From positions 1,834,621-1,898,620 of the forward strand of contig OZ241845.1 in the NCBI GenBank assembly GCA_965202725.1: a stretch of DNA of 64,000 bases. The letters are read 5' to 3'. A model generated the notes under the pieces. It saw nothing but the letters and a program-made list of their open reading frames with translations. It did not search any database and had not been told where the DNA came from. Both the position numbers and the translations under genes were made by a program. Numbering within the stretch: position 1 is the first letter of the stretch; each line of letters starts with the position of its first letter. This stretch comes from Candidatus Poribacteria bacterium (GTDB taxonomy: Bacteria; Poribacteria; WGA-4E; WGA-3G). This document shows positions 1 through 64,000 of this stretch, piece by piece.

Positions 1-516
1 TATAACATCCACTGATACCGACAAATAGTATTGTGAGTAGTATTGAGAGCGTTCTGGTAATTTTCGACAACATGGGTTTATATCCTCCTGAGTTTATATT
101 ACATAGGACTTACGCAAAAGTGTAGCATTCGGTTTATCAGTGTGCGATCGGTGCGGCTATGAAACCTCACCTACCAGCGGGGTGCGTAAGTTCTATTATA
201 TTTGAACGCTGTAACGGATACATCCCTAAAAACGTTGACAGACTTCCATTAAATAATATCACAAAAATGGGGGGGATGCAAGACAAAATGATTGGGTTCT
301 AAGTTGTTGGTTATAAGTTATAAGTTAAGCAGTGGTTTTGACTCATAATCAAAGCAAAGGTATTCATGCCGGGGTCTGTAATCAACGGTATAAAGCCTTT
401 ACCGGGGTATGAAGCCCGTATGGACTTCACCGACTCTCATCAATCAGGAGTTGACAGCTGGCCTCGATTGTGATAGAATTATGAAAAAGACTTAAGGAAT
501 CAGACAGGGAAGCACA

Positions 517-1014
517 ATGAAAACGTTGCTTATTCTGCGGCACGCAAAATCGAGTTGGAAGCATCCAGAGATCTCTGATTACAACCGACCCCTTAACAGG
601 CGCGGTAAACGGGACGCCCCCCGTATGGGGACACACGTGCGTCAAGAAGGATTGGTGCCAGATTGTATCCTTACGTCATCGGCGAAACGCGCTCGAAAAA
701 CAGCGAATAAAGTAGCGAAAGCGTCGGGATACACAGGAAAAGTAAAAAAACTGGAGGCGTTTTACGCCAGCGTACCTGGGATTTACTTTGAAATACTACA
801 AAGCCTCCCAGATACATATCAATGTGTTATGGTCGTCGGACATAATCCGACAATGGAACAACTCGTGAATCATCTCACAGGACATATTAAACGAATGCCG
901 ACAGCAGCACTCGCCTGCATTGAACTGCCTATCGACCGCTGGAACGCACTTGATTTGTATACGAAAGGAACTTTAGTCAACTTATGGACTCCCAAAACGC
1001 TTTTCACGGATTAA
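517..1014 (+). CDS. sixA: Phosphohistidine phosphatase SixA-like (histidine phosphatase superfamily)
   Basis: 165-aa ORF with N-terminal 'LILRHAKS' (RHG-type catalytic motif) and an internal 'VVGHNP' His motif, typical of SixA/PGAM-branch phosphatases. Plausible RBS-like 'AAGGAAT' about 17 nt upstream. Confidence 0.65.
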   Translation: MKTLLILRHAKSSWKHPEISDYNRPLNRRGKRDAPRMGTHVRQEGLVPDCILTSSAKRARKTANKVAKASGYTGKVKKLEAFYASVPGIYFEILQSLPDTYQCVMVVGHNPTMEQLVNHLTGHIKRMPTAALACIELPIDRWNALDLYTKGTLVNLWTPKTLFTD

Positions 1015-2378
1015 TCAGCCCCTTTGCAAGGCTAACATTTTTCTTGTGTGTAGGGGCTTGTATCCTCTGTAGCACGGCATCGGCTGAAGTTGCCGTCTCA
1101 ACCGCGGTAGATGGGCAATTCCTGCCGTGGGTTGTAGACGATGGTGAAGGTGGCGTTATTGTTATGTGGGAGGACTATCGGACCGGGAAGGACTGGGATG
1201 TCTATGCACAGCGTGTTGATAGTGCAGGAAAGGCGCGTTGGGAGTGCAACGGATTAGCGGTATGCACAGCGGATAGAAACCAGCGACGGTTGCGAATGAT
1301 CCGATACGACAAGCACGCAATTGTTGTTTGGAACGATAGACGCGACAGGAGCAGCTGGGATATTTACGCGCAAGCGGTGACCCTGGACGGCTATGTCCTC
1401 TGGCAAACCGATGGTATCCCCGTCTGTGTGGATACTGCCGACCAATCGACCCAAGCGATTATGGGCGACGGTGAAGGCGGCGCTATCTGCGTCTGGGAAG
1501 ATGAACGCCGGAGTTCCGAATTTCAGGATCTGTATATCCAGCGGATGAGTGCTACAGGTGAACCGATATGGAAGGTCGATGGGATTCCCGTTTTTCCTTC
1601 AGAATCGTTGCAGAGCAATCCTATCCCCATTAGAGATACCAGAGGCGGGTTTTATATCGTTTGGTGGGACGTTATCGGCTACGAAGCATGGCATCTCAAG
1701 GCATATCGATTGCGTCTGGATGCGGAGCCGCTGTGGGAGGCTCCAATTTTCGTTACACCGACGACGGGCATGCAGGGGGAACCCCGGGGGATTGCCGATG
1801 GCGAAGGCGGGGTTATCGTCTTGTGGCAGGTCTATGAAAACTTCATCAACGATCAACTCTATGCGCAACGGATCGCCCCTGATGGCAGCAAAATGTGGCA
1901 AACAGATGGTATCCCTATCTGCACCGCTGTTGGCATCCAAAAACACGCCTCGATTGTCAGTGACGGGAGTGGTGGCTTTATCGCAGTGTGGCGGGATGAA
2001 CGTGATGTCTATTCTGACCTATATGCGCAGCACGTCCGCGCAGATGGAACACTCGCCTGGGAAAAAGACGGTATCCCTATCTGCACGGCAGGCGGTCATC
2101 AGGACAAGCCGTTCATCGTCCGAACTGATAACGATCTATTTTTCGTGGCATGGGTAGATTACCGAGAGGACTTCGGCGAAGAAAGCAGAGATGCTATCTA
2201 TGGACAGCAAATTGATTTATCAGGTACGCTGCTGTGGGAAGAAACGGGTGTGCCTATCTCTACCCGCAGCGGCGAGCACCATCCACCGTTCGTGACATCT
2301 ACTGGCACCGGGAAATGGGTTGTTGTCTGGAGCAACATGCAGGAAGATAAAGGTGATATTTATCTTGAGCGGTTTTAG
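984..2378 (+). CDS. Secreted repeat protein with about eight ~50-aa tandem units (likely beta-propeller-like)
   Basis: 464-aa ORF with a hydrophobic signal-like N-terminus (FFLCVGACILCSTASA). Recurring unit 'DGEGGxIxxWxDxR...D(I/L)YAQR...G...W...DGIP(V/I)C'. The start overlaps the sixA 3' end, so the exact start is uncertain. Confidence 0.5.
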   Translation: MDSQNAFHGLISPFARLTFFLCVGACILCSTASAEVAVSTAVDGQFLPWVVDDGEGGVIVMWEDYRTGKDWDVYAQRVDSAGKARWECNGLAVCTADRNQRRLRMIRYDKHAIVVWNDRRDRSSWDIYAQAVTLDGYVLWQTDGIPVCVDTADQSTQAIMGDGEGGAICVWEDERRSSEFQDLYIQRMSATGEPIWKVDGIPVFPSESLQSNPIPIRDTRGGFYIVWWDVIGYEAWHLKAYRLRLDAEPLWEAPIFVTPTTGMQGEPRGIADGEGGVIVLWQVYENFINDQLYAQRIAPDGSKMWQTDGIPICTAVGIQKHASIVSDGSGGFIAVWRDERDVYSDLYAQHVRADGTLAWEKDGIPICTAGGHQDKPFIVRTDNDLFFVAWVDYREDFGEESRDAIYGQQIDLSGTLLWEETGVPISTRSGEHHPPFVTSTGTGKWVVVWSNMQEDKGDIYLERF

Positions 2379-2412
2379 GTAGTGGATCGTCTACAGTTTT
2401 CTTTCAACACCT

Positions 2413-4287
2413 CTATACGGCACGCTTCATCTCAATCAGATGCGCCCCTTTTAATCCGGCGCGCACATCTTCATCATAACTCGTCACAACGATCTGATGT
2501 TCTTCAGCGAGTTGATGGATAAAATCCACCATCAACGCCTTCCGTTCGCTATCCAAATGGAGGGTTGGGTCATCGAATACAAAGAAACCAGGGTTGCCGA
2601 GGACATTGGAGAGGGCGACTTTGAAGCAGAGGTAGAGGAACATTTTTTCACTACCGCTCAGCAGCAGCAAGCTTCGGTCCACACCGTCTATGGTCAGGGA
2701 CGGGAGTAAGTGTTGGCGTTGGAGGTCTATACGGGTTTCGCCCCGGCTCCCGCGGCCCGTAGAAAAAAGCTCCATCTTTTTAAGCCAAAGATGGAGTTCT
2801 GTCTCAGCAGGGTCGAGAATCTGTCTCTGGAGGGCCGCGATGGTTTTATCAACGCCGGCACAGGCGAGTTCTAAGCTGACGCGTGTTTTCTCGATATGTG
2901 AGGCGTCCCTGTTTACGCGTTGAAGTGAAGTAAGTCTATCTAAGCGAACAGCCTCTTCTTGCTTAAGCTTGTCAAGGTGTTTCCGTTCGTGATCAATCTG
3001 CGCCTTCAATTTGGATTTGTCAAGGGGTGTAGAGGTTTCAGCAGGTTGTGTCTCACTTTGTGGGATACCTCTTTGGCTCAACCGCGCTGTGAGGGTATCG
3101 AGTTCGTTCTGAACAGTTTTAATTTCTCTATCACACTGTTGAAATTGCGTCGCTCCGGCTTGCAGCATCTTAAGCCGCTGTTCGAGTTCACGTCGACTTT
3201 TCAAATTATCAGTTTCTGTTTCCAGTAACTGCTTGTGCGCCTCAAGCGCAGCGCAGAATTTCGATCTTTCCAGCCCCTTCTCGTCAATAATCCGTTGGAT
3301 GACCTCCTGTTCTACCTCTTGGTAACACGTTGGGCAGTGTTGATCTTCGCCTTCAATGAGGGCTTTGAGGGTATTACAGACGTTTGTCAAGGCTGTAATT
3401 TGGGATTCAAGTCGTCCGATTTGCTGTATGAGTTTCTCCCGGCTTTCTTCTAATCCCGAGGCTTTTTGAATAGCAGTCTCAATTGTAGCTTTCATTTTCT
3501 GAAGGTGCGCAACATCTGTGAAACCGCTTAAGGCTTCCTTTTGCAGGCGTGTGAGTGTTTTAAGCTGGGTGTTTAAACGATTCTGGTGTTGTATCCATTC
3601 AGCAATGCGTTCGGCATCCCCTGTATCCTCGCCGTAGGCTGCTTCCAGGCCTTTTAATTTTTCTTCGATTCGCGCGATCTCAGTTTTGTGGTCGTTTCGA
3701 GCATTGAAGCGGAGGCTGTTTTGATATGCACGGATCCTTCCTTGTTCACGTTTCGCGATCCGACGGGCATCAATGAATTGTTCCCGGACCTCTATTAGCC
3801 TATCAATACCGAGGAGCGTATGCAGGATGTCGCGGCGCGTGGTGGATGGGCGTGCGAGGAATTCAAAGATTTCGCCTTCACGGAGAAAGGTGGTGAGCGC
3901 GAGCTGCTCGTGCCTGATCCCAAATCGATCTTGCAGCAGTGTTTCTGTCGCTTTGATACGTTTATCATCAAAAAGGACATGCCACCCGTCGTTTTTTTCC
4001 GACCGAAGTTGGAGGCGTTTTGCGGTTGCCCGATAGAGTTGGTAACGTTCGCCGTCAGCGACGAATTGGAGTCCGGCTGTGCCGCTATAGGCTTTCGCGT
4101 GCTTTATGGCTGAGCTATCCACGCGTGGCACAATCGGTTTGCCGGTTAGCGTGAAAAAGATGGCGTTAACGAGCGTGCTTTTCCCACTGAAGTTGGGACC
4201 GAAGACGAGATTAATACCGCTATGAAGTTCAAAATCTTGCTGTTGGAAACATCCGAAAGTTTTAAGACGAACCCGCTCTAAGCGCAT
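2413..4287 (-). CDS. SMC/Rad50/SbcC-like ABC ATPase with coiled coil and CxxC zinc hook
   Basis: Walker A 'GPNFSGKSTLVNAI', a long heptad-rich central region containing 'CPTCYQEV', C-terminal ABC signature 'LSGSEKMFL' and Walker B 'FFVFDDPTLHLD'. Start chosen at the internal Met 'MRLERVRLKTFGCF', which directly follows the stop of the upstream small ORF. Confidence 0.65.
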   Translation of the reverse strand: MRLERVRLKTFGCFQQQDFELHSGINLVFGPNFSGKSTLVNAIFFTLTGKPIVPRVDSSAIKHAKAYSGTAGLQFVADGERYQLYRATAKRLQLRSEKNDGWHVLFDDKRIKATETLLQDRFGIRHEQLALTTFLREGEIFEFLARPSTTRRDILHTLLGIDRLIEVREQFIDARRIAKREQGRIRAYQNSLRFNARNDHKTEIARIEEKLKGLEAAYGEDTGDAERIAEWIQHQNRLNTQLKTLTRLQKEALSGFTDVAHLQKMKATIETAIQKASGLEESREKLIQQIGRLESQITALTNVCNTLKALIEGEDQHCPTCYQEVEQEVIQRIIDEKGLERSKFCAALEAHKQLLETETDNLKSRRELEQRLKMLQAGATQFQQCDREIKTVQNELDTLTARLSQRGIPQSETQPAETSTPLDKSKLKAQIDHERKHLDKLKQEEAVRLDRLTSLQRVNRDASHIEKTRVSLELACAGVDKTIAALQRQILDPAETELHLWLKKMELFSTGRGSRGETRIDLQRQHLLPSLTIDGVDRSLLLLSGSEKMFLYLCFKVALSNVLGNPGFFVFDDPTLHLDSERKALMVDFIHQLAEEHQIVVTSYDEDVRAGLKGAHLIEMKRAV

Positions 4288-4288
4288 A

Positions 4289-4495
4289 TCAGAGGTCCTT
4301 CTTCTTATGAATGAGGTCGTAAAGCATTTGGGATCGGACCTTCTCGCGCCCATGTGTCAACGTAAATTCAAATGCTTGCACAATCGCCTCAATCTCAGTG
4401 ATACCTAAGGTTCGATATTTTTCCTCGCGCCCAATAAGGGCATCAATTTCTTTTCTGTAGATATTCAACGTTTCATTTTCAAGGGAAATGTCCAT
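4289..4495 (-). CDS. Small hypothetical protein (68 aa), tightly coupled to the downstream ATPase gene
   Basis: Its stop codon abuts the start of the SMC-like ATPase gene. No recognisable motifs. Confidence 0.3.
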   Translation of the reverse strand: MDISLENETLNIYRKEIDALIGREEKYRTLGITEIEAIVQAFEFTLTHGREKVRSQMLYDLIHKKKDL

Positions 4496-4600
4496 ATTGG
4501 TGCCTTTCTGGTGAAGGTGGCAATTGTAAAAATTAAGGGCTATGGTATATGTTTACAGCCGATCTCATAAATAGTTAGCGTACTGCTAAACGGGAACTTT

Positions 4601-4948
4601 TTATGGAAGAAACCTCTTTTCCGCGATTGCCTCGCGAAATGCGGGTACTCCCCACCTGATGCTATATTGGTTATATCCTTCTTGGATTGCCTCAATCGCG
4701 GAGGCTTTGACTTCGGGAGGAGGTTGATATGCTGGCGCGTACTGGAACAAGTTAATAGCGTTGTGGCGTATGCAGAGCTGCGTCATACCACGGATGACGG
4801 ACTCGGTAAACTGGACCGAAAAGTCCTCAGTCTTATTACCAGCACCTTCATCAAGTGGCATGTATAGCACAAGCCCTTCGAGCAAATCAGCAGCCGCGAA
4901 AGGACTACACACTAAGACGAGGCCTAAGACAATAAAGAGTCGTTTCAT
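4601..4948 (-). pseudogene. Chimeric ORF: signal peptide plus LamG-like start fused in frame to a class-I aminotransferase N-terminal remnant
   Basis: N-terminal 'MKRLFIVLGLVLVCSPFAAADLLEGLVLYMPLDEGAGN' resembles a secreted LamG-type start. C-terminal 'EAIQEGYNQYSIRWGVPAFREAIAEK' resembles aminotransferase N-termini, but no downstream continuation exists. Confidence 0.25.
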
Positions 4949-5080
4949 AAGTTACCTCCGTATAGATAGCTATGCCTATAATAATACCACACATCGTGGT
5001 GAGTGTCAATATAGATGTGCATTTTTTTCGCACTTTTTTACCTGCCCAACCTTGCCAGCGGAGAGGGGGTGTTTTTGGGT

Positions 5081-5917
5081 TTATTGGAAGAGTTGCCAAC
5101 TTCTGCCGGGTAGGTCGGCGAGGAAGACCTCAACGTTCCCCCTATCTGCCAGTGTGACGTAGCAGGTACGTCCATCCTGACCGCCGAAAGCGATATTCGA
5201 GCAGAGCTTTCCTGTCAATTCTACTTCCAATAGGACCTCACCTGAGGGTGAGAGTTTCGCGACTGTCCCTTTGCCGTGTCGCGTGACATAGAGATTGCCT
5301 TCAACATCGCATCGCATTCCGTCCATATTGAAATCGGGAAACTGAATCAGCAAACGTTTGTTGCTGATCTCCCCTCCGGGCGAGAGGTCATAAGCCCAGA
5401 TGTTGCGTTGTGCAGATTCGTTGACATATAGCGTCTTTTCATCAGGACTTACTTCAATCCCGTTCGTAGTTCCCATGTCTGGTTCCAAGAGTGTCACCTT
5501 TCCATCGGTATCCACCCGCCAGATTTGTCCGGTTGACTCTGCCCAATTTGGGTCACTGGCATAGAGGATATCGTTTGCGCCGATAGCAAGGTCGTTAGGT
5601 TGATTCATCGTAGGTTCATGGGCATGCACGCTAATCTCCCGCGTATCCATATCAACTTTTAAGACATTATGATTGGTGTAATCAGCGATGAACATAAAAC
5701 CTTTGCTGTCAAAGCGGATGCCGTTACCGATGCTACCGGTCGGTAACTCCACGAAAACGCTGGCAGTGCCATCGGGTGTTACCTTACCGATAGTGTGTTG
5801 TCTGGCATAATTGACGGCATATAAGTTGCCATCTGCGTCACAGGCGGGGCCTTCGATGCCAGATGTGAACCCGTTGACGGGTGTAAACGCCTGAGCGACA
5901 AAAACTTCCTCGTTCAT
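5081..5917 (-). CDS. SMP-30/gluconolactonase/LRE-like six-bladed beta-propeller hydrolase
   Basis: 278 aa. Repeated 'DxxGNLY...D...G' blades ('DADGNLYAV', 'DSKGFMFIAD', 'NDLAIGANDILYASD', 'CDVEGNLYVT') typical of the SGL family. Confidence 0.65.
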   Translation of the reverse strand: MNEEVFVAQAFTPVNGFTSGIEGPACDADGNLYAVNYARQHTIGKVTPDGTASVFVELPTGSIGNGIRFDSKGFMFIADYTNHNVLKVDMDTREISVHAHEPTMNQPNDLAIGANDILYASDPNWAESTGQIWRVDTDGKVTLLEPDMGTTNGIEVSPDEKTLYVNESAQRNIWAYDLSPGGEISNKRLLIQFPDFNMDGMRCDVEGNLYVTRHGKGTVAKLSPSGEVLLEVELTGKLCSNIAFGGQDGRTCYVTLADRGNVEVFLADLPGRSWQLFQ

Positions 5918-6058
5918 TTTCTAGCTCCTTATACCATTTCTGAAACGGAACAAGATTGCACAAACCCACAGCTTGTGCCACAAGTTTAGAATTAATTGGA
6001 CGGTGTGATCGGCAGGATTAGGAAACCGCGAAGAAAACCTAAGCAAAACCTACCGGGT

Positions 6059-7237
6059 TTAGGGACCTTTTGTGGAACAGAGCACCAAAACACCGGTATA
6101 GGCGTGTGCAAAGTTCCGTCCACCAATCGGGGCAAACTCTGAGTTTCCAAAAAATCCGATAATGGGGAGTCCCGGAAATCTATCTTGGATAGCGCCGATG
6201 TCGTGATTCGCGGCTCCGTAGAGCCCTTTCCCGCGCCCGAGACAATTAAAATAGAGTCCGAATGCGGGGGGTTGCGTGTGCGTTTTCTCTTCTAACTGTG
6301 TAATGATCGCCCGGATTTCTTCAGCTGCTGCGGCTGAATTCCGAAGATGGAACTGCACCAACTGTCCCTCTGTGACCTCCTCGGATACGGCGATTGCGGC
6401 GTGTTCCTCATTAACCCCAACCAGATTACGGATCAGGAAATCACCCCGTGTCGGTTCTCTGTTCTCAGCGTCCATTGCAATACCGACGAAAACGGTACCA
6501 CCGGATCTACGAATATCATCTTGCGTTAGGAGTTGCAACGTTCGTTTAAAGTTTTCTAATGCCGGTTCACCGTCTAACTCAAAGATGACGCGCCCTTCGA
6601 CTTTTGTCACCTCTTTGGGTTTCCCAATGGGCTGGCACCCTTGTGCAACGCCAATCTCTGCAGTGAGATTCCCTGTCAGCAGAATCCCCGTGACACCGCG
6701 CTCCGTTGCCTGCTCGCCTTTCCAATGGTACATCTGTGCGCCGGTCGCATCGCCTGAAACAGCAGCACCGACGATAGGGAGTGCAGTACCATCGCTCCCA
6801 ATCTGACTGACGAGTTCTACGGGATTTATTGCGCGGATATCTGGAAAAATTACGAGCAGTGAGTCGCCCCGTATTTTAGGGTGGATCCGCTCCTGAATTT
6901 GGGCACCTATCTCTGATTCTGTACCTTGTGCAGCGAACGATATAGCAGAAAGTTCCGCAGCGCGGATGACCATGACAGCGATAGCCGGTTCACCTTCAAA
7001 CTCACCCGCTGAGGTTAAGACGCTCATCCCGCTACAGCCGATAAGTTCATCGCTGCTGGAGTTCGCTTGAACGGCCTCGTATAACTCGCGATATTCTGCT
7101 TGGTAATTAATGGTTGCGAACACAATGGCAAGATCGGCTTTGGCAATACCTGCATTTCCCATAGCCATGCGTGTCGCACGTTCCGCTGCTTCCATAGTGG
7201 AAAGGCTTTGTGAGTGGCCTACACCTACATGTATCAT
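6059..7237 (-). CDS. FIST N/C-domain sensory protein
   Basis: 392 aa. The N-terminus 'GVGHSQS...EAAERA...LAIVFAT' matches the FIST_N pattern, and the C-terminal half resembles FIST_C. Confidence 0.5.
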   Translation of the reverse strand: MIHVGVGHSQSLSTMEAAERATRMAMGNAGIAKADLAIVFATINYQAEYRELYEAVQANSSSDELIGCSGMSVLTSAGEFEGEPAIAVMVIRAAELSAISFAAQGTESEIGAQIQERIHPKIRGDSLLVIFPDIRAINPVELVSQIGSDGTALPIVGAAVSGDATGAQMYHWKGEQATERGVTGILLTGNLTAEIGVAQGCQPIGKPKEVTKVEGRVIFELDGEPALENFKRTLQLLTQDDIRRSGGTVFVGIAMDAENREPTRGDFLIRNLVGVNEEHAAIAVSEEVTEGQLVQFHLRNSAAAAEEIRAIITQLEEKTHTQPPAFGLYFNCLGRGKGLYGAANHDIGAIQDRFPGLPIIGFFGNSEFAPIGGRNFAHAYTGVLVLCSTKGP

Positions 7238-7530
7238 TTCTTCCCTCCCGCTTTTTATGACACATGATATAGTATCGACGAGAAAAAGTCAATATATAGG
7301 TTATAAAGTTATAAGTTAAGAACCCAGATTTGGAGATCTGTACTATAGGAGCCGCAAAGCCTGGGTGTATCCGAAAAAAAACAGATGCATGGAACACGCA
7401 TATATGGTATAATAGTTATTGTTATGAAATCCGACGGTTGAATTTACAAGAGTTGAATTTACAAGAATCGAATTGGCTTGTGTTAGTATTCAGTGAATAT
7501 AGAAGACCCGTAAACTGGAGGAAAACGGAT

Positions 7531-8397
7531 TTGTCAGCTGAACTCCTTAATGGCACTCGTCTTGCAAAGCAGATCCGGAGCCAGATCCGGCGGCAGCTTA
7601 AAAAACTCACATTCACCCCCGGGCTTGCAGTCGTCCAAGTAGGGGATGACCCGGCATCAACACTCTACATCAAACATAAACAACGTGATTGTGAGAAAGT
7701 TCATTTCCATTCCGAAGTTCATCGGCTATTAGCAGATGTCAGTCAAAGTGCGCTCATAGCACATATTCAAACGTTGAACGACCGCTCCGATATTCACGGA
7801 ATGTTGGTGCAAATGCCGCTGCCGGAAACGATAGATAAAGAGGCTGTTATTGATAACATCGACCCAGATAAAGATGCTGACGGTTTAACGCCTGTCAATT
7901 TAGGAAATTTGCTCATCAACCGCGAGGGGGTGACCCCGTGTACACCGACTGGAATTATCCGTCTCATTGAACTGACGGGTGAAGCGCTCGAAGGCAAACA
8001 TGCCGTATGCGTCGGCAGGAGCCCGCTTGTTGGCAAACCTGTTGGGTTAATGCTCCTCAACCGTAATGCGACCGTTACCTATTGCCACTCCCGAACCCCC
8101 GACCTTGCAGTGCAGACGCGAAAGGCGGACCTCCTCATTGTGGCTATGGGTAGCCCTGAATTTATCACCGCGGATATGGTGAAACCGGGGGCTACAGTTG
8201 TTGATGTCGGTATTAATCACAGAAATGGGCGCGCTATCGGGGATGTCAAATTTGAGGAAGTCAAAGATGTGGCTAAATTTATTACACCCGTTCCAGGGGG
8301 AGTCGGCCCGATGACGCGCGCAATGTTATTAGAAAACACTTTAAAATTAGCAATTGGAGGTCAGCATAGTGGCATTTCCAGTTACTCATCCTCCTGA
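7531..8397 (+). CDS. folD: Bifunctional methylenetetrahydrofolate dehydrogenase/cyclohydrolase FolD
   Basis: Conserved FolD blocks 'ILVGDDPASxxYV', 'DADGLTPVNLGNL', 'TPCTPxGI', 'GRSxLVGKPV' and 'PVPGGVGPMT'. Start assigned to TTG at 7531 with GGAGG 8 nt upstream. The ORF tool's longer N-terminal extension has no support. Confidence 0.85.
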   Translation: MSAELLNGTRLAKQIRSQIRRQLKKLTFTPGLAVVQVGDDPASTLYIKHKQRDCEKVHFHSEVHRLLADVSQSALIAHIQTLNDRSDIHGMLVQMPLPETIDKEAVIDNIDPDKDADGLTPVNLGNLLINREGVTPCTPTGIIRLIELTGEALEGKHAVCVGRSPLVGKPVGLMLLNRNATVTYCHSRTPDLAVQTRKADLLIVAMGSPEFITADMVKPGATVVDVGINHRNGRAIGDVKFEEVKDVAKFITPVPGGVGPMTRAMLLENTLKLAIGGQHSGISSYSSS

Positions 8398-8436
8398 AAA
8401 CGTTCGCCTGCCAGCAGGAAATTGGAGGTCAGCATA

Positions 8437-9201
8437 GTGGCATTTCCAGGATTTGCGTTGAAAGATAAAGTGATGTTAGTAACCGGTTCCGGAAAAGGTA
8501 TCGGTAGAGGGATAGCGATAGCGGCTGCAGAGATGGGAGCAAAAGTCATTTTGAACAGTCGCACGCCGGCGGATCTTGAGGAAGTTGCAAGCGAAATCCG
8601 ATCCACCGGTGGTGAAGCAGCGTCCGTCGTATTTGACGTTAGCGATATGGCACAAATCACTAAAGGCGCGCAAGAGGCGATGGATACATGGGGACGCGTG
8701 GACATCCTCGTCAACAATGCCGGTACCAACCGTCCAAAACCGGCACTTGAACTCACTGAGGAAGATTGGGATGCAATCTACGACCTCAATCTGAAAGGGT
8801 TGTTCTTCTTGACGCAGACGCTTGTCAAACCGATGATCGTGCGCGAGAGCGGTAAGGTTATCAACATCTCTTCGACGATGGGGTTGGTGGGTGGCCCGCT
8901 GCGGACAGCATATTCGGGGAGTAAAGGCGGTGTCGTTCTACTGACGAAAGGGCTTGCAGTTGAATGGGCACCTCATAATGTTACGGTAAATGCTGTAGCA
9001 CCGGCGTTTACCCGCACACCCCTTGCGGATGTCCTCTTGCAGCGCACAGAATTCTATGAAGACGTTGTTCGGCGCATCCCCATGGGACGTGTTGGGGAGG
9101 TAGACGAGGTAGTCGGTGCAGTGTTGTTCTTAGCCTCAGATGCAGCAAATTGGGTAACTGGCCAAACAATCGCCGTCGATGGCGGTTGGGTTGCATGGTA
9201 A
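8437..9201 (+). CDS. SDR-family oxidoreductase (FabG-like 3-oxoacyl reductase)
   Basis: 'KVMLVTGSGKGIGRGIA' Rossmann motif, 'NNAG', and the catalytic 'YSGSKGG' (YxxxK) motif. Start assigned to GTG with GGAGG 6 nt upstream. Confidence 0.8.
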   Translation: MAFPGFALKDKVMLVTGSGKGIGRGIAIAAAEMGAKVILNSRTPADLEEVASEIRSTGGEAASVVFDVSDMAQITKGAQEAMDTWGRVDILVNNAGTNRPKPALELTEEDWDAIYDLNLKGLFFLTQTLVKPMIVRESGKVINISSTMGLVGGPLRTAYSGSKGGVVLLTKGLAVEWAPHNVTVNAVAPAFTRTPLADVLLQRTEFYEDVVRRIPMGRVGEVDEVVGAVLFLASDAANWVTGQTIAVDGGWVAW

Positions 9202-9223
9202 CTCCGATTCCCCCGAAATGGTA

Positions 9224-9252
9224 GGCGCGGTCTCTGACCGCGCTATTTTTTT
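9224..9252 (+). terminator. Rho-independent terminator after the SDR gene
   Basis: GC hairpin 'gcgcggtc tct gaccgcgc' followed by T8. Confidence 0.5.
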
Positions 9253-9428
9253 TCGTAAACCTTTTAGGACTCAATAGCGTTTATTACACATCAATGGGTT
9301 CTTTGAAGAAAATTTGCTTCAAATTCACTAAAATAAAAGACACTTGACATATCATAGCAAGGTTTAGAATTAATTGGACACGCTGCATCGGCGAGGTTAG
9401 GGAATCTCGCCCACCGGAGGCATGAAAA

Positions 9429-11489
9429 ATGAAAAATTGCTTTGTACTGGTAGGTATCACCCTTGTGATACTTTTCCAATTGAATTGTTCTCCTGATGAG
9501 GAACAGACACACATTGAAAACCCCGTCACAGACGGACTCATAACTGGTTTAAACGCTGCTCCCCTCCTGGGTGATGTGGTTTTAGAAAATATGTATGAAG
9601 ATGAAGTCCGCACACTCACAGATAAAACCCCCCTTCAAATCGTTACAGTCCTTGAAGGCACAAGCAGAGTCGTGCTTCAGGCACGGTTCCGGGGCGTTCG
9701 GGATACCGGCCTCGGTTTTCCGCTCTATGAGTGCGAACTGATGGACGAAGCAGCTGAGGCAATGGGTGGCATCGCGCAAGGCATGTCCGGGAGTCCTGTT
9801 GGGCCGCCGGGACGTATTATGGGTGCGCTTGCCTATGGCGACAGTTTCGCGAAGACACCGATGCGGTTCTGGGTAACACCGATTGATGCAATGGAAGCCA
9901 CAATTGATCACCAAACCTTCGGTGAGGTACTTGCGCAAGCGGCTGTGCCTGCTGCCCCCGGTAGAGGCATTCATGCAACTCACACACCTCTTAAAATCCC
10001 TGTGATGCTTACAGGCATACAATCCCATAGGCTTCAGACGTTCTCCTCACATCTCAATGCTGACTCACGCTACAATTTTGTGGAATTCTTTGCAGGTATT
10101 GGGGCGGCACCCGCGGCGCCGCCTGCGGGTGCCGCACGGGGACTTGCAGCAGGGGATATGATTGGTGTGGCTTTAGTGACAGGCGATGTGTTTAACGCAT
10201 TTGGTTTCGGCACGGTGACCCAGGTTTATGACGATAAATTTGTAGCGTTTGGGCACGAGGCTTTGGGTGTTGGGCATTCTGCATTACCGGTATACAGAGC
10301 CATCACCAATGGTATTGTGCCGAGCTTCGCAAATTCCTACAAATCTGCCGCAGCTTATGGCAGTCCTATCGGAACAATCACAAAAGATCTCACACCGGGA
10401 ATTGTCGGTGAACTCGGTGCACCGCCGCCAATGATTCCAGTGGACATCTCCTACCATCCCGCGAACAGCAACACAGCGATAGAAAAACACCATCGCGTGG
10501 CTTATGGGCACGAGGCGTTAATTGCCACGGTTGCTGCGAGCACGATGGGAGCAATTCGAATGGAGAGTGGTCCCGGGACAGTAGAAGGCACTGTGACGCT
10601 CCACTTTCAAGAGACCGAAACTGTTTATACCGAGACGTTCCGGAGCGTATCCACATCTCCATCTGGAGATGTGTTAGGAAATGTTAGTTCAATTATTACG
10701 TCATTTACCGAAATGACTATAAACAACGCCGGTAAAGCGACACTGAAGGCAGTTTCTATCTCCATCACGGATAAACCGCAACTTGCGAGCGCAGACGTTG
10801 CAGAAGTTATCGCACCTGAGGAGATTATACCCGGCGAAAGTGTCACGGTCGGCATCACCTTATTGCCACATTGGAGTGCTGCTGGTGCTGAGCGGACAAT
10901 TCAGAGAAAAGTTACGCTTGAGATTCCCGAAGACTTCCCTGCCGGTGCAGCAACCATCAACGTCTCGGGCAGTGGACTCGATTTCTTTGGCGGTGGTCTC
11001 CCTAAAGACTCTAGCCTCCCGCCCAGTGGTATTCTCGATTTTAACTCATTCGGCGAGGAAGAAGAAAAACCAGTCCCCAAAACCCTCGATGAACTTATCA
11101 AACAACTAGAAAAGGCTCAGGTGGATCCAGGTTTAATTACGGTAACCCTGTCCCCCTCTGGCTTCGGTGATTTCCCCGGACTCCCGTTAGGTTTGGAACC
11201 GCCTGAAGGCTTGCTACCCCCAGAAGCGGGGGGAATGCAGGAAGGTGGTGAGGAAGATGGCACGGGGGATGACGACGGCGAAATGCCAGAAGATGGCAAT
11301 GCAGACTGGGATGGCGACATGGAACCGCCGGAACCTATTGAAGCGGAACTCATCATCGACGGCTTTGTTGTAACGGGTTCGAAAGATACAACCGTTATGA
11401 TAAAAGGCGAGGAAATGGTTGACGGTATGCTTCCGCCGATGCAAGATGAAGCCCCTATGGAACCTGCTGAACCCGTGGCAAAGGAGTAA
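9429..11489 (+). CDS. Putative lipoprotein / secreted protein with an acidic Gly/Pro/Glu/Asp-rich C-terminal tail
   Basis: 686 aa. N-terminal signal with 'LNCS' (possible lipobox), repeated 'YGHEAL' segments, and C-terminal low-complexity acidic tail 'EEDGTGDDDGEMPEDGNADWDGDMEPPEP'. Confidence 0.45.
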   Translation: MKNCFVLVGITLVILFQLNCSPDEEQTHIENPVTDGLITGLNAAPLLGDVVLENMYEDEVRTLTDKTPLQIVTVLEGTSRVVLQARFRGVRDTGLGFPLYECELMDEAAEAMGGIAQGMSGSPVGPPGRIMGALAYGDSFAKTPMRFWVTPIDAMEATIDHQTFGEVLAQAAVPAAPGRGIHATHTPLKIPVMLTGIQSHRLQTFSSHLNADSRYNFVEFFAGIGAAPAAPPAGAARGLAAGDMIGVALVTGDVFNAFGFGTVTQVYDDKFVAFGHEALGVGHSALPVYRAITNGIVPSFANSYKSAAAYGSPIGTITKDLTPGIVGELGAPPPMIPVDISYHPANSNTAIEKHHRVAYGHEALIATVAASTMGAIRMESGPGTVEGTVTLHFQETETVYTETFRSVSTSPSGDVLGNVSSIITSFTEMTINNAGKATLKAVSISITDKPQLASADVAEVIAPEEIIPGESVTVGITLLPHWSAAGAERTIQRKVTLEIPEDFPAGAATINVSGSGLDFFGGGLPKDSSLPPSGILDFNSFGEEEEKPVPKTLDELIKQLEKAQVDPGLITVTLSPSGFGDFPGLPLGLEPPEGLLPPEAGGMQEGGEEDGTGDDDGEMPEDGNADWDGDMEPPEPIEAELIIDGFVVTGSKDTTVMIKGEEMVDGMLPPMQDEAPMEPAEPVAKE

Positions 11490-11507
11490 TTTTGAATTCG
11501 GTTACAA

Positions 11508-11537
11508 GGGCAGGTCGTTGTACCTGCCCTTTTTTTA
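11508..11537 (+). terminator. Rho-independent terminator
   Basis: Hairpin 'gggcaggt cgtt gtacctgccc' followed by T7. Confidence 0.55.
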
Positions 11538-11559
11538 TGGAAGTTACCCGATGTGTCGT

Positions 11560-11665
11560 ATCATCAATTTTGCACAACCTAATAGGTTATGCTACATATC
11601 TCACAGGGCTATCCTTCACACAACCTAACAGGTTATGCTACACAGCTCACAGGGCTACTCTGAAT
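11560..11665. repeat. Copies of the dispersed hairpin repeat family (core CACAGCCTAACAGGCTATGCTAC)
   Basis: Two to three diverged copies ('cacaacctaataggttatgctac', 'cacaacctaacaggttatgctac'). Confidence 0.6.
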
Positions 11666-12757
11666 ATAGCACTTTACAATATCAATAATCAGGGCGATGT
11701 CGTTGCGAGCAGATTCCAGCGAAGTGTAGCACGTTTCAGCGCCTATGATACAGGCGTGGAAGTGCCGCAATTCCCGTACAAATGCGCTATCCCATTCAAC
11801 GGCTGGCGTTTTGCTATATGTTGTACCATCGGGGTCTATCCCGTGTATCGTTACCTCTGACAAAATACCGCGTGAAAAACCTGTCGGATAGGAGACAATC
11901 ACGCGTTTGTTATCCCCATAGATTTCCAATGTCTCTCTAAAGTCCCAGAGATCTGGTAGGTCTACCCATGTCGCGACACAGCGAGCACCGTTCGGATAGG
12001 CGAACACTATCGTCACCCCGCGTCCTTCGGCCCAGACCTCCACGCTAACGATCTCCCTCGGCGGCCCGAGCATCACCCTTAAGCTATAGATGTCGTGGAT
12101 CATACTGCCAGCGAGTAGATAGAACACTCGCTGCGCTTTGCTGTGGCGATCGCGATCAAGCCGGGTTTGGGATAACACGTCTCCAATGGCTTCCGCCTGT
12201 GCTTTTTCACGCGCCGCACCTGCAGGTTTTAACGCGTCAGGCGGTACGTCGTCAAACCGTTCAACATCAAATTGACTCAGGTGCAAACTATTATTCGGAT
12301 GAAGGTGATTAATCTGAACAAAGCGGTAGCTTTCCATTGTGTCTACCTCGCGCTTAGCAAGTTGGAAAGCAGGGTCATGCACCTTCATATAACCGGCTTG
12401 CGCGATCGTCCCGGCTTGACGTTGTGCGGTTAGCATAGCATCTATTTCCTGAAGCGAAAAACAGACAGGTTTTTCGATAAAGACATGCTTCCCGGCTTCA
12501 AACGCAGCGAGTGCGACCTCTGTTTTCGGATCGCCATGACAAAGTAAAACGGCATCTACATCGGTAGCGAGCAATTTGTTGAAATCTGTTACGTATTGCG
12601 GCACATGGAACCGTTTAGCAACTGCTCGCGCCGCACCGACAGAGAAGTCACAGACGATCTGAACCTCAAATTCCCGATGGAGTGTGTTGAGATTCGGGAG
12701 ATGATGTACCTGCGCAATCGCACCACACCCGATAACACCTATCCGTATACGACTCAT
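11633..12757 (-). CDS. Gfo/Idh/MocA-family NAD(P)-dependent oxidoreductase
   Basis: N-terminal Rossmann 'IRIGVIGCGAIAQVHHLP', and 'EKPV' at the end of the dinucleotide-binding domain. Start placed at 'MSRIRIG'. Confidence 0.8.
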   Translation of the reverse strand: MSRIRIGVIGCGAIAQVHHLPNLNTLHREFEVQIVCDFSVGAARAVAKRFHVPQYVTDFNKLLATDVDAVLLCHGDPKTEVALAAFEAGKHVFIEKPVCFSLQEIDAMLTAQRQAGTIAQAGYMKVHDPAFQLAKREVDTMESYRFVQINHLHPNNSLHLSQFDVERFDDVPPDALKPAGAAREKAQAEAIGDVLSQTRLDRDRHSKAQRVFYLLAGSMIHDIYSLRVMLGPPREIVSVEVWAEGRGVTIVFAYPNGARCVATWVDLPDLWDFRETLEIYGDNKRVIVSYPTGFSRGILSEVTIHGIDPDGTTYSKTPAVEWDSAFVRELRHFHACIIGAETCYTSLESARNDIALIIDIVKCYIQSSPVSCVA

Positions 12758-12872
12758 AGTTTTTACAGCCTCCAATTAATAACGCGTTTTAGTGCGTTTA
12801 TGGTATCACGGACAAGCAATAGAAGCAAATTATAGTTGTTAGTTGTTGGTAGATCGCCAGAATTCAGGTGCT

Positions 12873-13095
12873 TGTACCATAGCCTGTCAGGCTGTGTCTT
12901 TTTGTAGCCTGTTTTCCTGTTAGACTGTGGTATTGTAGCATAGCCTGTTAGGCTGTGTCTTTTCCCTATACCATAGCTTGTTAGGCTGTATGTTTTTGTA
13001 GCGTGGTTTCCTGTTAGGCTGTGGTATGTACCATAGCCTGTTAGGCTGTGTCTGTGTCTTTTCCCTGTAGCATAGTTTCCTGTTAGGCTGTCGGT
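12873..13095. repeat. Tandem cluster of the dispersed hairpin repeat (GTAGCATAGCCTGTTAGGCTGTG orientation)
   Basis: At least seven copies separated by short variable linkers. The overlapping ORFs are repeat translations. Confidence 0.7.
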
Positions 13096-13244
13096 CTGAT
13101 GAATTGCAGCGGTTGTCAACTCTAAAAAAAAGGCGCGCCCCATAGATCGCTCCTACAAGAAAATTTGGGGACGAGAATTTGACAAGAAATCCGAAAACCT
13201 GCATAATAGAACAGCAAAACCAGAAATAAGGTGGAACTATAGCT

Positions 13245-14849
13245 ATGGACATAGCAGTTATTCCGTGGGAAATGGTGCTTTTGTGCGGTTTGTCGCTGTG
13301 TGTCGGATGGGGCATACGCGGCAACTTCGGACATGAATACGGTGCGGCGCTTCCGGGGGCGATCGCCGCAATGGCAATCGTTTTGCTCTCAGGACGGGAG
13401 GATTGGTGGCGGCATATCCATTACTTTGCGCTGTTCGGTGCGATGGGTTGGTCTTTCGGTGGAAGTATGTCGTACATGATGGTCGTCGGGTATACCCACT
13501 CTTCACACGCACCGACTGTCTTATACGGCTTCGCGAACCTGTTCGCGATCGGCTTCTTATGGGGAGCCCTGGGTGGCGCGGGAACTGCGCTGCCAGCGTT
13601 TTTGACGCATACCCAGCTGTCCCTGTTTTTTGTGCCGATCGCCGCGGTGTTTATCGGCTGGTCGCTTCAGGCAGTAATTATCGATCGGGTTCTCACACCA
13701 AGACGCATGCAGCGGCACGAAAGTCCACTCTATTGGTATGACACGGATTGGGTGTCTGCCCTGGTAGCCATAGGCGCTGCACTTATTGTCGCGCTCTTCC
13801 GTGGCGGTTTGGACATGGGCACGCACCTCGTCTTGTATCTAAGTATCTGTTGGTTCGGGGGGTTTTTGTTGCTGGTAAACGTTTGTCGCCTCCGTATGAC
13901 CCCACCGCGTGGGGACAACTGGGCAGGTTGTGTCGGCATGGTCATCGGAATCCTGGGATACTGCTCGCGTTACGAACTCAGCGGGGTTGCTTTCGCCACA
14001 CTGATGACAGGTTTCGCAGGGGGCATTGCTTTCTCCTTCGGACAACTCCTAAAACTCATCTATCTCCGGACGGGGCTTCAAACCAACTGGCATAGCGTCA
14101 TGGAACAAACACAAGGCTTCCTCTTTGGCATCGGGATTGCCGTGACGTTCGGCTTGCTGCTGAACCGAGCCCCCACCTTAGCGGTTGACCCGAATTTCCC
14201 ACAATGGATGGAGATATTCACCGTATTTTGTGTTCTCGTCGCCTTGACATATCTCAATTATCGGAAAGCAGCAGGGACGTGGGTGGAACAGGTTAAAGAC
14301 TTACCCGAACGGTTGTTCGGATTGCCTGTCGTTGGCTGGTTTCGGTATTCACGAGGGTGGGTTGGGTGGTTTGAACTGTTCTATATCGGTCTCGGCATTG
14401 CCTGCGTCTGGCTTCTGACTGTCCATTTCCGAGAGCAACTCGCCTTTATCCCGACGAGTTGGTTGGGAAAAGGGCAGCTCCTCTATCTTGTCCTTCTATG
14501 GTGGATGGTTATCTTCAATTTTGAACGCGCTTTAGTTGGTTTCAGTCCACATCGCTTGGTAACAGAAGGGGTGATTACTCTCAACGCGATCATCTGTACC
14601 GTCCTGATAGCCCTCGGGCCACAGCTAGTGCCGGAGCAGACTGGAAGTGTCTTTTCGTTCACTGATTGGACGGTGAAGGTATCCCTCTGGGGGATGGTTG
14701 CATGGATAGGGACGACGGCTGTTTTCTGGGCTATCAAGCACGCGCTTTATGGGCACAGGCACGCGCCGGGTGCCTCGCTTCATATCCGTTTTGGCCAGGA
14801 TTCTAATGCCCCGAAAAAGAAACCGAAGGTGGGCGCGCCACATCCGTAA
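13245..14849 (+). CDS. Polytopic integral membrane protein, function unknown
   Basis: 534 aa with many hydrophobic helices. No catalytic motifs recognised. Confidence 0.45.
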   Translation: MDIAVIPWEMVLLCGLSLCVGWGIRGNFGHEYGAALPGAIAAMAIVLLSGREDWWRHIHYFALFGAMGWSFGGSMSYMMVVGYTHSSHAPTVLYGFANLFAIGFLWGALGGAGTALPAFLTHTQLSLFFVPIAAVFIGWSLQAVIIDRVLTPRRMQRHESPLYWYDTDWVSALVAIGAALIVALFRGGLDMGTHLVLYLSICWFGGFLLLVNVCRLRMTPPRGDNWAGCVGMVIGILGYCSRYELSGVAFATLMTGFAGGIAFSFGQLLKLIYLRTGLQTNWHSVMEQTQGFLFGIGIAVTFGLLLNRAPTLAVDPNFPQWMEIFTVFCVLVALTYLNYRKAAGTWVEQVKDLPERLFGLPVVGWFRYSRGWVGWFELFYIGLGIACVWLLTVHFREQLAFIPTSWLGKGQLLYLVLLWWMVIFNFERALVGFSPHRLVTEGVITLNAIICTVLIALGPQLVPEQTGSVFSFTDWTVKVSLWGMVAWIGTTAVFWAIKHALYGHRHAPGASLHIRFGQDSNAPKKKPKVGAPHP

Positions 14850-15133
14850 TTTTGACAAATAGAGGTTTTTCGTAGCAGTAATGCTATGCTGCTGGGCAAC
14901 TGAAAACTGAGACAAGTGTAGAGACCCCTTATGCGTGCCTCAAAAATCGGGTGAAAACACTATTTGACCGAACCCTCAACGAAATAGATTATACGACACA
15001 AGCCGCACAACCTAATAGGTTATCCTACGAAAAAACTTTTCATAGCACTAACGCTATGCTGCTATGCAACTGATAACTGAGGCAACGTCTTGAAAATTTA
15101 GCAGAAAGGTAAACTTTGAAACATAGAGGGCTG

Positions 15134-16642
15134 TTAGTGCGTGCTTTCACGATTTGTAATCGGACACCAGCGTGCCATGAGCAGGTAGTCAAAGAGTACC
15201 GATTCCGCTTCGGGTGTACCAATCCGTTTGAGCGCAAGAATGGCATTGTCTCGAACATAGCGATTTTCATCATTCAAGGCGTTTGCCAGTACAGGAATGG
15301 CATCGTATGCGGCGGGGCCGATCTGTGCCAATGCCACTGCGGCTTCAAACCGTGCTTGTCCGTCAGCATCCCTCGCCAGCATATCGCATAGGGCCGGGAC
15401 AACAGGTGCCGCAATCGCGCCTAATCCGCCGAAGGCTTCGGGGAGGTAGCGCCGGACTTCAACGGCACTGTCCTTCGTCCGTTCCATTAACACTGAAATA
15501 GCGGATTCTGCCGCGCTGCCTATCTGAGCAAACGCATAAGCGGCTTCAGTGCGGACAACATCTTCGGTGTGTTGTAACGCTTCACTCAAAGCAGGGACAG
15601 CAGGCGCGCCCACTGCAGCTAAGGCGTACGCTGCCATCCGGCGCGTAGGTCCGTTTTCGTCAGCAAGCGTCTCAATCAACTGCGGAACCGCGGATTCACC
15701 GATAGCTCCGAGGGCATACGCCGCATTTAAGCGGACAGGCTCATAAGCATCCCGCAAGGCTCGGATAAGGGCGGGGATCGCTTCCGCAGCCGATTCCCCT
15801 AACGTCCCCAATTCATCAGCAGCATAGGAACGAACAGATGCGTCAGCATCGGCTAACGTTTCAATAGACTGGGAAAGGTTTCCGTTGGTGGGCTGCGTCG
15901 AATTTCCGTCGGACGCGCCTGTCATCCAATGCCAGATGTGTCGCCATGTATTTTGATGTGCCGGGGTTGCTGGATCGATGTCCGCCAGTTTCCAATGTGG
16001 GTCCGTTACGTTCCACTCCGGCTCCTGCGGTGCGTCCATCCGAACGAACTGGAACTTCATCATATAGCGCGTTTTGTCAGTCAAGTTTGCCATTGCCCGA
16101 TGCCAGAGATCGAAGTGAATAATTGTCACCGTCCCGGCTGCACCACTGAGCGCCAATTCGCCATCGTTATCTTCGGTGATTCGGGTGCTATAGTACTGCG
16201 TTCCGGGTAAGACGGCTGAGGTGCCCATGTCGACTGGCGAATCTTGGGGATAGTAGAACGCCATTGCCCAGCAGGGGCAGTGGTGACGGACCTTCTGATA
16301 GCCCCAGTAACTATCCTTGTGAAATCCCTGTCCATCGCTATGTGGATTGTTGCGATGCGGATGTCGATGGGAATGCATGGCGTAATTCTCACCCAAAATA
16401 CTTGTGAATGCGCCGCGTACTGCTGGATCCTCAAAAACGGCTTGCAGCTCGGGGACGCGTGGTAAGATATTATTGCCTAAATTCCCCTCTTTTTCTGTGT
16501 ATTCCTGCGTTTTGCGATAGATAGTCTCATGAAAACTCCGCGGCAGATCGGTTTGGAGGGTGAGATGCCCATTCACGATAAATTCCCGCATCTGCGCATC
16601 GGTCAGTTTACTGTGCGCGTTCACAAGTGGATTGGCTTGCAT
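15134..16642 (-). CDS. PhyH-family Fe(II)/2-oxoglutarate dioxygenase-like domain fused to C-terminal HEAT (PBS-lyase-type) repeats
   Basis: The N-terminal half has His-rich segments 'HSHRHPH...HKDSYWG'. The C-terminal half has repeated 'VRxxAAxALGxIG' HEAT-like units. Confidence 0.5.
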   Translation of the reverse strand: MQANPLVNAHSKLTDAQMREFIVNGHLTLQTDLPRSFHETIYRKTQEYTEKEGNLGNNILPRVPELQAVFEDPAVRGAFTSILGENYAMHSHRHPHRNNPHSDGQGFHKDSYWGYQKVRHHCPCWAMAFYYPQDSPVDMGTSAVLPGTQYYSTRITEDNDGELALSGAAGTVTIIHFDLWHRAMANLTDKTRYMMKFQFVRMDAPQEPEWNVTDPHWKLADIDPATPAHQNTWRHIWHWMTGASDGNSTQPTNGNLSQSIETLADADASVRSYAADELGTLGESAAEAIPALIRALRDAYEPVRLNAAYALGAIGESAVPQLIETLADENGPTRRMAAYALAAVGAPAVPALSEALQHTEDVVRTEAAYAFAQIGSAAESAISVLMERTKDSAVEVRRYLPEAFGGLGAIAAPVVPALCDMLARDADGQARFEAAVALAQIGPAAYDAIPVLANALNDENRYVRDNAILALKRIGTPEAESVLFDYLLMARWCPITNRESTH

Positions 16643-16716
16643 GGTTAAAGCTCCGTTTGTTGTTAGCCCTGTGATTAGGGGTGCGTGTCTGTGTGAAAAC
16701 GGACCGGAATATGGTT

Positions 16717-18453
16717 TTAACTCTCGGAAACGGGCGGTGTACCCTCCGGCACCGTGCGGAACAGCTTATAACCGTTAGCCCGTACCTCGGCGACGAACTG
16801 TTCTATCTGATCATGAGGGATGAGATATTCTGTCAACACCCGTGTGAAAATTGCGACGGATGTTTCGAACTCCTCTGGAATCACTTCGTTCGCCCCCACA
16901 CGATATAGTGGTTCCACTTCAGTGAGATGGCGCGTTCGGGCGATAATGTGCGCTGTTGGATTCAAGGCATGCGCGGTTGCCACGATTCGACGCGAGGCAG
17001 CGTCCTCAGAAATTACGACCACCACAACTCGCGCCGCTCTGATGTTCGCATGGTGAAGGACGGCATCGTGCATAGCATCCCCGTAGAAAATCGGCTCACC
17101 CTTCGCGCGTTCCGTGCGGACAATTTCGGGATTCATTTCGACGATGACATACGGGATGTCTGCCGCCCGCGAGGCTTTCGCGACGTTTCGACCGTTGACC
17201 CCGAAACCAACGATGATGACATGGTTCGTCTGCGCGGCACTTTGCGTTGCAGCGATGGATTTTAATCCTGACACCAGGCGTCTTGGCAGCGGCAATCGTA
17301 GGATCCCACCGGCGACATGAGGTGCCGCCGAGATGATAAACGGCGTTACTGCCATCGTTACAACCGAAACCGCGAGAAACAGCTTGTAATTGGCATCACT
17401 GAGCAAGCCGTGTTCAATACCCGATTGCGCGAGGATCATCGCAAATTCCCCTACCTGACTGAGCGTGAGCCCCGCCAGAATCGCCGTGCGTAATGGGTAT
17501 CCGAGCAGCGAGGTCACCCCGCCTGCAATGATACTCTTTGCAACGAGAACCCCGATTGTCAGCCCTGCAATCAATAACGGCTTTTGAAAAAGGATGTGAA
17601 AATCGAGTAACATCCCGACCGACACAAAGAAGAAGCTGGTGAACACATCCCGAAACGGTGAGATGTGACCGAGTGCATCGTGGCTTGATTCCGATTCGGA
17701 GACGATTAGCCCCGCAAGGAAGGCACCCAGTGCCAAAGACACGCCGAAACGCGACATCAGCCAGACGACGGCGAGGCAGATTGTGAGAACACTCAACAAG
17801 AAAATCTCTCGGCTACGCGTCCGCAGCACTTGCGATAGAATGCGAGGCACGATGTATTTTGCACCAACAAACACCACGGCAATCATCGCAGCTCCTTTTA
17901 CCAAGAGTAAAAGGAGCGCCCTGCCCATGTCTCCGGCGTGTCCAGCGAGGATGGGCGTGATCAGGATCATCGGGACGATGGCAATATCCTGGAAAATCAG
18001 GATTGCCAATGCTGTGCCTCCATGCGGCGTTCGTGTTTCATCGCGCTCTTGTAGCAACTTCATCACGATCGCCGTGCTGCTGACGGCAGCCAGGCAACCG
18101 ATAAAAAGCGATTCGTTGATCGCCTGTCCGAAGCGCCAAGCCAGGGCAAACGCCGCGAGCAACGTCAATCCGAGCTGTAAGGATCCCCCTAGCAACACCG
18201 CGCGCTTAAGCTGAAGTAGGTTTTTCAGCGAAAATTCGATGCCGATGGTGAACAGCAGTAAAATGACACCAATCTCGGCTAGGATTTCGACTTCGTGGTC
18301 CGCCTGAATGAGTGCCAATCCGTGAGGCCCTGCAACCAAGCCTGTGACGAGGAAGCCAACAATAGAGGGAACCCGCAATCTATGACAGATGAGTAGAACG
18401 GCAATCGATAAACCGAATATGATGCAGATATCATAAAGTAAAGGAATTTCCAT
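16717..18453 (-). CDS. CPA2-family monovalent cation/H+ antiporter (Kef-type) with C-terminal RCK/TrkA-N domain
   Basis: Twelve-helix membrane domain, then 'HVIIVGFGVNGRNVAKA' Rossmann-type RCK motif. Confidence 0.85.
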   Translation of the reverse strand: MEIPLLYDICIIFGLSIAVLLICHRLRVPSIVGFLVTGLVAGPHGLALIQADHEVEILAEIGVILLLFTIGIEFSLKNLLQLKRAVLLGGSLQLGLTLLAAFALAWRFGQAINESLFIGCLAAVSSTAIVMKLLQERDETRTPHGGTALAILIFQDIAIVPMILITPILAGHAGDMGRALLLLLVKGAAMIAVVFVGAKYIVPRILSQVLRTRSREIFLLSVLTICLAVVWLMSRFGVSLALGAFLAGLIVSESESSHDALGHISPFRDVFTSFFFVSVGMLLDFHILFQKPLLIAGLTIGVLVAKSIIAGGVTSLLGYPLRTAILAGLTLSQVGEFAMILAQSGIEHGLLSDANYKLFLAVSVVTMAVTPFIISAAPHVAGGILRLPLPRRLVSGLKSIAATQSAAQTNHVIIVGFGVNGRNVAKASRAADIPYVIVEMNPEIVRTERAKGEPIFYGDAMHDAVLHHANIRAARVVVVVISEDAASRRIVATAHALNPTAHIIARTRHLTEVEPLYRVGANEVIPEEFETSVAIFTRVLTEYLIPHDQIEQFVAEVRANGYKLFRTVPEGTPPVSES

Positions 18454-18541
18454 GACTCATTCCAAATTGTGATGCGTTGGGAATCTTAAGCAAAGCCTAT
18501 CCTAAGCGACTGCGAGCTCCCCCACCGCCTCGCCAATCTGG

Positions 18542-18872
18542 GTTTCACTTCCCTTCGAGCGGGAAAAGTTATTCAAAGCAGAAAGTGAAAAAGTGTTCTA
18601 AAAGCTGTATAGTTGCAAGTTAGGAGCTCTCCTCCATACCCGCAACAACTTGCAAACTTTAGACACTTCCAAACTTTCCAAGTTTCACTTCCCTTCGAGC
18701 GGGAAAGCCTTTCAAAGACGCACGTATCGGGTGTATTGATGAGTGTCGCAACTTTAGTGTTTTAATTCCCTTCGAACGGGAACGTCTATCCAAAGTCAAA
18801 AGCGTGTCGTTTAGCCCGGATGGAATATCAGCTGTGTTTTAATTCCCTTCGAACGGGAACGTCTATCCAAAG
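18542..18872 (-). CRISPR. CRISPR array 2: short degenerate array, 4 repeat copies, variant repeat sequence
   Basis: Repeats at 18836-18872 and 18759-18795 (gttttaattcccttcgaacgggaacgtctatccaaag), 18682-18717 (gtttcacttcccttcgagcgggaaagcctttcaaag) and 18542-18578. A 105-bp insert between the last two repeats carries the same 70-bp trailer element found after array 1. Confidence 0.7.
18612..18680. repeat. 70-bp array-trailer element with internal inverted repeat (copy inside array 2)
   Basis: 'agttgcaagttaggag...caacaacttgcaaactttagacacttccaaactttcc', near-identical to 19421-19490. Confidence 0.6.
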
Positions 18873-19040
18873 TCAATTAATTATACATTTTTCTATATAC
18901 AATTTGCAAGCCTGAAGTACTCACAACGGCTAACCGCCTTTCCAAACAAACCAACAACGTCCGAGATGCCTGATGAACGGGCTGACACTTTATCACAGGT
19001 TGATAAAGACAGCATTGTCCCCCACTGTTTGGATACTTTA

Positions 19041-19069
19041 ATGATACGACAATTTTTTGCATAAGTCAA
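19041..19069 (-). promoter_or_regulatory. Leader promoter for array 2 (A-tract, TTGACT-N17-TATCAT, minus strand)
   Basis: The minus strand reads aaaaaaaCTTGACT tatgcaaaaaattgtcg TATCAT. The same module is present at three other sites in the island. Confidence 0.5.
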
Positions 19070-19124
19070 GTTTTTTTCACGCTAACCGCGAACCTTAGAA
19101 ATAGTTAGGGCTTACGCGGGCTGC

Positions 19125-19250
19125 TCTGTTGTAGCATAACCTGTTAGGTTGTGTGGATAGGCTGCTTGTGTTTTTTCACACATCACCACATCCTATTCAT
19201 AGTTAGCCTCATGCGGGCTGCTCTGTCGTAGCATAACTTGTTAGGGTGTG
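19125..19250. repeat. Two diverged copies of the dispersed hairpin repeat between the arrays
   Basis: 'gtagcataacctgttaggttgtg' and 'gtagcataacttgttagggtgtg', each preceded by 'ttagggcttacgcgggctgctctgtt'. Confidence 0.55.
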
Positions 19251-19420
19251 CCTACAGAATGCAGGTGCGCTTTCACAAGATTTTGACGAAAGCCAAGACA
19301 ATCAGCCCGCCGCTTAACGTTAGGTTTCCGGACTTCACTGTTTTTAAAATCCACGACGGGGGCATCTGGGGCAATTTCCTATATTTATACCCCCGAATCA
19401 CCATATAGATACCAAAGTTG

Positions 19421-19490
19421 CAAGTTGGGAGATATCCTACATACCCACAACAACTTGCAAACTTTAGACACTTCAAAACTTTCCACACGC
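19421..19490. repeat. 70-bp array-trailer element (copy directly after the last repeat of array 1)
   Basis: Near-identical to 18612-18680. Inverted repeat agttgcaagtt / aacttgcaaact. Confidence 0.6.
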
Positions 19491-22400
19491 GTTTCAATTC
19501 CCTTCGAGCGGGAAAGTCTATTCAAAGGTAGTGATTGGCTGTGGTGATGAAGATATGATGGACAAAAAAGTTTTAATTCCCTTCGAGCGGGAAAGTCTAT
19601 TCAAAGGGAGCAGTGACATGTTTCTCTTCGCAGAGTGAGGCAGAGTTCCAATTCCCTTCGAGCGGGAAAGTCTATTCAAAGTAATCATCGCCATGGTCGT
19701 AGTAATGGGAGCTGTGGTAGATGTTTCAATTCCCTTCGAGCGGGAAAGTCTATTCAAAGAAGTACCACTCGAGGTACTCAGAGTGGCAACTTTCTGTGTT
19801 TCAATTCCCTTCGAGCGGGAAAGTCTATTCAAAGATATTGGAAACAAGGTTGGTGGGACTCGAGTCTAAGGAAACCTGGTTTCAATTCCCTTCGAGCGGG
19901 AAAGTCTATTCAAAGACTGGTTGCGGTGATGAGGATATCGACGGACAAAAAAGTTTTAATTCCCTTCGAGCGGGAAAGTCTATTCAAAGGCACTTGCTCT
20001 TTCCGGAGCCTGTGGTGGTTGATGGCAAGATGTGTTTCAATTCCCTTCGAGCGGGAAAGTCTATTCAAAGAGGTTGTGGTGAAGGAATTGAAACCCCCGT
20101 CTCTGTGTTTCAATTCCCCTCGAGCGGGAAAGTCTATTCAAAGATATTGGAAACAAGGTTGGTGGGACTCGAGTCTAAGGAAACCTGGTTTCAATTCCCT
20201 TCGAGCGGGAAAGTCTATTCAAAGTGGTCGTAGTAGTTGGTTGCGGTGATGAGGATCTAAACTTGTTTTAATTCCCTTCGAGCGGGAAAGTCTATTCAAA
20301 GGTTGATATAAATTATACTACATCATCAGTAAAAAGTCAAGTGGTTTCAATTCCCTTCGAGCGGGAAAGTCTATTCAAAGACCTCGGTTACGTCTCCTAC
20401 AGCAAAAACTACCGCCTCGGTTCCGGAGTTTCAATTCCCTTCGAGCGGGAAAGTCTATTCAAAGACAAAACATACAGTTCAACGACAATCGGGGCGCTGA
20501 ATATGTGTTTCAATTCCCTTCGAGCGGGAAAGTCTATTCAAAGAGGTTCAACTGGAAGCAATAGCCAGGATTATTGTTTCAATTCCCTTCGAGCGGGAAA
20601 GTCTATTCAAAGGCGGGTTAAGCCTCGGTATAACGGCGGGTCTTGTTTCCATTCCCTTCGAGCGGGAAAGTCTATTCAAAGTAAAAAAGGCCCCGCTAGG
20701 AGAAAAGAATTGTTGAAAAAGGTTTCAATTCCCTTCGAGCGGGAAAGTCTATTCAAAGGCGTTGGGACCAGATCATGTCAAAGAGATTGGCATGATCGGT
20801 TTCAATTCCCTTCGAGCGGGAAAGTCTATTCAAAGTATCATCCACCAGGGGAACTCGAATACATCCCCTTTTAGTTTCAATTCCCTTCGAGCGGGAAAGT
20901 CTATTCAAAGTTGGGACCAGATCATGTCAAAGAGATTGGCATGATCGGGTTTCAATTCCCTTCGAGCGGGAAAGTCTATTCAAAGGTCGAGACCGATTGC
21001 CAAAACCTGATCTCCTCTTTAGTTTCAATTCCCTTCGAGCGGGAAAGTCTATTCAAAGAAGGCAAGGGGGACACGGCTGTTGCCGTGCGTTTCAATTCCC
21101 TTCGAGCGGGAAAGTCTATTCAAAGGAAAAATTGAAACAGACGACCTCTCGCGGCGCCAGATTCGTTTCAATTCCCTTCGAGCGGGAAAGTCTATTCAAA
21201 GCATTCTCCAATCCAAAGTTCCCTATTGCGGCACTGGCAGTGTTTCAATTCCCTTCGAGCGGGAAAGTCTATTCAAAGCGCAAGGAGAAAAATTGAAACA
21301 GACGACCTCTCACGTTTCAATTCCCTTCGAGCGGGAAAGTCTATTCAAAGTTGAGAAGGTTGGGTGGGTGAGTCCTTAGCGGTACGTGTAGCGTTTCAAT
21401 TCCCTTCGAGCGGGAAAGTCTATTCAAAGACACCTCACGAAAACGAATTCTGCCACTGCTTTGTAGGTTTCAATTCCCTTCGAGCGGGAAAGTCTATTCA
21501 AAGTTAAGAAATACCACTTAGGGTGCGAAAACGGGCTCTACTAGTTTCAATTCCCTTCGAGCGGGAAAGTCTATTCAAAGTTTCTGATGAAGGAGAGGCT
21601 CAAAGAGATCCCACTCTGATGTTTCAATTCCCTTCGAGCGGGAAAGTCTATTCAAAGGAGGTCCGCGAGGATGCGGCAACCTTAGATCATGAGGTTTTGT
21701 TTCAATTCCCTTCGAGCGGGAAAGTCTATTCAAAGGGGGGAAGAGGAAACGTGCTGGAGATAAGCACACGCTCGTTTCAATTCCCTTCGAGCGGGAAAGT
21801 CTATTCAAAGGGGGGAAGAGGAAACGTGCTGGAGATAAGCACACGCTCGTTTCAATTCCCTTCGAGCGGGAAAGTCTATTCAAAGTGGACTCGTAATCGC
21901 CAAGCATATAGGAATTACACGTTTCAATTCCCTTCGAGCGGGAAAGTCTATTCAAAGTAGAATGCTTGTGTTTTCTGTGGTAGGCGGGACAGTTTCAATT
22001 CCCTTCAAGCGGGAAAGTCTATTCAAAGTCTGCACTGCGAAAAGAACCTCATCCAGGGGATAACAACGTTTCAATTCCCTTCGAGCGGGAAAGTCTATTC
22101 AAAGCAGAGGTTTTTCCGATTATGTCGCACACCGAGTGGTGCGAGTTTCAATTCCCTTCGAGCGGGAAAGTCTATTCAAAGTCTCTTACACCGCAGCGGT
22201 GAAAGAGATACAAGAGCTGCTAGAGAAGTTTCAATTCCCTTCGAGCGGGAAAGTCTATTCAAAGGATTTTTCGCTGGTCTCAAAGATGGCGGGAAACGGC
22301 ATGCGTTTCAATTCCCTTCGAGCGGGAAAGTCTATTCAAAGTTGAGTGGGTGGGGGAGATGCCCACTGAGGTGGGGGAGTTTCAATTCCCTTCGAGCGGG

Positions 22401-23962
22401 AAAGTCTATTCAAAGAAGGTTCAAAAAAATAAAAAAAAAGAGACCTGAGTAAGTGTTTCAATTCCCTTCGAGCGGGAAAGTCTATTCAAAGGAAACCAAA
22501 AGTGTTATCAAAGCGCGGGGGACGCCGGGTTGTTTCAATTCCCTTCGAGCGGGAAAGTCTATTCAAAGATTCAGGTCCAGTCTCAGCGGATACCAGGGCG
22601 CAAGGTGTTTCAATTCCCTTCGAGCGGGAAAGTCTATTCATCCCCATTCCGGAAGACTGGAAATCCCCATTCCGGAGATATGACTGGGAGCGCGATATTC
22701 TCGTGTTTCAATTCCCTTCGAGCGGGAAAGTCTATTCAAAGAAAATCATGAGGATGAAAATAATCGATGGTACGTTGTACCAGTTTCAATTCCCTTCGAG
22801 CGGGAAAGTCTATTCAAAGTTGTACACGAAAATAGCACGAGATTGGATCAAGGCGAAACGTTTCAATTCCCTTCGAGCGGGAAAGTCTATTCAAAGCACT
22901 AGGAGGAGAATTGAAAAAGATCTCATGTGGTGGCGTGTTTCAATTCCCTTCGAGCGGGAAAGTCTATTCAAAGTTCCTTGAGAAGAAGGTTGGGCAGGTT
23001 TTTTGCAGGTTTCAATTCCCTTCGAGCGGGAAAGTCTATTCAAAGTACAGAATAAAAATGAAAACCATCGATGGTACCTTGTACCATCCGTTTCAATTCC
23101 CTTCGAGCGGGAAAGTCTATTCAAAGGAGTGGGTGGGAGAGATGCCCACTGAGGTGAGGAATACCGAGGGTTTCAATTCCCTTCGAGCGGGAAAGTCTAT
23201 TCAAAGTGTCGGCACAAGGAAACTGGGTGTGGATGCCGTTAGTTTCAATTCCCTTCGAGCGGGAAAGTCTATTCAAAGACTTCTGGGAGTGGGCGGAACG
23301 GGTATGCACAACCAAACCAGAGTTTCAATTCCCTTCGAGCGGGAAAGTCTATTCAAAGGAGGAGGTTGTAATGACCATCAAAGAGGATTACAGGTTTCAA
23401 TTCCCTTCGAGCGGGAAAGTCTATTCAAAGGTTAGGTCTTTCACAGTTTTCACAGCATGGGCTCCACTGTTTCAATTCCCTTCGAGCGGGAAAGTCTATT
23501 CAAAGTAGTTACACAACTCTCAACAAGGGAGACCTGGGCATGTCTCGTTTCAATTCCCTTCGAGCGGGAAAGTCTATTCAAAGAGGTTGCCTCTGAGGAG
23601 ACTGATGAGATTGCTCTCGAAAGTTTCAATTCCCTTCGAGCGGGAAAGTCTATTCAAAGTGTCAATGAGTTAACCTTCGAGGAATTCACCAGGAAGTTTC
23701 AATTCCCTTCGAGCGGGAAAGTCTATTCAAAGGAATTGGGAAAAGAGAAGTCCAAAACTATTGTCAACAGTTTCAATTCCCTTCGAGCGGGAAAGTCTAT
23801 TCAAAGGAGTAAGAAAAGAGAGAAAGGCTTGCCACCCATAAAATGTTTCAATTCCCTTCGAGCGGGAAAGTCTATTCAAAGGTCTGAGGAAAGAATTCGC
23901 AAAGAAGAAATCAGAGCGAAAAATCGTTTCAATTCCCTTCGAGCGGGAAAGTCTATTCAAAG
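19491..23962 (-). CRISPR. CRISPR array 1: 59 repeats (37 nt; GTTTCAATTCCCTTCGAGCGGGAAAGTCTATTCAAAG on the plus strand) and 58 spacers of 35-50 nt
   Basis: Repeat starts were counted by hand at a period of about 74-78 bp. A few variant repeats occur (20107 cccct, 20645 gtttcc, 21992 ttcaag, and 22607 3'-degenerate). The transcribed orientation is inferred to be the minus strand: the reverse complement ends in ATTGAAAC after a TTCCC/GGGAA hairpin, the leader promoter is at 24196-24224, and the degenerate array lies at the low-coordinate side. Confidence 0.95.
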
Positions 23963-24195
23963 AGTCCCCATTTTAAGCCCAGTGAGGCCGTGGCTCCATA
24001 CACCCCAAACCAAACGAGAACTGCGCGGGGCTTTTTTCTTCCTAAAATTTACCCCCTAAAATCCCACGAACCCTTGTAAACATTGACCCAAACGGGAATG
24101 TTTAACAAAAAAACGTTTGAAGCAAGACATCATATGGGTTCCCGGTGATTTAAAACGCATTTGCACCCGATTGGAGAATCACGTTTGTATTTATA

Positions 24196-24224
24196 AGTAT
24201 ACCCTAAATTGGCGCATAAGTCAA
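24196..24224 (-). promoter_or_regulatory. Leader promoter for array 1 (A8, TTGACT-N17-TATACT, minus strand); leader runs about 23963-24188
   Basis: The minus strand reads aaaaaaaatTTGACT tatgcgccaatttaggg TATACT. It lies about 225 nt upstream of the first repeat. Confidence 0.55.
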
Positions 24225-24289
24225 ATTTTTTTTAAAGTAGGGGCATTTATAGTAGATGTCGGAATTTAGGGCTTACGCAGGCTGATCTT

Positions 24290-24760
24290 TTGTAGCACAT
24301 CCCCTTGTTTGCGGGGAGCAGGGGGGTTATGCATGCAGAACCCCTCGCCTGCGAGGCGCTGGGGCTATAAAGGAGGCACAGCTTAACAGGAAACTATGCT
24401 ACAAAGGAAGAAGACACAGCCTAACAGGCTATGCTACGAATACTGCACAGCCTAACAAATCAATTTGCCCCTGAGCTATCCCCTGCGGACTAGCCTAACA
24501 GGTTATGCTACAACTTAAAACACAGCCTAACAGGCTATGCTACAACTTAAAACACAGCCTAACAGGCTATGCTACGAATACTGCACAGCCTAACAGGCTA
24601 TGCTACGAATACTGCACAGCCTAACAGGCTATGCTACAAAAGACACAGACACAGCCTAACAAGCTATGGTACAGATGCACAGCCTAACAGGAAACTATGG
24701 TACAAAGAAGAAGCCCCCCGCTTGCGGGGGGGCCTTCCCCTTGCTTGCGGAGGCGTGGAC
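24290..24760. repeat. Repeat cluster between the array 1 leader and cas1
   Basis: About nine copies of CACAGCCTAACAGGCTATGCTAC, spaced 30-40 bp apart. They are flanked by GC-rich hairpins ('ccccttgtttgcggggagcagggggg' and 'gccccccgcttgcgggggggc ... ccccttgcttgcgg'). Confidence 0.8.
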
Positions 24761-24763
24761 CTT

Positions 24764-25756
24764 TTAGGCACGAATGAGGAAGGATTTGTATGCTGGCTCT
24801 TCACCTGTCACCACGCGAGCCAGATGCCTGACCTGTAGCTCAATCGAGCGGAGATAGGTCGTTTTCTCGTTGCGCGTCGGGTGTTGGAACGTCTGCTGCA
24901 TCCGCCCATGGTACCCTTTAAGGAATCGATCCAAAGCTGCCTTGGTGAAACGGATACCTTTGTTCGTCTGCTCGAAATCTTCCGGTTGCACTCGCTTGTG
25001 ATTGACAAGCGATAACACGTATCCATCTACAATAATCTGACGGAACTCTTCCATCAGGTCCGAGGCGAGGGCTGCATGTCCGTGCTTGGGTTGATGAAAG
25101 TAGCCGCAGTATGGATCGAACCCGACGACATGGGTGAAAGTGTAAACGTGGTTGTGTAAGAGGGTATAGCCGAGTGAAAGCATCGCGTTAATTGGGTCAG
25201 GTGGTGGTCGGAATTGTCGCGTTGTGAAGCCCCACTCGTGGCGTAGCAATTGTCGGAATGCCCGATAATAGGCGGCTGCGCCGGCCCCTTCGTATCCGAG
25301 CAGGGATTCCAAATTCTTCGCGCGGTCAAGTTTTTGCACGGTTTGCCGCACAGAACTGATTGCTGACTTAACCTCGGCGGTTTGGGTGCGTTGGCGTTGG
25401 CAAAATCGGGCAGCGTTTGTGAGTTTACCGCGAATAAAACATTTCGCCAACCCCAGGCAATACTTTGAATCTGCAGCAAGGGTGTACTGTTGTCGTCGAA
25501 TGCGTGTATCTTTGGCATAAGCCGGTTGGAGTTTCCCCTTGTATGTCCCCCGTGAGGAGAGAAAGGAGACGGGTATGTTTTTATCGAGCAGGTATCCCAT
25601 CGTCGGTGTTGTGATGTGTCCGTTGCCGAAAATGACGACCTCATCGAGCTGGACGATTGGGATTTCTTGAAGGACTTCGCGTTCTTTTTTTACGATAACT
25701 TGGTTGCCGGATTTGTGGAGCATTGCGCCTTGTTGGGTGATGTAAAGGATTGCCAT
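24764..25756 (-). CDS. cas1: CRISPR-associated endonuclease Cas1
   Basis: 330 aa. Typical N-terminal 'LYITQQGAMLHKSGNQVIV' and the conserved 'GFDPYxGxxH' acidic/His block. The gene sits next to the array leader. Confidence 0.9.
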   Translation of the reverse strand: MAILYITQQGAMLHKSGNQVIVKKEREVLQEIPIVQLDEVVIFGNGHITTPTMGYLLDKNIPVSFLSSRGTYKGKLQPAYAKDTRIRRQQYTLAADSKYCLGLAKCFIRGKLTNAARFCQRQRTQTAEVKSAISSVRQTVQKLDRAKNLESLLGYEGAGAAAYYRAFRQLLRHEWGFTTRQFRPPPDPINAMLSLGYTLLHNHVYTFTHVVGFDPYCGYFHQPKHGHAALASDLMEEFRQIIVDGYVLSLVNHKRVQPEDFEQTNKGIRFTKAALDRFLKGYHGRMQQTFQHPTRNEKTTYLRSIELQVRHLARVVTGEEPAYKSFLIRA

Positions 25757-25799
25757 TTAATGCCTCCGATGTCATGTAAGTTTGATTTTTAAAGGTTGT

Positions 25800-25975
25800 T
25801 ACACAGGTTTTTAGCATCCCCCCTGCTTGCGGGGGGGCAGGGGGGGTCTCCCCTTGCTTGCGGGCTGCAGGTTTTTAGCATCCCCCCTGCTTGCGGGGGG
25901 CAGGGGGGGGGTATCCCCTTACTTGCGGGGAGGCGGTTGTGCCACAGCAGATGCACAGCCTAACAGGCTATGCTA
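25800..25975. repeat. GC-rich hairpin repeats and one dispersed-repeat copy between cas1 and the RT gene
   Basis: A direct duplication of about 65 bp. Each copy contains 'tttttagcatcccccctgcttgcgggggggcagggggg', an inverted repeat cccccctgc / gcagggggg. Then comes 'cacagcctaacaggctatgctac'. Confidence 0.7.
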
Positions 25976-27355
25976 CGAATGTTTTAAACGTTTGCTAAAT
26001 CGTGTGGCGATGTTTTTGCCTCGCTGTGTTACAAGTTTGCCTGAGCGTACGACGTGTGATGTGCCGTTTTTCAGGGCTTGCTGGATGTGGTTTTGTAAGC
26101 CCGCTGCCCGTGAGTCGGGAACGGGTCGGTAGCAGCCGTCGCTATCAAAGATGTGTCCGAGGAATTCAACCCCGGTGTCGAAGTGCGCGATTTGGGTCTT
26201 TTTGGGATTGACAGCTAACTTCAGCCGCCCGAGGTGTTTCTGGGCGTACTCACAGGCGTGCTGTGCTCTGCCTTCACTTCGGCAAAGGAGGAGCAGGTCG
26301 TCTGCGTATCGGACGAGCCGCATTCCTGATCGCGTCATCGCCTTATCGAACGGATGCAGATAGATATTCGCGAACAGGGGCGAGAGGGGCGAGCCTTGGA
26401 GAATTCCGATTTTCCGAGGACGGTTCATCCGCTCCTTCACGATGCTGCCTACAGTCGGTGCAGCCAGTGCAGCGACTACCAACGGGGCAGCGATGAGCAG
26501 GTGCTTCGCTGCAAGCGGTTTCCACAACCGTTTGGCGTTGGCAAGGAGTAGCAGCAGCCCATCTCTCCCTAAGTTCGTCAACAGCTCTTTTCCTGTTGGG
26601 GTTAAGTGACCATCCGTTGTGGCAATTTCGGATGCGTCAACATCCCAGTCGTCTTCTGTAAGTGCGTTCTCATATTCGCTATAATGCCCAGCATCTGGCG
26701 TGCGATGCAGTATTTGGTTAATCACGTTCTCAACACCTTCACCGATATGATGCACCGTGTTTTCGAGATGCGTGCCCCATGTCGGGAATTTGGGGGGTTG
26801 TAGAACGCCGCCCATATCCAGCCACATCTGGATGAGCCGAATAATCGCGGGTTCTTTCAGGGATGCCCGCAGAAACCGCATCAGGATGTGCGTATCCATT
26901 TCATCAAAGAAGTTCTCAATATCGGCATGAACGACCCATTCGTAGCCTTCTGATCGGATCGCGGCGACTTGCGCGATTGCATGCGGCACCCCACGGTTGG
27001 GGCGATACGCGAAACTACACGCCAGAAATTTTGCCTCGTAGATCGGTGAGATGAGATCACAAACGGCACGCTGCACAATCCGATCTTTTAAGGTTAGCAC
27101 TGAGAGTTCTCGCGTACTCCCGTTGGATTTCTGCAGTGTGAATTTTTGAACAGGGAGTGGGTAATACCGCTCTTCGGCAAGCTCACGTGAGAGTTGACGG
27201 AGATGTTTCGCGAGGTTTGCCTCGAACTGTTGAAGGGTGACACCATCGCTACCGGGACCGCTCTTGTTGCTGCGGACCTTCCGCCATGCGGCATGTAGGG
27301 TTTCGGGTTGACAGAGTTGTGTGGAGAGTGAAATACTTGGTGTACAATTAAGCAC
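25973..27355 (-). CDS. Stand-alone CRISPR-associated reverse transcriptase (group-II-intron-like RT)
   Basis: RT domain 0 'LHAAWRKVRSNKSGPGSDGVT', domain 2 'FAYRPNRGVPHA', and YADD box 'LVRYADDLLLLC'. A large insertion separates the fingers from the palm. Start assigned to GTG at 27355 with AGGAGG 6 nt upstream. The ORF tool's extra 11 N-terminal codons would be encoded by the RBS. Confidence 0.85.
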   Translation of the reverse strand: MLNCTPSISLSTQLCQPETLHAAWRKVRSNKSGPGSDGVTLQQFEANLAKHLRQLSRELAEERYYPLPVQKFTLQKSNGSTRELSVLTLKDRIVQRAVCDLISPIYEAKFLACSFAYRPNRGVPHAIAQVAAIRSEGYEWVVHADIENFFDEMDTHILMRFLRASLKEPAIIRLIQMWLDMGGVLQPPKFPTWGTHLENTVHHIGEGVENVINQILHRTPDAGHYSEYENALTEDDWDVDASEIATTDGHLTPTGKELLTNLGRDGLLLLLANAKRLWKPLAAKHLLIAAPLVVAALAAPTVGSIVKERMNRPRKIGILQGSPLSPLFANIYLHPFDKAMTRSGMRLVRYADDLLLLCRSEGRAQHACEYAQKHLGRLKLAVNPKKTQIAHFDTGVEFLGHIFDSDGCYRPVPDSRAAGLQNHIQQALKNGTSHVVRSGKLVTQRGKNIATRFSKRLKHS

Positions 27356-27394
27356 GAATGTCCTCCTGGTTATTACAGGCAACGGCACGGGCTC

Positions 27395-28690
27395 CTGATA
27401 GGAAACTATGCTATAGCAGATGCACAGCCTAACAGGAAAACACGCTACAAAAAGACACAGACACAGCCTAACAAGCTATGCTACAGAAGATGCACAGCCT
27501 AACAGGCTATGCTACGAAATAGGTTATGCTACGAAATAGGTTATGCTATAGAAGTGGCACAGCCTGACAGGCTATGCTACGAAATAGGCTATGGTACAGA
27601 AGAGTGACCTGTGTGAATTAAGTGGAACTGTTTTGGGATGATTGAAAAAGGTACATGACATTGATTAGACGTTTGTATAGAGTCTGCAAGGAATGAAAAG
27701 GATAGTAAAAAATTTAAAAGGATGGTAGCATAGCCTGTTAGGCTGTGCCTTAGGATGTCCTGGTAGCATAGCCTGTTAGGCTGTGCCTTAGTTGTAGCAT
27801 AGTTTGTTGTAGCATAGCCTGTTAGGCTGTGTCTTAGCCCGTCAGCTGAGTGTGTATTTTTTCGTAGCATAGCCTGTTAGGCTGTGTCTTAGGATGTCCT
27901 GGTAGCATAGCCTGTTAGGCTGTGTCTTAGCCCGTCAGCTGAGTGTGTATTTTTTCGTAGCATAGCCTGTTAGGCTGTGTCTTAGGATGTCCTGGTAGCA
28001 TAGCCTGTTAGGCTGTGCCTTAGCCCGTCAGCTGAGTGTGTATTTTTTCGTAGCATAGCCTGTTAGGCTGTGTCTTAGGATGTCCTGGTAGCATAGCCTG
28101 TTAGGCTGTGTCTTAGCCCGTCAGCTGAGTGTGTATTTTTTCGTAGCATAGCCTGTTAGGCTGTGTCTTAGGATGTCCTGGTAGCATAGCCTGTTAGGCT
28201 GTGCCTTAGGATGTCCTGGTAGCATAGCCTGTTAGGCTGTGTCTTAGGATGTCCTGGTAGCATAGCCTGTTAGGCTGTGTCTTAGGATGTCCTGGTAGCA
28301 TAGCCTGTTAGGCTGTGCCTTAGTTGTAGCATAGTTTGTTGTAGCCTGGTTTCCTGTTAGGCTGTGCCTTAGCTCGTCAGCTGAGTGTGTATTTTTTCGT
28401 AGCATAGCCTGTTAGGCTGTGTCTTAGGATGTCCTGGTAGCATAGCCTATTAGGCTGTGCCTTAGTTGTAGCATAGTTTGTTGTAGCATAGCCTGTTAGG
28501 CTGTGCCTTAGGATGTCCTGGTAGCATAGCCTGTTAGGCTGTGTCTTTTTGTAGCCTAGTTTCCTGTCAGGCTCTGCCTTAGCCCGACTGCTTTAACGGA
28601 TCACATCTCATTAAGACAAGTCTTGTGATTAAGACCGTGATGCACAGCCTGACAGGCTATGCTACGAAACAGGCCATGCTACAACAGAGG
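27395..28690. repeat. Large tandem cluster of the dispersed hairpin repeat (about 35 copies) between the RT and SWIM genes
   Basis: 27395-27610 is in CACAGCCTAACAGGCTATGCTAC orientation. 27720-28690 is in the opposite orientation, with perfect 38-bp periodic units 'ggtagcatagcctgttaggctgtgtcttaggatgtcct' and about 80-bp higher-order units. The linkers are themselves repeated, so this is not a CRISPR array. Confidence 0.85.
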
Positions 28691-28693
28691 GCA

Positions 28694-30163
28694 TTAAATG
28701 TCGGCGATGATTCGTAGCAGCAGTCTCTTGCGGGAATGTTGCTTGCGGAAATGCGTCAGATAAGCAACCCACTGATCTTCCTTATTAAGATGCTGATAGA
28801 GTTGCTTCAAGTCAATTAAGTACCGCTGAGCCCTCTCGTAACCCTCTTGCTTTCGAGAGAGGACGATCTGTTCAATGCATTTTTGATAGAGAACGATAGT
28901 CGTCCCTGACACATGATGTCTGAGGACGCTAAACAATTTTTCAGTGAATCCTGACATACGTTTTGCGATGGGACTCTGTAAGAGGTGCCAGTATTCGTCA
29001 ACAGCGAGGGGCAATTCTGCAACGGCTTTCCACGCGGCATCGTCGCGCTGCTGGGTAAAGAGGGCGTGTATGAACCGATAGTTTTCGCCCTCGGCTTGCG
29101 AAAAACGGAGATACTCTTCGGCCCTATTCGCCTGATCATATAAGGCAAGTAGCAGGCGAACATGCGCTTGGCGATCTGGGCTTCCATCGAGGTGTTGTTC
29201 AAGCGTTGTTTGTAAACTCCCTATTTCTTGCGTGGGGCAGAGCTGTTCAAGGAGACGAGTCAGGGGTAACGTAAAAATCGGCTCTCCATCGAAACTGAGC
29301 TGCAATAGCATTCGGCAGTGTTCAAGGGTCTCGGGGGGTTGCTGGACATTCATGGCGACTCGCGCGAACGTTTTTGTGCATTTATTGACGAATCTCGGTA
29401 ATTCACCCCTCTGGAGCGTGTCGGGGGAACGAACAACGGATTGACGGATGAGGGCGTGCAGAATTATCAGCGCGAACTCCGATTCACCCAGCTGCAGAAG
29501 GGACTCGGCATGATGCCGCAGTTTTTCCAGCTGAACGAGAACGTTACGCAGCTGGTGCTGTTCAAGAAAATCCCGTCCAAAAATACGGTCAACGCGTTCA
29601 CTATAGACCTCAACGGTAGCGGGAAGTGTTGCTTTGTGTGCGGTTGTTCTACTGTCTACATCCACCTGATCTAGCATATCTGCATAAGCAGATTGTGATC
29701 CGAAACGGCTTGCATGATCGCAGAAGTCTACATCCACCTGATCTGGCATATCTGCATAAGTCAACACGACTGGCACTAACCTTGGCGTTCGTTTCAACAA
29801 TTCTGAGATAATTTGTAGAAGGCTACGCTTCGGTTTCTCAGCAAGCCTGGTGAGTAAGGCATCCATGTCACAGATTCCCTCTGGTTCATGGGCGTAGGTT
29901 AGCAGGAGCGCGACGATGTGTTTACAATCTCCTCCCCAATCATAAGGGCAGGAACACTCAGCAGCGGCGATCCCTGTCGGCATCAACGCTACAGAAACCT
30001 GATATGGGGCTCGGGCTGTCCCCTGGCACGTTGCGGACAGCGTCCAGCCGTGACAGACCGGGTTACCGATCGCGCCGGCGTGAAAGTATGCTAAGCCTCG
30101 CCTGAAGCTCTGGTCTGTACAGCGAGATCGAACCTGATCGGAGGTTAGGTTTGGAAGTTGCAT
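28694..30163 (-). CDS. SWIM zinc-finger domain protein, translationally coupled to cas2
   Basis: About 490 aa. SWIM CxCxnCxH signature 'CSCPYDWGGDCKHIVALLL' at about residues 73-91. The rest is mostly helical. There is an internal 13-aa tandem duplication 'YADM(P/L)DQVDVD'. The minus-strand context TGA-t-ATG with the cas2 stop shows coupling. Confidence 0.6.
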   Translation of the reverse strand: MQLPNLTSDQVRSRCTDQSFRRGLAYFHAGAIGNPVCHGWTLSATCQGTARAPYQVSVALMPTGIAAAECSCPYDWGGDCKHIVALLLTYAHEPEGICDMDALLTRLAEKPKRSLLQIISELLKRTPRLVPVVLTYADMPDQVDVDFCDHASRFGSQSAYADMLDQVDVDSRTTAHKATLPATVEVYSERVDRIFGRDFLEQHQLRNVLVQLEKLRHHAESLLQLGESEFALIILHALIRQSVVRSPDTLQRGELPRFVNKCTKTFARVAMNVQQPPETLEHCRMLLQLSFDGEPIFTLPLTRLLEQLCPTQEIGSLQTTLEQHLDGSPDRQAHVRLLLALYDQANRAEEYLRFSQAEGENYRFIHALFTQQRDDAAWKAVAELPLAVDEYWHLLQSPIAKRMSGFTEKLFSVLRHHVSGTTIVLYQKCIEQIVLSRKQEGYERAQRYLIDLKQLYQHLNKEDQWVAYLTHFRKQHSRKRLLLRIIADI

Positions 30164-30164
30164 A

Positions 30165-30440
30165 TCAAACGACAATTGTTTGCGGAGCTGAGGTCACTTC
30201 ACCGACAGCAGGCACTTCCACGCGCCCGGCGCAATTACCACAGAACGTGTAGTAGCGAACTGAATCTTCAGCAAGATCAATAACACGCGCAACGGCATTC
30301 TTAAGTGCCTCATACTGTCTCCGGTTGAGATGTGCTTCAAATACGCTGTACTGGACACGCGTGCCGAACCCTTTAAGCACTTTTGCGAGTCGGTTGCGCC
30401 TGTGATCGTCAGGAATATCGTAAGTGATGACATAGAGCAT
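30165..30440 (-). CDS. cas2: CRISPR-associated endoribonuclease Cas2
   Basis: '[35 protein letters not shown]' is a canonical Cas2 N-terminus. Start placed at the second Met (ATG at 30440) with GGAGGT 7 nt upstream. The first Met of the ORF overlaps the promoter -10 element. Confidence 0.85.
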
Positions 30441-30465
30441 CAATTTACCTCCAGTTTGGTTTATA

Positions 30466-30494
30466 AGCATACCCTAAATTTGCACATAAGTCAA
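30466..30494 (-). promoter_or_regulatory. cas2-SWIM operon promoter (TTGACT-N17-TATGCT, minus strand)
   Basis: The minus strand reads aaaaTTGACT tatgtgcaaatttaggg TATGCT. About 20 nt further is GGAGGT, then the cas2 ATG. It shares about 40 nt with the array 1 leader promoter region. Confidence 0.55.
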
Positions 30495-30519
30495 TTTTCC
30501 CGACAGATTTAATTTGACT

Positions 30520-31045
30520 CCTAAGCGAGAAGGAAGGTATAATCTAAGATATGCTGTTTATTTCTGTCATCATTCACGTCAAGAGATGTGATACCCGTAG
30601 GGGCGAGGTTTCCTCGCCCGATAGAGGAGACGGGTTGGGAAACCCAACCCCTACGAGAAGTAAATATCGCTCCGCTGTTGTAGCATGGTTTCCTGTCAGG
30701 CTGTGCCATCTGTATTGCTCTTCCGTAGCATAGCCTGTTAGGCTGTGTTAGCTTGTAGCATATCCTGTTGTAGCATAGCCTGTTAGGCTGTGTTAGCTTG
30801 TAGCATGGTTTCCTGTCAGGCTGTGTTAGCTTGTAGCATATCCTGTTGTAGCATGGTCTCCTGTTAGGCTGTGCCATCTGTATTGCTCTTCCGTAGCATA
30901 GTTTCCTGTCAGGCCGTGTTAGCTTGTAGCATGGTTTCCTGTTAGGCTGTGTTAGCTTGTAGCATAGTTTCCTGTCAGGCTGTGCAATCTTACCCCCACA
31001 ACCCCACCCAAGCAAGGGCGGGGGAGAGTGGCTACAAAAAGGCAT
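30520..31045. repeat. Repeat cluster between cas2 and the decarboxylase gene
   Basis: About ten copies of GTAGCAT(A/G)G(CC/TTTCC)TGT(T/C)AGGC(T/C)GTG, then a GC-rich hairpin element at about 30994-31030. The 174-aa ORF here is a repeat translation. Confidence 0.8.
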
Positions 31046-31100
31046 CAGGTGTCCGGCCTACTAACATTAATGAAGTCCAACAATTGGAGATCGGAAGTAC

Positions 31101-32732
31101 GTGAACTATCGCGATATTTTAAAAGACATTCGCCAGGCTTTTCCGCAACCTGTAGCAGACCCTATCCATAATTCCTATTTCGTGCATTCTATCATGCGCG
31201 CCTTGGACCAGGTCGATGAACTCAAAACACATCTGCCAATGCTCGGCAGCGTCATCCCTGCTGATTTTGCAGCAGCGCGCCAGACAACCCTACCTGAAAC
31301 GATGTCCTCCGTTAAGGATGTCACAACCGACCTCGTGAGCTACCTCCGAGGTATGACGATCTTCGGACACCCGCGCACGCAACAGAACGTTGTTGCCCCA
31401 CCAACAATTCCAAGCCTGATCGGGGTGCTCCTCGCGTCTCTCTACAATCCAAACCTCGCCTGGGATGAATACAGTCGACTAGTGGCATTGGCTGAGGTTG
31501 AGGTCATCGGGATGACCTCAAAAATGGTGGGATACGATCCAGAGGCATCAGGCGGCGTATTTACTTTCGGCGGCACGGGAACAACCTTCTACGGGGTAAA
31601 ACTTGGCTTGGAAAAAGCTGACCCAGGCACGGTCGAAAACGGCACCTCTGAAGACGTAGTTGTGTTTGTGTCAGATACAGGCCACTATTGCGCCACGAAC
31701 ATCGTCGGTTGGCTCGGCATCGGAACAAAGAATCTCATCACGATCCCAACGACATTTGAAAACGAAATGGATCTCGAGGTACTGGCACAAGAAACCCGCA
31801 AGGCACTGGAAAACGGAAAAAAGATCGCCGCTATTATTGCTACATTAGGCACCACGGACGCCTTTGGATTGGACGACTTAGCGCGCATCGTGGCGTTACG
31901 GGATAAACTTGTCGAGGACTTCAAACTGGACTATCAACCACACGTTCACGCAGACGCGGTTATCGGATGGGCATGGTCGGTCTTTAACGCTTACGATATT
32001 GAGGAGAACCCCCTAGCGTTTCGCCCGCGCACCCTCCGGGCGTTAGCAGGCACACGCCGGCGGATACGGCATTTAGCCCTCGCCGATTCAATCGGCATTG
32101 ACTTTCACAAAACCGGGTTTGCACCCTACATCTCGAGTCTTCTCCTCGTCAAAAACCGAACGGATCTAGATTTGGTGAAACGGCACCCCGAACAGATGCC
32201 CTATCTTTATCACTTCGGAGATTACCGGCCCGGTATGTACACACTTGAGACTTCAAGGGCAGGAACGGGGGTTCTCGCTGCCCTTGCGAACCTCCGACTC
32301 TTTGGCGAGCAGGGATTGCAAACGATTCTTGGACATATCGTTGAAATGGCCCAGCTCCTGCGCGAACACCTTGGCGGACACGCAGCCACAACCGTGGTCA
32401 ACCGAGAGAACTTCGGAACCGTCACCCTGTTCCGCGCCTATCCAGACGGCGTGGATACTTTCCCAATTCAAAATCAGGAATTTAAAGACCCTGCATATCG
32501 CGACAGCTTGCGCAAACACAACGCGTATAACCAAAAGATTTTTGAATATGTCCAAGCGGAAGCCATGGAGGGCAGGGGGGTGGTTATCTCCACAACGGAC
32601 TGTTACCGATACACTGCTTACGGTGAACCGATTGTCGCGCTAAAGTCATATATCCTCTCCCCGTTCGTCGATGAAGTGGACGTGGAGACTGTGGTCACCA
32701 AGGTGCTGGAAGCGCGGGAGAAGGTTGATTAA
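31101..32732 (+). CDS. PLP-dependent group II amino-acid decarboxylase (tyrosine/glutamate/diaminobutyrate decarboxylase family)
   Basis: 543 aa. The 'DSIGIDFHKTGFAPY' block matches the S-x-HK PLP-lysine motif of group II decarboxylases. Substrate is unknown. Confidence 0.7.
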   Translation: MNYRDILKDIRQAFPQPVADPIHNSYFVHSIMRALDQVDELKTHLPMLGSVIPADFAAARQTTLPETMSSVKDVTTDLVSYLRGMTIFGHPRTQQNVVAPPTIPSLIGVLLASLYNPNLAWDEYSRLVALAEVEVIGMTSKMVGYDPEASGGVFTFGGTGTTFYGVKLGLEKADPGTVENGTSEDVVVFVSDTGHYCATNIVGWLGIGTKNLITIPTTFENEMDLEVLAQETRKALENGKKIAAIIATLGTTDAFGLDDLARIVALRDKLVEDFKLDYQPHVHADAVIGWAWSVFNAYDIEENPLAFRPRTLRALAGTRRRIRHLALADSIGIDFHKTGFAPYISSLLLVKNRTDLDLVKRHPEQMPYLYHFGDYRPGMYTLETSRAGTGVLAALANLRLFGEQGLQTILGHIVEMAQLLREHLGGHAATTVVNRENFGTVTLFRAYPDGVDTFPIQNQEFKDPAYRDSLRKHNAYNQKIFEYVQAEAMEGRGVVISTTDCYRYTAYGEPIVALKSYILSPFVDEVDVETVVTKVLEAREKVD

Positions 32733-32776
32733 CAGTTCATACCTAACAGATCACACGCCAAGACAGGAAATTTGTT

Positions 32777-32986
32777 ATGCCTGAATTACCTGAATTAATG
32801 AGCTCACCACCATTTTTACTAATTGCAGCCGTATTCGCCATATCTATTATCCTCGGGATCCTCAAGCACGCATGGCGTTTCTTGATCTGGATTGCTGGTA
32901 TTGTTGCTGTTCTCCTCTGGCTGGGTGTTACGAATGTACCCCAGATGAGAGACTGGTTTGAGAGACTTCTGAAAATAGTGGAGTGA
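32777..32986 (+). CDS. Possible small two-helix membrane protein (69 aa)
   Basis: Two hydrophobic segments. AGGAAA about 7 nt upstream of the ATG. It overlaps the 3' end of cas6 on the opposite strand, so it may be spurious. Confidence 0.2.
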   Translation: MPELPELMSSPPFLLIAAVFAISIILGILKHAWRFLIWIAGIVAVLLWLGVTNVPQMRDWFERLLKIVE

Positions 32987-33935
32987 TACGGTACTGCCCA
33001 TGTCCAAACGCTGTGTGGTGCCCGATGTGTAGATACTCGCCGAGATAGATAAAGGGTAGGAACGGTTCTAACGCACCGGTAAAGCGAACCTTCCCGATAA
33101 ACCCACCCATCGGAACGGATTTCTCAGCTCGATAGGAGTAGCGATCTGCCCGTATCCAATAAAAATTGGATACGTCCGTTACGGCCTTCGCGGTGTCAAT
33201 TAGGGCCCGGGCATCTACCGCTAAGTCTTCACCACAATGGAAATAGCTCAGGAATCGGATACGCCGGAGTAGGTTGCGGATGAGGTGTTCAAAGGTCAGC
33301 TTGCTTGTCCACTTTCCTTCCACTTTGATGCTGGTGGGTGTGAGAAACTCCAACGCAATCTCATCAATTCCGTTCGGCACGCTACGCATGACGTCGTCCC
33401 GCCCAAGAATCTGACCGTCGTCTGTGAGTAGTTCGGTTGCTGCTGTGTAAATTGTTCGGATGTCTTGGCTGCCCCGTGCGGGAAGGGTTTCTACCTTATC
33501 AAGACGGCACTGTCCGCGTTTCCCACGGATGCCGACCCGCCGCCTACCTATCTCGCGGAAGGTGAAGACCAGCCATGGTAATAGGGTGATTGTCTCGCCG
33601 ATGAGGGTCAGCGTGCAGGTGAAGGTATCGCCGGGGGCATAGTCCAGTTGCTGAGTGTGTGGCGGTTCAAGAATAAACGGGTGCGGCGCGAAGGGCTGTG
33701 CGCGTAGCATTGGACTGTCATCGGGGACAGGCGTTTCAAAGCATTTAGAGTAGACGCACCGGGCTGGGTGCTGGCACTGTGTGTGGCATCGCGTTTCGCC
33801 GCTGATGCATGTTATGTCGCGCAGCAGGTATCCCAACCGGCTGCGGAAGATGTTGCCTTTGTATGCCGGCATCTTTAGCGGTTCTCGGACGGTGTATGTG
33901 AATCGGTAGCGTGCGAATCTGAAGTTTTGGAGCAT
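32928..33935 (-). CDS. cas6: CRISPR repeat endoribonuclease Cas6
   Basis: C-terminal glycine-rich loop 'IGHHTAFGHGQYRI' matches the Cas6 G-x-x-T-x-x-G-x-G signature. The N-terminus 'MLQNFRFARYRFTY' is typical of Cas6. At 335 aa it is longer than most Cas6 proteins. Confidence 0.75.
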   Translation of the reverse strand: MLQNFRFARYRFTYTVREPLKMPAYKGNIFRSRLGYLLRDITCISGETRCHTQCQHPARCVYSKCFETPVPDDSPMLRAQPFAPHPFILEPPHTQQLDYAPGDTFTCTLTLIGETITLLPWLVFTFREIGRRRVGIRGKRGQCRLDKVETLPARGSQDIRTIYTAATELLTDDGQILGRDDVMRSVPNGIDEIALEFLTPTSIKVEGKWTSKLTFEHLIRNLLRRIRFLSYFHCGEDLAVDARALIDTAKAVTDVSNFYWIRADRYSYRAEKSVPMGGFIGKVRFTGALEPFLPFIYLGEYLHIGHHTAFGHGQYRITPLFSEVSQTSLSSGVHS

Positions 33936-33993
33936 GGTCAGTAAGATTTCATCGAACTATCAATTCCGTAGATTTCTATAAAACAGGGAAACG

Positions 33994-35148
33994 CTATGGG
34001 CTTTTGTACACAACGTTACGATTGCCGTAGTGCCTCAGTGTCAAACCGCCAGGAGCCCTTTCACAACTGACCCGAATACCCCGGGCAATACGGAAGGTGT
34101 AGATATTATCATGATTTGCAAGTTGTTGAAACTTGAGGCCAGAAACTCGGGCATTCAGTTGGGTTATATTCCCATTACTCTCTTCCAGCGCTACAGCTAT
34201 CTTCGCCAAGGTTTCCTGAAGGTCTTCCCATTGATCGTTGTTTAACTTCTGACAGTCGTTGGTGAAACTTTGCTGATACACTAACCGAGGGAATTTCAAC
34301 AGTTCTCCAGATAACAGATCTGATTTCGATCGCTGCCAGAGCAACTCCCCCCACGTCGATAATCCCGCATAAGTCTGGCCATTTTCTTCTACGAATTCCA
34401 GAAGCGTTTCTGAAATACCACTAAGCTCGTCAATCGGATATAACTTTCCTGCAGCCATCAATGCAAATTCCGTCAGATTTTCTTCAATAACAGCGGTATT
34501 AATCTGTATTGGCAGGCTCGGGATCTTGATTAACTCAGCATTTTCTGACTCAAAGATATATATCACTTCATCGGCGTAAAATGCCCCGAAGGTATTCATG
34601 TAACCTTGCAGACTCTTGAAGCCCCCGACAAGGTTGAAAATCACGCGATAGCCGCCCCCCTGTAGCGGCGGCACATTGTCCTGTCGCCGCGGCACAGTGT
34701 CCTCAAGCCACTCAATCAATTTCTTTGTCCCCGTGGTGAAGGACTCCGGATCTTGTGTTGAAAGCCGATCAGGAATGAAAACGTTCACGTTAAAGCCTTG
34801 TCCCTCGAGGAAATCCTTAATCAATTCACCAGTTTGTCGTCCTTGTGCGGTATCGGTGCAGATGAGATGGTGTTCGTCATTGCTATCCGTGGGCAGTTGG
34901 CCGCCATAGATGCCGTAAATGCCGTTCAATTCAGCACTGATCCGACGATTAGCCTGGGGATTGTTATCCATAAGCCGTTCGAGTGCTCGGGCCGCAAGTG
35001 TATTAATCACCTCTTTCGCATTGGGTGTTAATTCGTCTTGCGTGAGATTTGCCGAATCTCGCAGCGTTCCGAACCAAGTTCCCTCGTCTTCCCTATCAAT
35101 AAGATTTGTCAGGATACTGGTTCCAACAGTTGATAAAATAAAACGCAT
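33994..35148 (-). CDS. CARF-RelE fusion effector (Cami1-like cyclic-oligoadenylate-activated mRNA interferase, predicted)
   Basis: N-terminal CARF signature 'MRFILSTVGTSILTN'. The C-terminal roughly 90 aa, 'IYTFRIARGIRVSCERAPGGLTLRHYGNRNVVYK', aligns by eye with the RelE/ParE toxin core (YRIxYxxD...LxVLxxGHRxxxY). Confidence 0.65.
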   Translation of the reverse strand: MRFILSTVGTSILTNLIDREDEGTWFGTLRDSANLTQDELTPNAKEVINTLAARALERLMDNNPQANRRISAELNGIYGIYGGQLPTDSNDEHHLICTDTAQGRQTGELIKDFLEGQGFNVNVFIPDRLSTQDPESFTTGTKKLIEWLEDTVPRRQDNVPPLQGGGYRVIFNLVGGFKSLQGYMNTFGAFYADEVIYIFESENAELIKIPSLPIQINTAVIEENLTEFALMAAGKLYPIDELSGISETLLEFVEENGQTYAGLSTWGELLWQRSKSDLLSGELLKFPRLVYQQSFTNDCQKLNNDQWEDLQETLAKIAVALEESNGNITQLNARVSGLKFQQLANHDNIYTFRIARGIRVSCERAPGGLTLRHYGNRNVVYKSP

Positions 35149-35180
35149 TATATACCTCTGTTATCAATATTATAAGGTTA

Positions 35181-35285
35181 TCCGAACCGGCTGCGGAAGA
35201 TGTTGCCCTTGTATGCCGGCATCTTTAGCGGTTCTCGGACGGTGTATGTGAATCGGTAGCGTGCGAATCTAACGTTTTGGAGCAT
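35181..35285 (-). pseudogene. Duplicated cas6 5' fragment (35 codons then stop)
   Basis: Encodes 'MLQNVRFARYRFTYTVREPLKMPAYKGNIFRSRFG*'. About 100 nt are roughly 95% identical to 33833-33935. It starts 9 nt after the stop of the upstream CARF gene. Confidence 0.6.
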
Positions 35286-35293
35286 AGTGTTGT

Positions 35294-36391
35294 TCACGCC
35301 CAACCGAAGGCAGCGCGTATGTATCGATGAAATGTTTGCCGGAGGTCATACCACGTATTTTTCCCCCAGATTTCTAAAGACTGGCTTGAACGCCCTGTTT
35401 CTTCTCTCAATTCGGCTTGGATTAGCTGCTGCGCCTCTTGCGAAGCCCCACACAACACAATCGCACGTGCCTCAACACCGCCGAGTTGCCGCATCCGTAA
35501 AATAGCCTCCATCCCTTTTTCCTTCACCCGGTCATGTTTATAAGCAAGGGTACACGAAACGACAACGACTTGGTAACCCAGGACTGCAACTACGTCAAGT
35601 TCAAAAGGCTTCACACTTGCGTCTGATAGATCGGATCGTCGGACATATACCTTGTGGAAAAGTCTATAGTTGTTCCGATCCGGGCACTGTCGGGACACAT
35701 CTCCCAAGGCATCCTGAAAGGCAGCATACGCCCCGTATTCAAGAAGTTCCGGTGTAGAACACCTACCCCTATTGACTACTGCACGGCCTTTCGCCAATTG
35801 CTCTCGGCTGAGCGTGTTGGGGGCAGGACAACTTCTCGTTTGATTGTTCCCTAATTCATCCCGATATTCATAAAAAAATGGGCCGAGTTCAAAACCGTTG
35901 AGATCAGCAATTCGCAGCAAAGAAGGATCTACTCCCTTGCGAGTATCTGAGACTAAGACATTCCCATTCCGGTCTATGAGGGTCGCCCCCGCGTCGGCAC
36001 GTGGATCCAGATAAGAGGTCTCTACATCCATACCTTGTGATGGAAGGGAAACCTTAAGATTTTCTGCCGCAGCGACGGTTTCAACGCACATCACCTTCGT
36101 GCCACCAGTATAATGTACGTGAATGCAAGTCGTATTGTCTGGTAAATTGTGCACGAGGCTCCGGGTTATGTCGTTGCGTACAGTAGCCGGATTTCCTGAC
36201 ACTGTTTCGACCGTATCAATAACAGGGACATCGCCACTATATTTCAGCAGTCGATCCCGTTCGGGTCTTGTTTCTTTCGTATGCACGAGTCGGACATAGA
36301 TAGGGGCTGGCAGTTTATCTTTCAAATGATGGAGTGCCACCCACACAGGTAGGGGATTGGTGCCAACTGTTAGCATGAGCAGCGTTCCCAT
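35294..36391 (-). CDS. CARF-domain effector with uncharacterised C-terminal domain (possibly restriction-endonuclease-like / Can2-like)
   Basis: N-terminal CARF signature 'MLTVGTNPLPVWVAL'. The C-terminal roughly 170 aa contain 'FELDVVAVLGYQVVVVSCTLAYK', a candidate PD-(D/E)xK-like strand pair. The assignment is weak. Confidence 0.5.
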   Translation of the reverse strand: MGTLLMLTVGTNPLPVWVALHHLKDKLPAPIYVRLVHTKETRPERDRLLKYSGDVPVIDTVETVSGNPATVRNDITRSLVHNLPDNTTCIHVHYTGGTKVMCVETVAAAENLKVSLPSQGMDVETSYLDPRADAGATLIDRNGNVLVSDTRKGVDPSLLRIADLNGFELGPFFYEYRDELGNNQTRSCPAPNTLSREQLAKGRAVVNRGRCSTPELLEYGAYAAFQDALGDVSRQCPDRNNYRLFHKVYVRRSDLSDASVKPFELDVVAVLGYQVVVVSCTLAYKHDRVKEKGMEAILRMRQLGGVEARAIVLCGASQEAQQLIQAELREETGRSSQSLEIWGKNTWYDLRQTFHRYIRAAFGWA

Positions 36392-36469
36392 GGGGACAGT
36401 TTCCTCCGTTTTCCTACAAATTTTGCTGAACTCCGAAAAGGTCGTGCTTGTGCTGCGGTATTTCAGGGG

Positions 36470-36526
36470 CTCTTAGACGGTGTATGTAAATCGGTAGCGT
36501 GCGAATCTGAAGTTTTGAAGCATCAT
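36470..36526 (-). pseudogene. Second duplicated cas6 5' fragment (17 codons then stop)
   Basis: Encodes 'MMLQNFRFARYRFTYTV*'. It overlaps the csx1 stop in an ATGA context and matches the cas6 5' end for about 55 nt. Confidence 0.5.
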
Positions 36527-37974
36527 GGAAGTTGTGCGATAAATTTATGTTGCTCATTGAAAGAAACAGCATCAATACAAGCAAGCTCTTGCGCCATCTT
36601 GAAGCGTTTTTCAACAGTTGACTTAAAAGCGTTGAATTCTTTGCTACTGATTATGCGCATACCATGTGCGTAAATACTTTGATTCCTCGTTCCCACTTGG
36701 TTTTGAAACCTTCCCCAGTCCAAGTCTTGAACAATTTCATCTTCCAGGGCGTGTAATAAGAGATATCCGTCAATCAACCCAATGGGGGCAGGAAGAACAG
36801 ACCTATCTGTGCGTTGGAAAACTTCTTTCAATTTAGCCTTATACCGACTGAAAATTTCAGCCTTATCAATACCAGAGTAATCCGGGTTACGAGTGTCAAT
36901 CTTGTACCCTGCAAGACGGTGTTGTTCTATCCACTCAAGAAGCCGATAGAGAATCAGACAGGCAGTGTCGTGTTTTCCTTGTGCTTCTCGACGAAGTGCA
37001 TTGTGATAGAGCATAAACGCAAAGTGAAATCCATTAGGCGCATTAAGTGCTTCATGTTCGGTTTTGAGAAACGTCAATAAACGGTTCAATGCTTCCGTTT
37101 GTTTGTCAAGACGGGACCTTAAATCTTGGAGACGACTTAGCCCTTCTAACATCGAAAATTGACAAAGAAGTTCCACCAATCGAACTAAATAAGTTCTGGA
37201 CTTGCCAATATCAAGATTATCCCAAGCCTCATAGGCTGTGCAGAGGTATTCATAAGCTTCGTAAATTTTGACTTTATTGGTATCACCAACTTTTGATTTG
37301 AGTTGATCAAAAATACGCTGCGCTCCAGCGTAATCGTGCTCGTTGTATAGGTTTCTTGCCTTCTCAACCTCTAAATCACCAAACACGGTGTAAGGGTTAT
37401 CTAAGAGACTGAGATATTCAGAGCCCGGTTCAGGTTTCTGTAGTACAAATGAGGTGTTGTCCACATAATAAATATCGGCACCAAGTGCAGCACCTGCCAT
37501 CGCTGCGCCACCAACCATTGACTTTTTGCCTCCTGTGATATCTACGGCAATATTCGTTGGTTTGCCCCACTCAGTGTAAAGTTCCATGATTGTCTTGTAT
37601 ACTTCCACAGTGCTGCTTCCATCAATTCTGCGCACGGCAAGCTGGTCGAGCTGTAACTTCGTTTCGTCCTGAATTCTTTGCAGAAATCCGGCTGTTTCTT
37701 CTGTGTGAAGTAAAGCAACCCATTCAGGTCTTATCGCGAGGATAGAAAGAATTAGCGGTTCAGGGGAGAAACCAACAGTCAAAATGAGAACATCATACTC
37801 TTTATTGGGGCAATTTGCGGGTTTTTTGAGAAAGACCTCCTTGACAAGTGGGAAAATCTGTTCGTCATAGAAAGTGCCTGCGGTTCTTCTGGCCTCGTGA
37901 GAAGTACGGTCCATCTCCTGCCATTCTGAGAACAGTGCATTAAGTTTGGTTTCGAGGGTTTTGTTTTTCGACAT
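36523..37974 (-). CDS. csx1: Csx1-family CARF-HEPN ribonuclease
   Basis: CARF signature 'VLILTVGFSPEPLILSI', and C-terminal HEPN R-x4-6-H motif 'RNQSIYAHG' about 50 aa from the end. A length of 483 aa is typical of Csx1. Confidence 0.8.
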   Translation of the reverse strand: MSKNKTLETKLNALFSEWQEMDRTSHEARRTAGTFYDEQIFPLVKEVFLKKPANCPNKEYDVLILTVGFSPEPLILSILAIRPEWVALLHTEETAGFLQRIQDETKLQLDQLAVRRIDGSSTVEVYKTIMELYTEWGKPTNIAVDITGGKKSMVGGAAMAGAALGADIYYVDNTSFVLQKPEPGSEYLSLLDNPYTVFGDLEVEKARNLYNEHDYAGAQRIFDQLKSKVGDTNKVKIYEAYEYLCTAYEAWDNLDIGKSRTYLVRLVELLCQFSMLEGLSRLQDLRSRLDKQTEALNRLLTFLKTEHEALNAPNGFHFAFMLYHNALRREAQGKHDTACLILYRLLEWIEQHRLAGYKIDTRNPDYSGIDKAEIFSRYKAKLKEVFQRTDRSVLPAPIGLIDGYLLLHALEDEIVQDLDWGRFQNQVGTRNQSIYAHGMRIISSKEFNAFKSTVEKRFKMAQELACIDAVSFNEQHKFIAQLP

Positions 37975-38169
37975 ATTTATACTTCCTCTTAGATTTCTAT
38001 ATTCTTTTTTTATGGTGTCGCCTCATTTTCCAATTTCTCTGAGGTGAGTATTGTTGTAAACTACAAACTCTACAAGTTCGTCACGCGAGTATCTTCCTTT
38101 TGCCTTGGCACCTGCATTTATATAATAATTATCATGATTTATCAGGCGCCTCCAAGCTCGAGTTACTAC

Positions 38170-38802
38170 CTAAGGAATAACTTGGGTCACATGACCGTTT
38201 GCATTGACTCCTTGAACTCTCAATTTAACCTGTGCTTCAGCATTCCAAGGGTAATAAGAACGTTCAAAAACAAGTTCCTCATTATTTTTAGTTTGTAACT
38301 GCACCGTTACCTTAAACCCGTCGTTCTTCAGAATAGCCGCTTTGACCCTGTCCCCGACCTTGATTTTCGGTTTCTCTGGTTCTTTTGGCGGTTGTGGTGT
38401 TTGCGTGTGAGGCATTTCCAGTGTTTGCTGTGGTGCTTGTGGTACTAGTGGATGGTGTTGTTCCTTGACAGCCCGTTCTGGCTCAACGCAATAGTATCGC
38501 ATCAACCGTAGACTCCAACCGAGAATCGTCAGGATTTCACCCGTATCACTGATACTATGAAGGTGCGTTTCACAGGCTTCTTGGATGTTTTGGTAATATT
38601 CCTGCGTCTGGCTGCTCCGAATGAGGGCATTTTGCGTATTTGCCAATCGATGAACGAGGTCCATGAGCCTATCCTTAGCGTTGTCTTCCCCTTTGTAGCG
38701 TCTCATGAAAGCAACTACTTTACCAAATTCATTAGGGTCCGTGTCCCAGTCAACCAAATCAAATGCGATGTCGTGGGCGATAGACCAATGTTTTTTATCC
38801 AT
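38170..38802 (-). CDS. Uncharacterised type III-linked protein: helical N-domain, Pro-rich linker, small beta-barrel-like C-domain
   Basis: 210 aa. The N-terminal roughly 125 aa are helical. The linker is 'PQAPQQTLEMPHTQTPQPPKEPEKPK'. The C-terminus 'IKVGDRVKAAILKNDGFKVTVQL...' looks KOW/OB/SH3-like. It sits between the last Cas7 gene and csx1. Confidence 0.4.
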   Translation of the reverse strand: MDKKHWSIAHDIAFDLVDWDTDPNEFGKVVAFMRRYKGEDNAKDRLMDLVHRLANTQNALIRSSQTQEYYQNIQEACETHLHSISDTGEILTILGWSLRLMRYYCVEPERAVKEQHHPLVPQAPQQTLEMPHTQTPQPPKEPEKPKIKVGDRVKAAILKNDGFKVTVQLQTKNNEELVFERSYYPWNAEAQVKLRVQGVNANGHVTQVIP

Positions 38803-38814
38803 GGGATACCTCCA

Positions 38815-39732
38815 TCAATAAAGTCCAGATGGGCAGTTTCTATCATTCGGGTAGCGGAGAATTTCAGCAAGCTTTTTCAATAGATCTATTTTGATGAGAG
38901 ATCCCATTGCTGCTTCTATGCATTTGCTTTTCCATTTCCTCAATTGTGCACCTGTCTTTGCCGATTTCGGCTGAACGTTCCAGTCTAAATACTTTTGCTG
39001 GTTTTGTTTTTCAACCTGAACCTCATCAATATCAATATCGATTGAACCGAAGCATACAGGCTTCGCACCGCCAATTTTGAGTTTAAATGGATAATCAGAA
39101 TTGTGTCCCAACGCCGTTAAAAACAAACCCCACTCTGCTTGGGTTAGGTTGTCAACCTGCACGACAAACTGAAATTTTGAATCTTCCTCCCATGCTTCAA
39201 CGGGGGTTTTACCCGTAGCCACCTCCCCGTGCTTGTAAAATTTTCGTCCTTGCTGTCGACGCGGCTTATAAAGCTCAGGGACATATTTCGTTACAATTTG
39301 TCCTTTAATTAGTGGAGCATCCTGTATTGCAATATTGGATTGAAAACCCATAGCCCCAAACATACGGCAGGAAACACACAGTTTACCTCCTGGACGACAT
39401 TCCGATGAACGGGTATTACAGATGCAGCTTTCCGAAATTGCCTCAACAACGCTCCGAATAGCACCTTTAAGTGAGCTACCGGGGATAAGGGCATTTCTAT
39501 CCGTTCGGACTGCTGTTTTGATAAGTTCTTCATTCTGATCGATATCAATAACGCCGCTGCCAATATAGATGGGGGATAATGCCTTTATTCTTCCAATGAC
39601 CTTACCTGTTGTATATGTATTTGTCTGGCGGTAGCTATCATGTCCGATTGGAGATTCTCTATTAACCCCCTGTGGAAGCGGAACAAAGTCGAAAGGTTTT
39701 AGTGCAGCCTGTTTGGGTTGAGATTGACCCAT
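38815..39732 (-). CDS. RAMP (Cas7 group, Csm5/Cmr6-like) subunit
   Basis: 'ALIPGSSLKGAIRSVVEAIS' G-rich RAMP loop, a C4 zinc-finger-like 'CICN...C...CVSC', and C-terminal 'GGAKPVCFGSIDI'. Confidence 0.7.
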   Translation of the reverse strand: MGQSQPKQAALKPFDFVPLPQGVNRESPIGHDSYRQTNTYTTGKVIGRIKALSPIYIGSGVIDIDQNEELIKTAVRTDRNALIPGSSLKGAIRSVVEAISESCICNTRSSECRPGGKLCVSCRMFGAMGFQSNIAIQDAPLIKGQIVTKYVPELYKPRRQQGRKFYKHGEVATGKTPVEAWEEDSKFQFVVQVDNLTQAEWGLFLTALGHNSDYPFKLKIGGAKPVCFGSIDIDIDEVQVEKQNQQKYLDWNVQPKSAKTGAQLRKWKSKCIEAAMGSLIKIDLLKKLAEILRYPNDRNCPSGLY

Positions 39733-39744
39733 GATTCTTGCTCC

Positions 39745-40230
39745 TTACTTTCTTACAAAAGCCATGTATCGCGTAAAACGAATAGTATGAGAAATGCTTT
39801 CTTTATACTGAATTATATTGATTTTTGGAGATTGGCACCATTTCATTGGATATTTAAGTTTTCGCGGGATTCGCGTATCTCGCCATGGTTTAGTTTCACC
39901 ACCACCGAGTAAGGATACTGCCTGTGGTTCGCTTGTTGCCCATTCACCCAATGTGGTAAATTCTGCTGGCAAATCTCCCTCAGACAACCAGAGTAGTGCG
40001 TAACCGATTGACTGCTTTCGCCAGCGGAGTTCCCCGTTTTTGTCAAATATTCTGCCCCATGTATACTCTTCTATTTCTTTTGCGTCTGGTGTTCCTTTTT
40101 TCCAATCGGTGATTTTATCCGGACTTTGGAGTAAGTAATAGGAAGGATCACCGAATTCTAGATCTTTAATTCGTTGTGTAAATTCCAAAATATTAGACGC
40201 TTGTGCGGTTGCAACAATCGCTTTTCCCAC
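39745..40230 (-). CDS. Small uncharacterised protein (161 aa) at the position occupied by Csx19 in III-D loci
   Basis: No motifs recognised. Trp-rich. Embedded between two Cas7 genes with 1-nt and 13-nt gaps. Confidence 0.35.
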   Translation of the reverse strand: MGKAIVATAQASNILEFTQRIKDLEFGDPSYYLLQSPDKITDWKKGTPDAKEIEEYTWGRIFDKNGELRWRKQSIGYALLWLSEGDLPAEFTTLGEWATSEPQAVSLLGGGETKPWRDTRIPRKLKYPMKWCQSPKINIIQYKESISHTIRFTRYMAFVRK

Positions 40231-41151
40231 TTACTCACCCCCTTCGACCATTTCGCGCCATGAACAGACACAGCCTTGCCATAGTGCGATGATTTCGTCC
40301 GGTGATTTAAGGTTTAGTGTAGCACCTAGTCCGTAATCATCTTGTTGTGCTTGTACACTTACATCGACGGAATCAGGATTAGGAAATCCATAATTGCATG
40401 CGTTATCCACAAGTTGTCCTGCGCCCACAACGATCTTGTCTTTAAATGATGTAGTTTGTCCTACAAATTTCAATTGCTTATTTTCAACAATCGCTGTTGG
40501 GTATCGAATTTCAACGCTGCTGACTTTCATGTTTACCTGTCCTAAGCCGCGTGATTTTGCGTAACCGAGACCTACCCGTTGTTCGTCAAAGTCACGGACG
40601 GCAAGTGCAATAAGTCCAAGCTGAGCTGTTGTAAAGTTCTTCAGAGTGATTTTCGTTCTAAACTCGCCTGAAATGATAACTTCAAAGTTGAACGGACCAA
40701 AGGCAACAGAACCAAAGAGCCTGTTGATCGCAACACCATTACGTTCTTCTCGACGAATTCCTTTCGGATCGATAGGATATGCATCGGCAATACGCGCATG
40801 CGCTGAAATTTTTGTACTGCCAAAGATTTGGCAAACCGTGCAGGTATTTTGGTAAAGGGCGGCACTGTCTTCTGCTTTTAAATTTCTACATAGCGAGTCA
40901 TCTTTCAACGGATCACATGTGGTGACATTCCCTCCGAGTGTCCGCACAATCCGCTCACAATGTGCACGAATCGCCCCTTTCAGTGAGGAGCCCGGAAGAT
41001 AAACGCTTCTATCCCCAGCATGATAGGTTTCAACGAACTCCATATCTGGTTTGGTCGGGTCTGCCCCTTGGTCGCTCGCTTTGATGAGCAGCGGTCCGAC
41101 AGGAGAGATCACTAATTCAATGATGGCTTGGTTGACAATCCGTTTGTGCAT
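40231..41151 (-). CDS. RAMP Cas7 (Csm3/Cmr4-like) subunit
   Basis: 'VYLPGSSLKGAIRAH', a zinc-finger-like 'C...C...CTVCQIFGS', and a G-rich loop 'GYAKSRGLGQV'. Confidence 0.75.
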   Translation of the reverse strand: MHKRIVNQAIIELVISPVGPLLIKASDQGADPTKPDMEFVETYHAGDRSVYLPGSSLKGAIRAHCERIVRTLGGNVTTCDPLKDDSLCRNLKAEDSAALYQNTCTVCQIFGSTKISAHARIADAYPIDPKGIRREERNGVAINRLFGSVAFGPFNFEVIISGEFRTKITLKNFTTAQLGLIALAVRDFDEQRVGLGYAKSRGLGQVNMKVSSVEIRYPTAIVENKQLKFVGQTTSFKDKIVVGAGQLVDNACNYGFPNPDSVDVSVQAQQDDYGLGATLNLKSPDEIIALWQGCVCSWREMVEGGE

Positions 41152-41987
41152 TAACTCCCCTCCGATTGCTGTTTAACTTTGTCGTGGAACGCATCTACCC
41201 ACGATTCCCAATTAGCATTGACTCCCATACAGTCTTTGGTCAGATAGTCTATGATATTAGAACCATCAATATAGGCTGTGGTATTAAGTGATAATTCGAT
41301 TTGTCCCAACCCGCGGCTACTTCCGCCGCCAATGGTCAATTCACCCTTCTCAAAAGCAGAAAGACCGAGGTAAAGCATACCGAGCTGCCAATCTGCAGCG
41401 TTGTCAACAATTGCATGAAAATTGAATACAACTTCTGCCGGAACGACTTCAAAATCGTAGAGTTTGCCATCTGAGGCTGTTTCTGTGTCCCGATCAATTG
41501 CAACACCGTCGCGTTGCTGATATTGATCGAACCAGAGATCCTGTTGCACATGCAAATCACGAATTTGCAACTTAGAAGCATACCACAACGATCCGAAGAG
41601 TTGACATACCCAACAAGTATACCCAAGAATTTTTTTGCTAAATTCTTGGTCTGTCCATTTATGCCGTTCCCGAGGATTTTTAAGGCCTCCCTCTCGTGAC
41701 TTTCGCAAACTTTGCATATCACTGCGGTTGATACACTGTCCGCCCTCATCAATAGGGTTACAAACCATGTGCTTGTCGTCTTTAAAGCTTCTCATTATAC
41801 TTTCAATGTAAGACCGGAGAACACCTTTGAAACTTGAGCCAGGTATGTAAGGGCGGTTTGCTGCGTCCCGCACGACAGGAAGATCGGAACTAATAGGTGA
41901 TGTGGAACGCCCCGCACCGATGCGAATTGCAGTTAACGTTTCAACCTCGCCCTCCAAAATGAGCCGGGATTGGAATTTATCAAACAT
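41151..41987 (-). CDS. csm3: RAMP Cas7 (Csm3-like backbone subunit)
   Basis: 'PYIPGSSFKGVLRSYIE', 'CWVCQLFGS', and 'GGGSSRGLGQIEL'. A conserved Asp ('SSDLPV') lies in the loop where the Csm3/Cmr4 catalytic Asp is found. Confidence 0.8.
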   Translation of the reverse strand: MFDKFQSRLILEGEVETLTAIRIGAGRSTSPISSDLPVVRDAANRPYIPGSSFKGVLRSYIESIMRSFKDDKHMVCNPIDEGGQCINRSDMQSLRKSREGGLKNPRERHKWTDQEFSKKILGYTCWVCQLFGSLWYASKLQIRDLHVQQDLWFDQYQQRDGVAIDRDTETASDGKLYDFEVVPAEVVFNFHAIVDNAADWQLGMLYLGLSAFEKGELTIGGGSSRGLGQIELSLNTTAYIDGSNIIDYLTKDCMGVNANWESWVDAFHDKVKQQSEGS

Positions 41988-42469
41988 TAGTTGTTACTCC
42001 CTTTGTATGCCAGAAAAGCTTGATACCGAGCAAGATTGCCTAAGTAAAGCTGCATCAAACGAACGTGAACGCTTTGAATATCTTCTGTCGTTGGATCTTC
42101 ACAGATAGATTGGACAAGATATTCAGCATTTTGAGCTAAGGCCTCAATCTCTTGAACTAATGCCACAGCGAAACTTTCTTTTTTACTTGCCTTGTCACCT
42201 TTACTTCCCTTGTACTTCCACATCGGATTTGAACCCTTCCGACCGAGTTGATAACGGATGTAATTCTTGGTTATTTCGATACCACTTCCAGATTCTGTGG
42301 CAACATTTAGCACATTGCGAAGTGGCGATTTCTGTGGAACATTGCCAAGATTATACCTATCCGCGAATTTCCGCATCTCCGGTATAAGTGTTTCCATCTG
42401 TTTACCTATTTTCTGCTCAACCTTTAAATTTTTCTGTTTTTCAGTGATAGCTCGTTCTGTTTGACTCAT
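41987..42469 (-). CDS. Type III small subunit (Cas11; Csm2/Cmr5-like)
   Basis: 160-aa helical protein, basic, located directly after the Cas7-Cas5 gene with overlapping stop and start. Assigned by size, position and composition only. Confidence 0.5.
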   Translation of the reverse strand: MSQTERAITEKQKNLKVEQKIGKQMETLIPEMRKFADRYNLGNVPQKSPLRNVLNVATESGSGIEITKNYIRYQLGRKGSNPMWKYKGSKGDKASKKESFAVALVQEIEALAQNAEYLVQSICEDPTTEDIQSVHVRLMQLYLGNLARYQAFLAYKGSNN

Positions 42470-44328
42470 CGTGTTTCCTCCTCATTTTGCAGCCAAGCGC
42501 CTTCTGATTTAACCTGCCCTCGTGACCGAAGATGGAACGCGTCGCAAATCGTTATCTGCCCGAAACCTTCTTCACGCCGATCGCCGATGCCGTTATTTTC
42601 GAGTGTCTGCAAGGCAGAAATCCACGCCTTAATATCAGGTGTATGAAAAACAAAGACGCTTCCCATTTTCGTGACAAGGTCCGTCTCTTTCGGTACCCCC
42701 CATGCCGCATTCCACCCACCAACATAATCGTAACTCGCAAAACTTCGGATGAAGGTCACTTCAGTCCCACAACCTGTCATCTGCTTAAGCATCGGAGCGG
42801 TGATAACCATGCTCCGCTGCCACCCATCTTCTGCTGTGAGAATCGCGTCGGATTGCAAGTTCACACTAAAATAAATGCCATCAAACGCACCTATTCCAAC
42901 GTTTGATAGCTGGAAATAGTTATTCCAAGTTTCTTGTAAAGCACAGTTAAATTTATCGATGCGTTGTTTCAATGTATCCTGCACTTCATATTTTTCCACT
43001 TTCAAACTAACTTTCCCAAGTCCGCGTGAACTTCCGCCTCCCAATCGTTTAACCTTTTTCTGTAACGTGTCGGCTACTTTATTCGTTAGGGCTGATGGAA
43101 CTTTCATTGTACCTTGCAAGTATACCTCTTTTCCATCAGTAGACAACGGGTCAACTGCTGTCAAATGGTAGAGTAACTCATCTTCAGCAACTTTACGCTG
43201 CCGGTTGATGGCAACGCGTGTGAGCAATCGCGTGTTAAGAGTATTTTTCGTATAAACACCGTTGGATTCTGTATAGAATCCGCTTTGTGATTCAACACGT
43301 TCCAAACAATGTGGGCAGTTTGGTTGATACATCTGATCTGCCTTTTCAGAAACGATTTTTTCAAAAAGTGTGTCGAAAATTCCGTGTTTATCTTTATCTT
43401 TTCCTCTCAGGAACCCAGAGAAATCCTTGCATCCCACAGCGGTTGCAGGTAACACATTAGCCCCCGGGGTGCAGTTCCGAAAGATACAAGCCTCGTCATT
43501 AAGGAACAGTTGGGTGAATTCATCATCAGGTTTACGATTTTCTAAATTAGATAATAACACATTTGCTAAAGCCCCACGTATTAACCCACCGCGAATATAA
43601 TTGACTGCCTCAACTGCCTGTCCTGCTGGTTTACGTCCACCTGTAATGATGGGTGATTCCAACGTAACATGAATTAATAACTCGGTGGATTCCTCTGAAT
43701 TGATTTCTATTGACTGAAGCTCTTGTGTAGTGGGTGTAATTTCTTTATGTTCAATTTTTAACCACCCGATTCCACGGGTTTTGCCTGAGCCGATGGCGTG
43801 AATGTATTTAAGTCCAGCGGATAGTAGTTTAATGTGATTATCTGTAATACTATTACTGATTGTTACATCCCCGGAAAATTCAAATCCAGCGTTAGAGAGG
43901 CTTGTCTCAGTGAAATAGAGACGTTGATCTTCTCCGACTCGCCTGCTGCGATTGATGGTGACTCCGCTTCGGATTTCCGTTGATTCTATTCCCAAATCGC
44001 TTTCCGGTGTGAGATCGCTAATAAATATCCTTGATTCCAATGTCGGTGAACCGAAAATTTGGCAAATAATGCAGTGATTGTCAACACACATATTCTCGGC
44101 ACGCGGACTATTACAAACGGAGTGATTTTCCATCCTGGGTGCAAGGACCTCACACGCGTGCCTCCAGATACCTTTAAGCGTTGAGGCAGGGATATATAGT
44201 TTGCCATCACGGGTCTTGACCGTTGACTTGTCTGCACCTATTTCACTACCACCGCTGTCACCGATGCACAGTGCTGTATCAACTGTTGTTGTAATCCGCC
44301 ACTGTTTTTCAGTCGTTGAATTCGTCAC
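42466..44328 (-). CDS. Large two-RAMP protein, probable Cas7-Cas5 (Csx10/Csm4-like) fusion
   Basis: 620 aa. The first RAMP has 'LYIPASTLKGIWRH', a C-rich thumb and 'CQIFGS'. The second RAMP starts around residue 215 ('YIRGGLIRGALANV'). C-terminal G-rich loop 'GGGSSRGLGKVSL'. Confidence 0.6.
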   Translation of the reverse strand: MTNSTTEKQWRITTTVDTALCIGDSGGSEIGADKSTVKTRDGKLYIPASTLKGIWRHACEVLAPRMENHSVCNSPRAENMCVDNHCIICQIFGSPTLESRIFISDLTPESDLGIESTEIRSGVTINRSRRVGEDQRLYFTETSLSNAGFEFSGDVTISNSITDNHIKLLSAGLKYIHAIGSGKTRGIGWLKIEHKEITPTTQELQSIEINSEESTELLIHVTLESPIITGGRKPAGQAVEAVNYIRGGLIRGALANVLLSNLENRKPDDEFTQLFLNDEACIFRNCTPGANVLPATAVGCKDFSGFLRGKDKDKHGIFDTLFEKIVSEKADQMYQPNCPHCLERVESQSGFYTESNGVYTKNTLNTRLLTRVAINRQRKVAEDELLYHLTAVDPLSTDGKEVYLQGTMKVPSALTNKVADTLQKKVKRLGGGSSRGLGKVSLKVEKYEVQDTLKQRIDKFNCALQETWNNYFQLSNVGIGAFDGIYFSVNLQSDAILTAEDGWQRSMVITAPMLKQMTGCGTEVTFIRSFASYDYVGGWNAAWGVPKETDLVTKMGSVFVFHTPDIKAWISALQTLENNGIGDRREEGFGQITICDAFHLRSRGQVKSEGAWLQNEEETR

Positions 44329-46888
44329 TTATATCTTCCTCGTTTTGGTCTTCAGGTTCAGGGATAAAATCATAAGCCTCAATTATATCGAAAATTAATG
44401 TTTCATACTCGGCTTCACCGGTTCGGTGTTCCACCGGTATCGTGTACCAAGGTCCCTGACCGTTCACGCTATGGGAAACACTTTGCCAATTATGTTCAAT
44501 TTGCTCCTGAAGCAGTTCGCCTTTTCCGTCTCCAAGACGACTTCGGAAGTAGAGGTAATCGAGCGTTGATGTTGATCTACCAAGTTCAATCGACTGCCGA
44601 AGTTGGTAGAGTTGTGAACGTGGGAACTCATCTTTTTTGAACGCTTGAATGGTGTGAATGAACCTCGAAAGTTCGTGCAATGTGAAAGGACGCATGGTTA
44701 ACACATTCTGTTCATCTGTTTTGTAAAATTTTTTGCGGAAATCGCCAAGTTCACTTGAAATCATTGAAAGCGACTTTAGCACGAGGAAATCAACCGTTCC
44801 ACCGAGATAAGCGACATCTGGCTTCTTTAACGTCTTTGCTCTGGCTTTTGCTGTTCTGAGTAAGCTACCGGCGAGATGCTCTAAAAATCCAACCGGTGTA
44901 TGTCCTTCAGCAATGACGAAACCCAATGAGAGACTAAATACTGGTTGCATATTCTGCTCATCTATCCATTCGCTTCGCGCGTAACGCTGAGATTTACGTA
45001 GTTTATCTTTTTCTGTAAATTTTGAGTAACTGTTAAATTCCTGATCGAAGTTTTTCCCAATAGCATGAACGACATCAAACGCCGCGCTACCCGGCACGAT
45101 GAGCAACAAATCATCTCCACCAATACTGATGATTTCAAATGGCAGGACTCCGTCATCGTTAGGTTTAAGATAGACAGCAAGTGCATCAAACGCTGCTTTT
45201 TGAAGTGCAATAAAAACACGTTCAGAAAACTGTCTATACTGCGCGGGAGTTTCAATGTTTTCCAAATATCCCCCCATGTTGTTACCATCAGCATAGATGA
45301 ACGTGATAAAACCTTTAGGATTACTTGTGTCAGCGATGTCTTCAAGGTCTTGAGGACCTCCCACATCTTCAAAAGGCTGGTCTTTGGTAAAATATTGATT
45401 CGCCTTAGCAGTTGCCTTCAAATAACTTTTGAATAGCGAACTCCAATCATTAAGATACCATCCTCCGTTTTCCTTTTGGGTCGCAGGTTGCCAACCGGAA
45501 AGTTGATCCAAATAGTGACTAATACTGCCCTGTTCCTTTGATTTATCATTTTCCTTTTTTGTGATACGCCCAACAACATATTTCCGTATGCATGCTTCAC
45601 AAATGTTTCGTGGATTGTTGATGATTGCGGGTCGCCGTTCGCAACTTTCACATCGGAGTTGATACGGACCGATTTCTACGTGTGTTGGTAGGTCGCGCCG
45701 TGATGTCCTGTTTGGTGCTGGATTCCCTTCTCGGCGACGCATCTGTTCTTGTGCCAACTTTGTTGTTAGCTCGCCGAAACATTTTCTATTGAAAAAATCG
45801 GCCTCAGTATCGCCATAATAGTTTGTCATCAGTTCTTTATTTTTTCCGTGCGCACACGTTTTACGGAAATCTTCCACCCAAAAATGTGTAGGATTGAGTC
45901 CATACTGTAACTCTAGTAGATCGAATGTATCGCCTACTGCTACACTGTTTGCGACAAGTGTTTCTTTGGTGTAAATCCGTTCAATTTCGTCTGCGATGTG
46001 GTAAACAATAGAAGCCGGTGTGAATGCCAGCGTATTGCCACCTGCAGCGTAGATGATGCATTCTGGCGAGTTGATCGTATGTCCTATCCGATCGCTAAAT
46101 TCTTTTCGGATGCGATCCGATTGCTTTTTATCATAGGGTTTCCGGCCGAATAGGGCAGGGACATATTCAAGATTAATGCGGTCAAGTAAGGCACTTGCGC
46201 CGCGAATCTCTGGAAGCTTGGAAGATTCAAGGAAGTAACCTTTGATCTTCGTCGCTCCACCTAACACAAGTCCGATCTGTTGTTTCTGATTCGGATCGTT
46301 CGGGTTGAGAGAATGCGTGCCGAATTGTCCTTTCTCGCCAATTGTTTCTCGATCAGAAGCGGCCGTTTTTGCCAGATATACGATGCGTTCAAGGTTGTTT
46401 CCATCTGCTTTAGGTTCAATCGGTGTGTTTCCAATCCACAATGCCTTGTAAACCTCGCCCATACCATCGCCTTGCCAAGTTGCGGTCATAGCAGAAAGAC
46501 GGAGTTTATCCAATGTTTCATCATTAGGGCGGGTATCTTCATCGTAACCAAGACAGTATGCTATTGCTGATGCGGTTAGGGAATGATCAGCAATGGTTGC
46601 TCCTGGGAGTGAAGGACAAGGCAGCCATCGAAACAGATGTTTGCCGTTTTTCCCTTGCCAGAGTTCTTGGATCTGTGGAAGCAGTAAGTCAAGAATACAA
46701 GAGACACGATCCGCTATGGGGAGATCCGCGCAGTCACCGATGTGTTCGACAGTCTGTTGAATTGTAGCATCCCAATCCTCCTCTGTGATACCAAACTCAT
46801 CTTCAAGAATCGGATCTTTCCAACTCGGATCTTTCCAACAGTGATGCCGGTCTTCAATCTGTTTACCTATTTTCCAGTCTCGTGTCAT
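44309..46888 (-). CDS. cas10: Cas10 (Csm1/Cmr2-type large subunit) with GGDD cyclase palm; no recognisable HD motif
   Basis: 859 aa. 'EIISIGGDDLLLIVPGS' is the GGDD palm. Treble-clef zinc finger 'CESCERRPAIINNPRNICEACIRK'. Degenerate first palm 'IIYAAGGNTLAFTP'. The N-terminal 200 aa lack an HD dyad. Confidence 0.85.
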   Translation of the reverse strand: MTRDWKIGKQIEDRHHCWKDPSWKDPILEDEFGITEEDWDATIQQTVEHIGDCADLPIADRVSCILDLLLPQIQELWQGKNGKHLFRWLPCPSLPGATIADHSLTASAIAYCLGYDEDTRPNDETLDKLRLSAMTATWQGDGMGEVYKALWIGNTPIEPKADGNNLERIVYLAKTAASDRETIGEKGQFGTHSLNPNDPNQKQQIGLVLGGATKIKGYFLESSKLPEIRGASALLDRINLEYVPALFGRKPYDKKQSDRIRKEFSDRIGHTINSPECIIYAAGGNTLAFTPASIVYHIADEIERIYTKETLVANSVAVGDTFDLLELQYGLNPTHFWVEDFRKTCAHGKNKELMTNYYGDTEADFFNRKCFGELTTKLAQEQMRRREGNPAPNRTSRRDLPTHVEIGPYQLRCESCERRPAIINNPRNICEACIRKYVVGRITKKENDKSKEQGSISHYLDQLSGWQPATQKENGGWYLNDWSSLFKSYLKATAKANQYFTKDQPFEDVGGPQDLEDIADTSNPKGFITFIYADGNNMGGYLENIETPAQYRQFSERVFIALQKAAFDALAVYLKPNDDGVLPFEIISIGGDDLLLIVPGSAAFDVVHAIGKNFDQEFNSYSKFTEKDKLRKSQRYARSEWIDEQNMQPVFSLSLGFVIAEGHTPVGFLEHLAGSLLRTAKARAKTLKKPDVAYLGGTVDFLVLKSLSMISSELGDFRKKFYKTDEQNVLTMRPFTLHELSRFIHTIQAFKKDEFPRSQLYQLRQSIELGRSTSTLDYLYFRSRLGDGKGELLQEQIEHNWQSVSHSVNGQGPWYTIPVEHRTGEAEYETLIFDIIEAYDFIPEPEDQNEEDISDEFND

Positions 46889-47362
46889 ACGCTTCCCCCT
46901 CAGATAGTTTGGTAACAGGAAACCAATGGTCTCCTATGTGACAGAAGATGTTTACTTATTTCTCGCGTTTACTGTAGTTATTATAGGTTGGATTTATTTA
47001 TTTTTCAACAAAAAAATGAGCAAAATCTATAGCTAATTACAGAATTATACAATATTTAAAAAAAAAAAAGCAAATTGTACTGGAAATTAATCAATCAAAT
47101 CGCCAACTGCATAGTTGGGACCATGACAGATTGTGACAACGTACTTGTTCAGTTTCGGGTCGAAGCATGCAACTGCCTCAAATAGGTGCGACACTTTGTG
47201 TGCCACAATAATCCGAAAATATCTCCGCCGCGACAATCAGTTCAAGTTTGTGTGCGAATTTTCTCCACAGTTGCATCCGAACATTCGAGTCCTCTTTGCT
47301 TTCTGGCCGGTAACGAAAGTAGCCAAACGCGATTTGAGAACATATCGGTCTTGTCTCCGAAA

Positions 47363-47391
47363 AGTATAGCTGAAATTGAAAAGAAAGTCAA
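47363..47391 (-). promoter_or_regulatory. cas10 operon promoter (A8, TTGACT-N17-TATACT, minus strand)
   Basis: The minus strand reads aaaaaaaaCTTGACT ttcttttcaatttcagc TATACT. It lies about 470 nt upstream of the cas10 ATG. It is preceded on the transcript side by a GC hairpin element (47425-47455) that separates it from the Rieske gene. Confidence 0.5.
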
Positions 47392-47524
47392 GTTTTTTTT
47401 ACTTGAGTACATGCAAAATACGCTTTTGTAGCCTACCCTCTTGCTTGCGGGGAGGGCGGCTGCCAACGTAAAGTAGTCAAACGCGATTTTTTCATGAAAC
47501 TAGCTCGGAAGTACGTAACGGTAG

Positions 47525-47962
47525 TTAGTCGATTTCGAGGACGACGTACTTCTGTTCAACAGTGACAGGGAAGGTGTCGGCGACATAGGGACCTTTTTGA
47601 GGTGCAGAACTGGATGCCTCGATGTGCTCACCACTCTCGACGTGGACTTCGTATTTTTTGACGCGCCGGTGCGCCGGATTCCACCAAGACTGACCAGTTT
47701 TGATGTCGAACTCCCAACTGTGCCACGGGCATCGGAGAATCTCGCCTTTACGGGTGTAGCGATAGTTGCCTGGCCCCGAAGAATCTAAAAAGCCGGTGAC
47801 AAGGCCGCTACATAAAGGGCCGCCTTGGTGTGGGCAGCTATTACGGATGGCGAAGTATTCTCCGTCAATATTAAAGATGCCGATGGAACGTCCGCCGATT
47901 TCAACGACTTTGCGTTCACCAGGTCCAATTGCGTCTGTTGTTGCTACTACGTATTTGGGCAT
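47525..47962 (-). CDS. Rieske [2Fe-2S] domain protein
   Basis: 'CPHQGGPL' (CxH) and 'CPWHSWEF' (CxxH) boxes with the expected spacing. Start placed at the internal 'MPKYVV', which is uncertain. Confidence 0.75.
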   Translation of the reverse strand: MPKYVVATTDAIGPGERKVVEIGGRSIGIFNIDGEYFAIRNSCPHQGGPLCSGLVTGFLDSSGPGNYRYTRKGEILRCPWHSWEFDIKTGQSWWNPAHRRVKKYEVHVESGEHIEASSSAPQKGPYVADTFPVTVEQKYVVLEID

Positions 47963-48083
47963 TTGGGTGTTAGTGTGAGTTGGAACTTCGTTATGGATGT
48001 CCCAGTGGATAGCCTTGATGCTAGCCTGGACAAAATGCGGAGCATCCCTACTTTCCATGTACGGATCCTTGATTTAACAACGA

Positions 48084-48155
48084 TGGGGCGTACTGGATTT
48101 GAACCAGTGACTTCTACCGTGTGAAGGTAGCGCTCGTACCCCTGAGCTAACGCCC
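48084..48155 (-). tRNA. tRNA-Val (anticodon CAC)
   Basis: Hand-folded cloverleaf on the minus strand: GGGGCGT acceptor, GCTC/GAGC D-stem, anticodon stem CTACC/GGTAG with loop TTCACAC, and T-loop TTCAAAT. Confidence 0.7.
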
Positions 48156-48166
48156 CACGGACGGAT

Positions 48167-48239
48167 ATGGGCCCACTAGGACTCGAACCTAGGACCAGTC
48201 GGTTATGAGCCGACGGCTCTGACCACTGAGCTATGGGCC
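48167..48239 (-). tRNA. tRNA-Met (anticodon CAT; elongator Met or Ile2-lysidine type)
   Basis: Hand-folded: GGGCCCA acceptor, anticodon stem GTCGG/CCGAC with loop CTCATAA, and T-arm CTAGG TTCGAGT CCTAG. The anticodon stem lacks the three consecutive G-C pairs of initiator tRNA. Confidence 0.7.
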
Positions 48240-48329
48240 CGCTTTAATGTTGATATACGAATTATACGATATTTTAGTTTTAAAAGCAAATTATTTAGCG
48301 ATTGTTGGCTATTGGCTTCGGTTCTATGC

Positions 48330-48480
48330 GGTGCTTGATACATAGATTAACGGTTTCCTATGCTACAAGTGCTTGATACACAGGCTAACAGTGTCCTATG
48401 CTACAAGGGCTTAATACACAGGCTAACAGCCTATGCTACAAGGGCCTGATACACACGGCTAACGGTTTCCTATGCTACAA
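48330..48480. repeat. Variant copies of the dispersed hairpin repeat
   Basis: Four units 'gcttgatacacaggctaacagNNNcctatgctacaa'. In one copy the hairpin arms are swapped (aggctaacagcct versus the usual agcctaacaggct), which keeps it palindromic. Confidence 0.65.
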
Positions 48481-48509
48481 ACTCACAGTTGATGCGCTAC
48501 ATATCCGTG

Positions 48510-50030
48510 TTAGTTAACAAAATCGCGGAGTTTTCGGCTTCGGCGTGGATGCCGTAATTTACGGAGCGCCTTCGCCTCGATCTGTCGAATCCGTTCCCGT
48601 GTCACCTTGAAGATACTCCCGACCTCTTCAAGCGTTCTTGGATAACCGTCATCAATCCCGAAACGGAGCGAAATCACCCGTCTCTCGCGATCGCTGAGGT
48701 CAGAAAGCACGTCTTGTATCTGTTCCTTGAGAATGTTCAATTCAGCTTCCTGCACGGGGGACGGCGCGTCAGCATCTACAATGAAAGAACCGAGTGGATT
48801 ATCGTCTTCTTCACCGATGGGCATGTCTAAGGACGATGTCTCTGGTGCGACAGCCAACGCCTCGGCGACCTTGCTGGTTGAAATTTTCAAATCTTGTGCG
48901 ATCTGTTCGGCAGTCGGTTCGTTCCCTAATTCTTGGAGCAGGGCGCGTTGGACACGGCGTATCTTGTTAATCCGTTCGTGCATATGAACAGGGATACGAA
49001 TCGTGCGTCCCTGATCAGCAATCGCCCGGGTGATGCCCTGTCGGATCCACCATGTCGCATAGGTGCTAAATTTATAGCCGCGCTGGTAATCGAATTTATC
49101 GACGGCTCGCATTAACCCGATGTTTCCTTCTTGGATTAAATCGAGAAATTCCAGCCCTGATGAACGGTGCCTGTGTTTCTTTGCGATACTGACGACGAGC
49201 CGGAGGTTGGCTTCAACAATCGCCATTTTCGCAGCTTGCGCCTCAGATTCGCCTTCATCAATTTGCTGCGTAAGGGATTTGAGATGCTCCCGTGAGACCC
49301 CAATTTCATGCATCTGCTGTCGGATACTACGTTTGTAGCGGACGATTGCAACGTAGGCATCAGCCATTGCGGGTGTCTCAAACTTCCGTTCGGTGTCGCC
49401 ACCTCCATCGAACCATTCGTGCGGCATATCGTGAGTTTGTTGGAGACGTTGTATTTCATCCTCCCATACACTAACCTGATATTCCGCCTGCTTGACGAGG
49501 TCAGAGATTTTACTAATCTCTTCGCGGTCAATTTTCAGTTTTTCGATGGTTTTCATCAATTTCTTGTGCGTTTTCGATGTGCCCGAGGCTGCGTCTTGAT
49601 TTTCGGCAGCAGTGAAACGTTCCATCTCCAATGTCTCCAGTACGTCTAAGGCCTTGTTCACCTGTACCCGAAGTTTCCGTTCGTTATCTTGGGTTGATGT
49701 GCTCTTAACGGACATATCAACCATATCGGAGGCGCGTTTTTTGGCGGTGACGACTTTATAGAGCATCTTGCGAATTTCTGTAATTGCCAGGGTGGTTTCG
49801 AAGGTCGCCTCAAGGGCGGCGCGATGTCCCGCTTCAATCCGTTTTGCGAGTTCGACCTCTTGTGCCCGATCAAGCAACTGAAATCTTCCCATCTCACGCA
49901 TATAGACTTTAACCGAATCATCTGTGTAAGCGCCGGCAAAGGCGGAGAGGTCAGTGATTTCATCGTATTCAAAATCATCACTGCTTTCAGAATCCAGATA
50001 ATCGGCGGTAGAATAGTCTTTAAAATCCAT
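48510..50030 (-). CDS. rpoD: RNA polymerase sigma-70 factor RpoD
   Basis: Region 2 '[35 protein letters not shown]' and region 4 '[29 protein letters not shown]'. Confidence 0.95.
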
Positions 50031-50049
50031 GATTAACTTAACTCCTTTT

Positions 50050-51939
50050 CTATGGTTGTCCGGTTAAGGCGCGTCTCTGGTTTGAAAGTTTCACTAATTC
50101 CTTGAGAATCTCTACCTCATCTGTGCCTTCAGCGAGGGCCTGGGAACGGATGCGCTGTTCGAGATCTTGTAAGAGGAAATCCTTGAGTTTATTAAGGCAG
50201 CCGTCAACCCGCGCTTGCAATATATTCGGAGGCGGCACTCTACGGAGCAGCGCATTCGAGACGAACCCGCTCACTTCCTCATCAGGGCACTCATTGATGA
50301 GTGTTTGGATGTCAACGGCTTCATCGTCGCTACACGCCTTCCAGAGCAATTGCGCGATTTTGGAGAACCGCGGTTCTGTGAAATTCTGGTAAGGGAATTC
50401 CGATTTAACACTTGAAATTAACGCTGGACTTTGAATTAATGCTTCAATAAGTTGATTTTCGATGTGGGCGCGAGCAGACAATTTTTGAGGTACACGCTTT
50501 GCTTGTCTCACACGCTGAGGGGTCTGTTCTGCTTGAAGCCCCGCGTCTCGCAATTCCTGCCAAAGTAAACGTTCATCAACATGAAGTTCACGCGCGGCGT
50601 ATTTAACGTATTCACTGCGCTCCATCCGATTTTTGAGGTTTAGGAGCATCTCTACAATTTCCTTAGCAATCTGGGCTTTCACATCCACGCGGTGGATGTC
50701 TTGTCGTTGAATAGCTGCTTGAATCTGAAATTCGATGAGGTTTATAGCTCTGTCAGTCAGTTCTGTGAAAGCAGCCGCGCCGTGTTGTCGTGTAAATGAA
50801 TCTGGATCCTTTCCATCTGGAAGGAGGGCTATGCGGACCCGCAATCCCTCTGCGAGCATACGGTGCAACCCGCGCTGTGCTGCTCGAAACCCCGAAGCAT
50901 CTCCGTCATAGACGATAACCACTTCGGGAGCAAACCGTTTTAACAAACTCGCGTGATTCTCACTCAGGGCGGTTCCAGAGGAGGCCACGACATTCTCAAT
51001 CCCGGACTGATGAAGCATTAAAACATCCATATAACCTTCGACGAGCAGCGCTCGCTGCTGCCTGTAAATGGATTGCCGGGCTTTATCGAGGTTGTAAAGG
51101 AGGTTGCTTTTATCGTATAGAACAGTCGCTGGCGAATTCAGATACTTGGGTTGATGTTCCTCAGAAAGGGTGCGACCGCCGAAAGCCACAGGCACACCGC
51201 GTTCATTATAAATCGGAAAAAGGATCCGGTTCCAAAACCGGTCTTGGGGCCCCCGATCCTCGTCCTTGATTAATCCGGCCTCAATCAACTGTTGGGTTGT
51301 AAACCCTTTGTCCATTGCAGCCTTCACGAGATTCCGCCGTCCCGACTGGGCGTACCCTAATTGAAATAGCCGCAGCATCTTCGGTTCGACCCCACGATGT
51401 TTCAGATACCGCATAGCTGATGTACCGATCCTATCAGTGAACAGTTGTCGGTGGTAATATTCCACTGCAAAACGGTTGAGATCCGCCAAAGATGTGAGCC
51501 GTTTTCGAATCGCAGTTTCCCGAACGTCTTGGGTTGGGAGCGTAATATTCAAACGATCCGCCAACCATTCCACCGTCTCTCTAAAGGACTTACCCTCATG
51601 CTTTTGGACAAAAGAGATAACATTGCCGCCGGTTTGACAACCGAAACAGTAGAACATCTGTTTTTCCACGGAGACGAGGAAAGAGGGCGTTTTCTCATCG
51701 TGAAACGGACAAATCCCTTTGTAATCACGTCCCGCAGGGCGAAGGGCAACGCCGCACTCGGAGACGACTTCAACGATGTTGGTACGCGTCCGAATTTCAT
51801 CAATCGTTTCCCTGGGTATAAGATAGTTTCTTGATCGAGCAACGTCCACAATGCTTATGCCTCGCAGATTGTTGGGTGGTAGTGATGGGTTGTCGGTTAA
51901 AAGAAAGTTCGCAGCTTTCCCTACGTTCGCAACCGCCAC
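50050..51939 (-). CDS. dnaG: DNA primase DnaG
   Basis: Zinc ribbon '[29 protein letters not shown]', and Toprim '[13 protein letters not shown]...[10 protein letters not shown]'. It lies immediately upstream of rpoD. Confidence 0.95.
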
Positions 51940-51968
51940 AAGGCTTAACTTATAATCTACACCTCGTG

Positions 51969-54383
51969 TTACGCCTTGAACGTGACAACGGTTATACCTT
52001 CCCCACCTTGATCGTAGGGTGCGAATTGGTATTTAGCGACATGTGGATTCCGACGCAATTCCGCGTGTACAGCGTTCCGCAATGCCCCCGTTCCTTTGCC
52101 GTGCAGGATTCGCACTGTCAGGAGCCCCGCAAGATACGCATCGTCAAGGTATTTATCGGTAATAGCCAAAGCCTCCTTTACAAGCATTCCGTGAATATTC
52201 AACTCACTGCTGATTGCGTTGGCTTTGCTGTATTGGATCTCGAGGACAGAAGTTGATAAACGGGATACCTCCTGCTTGGGGTGAACGGAGTCTATATCCT
52301 GGTATGCGGCTTGCATTTGCATAGTTCCTACCAAAATCTGTAAAGGCATTTTCCCACGCCGTTTTATAGCCGTAACCTCGCCGAACTTGCCGAGTTTCTT
52401 GACCCTGACCTTATCACCAACAGAGACTTTAATTTTCGGTTGTTTCGGGTGTTGTGTCTTGGGCTGTTTGGGTTGTAGCGATTTTTTGGCTGTTTCTATT
52501 TTTGAGAAAGCATCTTGGATGCTAACTTTAGAGGCTTGTTCTTTCCGAATATCGGCGACCAGGTTTTCAACAGTCCGTCGCGCACCAGCAACGATAGTGC
52601 GCGCTTCATCTTCGGCTGCCTGTTTCAATTGATGGCGTTCCGATTTAAGGGCCTGAAGCAGCGCGTTGTGTTTTTGACGCGCCGATTCAACATCGCGAAG
52701 CTCGCGCTGCAGGCGGTTTCGCTCTACGTCCATCTCATTCTGCGTTTCCTGTAAACGGACCAGTAAATCTTCAACCGCAACAGTATTACTCCCTAAATGG
52801 CCCTCTGCCTTCTCAAGAATGGCAGAGGGAATCCCCAGACGTTCTGCGATTTTTATAGCGTTGCTACTCCCCGGAACACCGACCTGCAACCGATATGAAG
52901 GACGGAGCGTCTGCCAATCAAACGCCATTGAAGCATTTTCCATGTGTTCTTGTGAATGCGCGTAAGCCTTAAGTGCGCCATAGTGCGTCGTTACAATAGT
53001 ATTCACCCGTCTTTTTCCAAGCCAATCCAGAAGTGCCATACCGAGGGCAGTTCCTTCACTGGGGTCTGTACCCGCCCCGATTTCATCCAACAACACAAGC
53101 GAGCGTTCAGCGTGATCGATTTTTTTCAGCATCTCAGCGATTTTCGTAATATGCGAGGAGAAAGTGCTGAGACTTTGTTCTATCCCTTGATCGTCGCCGA
53201 TGTCAGCGAAGACCATGTCAAAGATAGCGATTTTGCTCCCGTGTTCTGCGGGGATATGTAGCCCAGATTGCGCCATAAGCGTCAATAAGCCGACAGTTTT
53301 GAGCACAACCGTTTTGCCACCAGTATTCGGACCGGTAATAATCAAGGTGTTAAATGTGTCACCAATATGGACATTCGTCGGCACAACGCGCGCTGGAAGA
53401 TCTCCATGCTTGTCAGCATCAGCGGCTTTAACATTGTGGAGATGAGCTTCTAGCAACGGGTGCCGCGCCGCAATTAATTTGACATAGCCTTGGGTGTTGA
53501 TTTTCGGCTCGACGGCGTTCAATGCGAGACTAAAACGTGCCTTTGCGTTTAAAAAATCGAGTTCTGCTAAGAGATCTAGGGATAATTCCAATGCGTGTAG
53601 GTCGTCGCGCACCCGGTCTGTGAGGTCAAGAAGGATACGTCGAATTTCGCGGTGTTCTGCTTCAGCGGCTTCGTGGAGCGCATTATTCATCTGGACGATG
53701 TCCAGAGGTTCGATAAAAAAGGTTGCGCCGCTCGTGGATTGTCCCTGGACGACCCCCCTGAAAGAGGATCGTGCCTCCTGTTTTATTGGAATAACGTATC
53801 TATTATTTCGAGAGGTGATAACAGGTTCTTGAATTGCTTTTTGATGCTCAGGTGAGCGGAGCGTGGCTTCGAGTTTTTGATGGACATTGTCACGGAGGCG
53901 CGATAACTTGCGACGAATCGCACGTAATTTGGTGCTTGCGCGATCCAATATGATACCGTCAGGGTTAATGCAGTAGGCGATCACCTCAACTAACTCAGGA
54001 AACACCGGCAAAGCATCAACGATAGAAAATAAATTCGGAAATTTGTCAGGATCGCGTTTTTCAAAAGCCCTATGGATGTCTGCAGGAATTTGTGCAACTT
54101 TTCGGACGTTCAGGAGTTGTTCAGTGTCTAAGATTGCACCGACTTTCGCAGCGTGGTTCAGCGATGCGCGAATATCCGTTAAGCCCCCTAAAGGGATTCC
54201 ACCGTAGCGTTCGTGAAAAAATTTAACTTCACTGCATAAGCTTTGTAGATAGCGAATTTTGTCGATAGCGTAGGACGGTGTGAGCCCGTCCACACGCGCC
54301 ATCCCCAGTCGAGAAGTGGTGTATTTTTTCAAAAGTTCACGAATTTTATCGTATTCTAAAGCCTTTTCAACACTGAGTAACAC
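51969..54383 (-). CDS. mutS2: Endonuclease MutS2 (MutS domains plus C-terminal Smr domain)
   Basis: Walker A 'ITGPNTGGKTVVLKTVG', 'DEIGAGTDPSEG', and a C-terminal Smr-like tail 'LRILHGKGTGALRNAVH'. Confidence 0.9.
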   Translation of the reverse strand: MLLSVEKALEYDKIRELLKKYTTSRLGMARVDGLTPSYAIDKIRYLQSLCSEVKFFHERYGGIPLGGLTDIRASLNHAAKVGAILDTEQLLNVRKVAQIPADIHRAFEKRDPDKFPNLFSIVDALPVFPELVEVIAYCINPDGIILDRASTKLRAIRRKLSRLRDNVHQKLEATLRSPEHQKAIQEPVITSRNNRYVIPIKQEARSSFRGVVQGQSTSGATFFIEPLDIVQMNNALHEAAEAEHREIRRILLDLTDRVRDDLHALELSLDLLAELDFLNAKARFSLALNAVEPKINTQGYVKLIAARHPLLEAHLHNVKAADADKHGDLPARVVPTNVHIGDTFNTLIITGPNTGGKTVVLKTVGLLTLMAQSGLHIPAEHGSKIAIFDMVFADIGDDQGIEQSLSTFSSHITKIAEMLKKIDHAERSLVLLDEIGAGTDPSEGTALGMALLDWLGKRRVNTIVTTHYGALKAYAHSQEHMENASMAFDWQTLRPSYRLQVGVPGSSNAIKIAERLGIPSAILEKAEGHLGSNTVAVEDLLVRLQETQNEMDVERNRLQRELRDVESARQKHNALLQALKSERHQLKQAAEDEARTIVAGARRTVENLVADIRKEQASKVSIQDAFSKIETAKKSLQPKQPKTQHPKQPKIKVSVGDKVRVKKLGKFGEVTAIKRRGKMPLQILVGTMQMQAAYQDIDSVHPKQEVSRLSTSVLEIQYSKANAISSELNIHGMLVKEALAITDKYLDDAYLAGLLTVRILHGKGTGALRNAVHAELRRNPHVAKYQFAPYDQGGEGITVVTFKA

Positions 54384-54483
54384 CGATGTGTCCTCTTTGG
54401 ATAAACTGAGATATCTGAGCGATAATAAGATAGACAGGCGAGGTTAAAAACCTCGCCTACATAATTTAGGGCTGGCTCTAATG

Positions 54484-55512
54484 CTATTCCTGAGCAGCTT
54501 CGCGTTTAATGGCACTCCACGTAGTGACCAGTTTTTGCTGCGGTTCAACAGGTAATATCCTGATATCTCGCAACCAGGAGATAACGAAGATACTGCCATC
54601 AACCTCGACGATCTCTTGTGTCTCATCGGTAGCGAAGTCATAAAGATAAACCGATCCCCACCGAGAATAGGCGATGTAGTCCCCTTCAGGCGACCAGTCG
54701 GCCCAATAACCTGTCGCTTTATCAACATCAAACAAGGGTACAATCTCTTTCGTTTCAATGTCGATTGTGCAAAAGGTATCAAACTCCCAATTCCATCTGA
54801 AGAACAGGATGCGGTCACCTTGAGGTGCCCAGACGGGGTAAAAATCTTTATTGAGTTCAGTTAGGAGTTCAATTTCTTTGGTTTCAACGTCTAAAAGATA
54901 GAGGTGTTCCAACCACCCCGGTCTGGAAAGCGAAAAGGCGAGCCGTTTCCCATTAGGGGACCAAGAGATTCCCGAAAATCGATAGGGCCATCCGGCATGC
55001 GGTACCGCTGTCATGACTTCCATTTCCCCGGTGTCGAGATCCAGCAGCCAAATCTGATTCTCTTGGGGCAATTGGTCTCTGGTATAACCGCTGAAAGCGA
55101 GTTGCCTACCGTTGGGAGAGACAGAAAGGAAGCGATATATACCAGAAATAGGGGTAATAAGTCTCTTATTCTTCGGGTTGTCAGGATTAATGGAATAGAC
55201 ATCAGAGTGTCCTTTATCGCGTTGGATGAAATAGAGCGAATCCCCGTTAGGTCCCCAAGAAGGATACATGCCTTTGTGGTTCAAAGGGATCGCAGTAGAA
55301 TCTTTAGCGCCTCTAAGCGCGGTGGCATAGAGATTCCAATCGAAACGTCCTAAATTCTCATCAAATCCGTTGACTGCATAGGCCAATTGTCCGGAAGGTT
55401 CAGCATTCACTCGTGACGGAAAGAAAATAAGGCATACGCAGCACACGCTCAAAAGTGTGAACTTAATGGTCTTAGCAGGATAAAAAGGGATGAGTCTCTG
55501 TTTATGTGTCAT
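54484..55512 (-). CDS. TolB-like / PD40 WD40-type beta-propeller periplasmic protein
   Basis: Signal peptide, then repeated 'PxWSPDG..LAF' style blades ('PSWGPNGDSLYF', 'LSVSPNGRQLAF', 'ISWSPNGKRLAF', 'ADWSPEGDYIAY'). Confidence 0.6.
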   Translation of the reverse strand: MTHKQRLIPFYPAKTIKFTLLSVCCVCLIFFPSRVNAEPSGQLAYAVNGFDENLGRFDWNLYATALRGAKDSTAIPLNHKGMYPSWGPNGDSLYFIQRDKGHSDVYSINPDNPKNKRLITPISGIYRFLSVSPNGRQLAFSGYTRDQLPQENQIWLLDLDTGEMEVMTAVPHAGWPYRFSGISWSPNGKRLAFSLSRPGWLEHLYLLDVETKEIELLTELNKDFYPVWAPQGDRILFFRWNWEFDTFCTIDIETKEIVPLFDVDKATGYWADWSPEGDYIAYSRWGSVYLYDFATDETQEIVEVDGSIFVISWLRDIRILPVEPQQKLVTTWSAIKREAAQE

Positions 55513-55545
55513 TATCGCTCCTTACCGATCCTTAAGAGATAAAAA

Positions 55546-56667
55546 TCATTGGTTAGATCCAAGCCGTTTGTAATGGAGAAGTGCGTTTTCATAGAGCCGG
55601 CGGCTTAATCCGAGTTTCTCCAATTCAACAATGAGATCATAACTATACAGTGCCGAGCTTTCTCTGCCTTCTTCATCGGCGCGCCGGGCGTTTTGGAGGT
55701 TACTTATAACTTCCAGTGCCTGTTTTTCAAAGTTGCTAATCTGCTTTCGGCGTTCAGAGGTGAGCCCACCTGCAATGTCTTTGTTCACTTTATAGGCGCG
55801 AATTGCGTCCGTATACGCGACGTAAGCCTCAGAGTACCGTTTTTCGTTTTCGAGGGTTTGTGCCCGCGAGAGATCTAACGGTTCGCCAATCCCTGCGATA
55901 ACAACTTTTGCGTCCTCGAGGAGCTCGCGGCTTTTCTGGGCAATTCCGACCTCTAGCGTGGTTCGAAATTCGTCTATAATCTCCTTATATGCGGCACCCG
56001 CAGCATCTGGATCTCCAGATTTTTCATAAGCGAGGGCTTGGTTAAATTTGGCATTGGCGAGCACGAATTGCCGAATTTCCGGTGAGAGTTGCGGGGTTGG
56101 CGGAAATGCCTTCGCTTGATAGGCATCGATGGCGGCCTCGTAATTACCTTCTTGTTCGTAGGTATTGCCTATCGCCTTTTGGGCATATAGGCTATAGATT
56201 TGATTTTCGGGTTGGTGTTGGTCAATGACTTGTTGGAATTGCGCGCGCGCTTCTGGGTAATTTTTTTGATAATAGAGGGTCTTTGCATATTTGTAGCGCG
56301 CCTTGTCACTAAAAGTTGAATTCGGATATTTATCATAAATCTCTTGCAGCTGCGCCTGTGCTGCCTTAAGTAATTCTTCACTTTCAGCCAATTTCTCGGT
56401 GTCAAACAGGCTTTCTTCCGCGCTCTGATAGGCTTCAGTAGCCTGACGGAGTGCAAAGGTTGCCTCGGCGCGGCGGTTCTCCTGATTCTGAGAATATGCT
56501 GCATACCCCGCGACGGCAACAACGATAACACCTACTATAATAGCAATCGTCCGCAGATTGCGGCGCAGGAAAGCATAGACTTCTAAGACACCTTCAACAA
56601 ATTTATCTTCCTGGATTTCTGCTTTCGTGAGTCGTCGATCTTGTGCCATAATTTTCCTCAGTTCCAC
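55546..56667 (-). CDS. Membrane-anchored TPR-repeat protein (YbgF/Tol-Pal-associated-like)
   Basis: One N-terminal TM helix 'IAIIVGVIVVAVAGYAAY', then several TPR-like 34-aa units rich in A/Y/G. Confidence 0.55.
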   Translation of the reverse strand: MELRKIMAQDRRLTKAEIQEDKFVEGVLEVYAFLRRNLRTIAIIVGVIVVAVAGYAAYSQNQENRRAEATFALRQATEAYQSAEESLFDTEKLAESEELLKAAQAQLQEIYDKYPNSTFSDKARYKYAKTLYYQKNYPEARAQFQQVIDQHQPENQIYSLYAQKAIGNTYEQEGNYEAAIDAYQAKAFPPTPQLSPEIRQFVLANAKFNQALAYEKSGDPDAAGAAYKEIIDEFRTTLEVGIAQKSRELLEDAKVVIAGIGEPLDLSRAQTLENEKRYSEAYVAYTDAIRAYKVNKDIAGGLTSERRKQISNFEKQALEVISNLQNARRADEEGRESSALYSYDLIVELEKLGLSRRLYENALLHYKRLGSNQ

Positions 56668-56687
56668 ACAATTTTAAAAGAGAGTCA

Positions 56688-56759
56688 AGCGGGTGACGGG
56701 AATTGAACCCGCGACCCTCAGCTTGGGAAGCTGACGCTCTACCGCTGAGCTACACCCGC
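56688..56759 (-). tRNA. tRNA-Gly (anticodon CCC)
   Basis: Hand-folded: GCGGGTG acceptor, anticodon stem TCAGC/GCTGA with loop TTCCCAA, T-arm GCGGG TTCAATT CCCGT, and discriminator U. Confidence 0.7.
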
Positions 56760-56970
56760 ATTTATAGGATGGCTGTAGAAAACCATCAGTAGCGTCGATG
56801 GTTCTATGAATCGCTTCCACCCTTAATTAGAATAACACATCCCTCTGAAGTTTTCAACAATATAAAACAAAAGCGAGTGTTGGCAGAATGTAAACAATAG
56901 TTTGTAAGTTTTACCAGATACCCGCTTTTTCGCTTAGACCAGAGGGACCTCGCCTGCGATCCTGGCGTAT

Positions 56971-57438
56971 CTATTGCAGTTTGTCTAACTCGCCCAGAAC
57001 CTGTTCGGCGGTCAACGTATTGTCCGGCGGCGCGGCTTCGACGTGTTTGAAGGCGATGTTTCCTGACGTATCAATAATAAACACACCGCGCGTGGTAATG
57101 CCGACCTCTTCAAGCGCCATACCGAACGCTTTAGATACCTCAAGGTTCATATCAGCAAGGAGTGGAAAATCGACACCGCCGAGTACTTCGCTCCACGCCT
57201 TATGCGCGAAGGTTGAATCCCGATTAATAGCGATGACCTCAGCCCCCTTCGCCTGAATTGCGCGCAACTTTTCGTTGAAATCCGGCACCTGTTCAGCACA
57301 GACCGGGGAAAAAGCGAGGGGGTAGAAAAGCACGACTAAATTTTTCCCCGCATAGTCGCCCAATGAAACCTCAACATCTTCTTGGTTGACTGCACCTTGT
57401 AGTGTGAAATCTGGTGCAGCACTTCCTATATTTGCCAT
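56971..57438 (-). CDS. Peroxiredoxin (Bcp/PrxQ-like thiol peroxidase)
   Basis: 'VVLFYPLAFSPVCAEQ' peroxidatic Cys motif. 155 aa. Confidence 0.8.
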   Translation of the reverse strand: MANIGSAAPDFTLQGAVNQEDVEVSLGDYAGKNLVVLFYPLAFSPVCAEQVPDFNEKLRAIQAKGAEVIAINRDSTFAHKAWSEVLGGVDFPLLADMNLEVSKAFGMALEEVGITTRGVFIIDTSGNIAFKHVEAAPPDNTLTAEQVLGELDKLQ

Positions 57439-57485
57439 TAAAATTCTCCTATATTTGCTAATCGCTGTTTGCGGTTTGCTAACTG

Positions 57486-57911
57486 CTATTTGCTAACTGT
57501 TCTTCGCTTTAGTGCCGCCCACGACGTTGCAAGTTTACCGTGCGGTTCCACGGCTGTGAGAGGCGTTGTGGTAACACCGGTGACACTAACGTTATCAAAG
57601 CTGGCTTGCGTATCCCATGTCCAAACCCCGACTTTACCGCGAGGATACGCGTCATCAAAAAACACACCTTGCTCTATGCCATTAATAGCTAGTGCGATTC
57701 GGTCGCCTTCAAGAGTTGCCTCGAGCGTGAACCATTCCTTTCGGGTAAGCGTCAGTCCGTATAGACTCAATATTGTGTTCAATCTCGTCGAGGCCTTCAA
57801 ATCCATCTTTAAAAGCGGTACTGCGACGATGTCGCCACAACTCGAATTTATTTTCTTTCGGGCAGATGAGGTAGACGTAGTACTCAAATGCGTTTCGTGC
57901 GCGGAAAACAT
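57486..57911 (-). pseudogene. Probable truncated remnant of a DUF1080/LamG-like (3-keto-disaccharide hydrolase-like) gene
   Basis: Only the C-terminal half of this ORF is family-like ('GKVGVWTWDTQASFDNVSVTG'). The N-terminal half is low-complexity and lacks a signal peptide. Confidence 0.3.
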
Positions 57912-58102
57912 ATTATTTTACCGACATATATTAGGTAAATTTGGAAATATTATACCATATATTAAACGCGAAAGTCAAATTTATGAAGAAATACTGACAA
58001 ATTATTTATTCCCTCTGGAATCTCTATTTGCAAATTATCGCTGCACGTGTTAATATTATTTAAGTTATAGAAAAGAAAAAACACCAGCACAAAGGAACAA
58101 AA

Positions 58103-60835
58103 ATGAAACCGTTGGCACTTTTGTTAGTTATCATCGGTATTGGGGTGGTAGATGAAGCTTTTTGTCAGACGCAGGAAGACACTACGGCAAAGCGGATGAC
58201 AGCAACCCTGACCGGAAGAGTCGTCTGGCGCGGGCAAGATTTGTCACACACAAGTGTGTCTGTCTATCGGGACGAAGCACTCCAACAAGTTTATATCAGC
58301 GGAATCCCTCAACTCGGCGATGGACAATTCACACTCCGTGTGGAACCTGGACGCTATTATCTCGTTGCTTATGTAGATGTTGATAAATCCGGGAGTTTTG
58401 ATACCGGAGACGGCTTGGGTATGTTCGGAATTACCGACTGTGGAAATAAAGATGAGACTAAACAGATAATCGAGATACAAGAGGGTGAGAAGATTCGAGG
58501 TTTAGAGATTCCGATAACCGCACGGGCTACTGACATCGAGGGTAGCCCGACAGTTGTGCCACTCTCCGAATACGAGCCGAGTCAGCTGCAGCAATTTCAG
58601 ACGGAGTTGCGCAAAGCGACATCAGGGTGTAGCGGCACAATCACTTCCCTACGCCAGACACCAGAAGACCCGAATCCGCTTCGAGCCGGTTCCAAAGCCT
58701 TAATCCTGGCGTATACAGATTTATCTTGGCGATATCGCGCCGGTATTACCAGGGCAACAGACACTGGTAACTGGGCGCTTAACCTTCCGCCCGGTAAGTA
58801 TTACCTGATGGCGATTGTCGATAACAATCATACAAATAAATTGGATGCGGGGGACGACTTTGGCTTCTACGGTGTTGAGGATATGCGGAAACGTGGGAAC
58901 TTCCCGCAGCCTGTTTTGGTTTCTGCAAACAAATTTACCAAAAATATAGAAGTCGCTATCACTGCTACCTACCAGATGCGCGAAAAAACACAAAAAGCAG
59001 CGACCTGCACGCTCACGGGCATCCTGTCTCCGGTTCCCGGAGATGTAACCGCGCGGATTGAAGTGTACGCAGACCCCACTTTCGTTGCTCCGGTTGCCAG
59101 TACGGAAACCGCCCCGGGGGGCGCGTTCCGTTTAGCACTCCCCCCAGATGAATACTATGTTCTCGCGAATCTGGATGTGGATAAGGATGGTAGATATAGT
59201 AAGGGGGATGGTTTAGGTGGCTACGGTACAATAGACATCACGAAGCAGCCTCCAACTGCACTCACCTTAGCAGAAGGCGAAACTCAGGAAATTGAAGTCG
59301 TGATAAGTGCACGCTACGATGACGATGGGAGGCTTCATGCCACGCCCCCAAGTATTGAAGCACACATTGAACAAGGCAGCATCGCCGGACGTATCGTATG
59401 GGACGGACACACTTTCCAGAGAGGGATACTGACCCTCTCTTACGCACCTGACTTCAGTTCACCGATTGCGATGCCGATGACTGTGTCAGGCGACGGCAGC
59501 TACCAGGTCAATGTGCTACCGGGCAGCTATTACGTCATGGCAGTAGTGGACGCAAACAACGACCAAAAAACAGGGATCGCCGATGGCGTTGGGATATACG
59601 GCACACGGCACCCCGTCCGCGGGGAACCTACGGCGGTTCATGTATTCCCGGGAGAAACGACAACACATATTGACATTGCAGTTCTCGCAATTTATATCGA
59701 TGCAGACGGAAATATGGCGGAAATTGACGACGGGGGACGCTGGGAAATCCGGAAACTTTATGGAGAACCAGAAGACATTTTTCGGATCACTCGCCGTGGG
59801 CGTTTAAACGAGGAGTGGAACTACTGGACAAAAGGGATCCGTTTTGCATGGAAAGCAAACGGGGCAGGGTGGGAATTAAGTAACACGGAATCGTTCACAC
59901 TCAAAGAGGGCGTTGATCCGAAACGCATAGCGAAAAACATCAGAAATGAAAATGTGGAAGAACCTGATGCGCCTACAGCAACAGCAGGACAGTTGCCTGC
60001 CTTTATCTATTTCGCTTACGATGGCATCATTTGGGGGATCGCGCCTGATAGCAATAGCACCCCCTTAGGCATCGGGCACAATCCCACTGTTGCAAATGAT
60101 GGGACACTCATTTATCAAGATAGGGATGGAAACGTTATTATTCGGAACCGTGAAATGCCGGATGGGGGTCTGCTGCTTGATAATCGAAAAATGGCAGACG
60201 ATGTCGCGATCTCACCGGATGCACAATACCTCGCCTATACACGTCCGGAGTTCGGATACCGAAGTCGTCTGATGATACAGCATATTTCGAGTGGTTCTGA
60301 GTTCCCTGTGCCATCAACGGCACTGCATAGTTTCACACCCGCCTGGAATAGTGACGGCACGATGCTGGCTTATGTTACCGCAGGGAGCATAGAAAATCCG
60401 GACACAGCGACTCCTCTGGATGGGCAACAGCGACGCAACATCTACGCCTTCGATCAAATTGCACAAAGTATCGAGCCAATTGTAATATCGCCAGACACAG
60501 ATGATAGCGAACCGACGTGGTCGCCTGCGAATCCGAATCAACTCGCATTCACACGAAAGGTAGGCAATTACCAACAGATCTGGCTCGTTACCTATTCAAG
60601 TGAAGGTACGCCTACAGAACAGCAGCTAACGCGAAGGGGCGGCTCGCATCCCACCTGGGTGCCACCAGAAGGGCGGTGGCTTCTCTACGAAAACAACGGA
60701 CAACTTTGGAAAATTGACACAACTAACCCTGAACCTACCGAGACGGCACTGATACACAATGGACACGTTGTATTTGGGCGTGAACCAGCGGCTGTCGCGG
60801 GTAATCCACAAGTAAACACGCCATACAAAAACTGA
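58103..60835 (+). CDS. Large secreted protein: four or five ~110-aa beta-sandwich-like repeats plus a C-terminal TolB-like beta-propeller
   Basis: Signal peptide 'MKPLALLLVIIGIGVVDEAFCQ'. Repeats each end in 'YY(L/V)(V/M)A(Y/I/V)VD...D..G..G.(F/Y)G'. C-terminal 'IS(P/S)D..YLA(Y/F)' blades. Confidence 0.55.
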   Translation: MKPLALLLVIIGIGVVDEAFCQTQEDTTAKRMTATLTGRVVWRGQDLSHTSVSVYRDEALQQVYISGIPQLGDGQFTLRVEPGRYYLVAYVDVDKSGSFDTGDGLGMFGITDCGNKDETKQIIEIQEGEKIRGLEIPITARATDIEGSPTVVPLSEYEPSQLQQFQTELRKATSGCSGTITSLRQTPEDPNPLRAGSKALILAYTDLSWRYRAGITRATDTGNWALNLPPGKYYLMAIVDNNHTNKLDAGDDFGFYGVEDMRKRGNFPQPVLVSANKFTKNIEVAITATYQMREKTQKAATCTLTGILSPVPGDVTARIEVYADPTFVAPVASTETAPGGAFRLALPPDEYYVLANLDVDKDGRYSKGDGLGGYGTIDITKQPPTALTLAEGETQEIEVVISARYDDDGRLHATPPSIEAHIEQGSIAGRIVWDGHTFQRGILTLSYAPDFSSPIAMPMTVSGDGSYQVNVLPGSYYVMAVVDANNDQKTGIADGVGIYGTRHPVRGEPTAVHVFPGETTTHIDIAVLAIYIDADGNMAEIDDGGRWEIRKLYGEPEDIFRITRRGRLNEEWNYWTKGIRFAWKANGAGWELSNTESFTLKEGVDPKRIAKNIRNENVEEPDAPTATAGQLPAFIYFAYDGIIWGIAPDSNSTPLGIGHNPTVANDGTLIYQDRDGNVIIRNREMPDGGLLLDNRKMADDVAISPDAQYLAYTRPEFGYRSRLMIQHISSGSEFPVPSTALHSFTPAWNSDGTMLAYVTAGSIENPDTATPLDGQQRRNIYAFDQIAQSIEPIVISPDTDDSEPTWSPANPNQLAFTRKVGNYQQIWLVTYSSEGTPTEQQLTRRGGSHPTWVPPEGRWLLYENNGQLWKIDTTNPEPTETALIHNGHVVFGREPAAVAGNPQVNTPYKN

Positions 60836-62178
60836 TGAATATACGACCCACGAAACATCTCCATATCCCAAACGGGATGAGCTGCCCCTTCGGCCTTGTC
60901 CTTTTATTGTTCCTTATTGGCACAAACATCGCTGCCGCGCAGTGGCTCCTGATACCGATGGATCTCGGCGCACAGACGAACCATCTGAAGGCTTACGGCT
61001 TGACATACTGGGCATTAGAAGTGCCGCGTGAGTATCGATGTTATTGGTGGCTGAATTACCGTGGTGGCGCATTTGTGCTGCCGGACGCTTCAGATGTCCG
61101 AATGCGCGCTGCGCTCCTGGGGGTCAGCTTTGAACCCATGGACAACGCGACCTACAGTACCATTAAAGAATCTGTTCTCCACGGCAGCAACATGGACGAG
61201 ATTCTCTTGGAAAAGGCACCGAAGATTGCAGTATACGCCCCCTCAGAGGCATCGCCTTATCGAGATCCATGGGACGATGCTGTTAAAATTGCACTGGACT
61301 ATGCCCAGATTCCCTACGATGTCATCTGGGATCAAGAGGTACAAAGCGGCGTTTTAGAGACAGATGACTACGACTGGCTACATCTGCACCACGAGGATTT
61401 TACGGGGCAACACGGCAAATTTCACGCCTCATTTTCGACGCAGGTCTGGTATCAACAACGGATGTTAATGTTTGAACAAGCTGCTACAGCAGCAGGATTC
61501 CGACGCGTCCCACAGCATAAGGGGCAGACGGCACAGATGATCGCAGACTATATCGCCAACGGAGGGTTTATCTTTGCGATGTGTTCCGCCCCTGAAACCT
61601 TGGATATCGCATTGGCAACACGCGGTGGCGCAATTGACATTGTCGCGCCTGAATTAGATGGAACGCCTATTGAAGCAGATGCGGAAGCGCACCTTGATTT
61701 TCAACGGACCTTGGCGTTTGAAAACTTCAAACTCTACACGAATCCCTATAGATACGAATTCTCGGATATAGACAACCCAAATCCTGATAGGGATGCACAG
61801 AGCGGAGTTGAGGATTTCCAACTTTTCGAGTTCGCAGCAAAACACGACCCCATTCCGACGATGCTCACACAAAATCATGTAAACGTTGTACACGGCTACC
61901 TCGGGCAGACGACATCGTTTCACATGGATAGGATCCGCGGCTCTGTCACGATTCTCGGAGCAGTGGAAGGCACAAACTACGCAAAATATATCCACGGTAA
62001 ATTAGGAAAAGGCACTTTTACATTTCTCGGTGGACACGATCCAGAAGATTATAGCCATTTCGTAGGTGAAGGAAAAATTCCGACGAACCTCGATTTGCAC
62101 AAGCATTCGCCGGGGTATCGGTTAATCCTGAACAACATCTTGTTTCCAGCGGCGCGGAAGAAACCACAGAAAACGTGA
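60835..62178 (+). CDS. Hypothetical secreted protein
   Basis: 447 aa. N-terminal hydrophobic signal 'CPFGLVLLLFLIGTNIAAAQ'. No motifs recognised. The start overlaps the previous stop (ATGA). Confidence 0.45.
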   Translation: MNIRPTKHLHIPNGMSCPFGLVLLLFLIGTNIAAAQWLLIPMDLGAQTNHLKAYGLTYWALEVPREYRCYWWLNYRGGAFVLPDASDVRMRAALLGVSFEPMDNATYSTIKESVLHGSNMDEILLEKAPKIAVYAPSEASPYRDPWDDAVKIALDYAQIPYDVIWDQEVQSGVLETDDYDWLHLHHEDFTGQHGKFHASFSTQVWYQQRMLMFEQAATAAGFRRVPQHKGQTAQMIADYIANGGFIFAMCSAPETLDIALATRGGAIDIVAPELDGTPIEADAEAHLDFQRTLAFENFKLYTNPYRYEFSDIDNPNPDRDAQSGVEDFQLFEFAAKHDPIPTMLTQNHVNVVHGYLGQTTSFHMDRIRGSVTILGAVEGTNYAKYIHGKLGKGTFTFLGGHDPEDYSHFVGEGKIPTNLDLHKHSPGYRLILNNILFPAARKKPQKT

Positions 62179-62237
62179 AACGGTTGTTGGCTCATGCTTA
62201 TTGCCGGCTAGTGAAGAGATGTTTTTGCGCAGGGAGC

Positions 62238-64000
62238 AATTAAAAAATGAAAGCTGTGCTCGCAACGTGCAATCTGAATCAGTGGAGCCTCGATTTTGAA
62301 GGGAATACAGCGCGTATCATCGAATCCATCGAGATCGCTAAAACGCGCGGGGCTCGGTATCGGCTGGGACCGGAACTGGAGATCCCTGGCTACTCTTGTG
62401 AAGACCATTTCTTAGAGCTAGACACACTGCAACACAGTTGGGAATCTTTGGCGCATATCCTCAAAGGGAGACATACAGACGGTATTCTCTGCGACATCGG
62501 TATGCCGGTCATGCACAGAAATGTCAGATATAACTGTCGAGTCTTCGTCTTAGATGGTCAGGTGTTATTGATTCGCCCGAAAATGGTCTTGGCAAGCGAT
62601 GGTAACTATCGGGAACATCGGTGGTTTGCAGCCTGGGAACACGGATGGACGACTGAACCCTATACACTGCCTCGCGAGATCCGCGAACTCACAGGAGAAC
62701 GGAAAGTACCTATCGGTATCGCAGCGATTGCCATCGGTGAGACCCTCTTAGCATCTGAGACGTGTGAGGAATTGTTTGTACCGATGAGCCCGCATATCCA
62801 CTTCGGTAATGCCGGGGTTGAGATTATCACCAACGGATCGGGGTCTCACCATGAATTGCGGAAATTGGATACGCGCATCGCGCTTATCCGAAATGCGAGC
62901 GAAAAGAACGGTGGTGTATATGTCTACGCGAATCAACAGGGATGCGATGGGGGGAGGCTCTATTTTGATGGTTGCGCACTCATCGCCCAGAACGGCGAGA
63001 TATTGGCACAAGGCACGCAATTTTCACTCAAAGATGTAGAGGTCATCACGGCAACGGTGAACCTTGATGCTGTACGCGCGTACCGGGGGACGAAAGCGAG
63101 CCGCGCTGTTCAAGCAAGCAAAATACCTGCACTGCCACAAATTGATGTCGATTTTGAATTCGATCCTGCGGGTTCAGAAATTGCACGGCGCGCAAGTCCG
63201 AAAATCGTTCCACATTACCACAAACCCGAAGAAGAGATCGCTCTCGGGCCAGCGTGTTGGCTTTGGGACTATCTACGTAGATCAGGGGCGGCAGGATACT
63301 TCATTCCGCTTTCCGGCGGGGCGGATAGTGGTGCGGTTGCGACGCTTGTCGGCTCTATGTGTCAGCTCGTCGCGGCAGCGATTCGTGAAAATGATGAAAC
63401 CGTCATCAGAGACGTTGAACGATGGTTGGAAAAAGGGGAAACATCAGATGTTTTTACGGATCCATGTGTGCTCGCGAATCGCCTACTGTATACGTGTTAC
63501 ATTGGAACCGAGAACAGTTCCCGTGACACACAGAAACGTGCAAAGCAGCTCGCTGAACAGATAGGCGCGTATCACCTGAACATTAACATGGATGGACTCG
63601 TTAACGCCTTACAATCGCTCTTCACCCATATCACGCAGAAGACACCGCGATTCAAGGTCGAAGGCGGAACATATACAGAAAACCAAGCCCTCCAAAATAT
63701 ACAAGCGAGATTGCGGATGGTGATTAGCTATCTCTTTGCACAGATGATGCCATGGACGCGAAACCGCCAAGGGACACTTCTTGTTTTAGGGACTGGAAAC
63801 GTCGATGAGGCACTGCGCGGCTACTTGACAAAATACGATTGCAGCAGCGGTGACATCAACCCAATCGGCGGTATTAGCAAACACGATTTGCGTCGATTCC
63901 TGAATTGGGCGAAAGACGCACTCGGTTATTCCATTCTCGCTGAAATTGTAGAGGCACCCCCGACAGCGGAACTCGAACCGATAACTGAAACCTACACGCA
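62238..64000 (+). CDS. nadE: Glutamine-dependent NAD+ synthetase NadE (N-terminal nitrilase domain plus synthetase domain), 3'-truncated by the window end
   Basis: CN-hydrolase start 'MKAVLATCNLNQWSLDFEGN', and the catalytic Cys region 'CEELFVP'. Synthetase P-loop 'FIPLSGGADSGAVATLV'. No stop codon before position 64000. Confidence 0.85.

Follow-up and report, generated by a model that had tools for sequence, protein, structure and literature searches.

Among the closest described systems is the type III-Dv system of Synechocystis sp. PCC 6803, the complex of which was solved by cryo-EM; Csx19 is a core subunit there, and its Cas10 makes cyclic oligoadenylate (cOA), which activates Csx1 (PMC11026444). 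According to the main survey text of Hoikkala, Graham and White 2024, III-D systems work mainly via cOA signalling (PMC11229360; also PMC11026444). The same text describes the co-occurrence of cA4-activated effectors as relatively common, with Csx1 and Cami1 together in 54 loci, and three effectors per locus as rare, the three examples named all combining Csx1, Can1-2 and Cam1 (PMC11229360). For Cas10 proteins as a whole, active cyclase function is predicted in about 97% (PMC12669027). Can2 of Thermoanaerobacter brockii (TbrCan2) serves a type III-D system as an ancillary nuclease; the structure 8q3y appears in the paper on this protein, in which the clade-1 active-site motif was defined as E-ExD-SxTTS-K (PMC10783487).

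The window analysed here comprises 64,000 nt of Candidatus Poribacteria bacterium (GTDB lineage Bacteria; Poribacteria; WGA-4E; WGA-3G), namely positions 1,834,621-1,898,620 of the forward strand of contig OZ241845.1, assembly GCA_965202725.1. The CRISPR-Cas locus within it was described through its genes and their families, sequence motifs and predicted folds, and was compared with relatives. It is highly likely to be an intact and complete subtype III-D system on the chromosome of a sponge-symbiont-like member of the Poribacteria, with an HD-less Cas10 and three tandem cOA-activated CARF effectors. A preliminary description had implied that an HD-less, signalling-dominated locus with multiple effectors is novel. 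This is not supported, since such loci are already in the literature (PMC11229360; also PMC11026444). The three-effector set is an uncommon combination of well-known parts.

Gene content and interference complex

Profile searches gave a strong family match for each of the 11 co-oriented minus-strand ORFs between 33994 and 46888, and all ORFs of the locus are intact. All genes described below lie on the minus strand. The genes in this range follow the order Cas10, Cas7-Csx10 fusion, Cas11, Csx7, Cas7, Csx19, fourth Cas7 and Csx21, then three CARF effectors; further downstream lie Cas6, Cas2, a reverse transcriptase, Cas1 and an array of 59 repeats. The order Cas10, Cas7-Cas5 fusion, Cas11, Cas7, Cas7, small protein, Cas7 had been read from the sequence beforehand and matches the profile results. 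Subtype III-D, proposed on the same occasion, is borne out by csx10, the Cas5 variant specific to this subtype, which scores above its curated cut-off, and by Csx7, a III-D-type Cas11, Csx21, four Cas7 domains and Csx19, which many III-D loci have.

The Cas7-Csx10 (Cas7-Cas5) fusion (42466..44328, 620 aa) scored 318 bits with TIGR02674 Csx10 (cut-off 177.3) and E 2e-95 with PADLOC Cas5_IIId. Its Cas7/RAMP domain covers residues 1 to about 205 (PADLOC Csm3 for residues 7-206, E 2e-41) and its Csx10 domain residues 219-600. The Cas11 small subunit of the III-D Csm2 type (41987..42469, 160 aa) matched PADLOC Csm2 (E 1e-28) and the CAS-III-D effector_SS profile (E 2.5e-25). It is followed by a Csx7-type Cas7 (41151..41987, 278 aa; TIGR02581 with 211.5 bits, cut-off 108) and a second stand-alone, Csx7-like Cas7 (40231..41151, 306 aa; RAMP PF03787 E 2e-24, PADLOC Csm3 E 5e-42), which scored 94.5 bits with TIGR02581 and thus stays under the cut-off. 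The fourth Cas7 (38815..39732, 305 aa) matched TIGR03986 (E 2e-28) and PADLOC Csm3/Cas7_IIId, each in two stretches, as well as the III-E gRAMP profile (E 9e-23). It is related to TIGR03986 and to the C-terminal Cas7 of Cas7-11, and the two-piece match skips a long insertion in those profiles.

Two small proteins of 161 and 210 aa, previously thought to be without recognisable domains, were both assigned to families. The first (39745..40230) is Csx19, matched by three PADLOC Csx19 profiles at E 1e-10 to 7e-7; with TIGR03984 it reached E 2e-6 and 27.6 bits, under the cut-off of 35. The second (38170..38802) is Csx21 (PADLOC E 2e-38). Its predicted structure consists of a five-helix, Cas11-like bundle (residues 1-115) with a Cmr5/Csm2-like fold, a disordered proline-rich linker (117-144) and an S1-like barrel of five strands (152-209). 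In a profile comparison with the Cas11 family of the locus (hhalign), no sequence-profile similarity was found (probability 0.3%), and a Pfam search of the Csx21 family returned Cmr5 and S1 in no more than one or two members, at E 0.05-0.15 (Cas_Cmr5 at E 0.15 in 2 of 23). In a tblastn search, 64 of 80 related loci had a csx21 match roughly 1 kb downstream of that to the last Cas7, a fixed position next to CARF genes which are themselves shuffled among these loci. From the predicted fold, Csx21 is probably a second Cas11-like unit of the complex, carrying an S1-type RNA-binding barrel; this predicted pairing of helical bundle and barrel is a mildly new point.

The gene order agrees with that of the Synechocystis III-Dv system (PMC11026444): cas10 is followed by a Cas7-Cas5 fusion, Cas7 domains, csx19 and a last Cas7, while cas6, the adaptation genes and an array are close by, and accessory CARF proteins are encoded alongside (Csm6 and Csx1 in Synechocystis). 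Csx19, a core subunit there, is present here too, and both Cas10 proteins are without a working HD site and keep the GGDD motif. The systems differ in that Cas11 is fused to Cas7-Cas5 in Synechocystis and is a separate gene here, while the Cas7-2x fusion corresponds to two separate middle Cas7 genes. Further differences are the last Cas7 of the window, which is short and has a two-piece profile match skipping the insertion domain, and the presence of csx21 after it.

Cas10 and its N-terminal domain

Cas10 (44309..46888, 859 aa) was recognised by PF22335 (E 3.5e-14), TIGR02577 (81.5 bits, cut-off 79.4) and PADLOC Cas10 (E 6e-64). The GGDD motif of the cyclase palm, at residues 590-593, is invariant in 26 homologues, and the zinc finger has CxxC pairs at 413-416 and 430-433; both had been noted earlier as intact. 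The protein shares only 35-40% identity with cyanobacterial III-D Cas10 proteins and has about 100 extra N-terminal residues relative to them.

Residues 1-204 form a conserved helical domain without an HD motif. Several results agree with the earlier reading of an HD-less Cas10: the dipeptide HD is absent from all 859 residues; histidines within residues 1-210 are confined to positions 15, 16, 49, 84, 102 and 192, and none in the N-terminal domain is invariant among the 26 homologues; a Pfam search with residues 1-204 gave zero matches at E ≤ 10; and profile comparison with three solved Csm1 HD domains (hhalign) gave a probability of 0.1%. A catalytic H-D dyad with further His/Asp metal ligands was not found in the domain. 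HD domains are given for only 3% of III-D Cas10 proteins in the main survey text (PMC11229360), and an HD-less Cas10 is therefore the norm for III-D on these figures.

The AlphaFold2 model of the N-terminal domain (pLDDT 83.6) resembles HD-superfamily enzymes. Judged from this model, an HD fold has probably been retained in degenerate form, the domain descending from an HD nuclease domain and having lost the HD dyad; direct cleavage of ssDNA by Cas10 would therefore not be expected. The same fold could also be taken for a metal-dependent nuclease or hydrolase that still works with a non-canonical site (D30, H49, D101-H102, D116), giving a fourth, Cas10-borne output. The domain is conserved at full length in the 26 homologues, with D25, D30, D101 and D116 invariant and H49, H102 and H192 nearly invariant, and in the model D101-H102 begins a long helix and H49 ends another, similar to where the ligands sit in canonical HD domains. 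However, there is no HD dyad, the residue preceding D30 varies between E, K, D and G, no HD profile matched at E ≤ 10 and the comparison with the Csm1 HD profile was not significant. In addition, cyanobacterial relatives within the same Cas10 clade are without the first ~100 residues and start at the helix equivalent to about 106-116, so that this half is dispensable in sister systems. We regard a fourth output as very unlikely and prefer the degenerate HD fold.

Signalling and the three CARF effectors

What the complex is made of, which signal it produces and every enzymatic activity at the locus are inferred from the sequences. Cas6 would cut the array transcript, and the crRNA would be held by four different Cas7 domains (one fused to Csx10, a Cas5 homologue) together with Cas10, Csx19 and Cas11, to which Csx21 would probably add its Cas11-like unit and S1-type barrel. 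Binding of a complementary transcript would switch on the Cas10 palm, and the resulting cOA, most likely cA4, would activate the three tandem effectors: a HEPN RNase like TtCsm6, a PD-(D/E)xK nuclease that resembles clade-1 Can2 and would cut ssDNA and RNA, and an mRNA interferase of the CARF-RelE type similar to Cami1. Three downstream CARF proteins with three different output domains had been suggested before, and all three score as CARF in profile searches. As to their order, the preliminary description reversed the last two genes: the Can2-type protein is encoded at 35294-36391 and CARF-RelE at 33994-35148.

The first effector gene (36523..37974, 483 aa) encodes a predicted CARF1-HEPN RNase of the Csx1/Csm6 type, with 171 bits for TIGR02710 (cut-off 83.9), E 3.5e-133 for PADLOC CARF1--CARF_HEPN, and the Pfam domains Csm6 HEPN and Csm6_6H. 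The R-x6-H motif noted earlier is present as R430-NQSIYA-H437 (R-N-x5-H) and is aligned with RNSALLVH of the closest solved chain, CSM6 5fsh (E 1e-33), which we take to be the cA4-activated Csm6 of T. thermophilus. The CARF1/Csm6 family has cA6-activated as well as cA4-activated members. Instead of one common signal, the HEPN protein might for example respond to cA6, and Can2 and CARF-RelE to cA4, with graded or staged outputs. The presumed cA4 activation of 5fsh speaks against such a division, which we consider quite unlikely, although the Pfam Csm6 HEPN and Csm6_6H domains would suit it, as would the several cOA species that type III complexes make in vitro according to the main survey text (PMC11229360). 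The preferred reading is cA4 as the common signal; in the same text, the families Csx1, Can1-2 and Cami1 are all classed as cA4-activated, and the trio Csx1, Can2 and Cami1 is not reported there (PMC11229360).

The second effector gene encodes a predicted Can2-type CARF4-PD-(D/E)xK nuclease (35294..36391, 365 aa; PADLOC CARF4--CARF_PDDEXK E 1.4e-39), both domains of which, CARF and a restriction-endonuclease-like domain of the DUF1887 type, were matched by PDB entry 8q3y (E 6e-20). The motif residues are E264-x-D266, S279-x-T281, K292 and E295. Like TbrCan2 (PMC10783487), it combines CARF with a PD-(D/E)xK domain and conserves the ExD of 'FELD', the S and first T of SxTTS, and K369/E372 (K292/E295 in the window protein). 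The alignment with 8q3y does not reach the first catalytic Glu (E304 in TbrCan2). The two proteins differ in length (437-439 aa in TbrCan2, the window protein being ~70 residues shorter), in the SxTTS segment, where S-C-T-L-A stands for S-x-T-T-S and thus T-L-A for TT-S, and at E364, which is Asp in the window protein.

The last effector is a predicted CARF7-RelE protein of the Cami1 type (33994..35148, 384 aa), with E 6e-29 and 101 bits for PF09651 Cas_APE2256 (cut-off 24.8) and E 2.5e-123 for PADLOC CARF7--CARF_RelE over residues 2-377. The sensor part matches the APE2256-family chains 3qyf and 7pq2 at E 1e-5, presumably Crn1-type ring nucleases, and the NCBIfam ring-nuclease model scored weakly (30.8 bits, cut-off 600). 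For a profile of the C-terminal 110 residues, the only matches were to the YafQ family, namely YafQ toxin in the PDB (E 1.3) and YafQ_toxin (E 0.06) in 2 of 20 members. In an alignment of 20 sequences, the His of the 'IDHF' motif is Thr in the window protein and in the homologue of the Poribacteria locus L004, and His in the other 18, from cyanobacterial-type loci; a second His ('YGxH' motif) is present in 14 of the 20 and missing from the same two proteins.

These deviations bear on whether the effector set is partly decaying or repurposed, with one or two CARF proteins serving mainly as cOA sinks or ring nucleases, or being inactive, rather than providing three parallel toxic outputs. The off-consensus Can2-type motif, the absence of the two His found in most cyanobacterial-type homologues, the resemblance of the CARF7 domain to 3qyf and 7pq2 with its weak ring-nuclease score, and the fact that the genes scanned yielded no separate ring nuclease would all fit. 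On the other hand, each of the three CARF ORFs has its full length, the Can2-type protein keeps its ExD, S, T, K and E, the HEPN R-x6-H is intact, and the RelE-like domain retains an Arg that is invariant and a Tyr that is nearly so. The His-to-Thr exchange is shared with the L004 homologue at 71% identity and is therefore a conserved lineage trait, not fresh damage. Decay or repurposing is accordingly judged unlikely, and three parallel outputs are favoured.

Related loci, adaptation genes and array

Related III-D loci in Candidatus Poribacteria MAGs (L003-L018, e.g. OX638316.1, OX638351.1 and OZ242029.1) encode Cas10 proteins with 54-68% identity along the whole protein, the N-terminal domain included, share the core operon from cas10 to csx21 and, in some cases, lie beside the same Rieske protein, sigma factor and DnaG genes on the chromosome. 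They differ in the genes between csx21 and cas6, which vary by genome and usually comprise one or two shuffled CARF genes. This slot holds CARF2-HEPN and CARF7-RelE in L004, CARF2-HEPN and Can2 in L006 and L010, and CARF7-DUF2103 in L012; in L005, L007, L008 and L018 a recurrent, unassigned protein of ~400 aa occurs with Csx1 or other CARF genes. Within the range fetched, the exact trio of the window was not seen in any of the 18 closest relatives (L001-L018), of which 17 are Poribacteria and one is a Latescibacterota MAG.

The predicted crRNA endoribonuclease Cas6 (32928..33935, 335 aa; PF10040 E 2.5e-19, PADLOC Cas6 E 1.5e-90) lies outside 33994-46888, the range covered by the preliminary description. 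It is followed by Cas2 (30165..30470; PF09827 E 1.7e-24, PADLOC Cas2 E 2e-26), a reverse transcriptase adjoining cas1 (25973..27388; RVT_1 E 4e-31, PADLOC RT E 3e-97), which is of the CRISPR-associated, group II intron-like type and also matches the RT part of the PADLOC Cas1_IIIb fusion profile, and Cas1 (24764..25756; PF01867 E 6e-94, TIGR00287 311 bits). The array (19491..23962, minus strand) contains 59 repeats of 37 nt, where chance would give 0 matches. Judged by the usual type III 5' handle, its transcription probably runs along the minus strand; in this direction the repeat reads CTTTGAATAGACTTTCCCGCTCGAAGGGAATTGAAAC, ending in ATTGAAAC. The 59 repeats are near-identical, and point-mutated copies are concentrated at the low-coordinate end.

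Gene content and lineage of the locus

The locus (33994-46888) was resolved into eleven co-oriented minus-strand ORFs with small overlaps or short gaps, and profile searches gave every one of them a family. From the high-coordinate end, the core comprises Cas10 (44309-46888, 859 aa), a Cas7-Csx10 fusion (42466-44328, 620 aa; TIGR02674 (Csx10), 318 bits against a cut-off of 177), a III-D-type Cas11 (41987-42469, 160 aa), Csx7 (41151-41987, 278 aa), a second Cas7 (40231-41151, 306 aa), Csx19 (39745-40230, 161 aa), a fourth Cas7 related to TIGR03986 and Cas7-11 (38815-39732, 305 aa) and Csx21 (38170-38802, 210 aa). These are followed by a CARF1-HEPN protein of the Csx1/Csm6 type (36523-37974, 483 aa), a CARF4-PD-(D/E)xK protein of the Can2 type (35294-36391, 365 aa) and a CARF7-RelE protein of the Cami1 type (33994-35148, 384 aa). 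Cas6 (32928-33935) is encoded on the same strand, just outside this range.

The core gene order given in the preliminary description was recovered by the profile searches, and the description as a whole was essentially right. Two corrections were needed: the last two CARF genes had been placed in swapped order, and the two small proteins reported to lack domains (161 and 210 aa) are Csx19 and Csx21. Its interpretation as a signalling-dominated III-D system with several CARF outputs and no HD motif in Cas10 is supported, yet all of these properties are established for the subtype, and the importance of the locus beyond correct annotation is little. It adds a clean, complete III-D example from an under-studied phylum of sponge symbionts, with a rare trio of effectors which are each of a known cA4-type. 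Modest residual interest lies in a prediction for Csx21, in a putative HD-remnant domain of Cas10 and in the slot for effector exchange.

In a protein search, the closest Cas10 homologues were 65-72% identical and the few carrying a source name were Candidatus Poribacteria. When genome contigs were scanned, a single Cas10 query returned no relatives, while an alignment-based query found them; the best genome matches to Cas10 (54-68%) were Poribacteria MAGs and one Latescibacterota MAG. A Rieske protein, a sigma-70 factor and DnaG flank the locus in some of these genomes too, with 71-85% identity. Since nearly all of these genomes are Poribacteria and some share the same neighbours, the window is most likely Poribacteria chromosomal DNA, in which lineage the locus is inherited.

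The N-terminal domain of Cas10 and the Csx21 protein

That Cas10 lacks the HD nuclease, as proposed earlier, holds at the level of motifs. The HD dipeptide is absent from the entire protein, and none of the six His within residues 1-210 is invariant among 26 aligned homologues. Residues 1-204 had no match at E ≤ 10 in Pfam, nor did a profile of this domain in the PDB. Against a profile built from the HD domains of three solved III-A Csm1 proteins, hhalign gave no significant result (probability 0.1%), and the sole short alignment, LAKTAAS against IADNIAS, is not trustworthy. An HD-less Cas10 in a III-D locus is not new. In the survey by Hoikkala, Graham and White, a recognisable HD domain is reported for only 3% of III-D Cas10 and III-D is concluded to act mainly via cOA signalling (PMC11229360); the structure paper on the Synechocystis III-Dv complex agrees, cOA production having been shown there to activate Csx1 (PMC11026444).

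The N-terminus is not missing, as residues 1-204 are conserved along their whole length in the Poribacteria clade. The clade alignment has the signature FRWLPC..L.GATVADH(A/S)LTASAIAYCL, and D25, D30, D101 and D116 are invariant. AlphaFold modelled residues 1-204 as a mainly helical domain (pLDDT 83.6), and judged from this model the domain is probably an HD fold. The grading was set no higher because a Foldseek search of the model against the PDB gave noise only and did not support the HD-fold reading, and because the N-terminal half of SsoCsm Cas10 is itself a ColabFold model placed in a poorly resolved region of the map (PMC9945777). Cyanobacterial Cas10 proteins of the same clade (35-40% identity) lack about 100 residues by comparison and start only at the helix corresponding to residues ~106-116, so that the Poribacteria domain looks like the fuller remnant of a domain truncated further in other lineages.

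In the literature Csx21 is labelled “Type III-D associated”, with its function given as unknown (PMC6546367). In its AlphaFold model (pLDDT 77), residues 1-115 form a bundle of five helices and residues 152-209 a barrel of five strands, joined by a disordered, Pro-rich linker (117-144). Sequence profiles confirmed neither Cas11 nor S1 similarity, and hhalign against Cas11 was not significant. A Csx21 match lies ~1 kb downstream of the match to the last Cas7 in 64 of the 80 related loci, in contrast to the shuffled CARF genes adjoining it, and the part conserved in those loci is the helical domain. We infer that Csx21 probably adds another Cas11-like unit to the complex, one with an appendage that binds RNA. 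The full form of this proposal is possible, albeit somewhat doubtful: Csx21 would be a stoichiometric subunit of the III-D effector rather than an accessory protein. As a further Cas11-like unit, divergent from the first, it would sit in the minor filament where the crRNA 3' end lies, and the S1 barrel tethered to it would hold the target transcript or a different RNA. With the same reserve, and as a separate possibility, Poribacteria Cas10 would keep a near-complete, motif-less HD domain. If true, the former would give the III-D clade a small-subunit architecture unseen in solved type III complexes, and the latter would be an intermediate in the HD-domain loss seen in cyanobacterial III-D Cas10. 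The Csx21 prediction is the only part which goes slightly beyond published annotation; the predicted Cas11-plus-S1 architecture offers a testable role for a protein hitherto without an assigned function.

CARF effectors and the slot between csx21 and cas6

The HEPN protein (36523-37974) scores above the curated cut-off of TIGR02710 and contains the Pfam Csm6 HEPN and 6H domains. Among solved structures it is closest to the CSM6 chain 5fsh (E 1e-33), which we take to be the cA4-activated Csm6 of T. thermophilus, and R430-N-x5-H437 is aligned to the HEPN motif of this chain. Both domains of the Can2-type protein (35294-36391) match chains 8q3y-8q44 (E 6e-20); the code 8q3y appears in the Thermoanaerobacter brockii Can2 paper (PMC10783487). 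A reading of the protein as a dead nuclease, based on S-C-T at the classical ExK place, was rejected, for clade-1 Can2 enzymes use the motif E-ExD-SxTTS-K (PMC10783487). The window protein keeps ExD, S, K, the initial T and the E that comes after K, TS is changed to LA, and the first Glu falls outside the alignment.

The third effector (33994-35148) matches the CARF7-RelE profile over its full length (E 2.5e-123), and its CARF part matches chains of the APE2256 family (3qyf, 7pq2) at E 1e-5. An independent search for RelE in the C-terminus gave only YafQ-family matches below significance (E 0.06-1.3); the motif pattern, the invariant Arg and the nearly invariant Tyr are retained. Within the C-terminal 110 residues (33997-34326, minus strand), the His of the motif 'IDHF' is Thr in the window protein and in L004, the sole Poribacteria homologue among the 20 sequences compared, versus His in the other 18, all from cyanobacterial-type loci. 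The His of the 'YGxH' motif is present in 14/20 sequences and absent from the window protein and L004. Many of the cyanobacterial III-D loci (L019-L080) carry the CARF-RelE gene not after csx21 but between cas11 and csx7, at ~14.0-15.7 kb of the locus coordinates and inside the effector operon, so that this effector has another place in the locus there.

All three effectors would most likely respond to one shared cA4 signal. This follows from the survey, which assigns Csx1, Can1-2 and Cami1 to the cA4-activated effectors and in 1113 loci never finds Csm6 of the cA6-type together with cA4 effectors (PMC11229360). The survey also describes three effectors per locus as rare, with three cases, all of them Csx1 + Can1-2 + Cam1 (PMC11229360).

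Within the locus range compared, the trio was absent from all 18 closest relatives (L001-L018). Among them, the slot holds CARF2-HEPN + CARF7-RelE (L004), CARF2-HEPN + Can2 (L006, L010), CARF7-DUF2103 (L012, the Latescibacterota MAG) or, with an unknown protein in each case, CARF7-RelE + Can2 (L005), CARF2-HEPN + Can2 (L008), CARF1-HEPN (L007) and CARF5 (L018). Because related loci share an unchanged cas10-csx21 core and have shuffled slot contents, the trio is one draw from a modular exchange site, a reading which agrees with the 2025 classification update, where modules are described as extensively shuffled (PMC12669027). As a hot spot of effector gene exchange among closely related genomes, the slot offers a natural experiment on effector combinations.

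Directly after csx21, six related Poribacteria III-D loci encode a ~400-aa protein (L005:18895-20112, L007:10022-11212, L008:9414-10670, L011:18845-20059, L017:19331-20551, L018:18864-20114), the copies being 34-61% identical to each other. None of the four copies scanned (L005, L007, L008, L018) matched PADLOC at E ≤ 1e-5, and no homologue was found in the window (tblastn, E ≤ 0.01). The protein is a candidate for an uncharacterised type III accessory protein or effector.

Adaptation module, array and neighbouring repeats

The adaptation genes, all on the minus strand, are cas2 (30165-30470), a stand-alone reverse transcriptase (25973-27388) adjoining cas1, and cas1 (24764-25756). They are interrupted by a PLP-dependent decarboxylase gene and by clusters of a 23-nt palindromic repeat. 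The decarboxylase gene (31101-32732) lies on the opposite (plus) strand, separating cas6 from cas2 and thereby the interference from the adaptation module; in relatives such as L014, cas6 is directly followed by cas2. The palindromic element, GTAGCATAGCCTGTTAGGCTGTG, was found in 39 copies (0 expected by chance), mostly in tandem clusters around cas1, the reverse transcriptase, a 493-aa ORF and cas2 (24415-24672, 27462-28665, 30725-30984); other sites are 11573-11641, 12874-13050, 19131-19250, 25954-25976 and 48417-48439. It is a REP/MITE-like dispersed repeat which has colonised the adaptation module, and a 174-aa ORF over one of the clusters (30521-31045) is probably not a gene.

The 493-aa ORF (28694-30175, minus strand) has a SWIM zinc-finger match (E 2e-5), its N-terminus matches the PADLOC candidate defence family PDC-S62 (E 1e-13), and it had no match in NCBIfam. 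The ORF and the 3' end of cas2 share 11 nt, so the two genes are probably co-translated. RT profiles match the reverse transcriptase over residues ~23-195 and again over ~320-440, leaving ~110 residues in the middle unmatched. The middle part could be an insertion, or the enzyme could be degraded or an unusual CRISPR-associated one. The reverse transcriptase hints at possible spacer acquisition from RNA.

The CRISPR array (19491-23962, minus strand) contains 59 repeats of 37 nt, where chance would give 0 matches. In minus-strand orientation the repeat has ATTGAAAC at its end, which we take as the handle motif, and point-mutated repeats are located at the low-coordinate end of the array. From both features, the array is probably transcribed in the direction of the cas genes, with its leader near cas1. 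Spacer-repeat units are duplicated internally: 123-nt blocks at 19793-19915 and 20102-20224 are 99% identical, a 75-nt unit occurs 2.5 times over at 100% identity (21699-21885), and another duplication links 20722-20798 with 20874-20948. At 22607-22643 the 3' end of the repeat is degenerate, and a longer gap follows.

Follow-up and report, generated by a model that had tools for sequence, protein, structure and literature searches.

Genomic Context of the CARF-RelE Gene

The analyzed window, a 64,000-nt stretch of contig OZ241845.1 of a Candidatus Poribacteria bacterium, harbors a gene for a CARF-RelE fusion protein as part of a complete CRISPR locus of type III-D (Table 1; positions refer to the window). 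The interference operon encodes Cas10, Csx10, two Csx7 proteins, Csx19 and a RAMP protein, together with two unknown genes of 160 and 210 aa. The 37-nt repeat of the array has 59 matches compared to 0 expected by chance, and the array is found by TRF as well, while 33-nt tandem repeats at 30678–30999 were rejected as a CRISPR array because they lack spacers. The association with type III-D systems recurs elsewhere, as III-D genes lie within 10 kb of relatives of the CARF-RelE gene in 27–42 of the 80 related loci examined, and the direct adjacency to Cas6 is conserved in 12 related loci.

Table 1. Features of the type III-D locus and domains of the CARF-RelE protein.
Feature	Position	Strand	Basis
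CRISPR array, 59 copies of the 37-nt repeat GTTTCAATTCCCTTCGAGCGGGAAAGTCTATTCAAAG	19491..23962	plus	repeat count, TRF
Adaptation region	24764..30470	minus	Pfam matches
Cas1	24764..25756	minus	Pfam
Stand-alone reverse transcriptase	25973..27388	minus	Pfam
SWIM-domain protein	28694..30175	minus	Pfam
Cas2	30165..30470	minus	Pfam
Cas6 crRNA-processing endoribonuclease, directly downstream	32928..33935	minus	Pfam CRISPR_Cas6, E 2.5e-19
CARF-wHTH-RelE-fold protein gene, 384 aa	33994..35148	minus	ORF, PADLOC, AF2, Foldseek
RelE-fold (putative nuclease) domain, aa 283–384	33997..34302	minus	AF2, Foldseek, conservation
Winged-helix (wHTH) linker domain, aa 216–282	34303..34503	minus	model secondary structure, alignments
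CARF sensor domain, CARF7/Cas_APE2256 type, aa 1–215	34504..35148	minus	Pfam PF09651
Can2 (CARF-PD-(D/E)xK nuclease), clade-1-like, neighboring effector	35294..36391	minus	PADLOC, PDB
Csx1/Csm6-type CARF-HEPN RNase, neighboring effector	36523..37974	minus	NCBIfam, Pfam, PDB
Type III-D interference operon	38170..46888	minus	NCBIfam matches
Cas10 with intact 'SIGGDD' cyclase motif	44309..46888	minus	translation

A preceding reading of this DNA from the sequence alone (the sequence-only reading) placed two further CARF effectors beside the gene, and both could be identified on the same strand. The nearer one is a Can2 nuclease (PADLOC CARF4--CARF_PDDEXK, E 1.4e-39; TbrCan2, PDB 8Q3Y, E 5.9e-20) that keeps a 'FELD' (ExD) segment and a downstream lysine. 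Since the motif of clade-1 Can2 proteins is E-ExD-SxTTS-K (PMC10783487) and is retained except for the last two SxTTS residues, the idea that this Can2 is degenerate because it lacks an 'ExK' was rejected. The other is a CARF-HEPN protein (TIGR02710, E 2.9e-50) with the Csm6 HEPN and 6H domains of Pfam, which matches Csm6 of T. thermophilus (5FSH) at E 1.1e-33, such that its HEPN motif 'RNQSIYAH' aligns with 'RNSALLVH'. Both neighbors are intact and belong to cA4-type effector families. The gaps between the CARF-RelE gene and its neighbors Cas6 and Can2 measure only 58 bp and 145 bp, respectively, and thus leave no room for an antitoxin gene; indeed, no small antitoxin gene is present in either of them. 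Control of the RelE-fold domain is expected to be exerted in cis through the CARF domain.

Domain Organization and Family Assignment

The sequence-only reading was correct about the ORF, which starts with ATG and spans exactly positions 33994–35148, and the strand, which it did not state, is the minus strand. The strings it quoted are likewise present in the 384-aa product, at the N-terminus ('MRFILSTVGTS') and at aa 348–382 (NIYTFRIARGIRVSCERAPGGLTLRHYGNRNVVYK). Because 1643 homologs are found in the database at E ≤ 1e-5, the nearest with 75% identity over the full length, and an identical protein is already on record at NCBI, the ORF represents a real gene rather than a chance reading frame. 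The top PADLOC matches of the protein are all CARF7 profiles: PDLC01934 ('CARF7--CARF_RelE') aligns with aa 2–377 over profile positions 3–357 of 359 (E 2.5e-123), and PDLC01939 ('CARF7--CARF_RelE_like') matches over the CARF part only (aa 37–224, E 8e-8). An AF2 model of the whole protein (pLDDT 87) comprises three domains and finds its best Foldseek matches in the PDB in the solved Cami1 structures 8PHJ and 8PHB (E 1e-15, about 400 aligned columns). The proposed fusion akin to Cami1 agrees with the PADLOC label CARF7-RelE and with a published survey (PMC11229360), which lists the same architecture as Cami1 and whose 'cami1' sheet includes proteins from III-D loci with the same length and Pfam layout. 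The gene product is a diverged Cami1-type effector and thus of a kind that is already known.

The N-terminal CARF domain suggested by the sequence-only reading is confirmed by Pfam PF09651 (Cas_APE2256), which matches aa 68–211 with E 6e-29. The domain aligns in sequence with the ring nucleases Sso1393 (3QYF) and Sis0811 (7PQ2), and over the CARF and wHTH regions together the matches reach E 1e-15 for Sso1393, E 1e-13 for Sis0811 and E 5e-11 for solved Cami1. Residues predicted to bind cA4 or to contribute to ring-nuclease activity, namely S11, N15, T98, T100 and K178, are conserved, so that the ligand-contacting positions indirectly suggest cA4 as the ligand. S11 and K178, which are invariant in 116 relatives, align with S12 and K169 of Sis0811, both of which are essential for cleavage of cA4 in that protein (PMC8643638). 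The winged helix that follows has the secondary structure H-H-H-β-β-H in the AF2 model (aa 219–278). The sequence alignment with the CARF-wHTH proteins Sis0811 and Sso1393 reaches aa ~266, and Foldseek alignments to these 275-aa proteins cover 285–297 columns.

The C-Terminal Domain: Fold and Candidate Active Site

The assignment of the C-terminus to RelE/ParE in the sequence-only reading stands at the level of the fold, but not at the level of HMMs. When modeled in isolation, the domain is predicted with high confidence (pLDDT 96) and adopts the topology β-α-α-α-β-β-β-α, and 49 of its top 50 Foldseek matches in the PDB are RelE, YafQ, YoeB, HigB or ParE toxins. The AlphaFold model thus fits the RelE fold as anticipated, with RelE of M. 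jannaschii as the top match of the isolated domain (E 1.9e-5, TM 0.64/0.74) and solved Cami1 as that of the whole protein. Among the matches, which include the 70S-bound HigB entries 4W4G and 4YPB, the ribosome-dependent mRNases RelE, YafQ, YoeB and HigB outrank ParE, and both TM scores and rmsd values favor them. With a pI of 9.3, the domain is basic like E. coli RelE (pI 9.67), and the rest of the protein is acidic. An 'L-x-Y-x-x-x-F-x-x-D' motif at its N-terminus is similar to the one in YafQ.

By contrast, aa 230–384 do not match any Pfam or NCBIfam profile, and the protein differs from RelE, YafQ, YoeB and HigB in that neither PF05016 nor PF15738 recognizes it (no match of the whole protein to RelE/ParE families at E ≤ 1 in Pfam). 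None of 27 isolated C-terminal domains gave a significant RelE/ParE match in Pfam or NCBIfam; a single one had a marginal match to YafQ_toxin (E 0.018), which is under the gathering score. Profiles of the C-terminal domain built from 27 and 62 sequences yielded only marginal matches among PDB sequences (Txp40, E 0.01; YafQ, E 0.78), and a comparison with a genuine RelE alignment by hhalign did not reach significance (pairwise E 0.067 and 0.006, probability ≤6%). When 1.84 billion representatives were searched with the C-terminal profile, 183 matches were obtained at 50% clustering, and among the 150 listed, essentially all represent CARF7 fusions or fragments thereof. In addition, the one apparently stand-alone candidate of about 100 aa that was checked turned out to be the end of a disrupted gene at a type III-B locus, and the hypothesis that the toxin also exists in a free form was therefore abandoned.

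Y350, T351, R353, R359, R372, R377 and Y381 are candidates for the active site of the RelE-fold domain. In the best hhalign register, which is statistically weak yet consistent, Y350-T351-F352-R353 are placed on Y51-K52-I53-K54 of RelE and G357-I358-R359 on G59-Y60-R61, such that R353, R359, R377 and Y381 would correspond to K54, R61, R81 and Y87, respectively. The catalytic Arg and Tyr residues expected by the sequence-only reading can therefore be placed in this weak register, but the equivalent of Lys52, a residue whose role is described together with those of Lys54, Arg81 and Tyr87 (PMC5027501), is Thr351. At the position aligned with Lys52, 119 of 135 family representatives carry a histidine. 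The make-up of the active site varies widely across the family, and the combination found here is unique. R353 is conserved in 115 of 116 close relatives and R359 in all of them, and C362, L369, Y374 and G375 are also near-invariant in this set. The conserved C362 has no counterpart in RelE.

Relation to Cami1 and RelE-Type Toxins

Cami1 (CRISPR-associated mRNA interferase 1) was described by Mogila et al. in 2023 (Science 382:1036). Its structures are available for the apo form (8PHB) and for the cA4-bound form on the 70S ribosome (8PHJ), and the protein is reportedly activated by cA4 and has ring-nuclease activity. Further traits of this type of effector are capture by the ribosomal stalk and cleavage of mRNA in the A-site that depends on the ribosome; for the CARF-RelE protein, such a mode of action would be in line with the fold matches to 8PHJ and to the HigB entries 4W4G and 4YPB. 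The CARF-RelE protein shares with solved Cami1 the order of the CARF7, winged-helix and RelE-fold domains, a similar length (384 aa vs. 406 aa of the solved chains, of which 372–384 residues are resolved), a detectable homology of the CARF and wHTH sequences, and the location in type III CRISPR loci, often with Csx1. However, the identity between the two proteins is only 18%, and they belong to different PADLOC profiles, PDLC01934 ('RelE') and PDLC01939 ('RelE_like'), the latter of which is matched by relatives of 8PHB at E 1e-147 to 1e-172. The nuclease domains do not exhibit any profile-profile similarity (probability 0.2% when the C-terminal profiles of the two families are compared by hhalign), and solved Cami1, in contrast to canonical toxins, does not rank among the best 50 fold matches of the isolated C-terminal domain. 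Moreover, solved Cami1 has a C-terminal extension past the 'DH-EY' segment that is missing in the CARF-RelE protein. Given the lack of similarity between the nuclease domains and the affiliation to another PADLOC subfamily, the biochemistry of Cami1 is not transferable by orthology, and since the nuclease domain cannot be linked by sequence to that of solved Cami1, its mechanism needs a test of its own. With RelE, YafQ, YoeB and HigB the domain shares fold and topology (TM 0.56–0.65 on the query, 0.62–0.74 on the target), but these toxins are paired with an antitoxin gene, whereas here a sensor is fused in cis.

Proposed Mechanism and Alternative Readings

We read the gene as a Cami1-type ancillary effector of the type III-D CRISPR-Cas system, with a probability of roughly 75%. 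Its product probably combines a cyclic-nucleotide sensor with a RelE-like, RNA-cutting toxin that halts translation in a phage attack. Upon binding of the Csx10/Csx7/Cas10 complex to phage RNA, the cyclase of Cas10 would produce cyclic tetra-adenylate (cA4), which, judging from the conserved ligand-contacting residues, would be bound by a dimer of the N-terminal CARF7 domain. By analogy with solved Cami1, a conformational change transmitted via the winged helix may then free the basic RelE-fold domain. As suggested by the fold and the RelE-type residues R353, R359, R377 and Y381, this domain would enter the ribosomal A-site and cut the mRNA, thereby arresting translation and growth. By means of S11 and K178, the CARF domain probably breaks down cA4 as well, so that the response would be self-limiting. 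The same messenger would also fire the adjacent Can2, a nuclease for ssDNA and ssRNA, and the Csx1/Csm6-type RNase, providing three routes of damage from one messenger.

It was considered whether the main role of the protein is that of a Crn1-type ring nuclease (CARF7-wHTH), which would remove cA4 and thereby shield the cell from Can2 and Csx1, with the RelE-fold domain as a catalytically weakened appendage. Indeed, among solved proteins, Sso1393 and Sis0811 match the CARF and wHTH sequences best, ahead of Cami1, and the invariant Ser/Lys pair as well as several cA4-contacting residues are shared with these enzymes; in addition, Thr replaces the usual His351 of the family, and the genes of the locus that were scanned did not include a separate ring nuclease. 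However, the Crn1-type enzymes end after the wHTH, whereas here a conserved RelE-fold effector domain of 100 aa follows, and the protein is therefore not a stand-alone ring nuclease. The near-invariant residues listed above show that this domain is constrained, it is almost only found fused to CARF7 among the 150 matches listed of 183 representatives, and its strongly basic character is as expected of an RNA- or ribosome-binding module. We consider it unlikely that ring-nuclease activity is the main role, and since both activities coexist in characterized Cami1, the ring-nuclease and effector readings are not exclusive. About as improbable is a mode of action different from that of Cami1 and RelE, with the domain serving as a ribosome-independent RNase or as a ParE-like poison, e.g. 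of gyrase. The RelE/ParE fold is used by both mRNases and gyrase poisons, ParE structures occur among the fold matches, and both the lack of sequence similarity to the nuclease domain of solved Cami1 and the variable, here unique, active site would fit such a divergence. Against this stand the ranking of the ribosome-dependent mRNases above ParE, the conserved Arg/His residues at positions that serve RNA catalysis in RelE-type mRNases, and the alignment of the three-domain fold with ribosome-bound Cami1.

The position of the wHTH after the CARF domain, and Csa3 structures among the weaker fold matches, raise the question of whether the protein is a cA4-responsive, Csa3-like transcription regulator that acts via its winged helix. 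With a pI of 4.05, the winged-helix region is highly acidic, which disfavors DNA binding, and docking of DNA to the homologous wHTH of Sis0811 was unsupported (PMC8643638). Since the Csa3 matches are also poor (TM 0.25, rmsd 16–17), and a regulator would leave the conserved basic RelE-fold domain unexplained, this role is very improbable.

Evolution of the Subfamily and Significance of the Locus

Members of the PDLC01934 subfamily are found in cyanobacteria, Poribacteria and Latescibacterota. The RelE-fold domain of the subfamily is nearer in fold to the canonical RelE/YafQ toxins than to solved Cami1. In its mainstream, the putative active site is of the His-His type (H351/H377), while a clade of sponge symbionts that includes the CARF-RelE protein has a RelE-like set of Tyr, Arg, Arg and Tyr. 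Tentatively, the nuclease domain of PDLC01934 may have been acquired separately, or have split anciently, from that of solved Cami1, and the sponge-symbiont clade may have rebuilt the His-His site in a RelE-like manner. If true, the rebuilt site could shift the A-site codon preference or the engagement with the ribosome relative to characterized Cami1. The solved structures found (8PHB and 8PHJ) represent only the other subfamily, and no experiments on PDLC01934, a large and uncharacterized subfamily, were found in the literature.

The CARF-RelE gene leaves the basic picture of type III signaling unchanged. Few ancillary proteins of type III systems are more common than the CARF-RelE effectors, which occur in 135 of 1113 loci in the published survey. 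With the Csx1/Csm6-type RNase, the Can2 nuclease and the Cami1-type putative mRNase, the locus presents a natural set of three effectors that are expected to respond to cA4. In the published survey, loci with three effectors are rare, and the single triple named there differs from Csx1/Can2/Cami1. Owing to this rarity, the locus is a reasonable system for studying how several effectors share one messenger.

Domain Layout and Fold of the CARF-RelE Protein

The open reading frame at 33994..35148 begins with ATG and lies on the minus strand, at exactly the position given in an earlier sequence-only reading. It is a real gene, whose exact protein sequence is on record from a 4.6-Mb NCBI contig and which has 1643 homologs at E ≤ 1e-5 among 5.8 billion proteins searched, the closest being 75% identical over the full length. 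The N-terminus carries the claimed CARF signature (MRFILSTVGTS), and Pfam places the CARF family Cas_APE2256 at aa 68-211 (E 6e-29), while beyond aa ~230 neither Pfam nor NCBIfam gives an annotation. An AlphaFold2 model built from an alignment of 116 relatives (pLDDT 87, pTM 0.79) divides the protein into a CARF domain, a wHTH module and a C-terminal domain, the last with pLDDT >90 and including the string NIYTFRIARGIRVSCERAPGGLTLRHYGNRNVVYK at aa 348-382. Among proteins of solved structure, two ring nucleases of CARF-wHTH type, Sso1393 (3QYF) and Sis0811 (7PQ2), are nearest in sequence and Cami1 (8PHB, 8PHJ; 406-aa chains) comes next; all of these matches end by aa ~270.

Features of the locus and predicted domains of the CARF-RelE protein
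Feature	Position	Strand	Remarks
CRISPR array	19491-23962		59 repeats; upstream of the gene run in window coordinates
GTAGCATAGCCTGTTAGGCTGTG repeat clusters	24492-24691, 27462-28562, 30678-30999, 48333-48480
Reverse transcriptase adjoining Cas1	24764-27388	-	471 aa, RVT_1; stand-alone, unfused
SWIM zinc-finger protein with cas2	28694-30470	-	493 aa; shares 11 nt with the cas2 end
Spurious ORF	30521-31045		174 aa
PLP-dependent decarboxylase	31101-32732	+	between cas2 and cas6
Hydrophobic-looking ORF	32777-32986		69 aa; after the decarboxylase gene
Cas6		-	last gene of the run
CARF-RelE gene	33994-35148	-	384 aa; second-to-last of the run
Cys362 codon	34063-34065	-
CARF domain	aa 1-215		Rossmann-like
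wHTH module	aa 216-282		helix-helix-helix-hairpin-helix
C-terminal domain	aa 283-384		beta-alpha-alpha-alpha-beta-beta-beta-alpha
Can2	35294-36391	-	TbrCan2 E 6e-20; ExD motif and catalytic Lys retained
Csx1/Csm6-type CARF-HEPN	36523-37974	-	T. thermophilus Csm6 E 1e-33; HEPN RNxxxxxH retained
210-aa gene	38170-38802	-	III-D operon
160-aa gene	41987-42469	-	III-D operon
Cas10	44309-46888	-	SIGGDD kept

The assignment of the C-terminus to RelE/ParE holds by fold and fails by sequence. No RelE-family Pfam model matches the C-terminus, YafQ_toxin is touched by only one of 27 family members (E 0.018), a C-terminal profile gives marginal matches to PDB sequences, and hhalign against a genuine RelE alignment (database proteins named "mRNA interferase RelE", PF05016) stays below significance. 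Its weak paths nevertheless run in the topologically correct register, one placing beta1-alpha1-alpha2 on the same elements of RelE and the other the beta2-beta3 hairpin on the RelE hairpin. In the whole-model PDB fold ranking, Cami1 bound to cA4 and the 70S ribosome is at the top (8PHJ, E 1.3e-15, 407 columns) beside apo Cami1 (8PHB), followed by ring nucleases and then by free RelE and YafQ. Modeled in isolation (pLDDT 96), the domain finds RelE-superfamily toxins in 49 of its 50 best matches, led by M. jannaschii RelE (E 1.9e-5, TM 0.64/0.74, rmsd 3.0), then V. cholerae YafQ (rmsd 2.2), YoeB and HigB, including 70S-bound HigB, with ParE lower; further matches include phage proteins that bear the annotations "cytotoxic translational repressor" or "ParE-like toxin". 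The model thus clearly predicts a RelE fold that is not recognizable at the sequence level. The exception among the 50, at rank 37 of the Foldseek list, is the Xenorhabdus insecticidal toxin Txp40 (PDB 7XBJ), residues 316-353 of which also weakly match the RelE-like domain profile (E 0.0099), hinting at a RelE-like module in Txp40.

Sensor, Candidate Active Site and Competing Readings

On the sensor side, S11 and K178 align with S12 and K169 of Sis0811, both of which are needed for cA4 degradation (PMC8643638). S11, K178, N15 and T100 are invariant in 116 relatives, and T98 is kept in at least 90%. This correspondence and conservation support cA4 binding by the CARF domain and make a self-limiting ring-nuclease activity, as reported for Cami1, probable.

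In E. coli RelE, Lys52 or Lys54 has been proposed as the general base and Arg81 as the general acid, with Tyr87 stacking or positioning the substrate, whereas the general acid varies among toxins, being His83 in YoeB and His87 in YafQ (PMC5027501). Based on the weak alignment and the secondary-structure register, Y350, T351, R353, R359, R377 and Y381 would correspond to Y51, K52, K54, R61, R81 and Y87 of RelE, so that the Arg/Tyr set asked for in the sequence-only reading would be present, but Thr occupies the Lys52 position, 351, where the mainstream family has His. Among close relatives R353 is kept in 115 of 116 and R359 in all 116. The mainstream site of the family (135 sequences clustered at 50%) reads G350-H351-R353-R359-C362-R372-H377-N381 and resembles the His-based sites of YoeB, YafQ and HigB. 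In the clade of the present protein position 351 is T, K or R and Y381 is frequent, and the combination Y-T-R-R-C-R-R-Y occurs once in the 116 aligned sequences, in this protein alone; the candidate active site thus appears to be remodeled in this clade. The C-terminal domain is basic (pI 9.3) while the rest of the protein is acidic (CARF 4.6, wHTH 4.05), which fits the expectation for an RNA- or ribosome-binding module. In family alignments A1, A2 and A5, Cys362 ("RVSC" motif, strand beta3) is kept in 130 of 135 diverse members; it aligns with Tyr64 of E. coli RelE, and none of the known RelE catalytic residues corresponds to it. In a subclade in A2 (e.g. sequences ending ...HYGQHQYVDNVSHAPWCNHC) the C-terminus is extended by a short tail rich in Cys and His, SHAPxCxHC, which could be a metal-binding add-on and is missing from the present protein.

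With architecture, fold, residue conservation and context established, the protein is best read, with a probability of roughly 0.75, as a cA4-gated, self-limiting Cami1-type mRNA interferase, its ligand, ribosome dependence and activity being predicted. It is unlikely to be a ring nuclease whose RelE part is only a weakened appendage; the Thr at position 351 speaks for that reading, the conserved R353 and R359 against it. Equally improbable is that the RelE-fold domain has another target or a ribosome-independent mode. A wHTH transcription regulator is very improbable, since the wHTH is very acidic. Its membership of a large subfamily in which no characterized protein was found is noteworthy yet unsurprising; the nuclease domain of that subfamily has no sequence similarity to the one in solved Cami1.

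Family Placement

According to a survey of type III loci, Cami1 is a CARF-RelE dimer that is switched on by cA4 and cuts A-site mRNA; it was counted in 135 of 1113 loci, 54 of which also contain Csx1 (PMC11229360). The CARF7-RelE family has been classified before, as the PADLOC-DB profile PDLC01934 (CARF7--CARF_RelE) matches aa 2-377 (E 2.5e-123). Relatives of solved Cami1, found with the partial 8PHB sequence (top: a Chromatiaceae bacterium, 92% identity), fall under PDLC01939 (CARF7--CARF_RelE_like; E 1e-147 to 1e-172), and a profile-profile comparison finds no similarity between their C-terminal domains and those of the PDLC01934 type (probability 0.2%). The broader PDLC01033 (CARF_RelE) matches both types and ends at aa 333 in the present protein. 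No characterized member of the PDLC01934 subfamily was found. In the "cami1" table of the survey there are cyanobacterial III-D proteins, 366-377 aa long, in which Cas_APE2256 spans ~aa 50-210; some have the layout of the present protein, e.g. that of Anabaena cylindrica (aa 72-208; PMC11229360). In our genome scan, relatives in such cyanobacteria share 40-48% identity and those in Ca. Poribacteria and Latescibacterota MAGs 54-74%.

A C-terminal profile search found just 183 representatives in 1.84 billion proteins, and among the matches listed nearly all are proteins of ~370-390 aa with a C-terminal RelE-like domain, or pieces thereof. An apparent stand-alone copy proved to be the last piece of a broken gene: at L082:2696-4309, in a type III-B (Cmr) locus, a CARF-RelE gene is seemingly split into ORFs of 78, 118 and 102 aa, which shows that short "stand-alone" matches can be pseudogene pieces. 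A different arrangement is seen in P0278 (locus L083:6001-9450), a 1149-aa protein joining caspase (Peptidase_C14), nSTAND1 NTPase, CARF (Cas_APE2256) and RelE-like domains; it neighbors other caspase/CHAT-STAND-TPR genes, has no Cas Pfam family within 6 kb, and most downstream genes lack a recorded match.

Genomic Context

The gene belongs to a minus-strand run of type III-D, in which Cas10 is followed by Csx10, the 160-aa gene, two Csx7, Csx19, a RAMP protein and the 210-aa gene. The two adjoining CARF effectors of the sequence-only reading were confirmed as Can2 and a Csx1/Csm6-type CARF-HEPN protein. Csx1, Can2 and Cami1 families are all described as cA4-activated, and three-effector loci are rare, the sole named example being Csx1 with Can1-2 and Cam1 (PMC11229360). 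Among 80 related loci, in which gene order varies, Can2 accompanies the CARF-RelE gene in six and a Csx1 homolog lies within 10 kb in none. The HD nuclease domain is rare in III-D Cas10s, which presumably act mainly via cOA signaling (PMC11229360), and no HD is visible in the N-terminal region of this Cas10. The 210-aa and 160-aa genes, conserved in 27-29 related loci, have no significant match in Pfam or NCBIfam; the latter occupies the expected place of a Cas11-like small subunit. Judged from named Cas1-cluster members and nearest relatives, the host is probably a sponge symbiont akin to Ca. Poribacteria.

Upstream of the run in window coordinates lie the minus-strand adaptation genes (Cas2, SWIM-domain protein, reverse transcriptase, Cas1), and the reverse transcriptase beside Cas1 suggests that the array takes spacers from RNA. 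Seven related Poribacteria-type type III loci (L002, L003, L005, L006, L007, L015, L027; 48-56% identity) have the same cas2-SWIM pair, with the two genes either adjoining or overlapping, and the SWIM protein may be an unrecognized partner of the adaptation module. The decarboxylase gene, itself on the opposite strand, breaks the cas gene run. A dispersed 31-38-nt repeat, GTAGCATAGCCTGTTAGGCTGTG, with the palindromic core AGCCTGTTAGGCT, forms tandem clusters that flank cas1/RT/cas2 and also occur near rpoD; being without spacers, they were ruled out as a CRISPR array, and the spurious ORF is the product of one of them.
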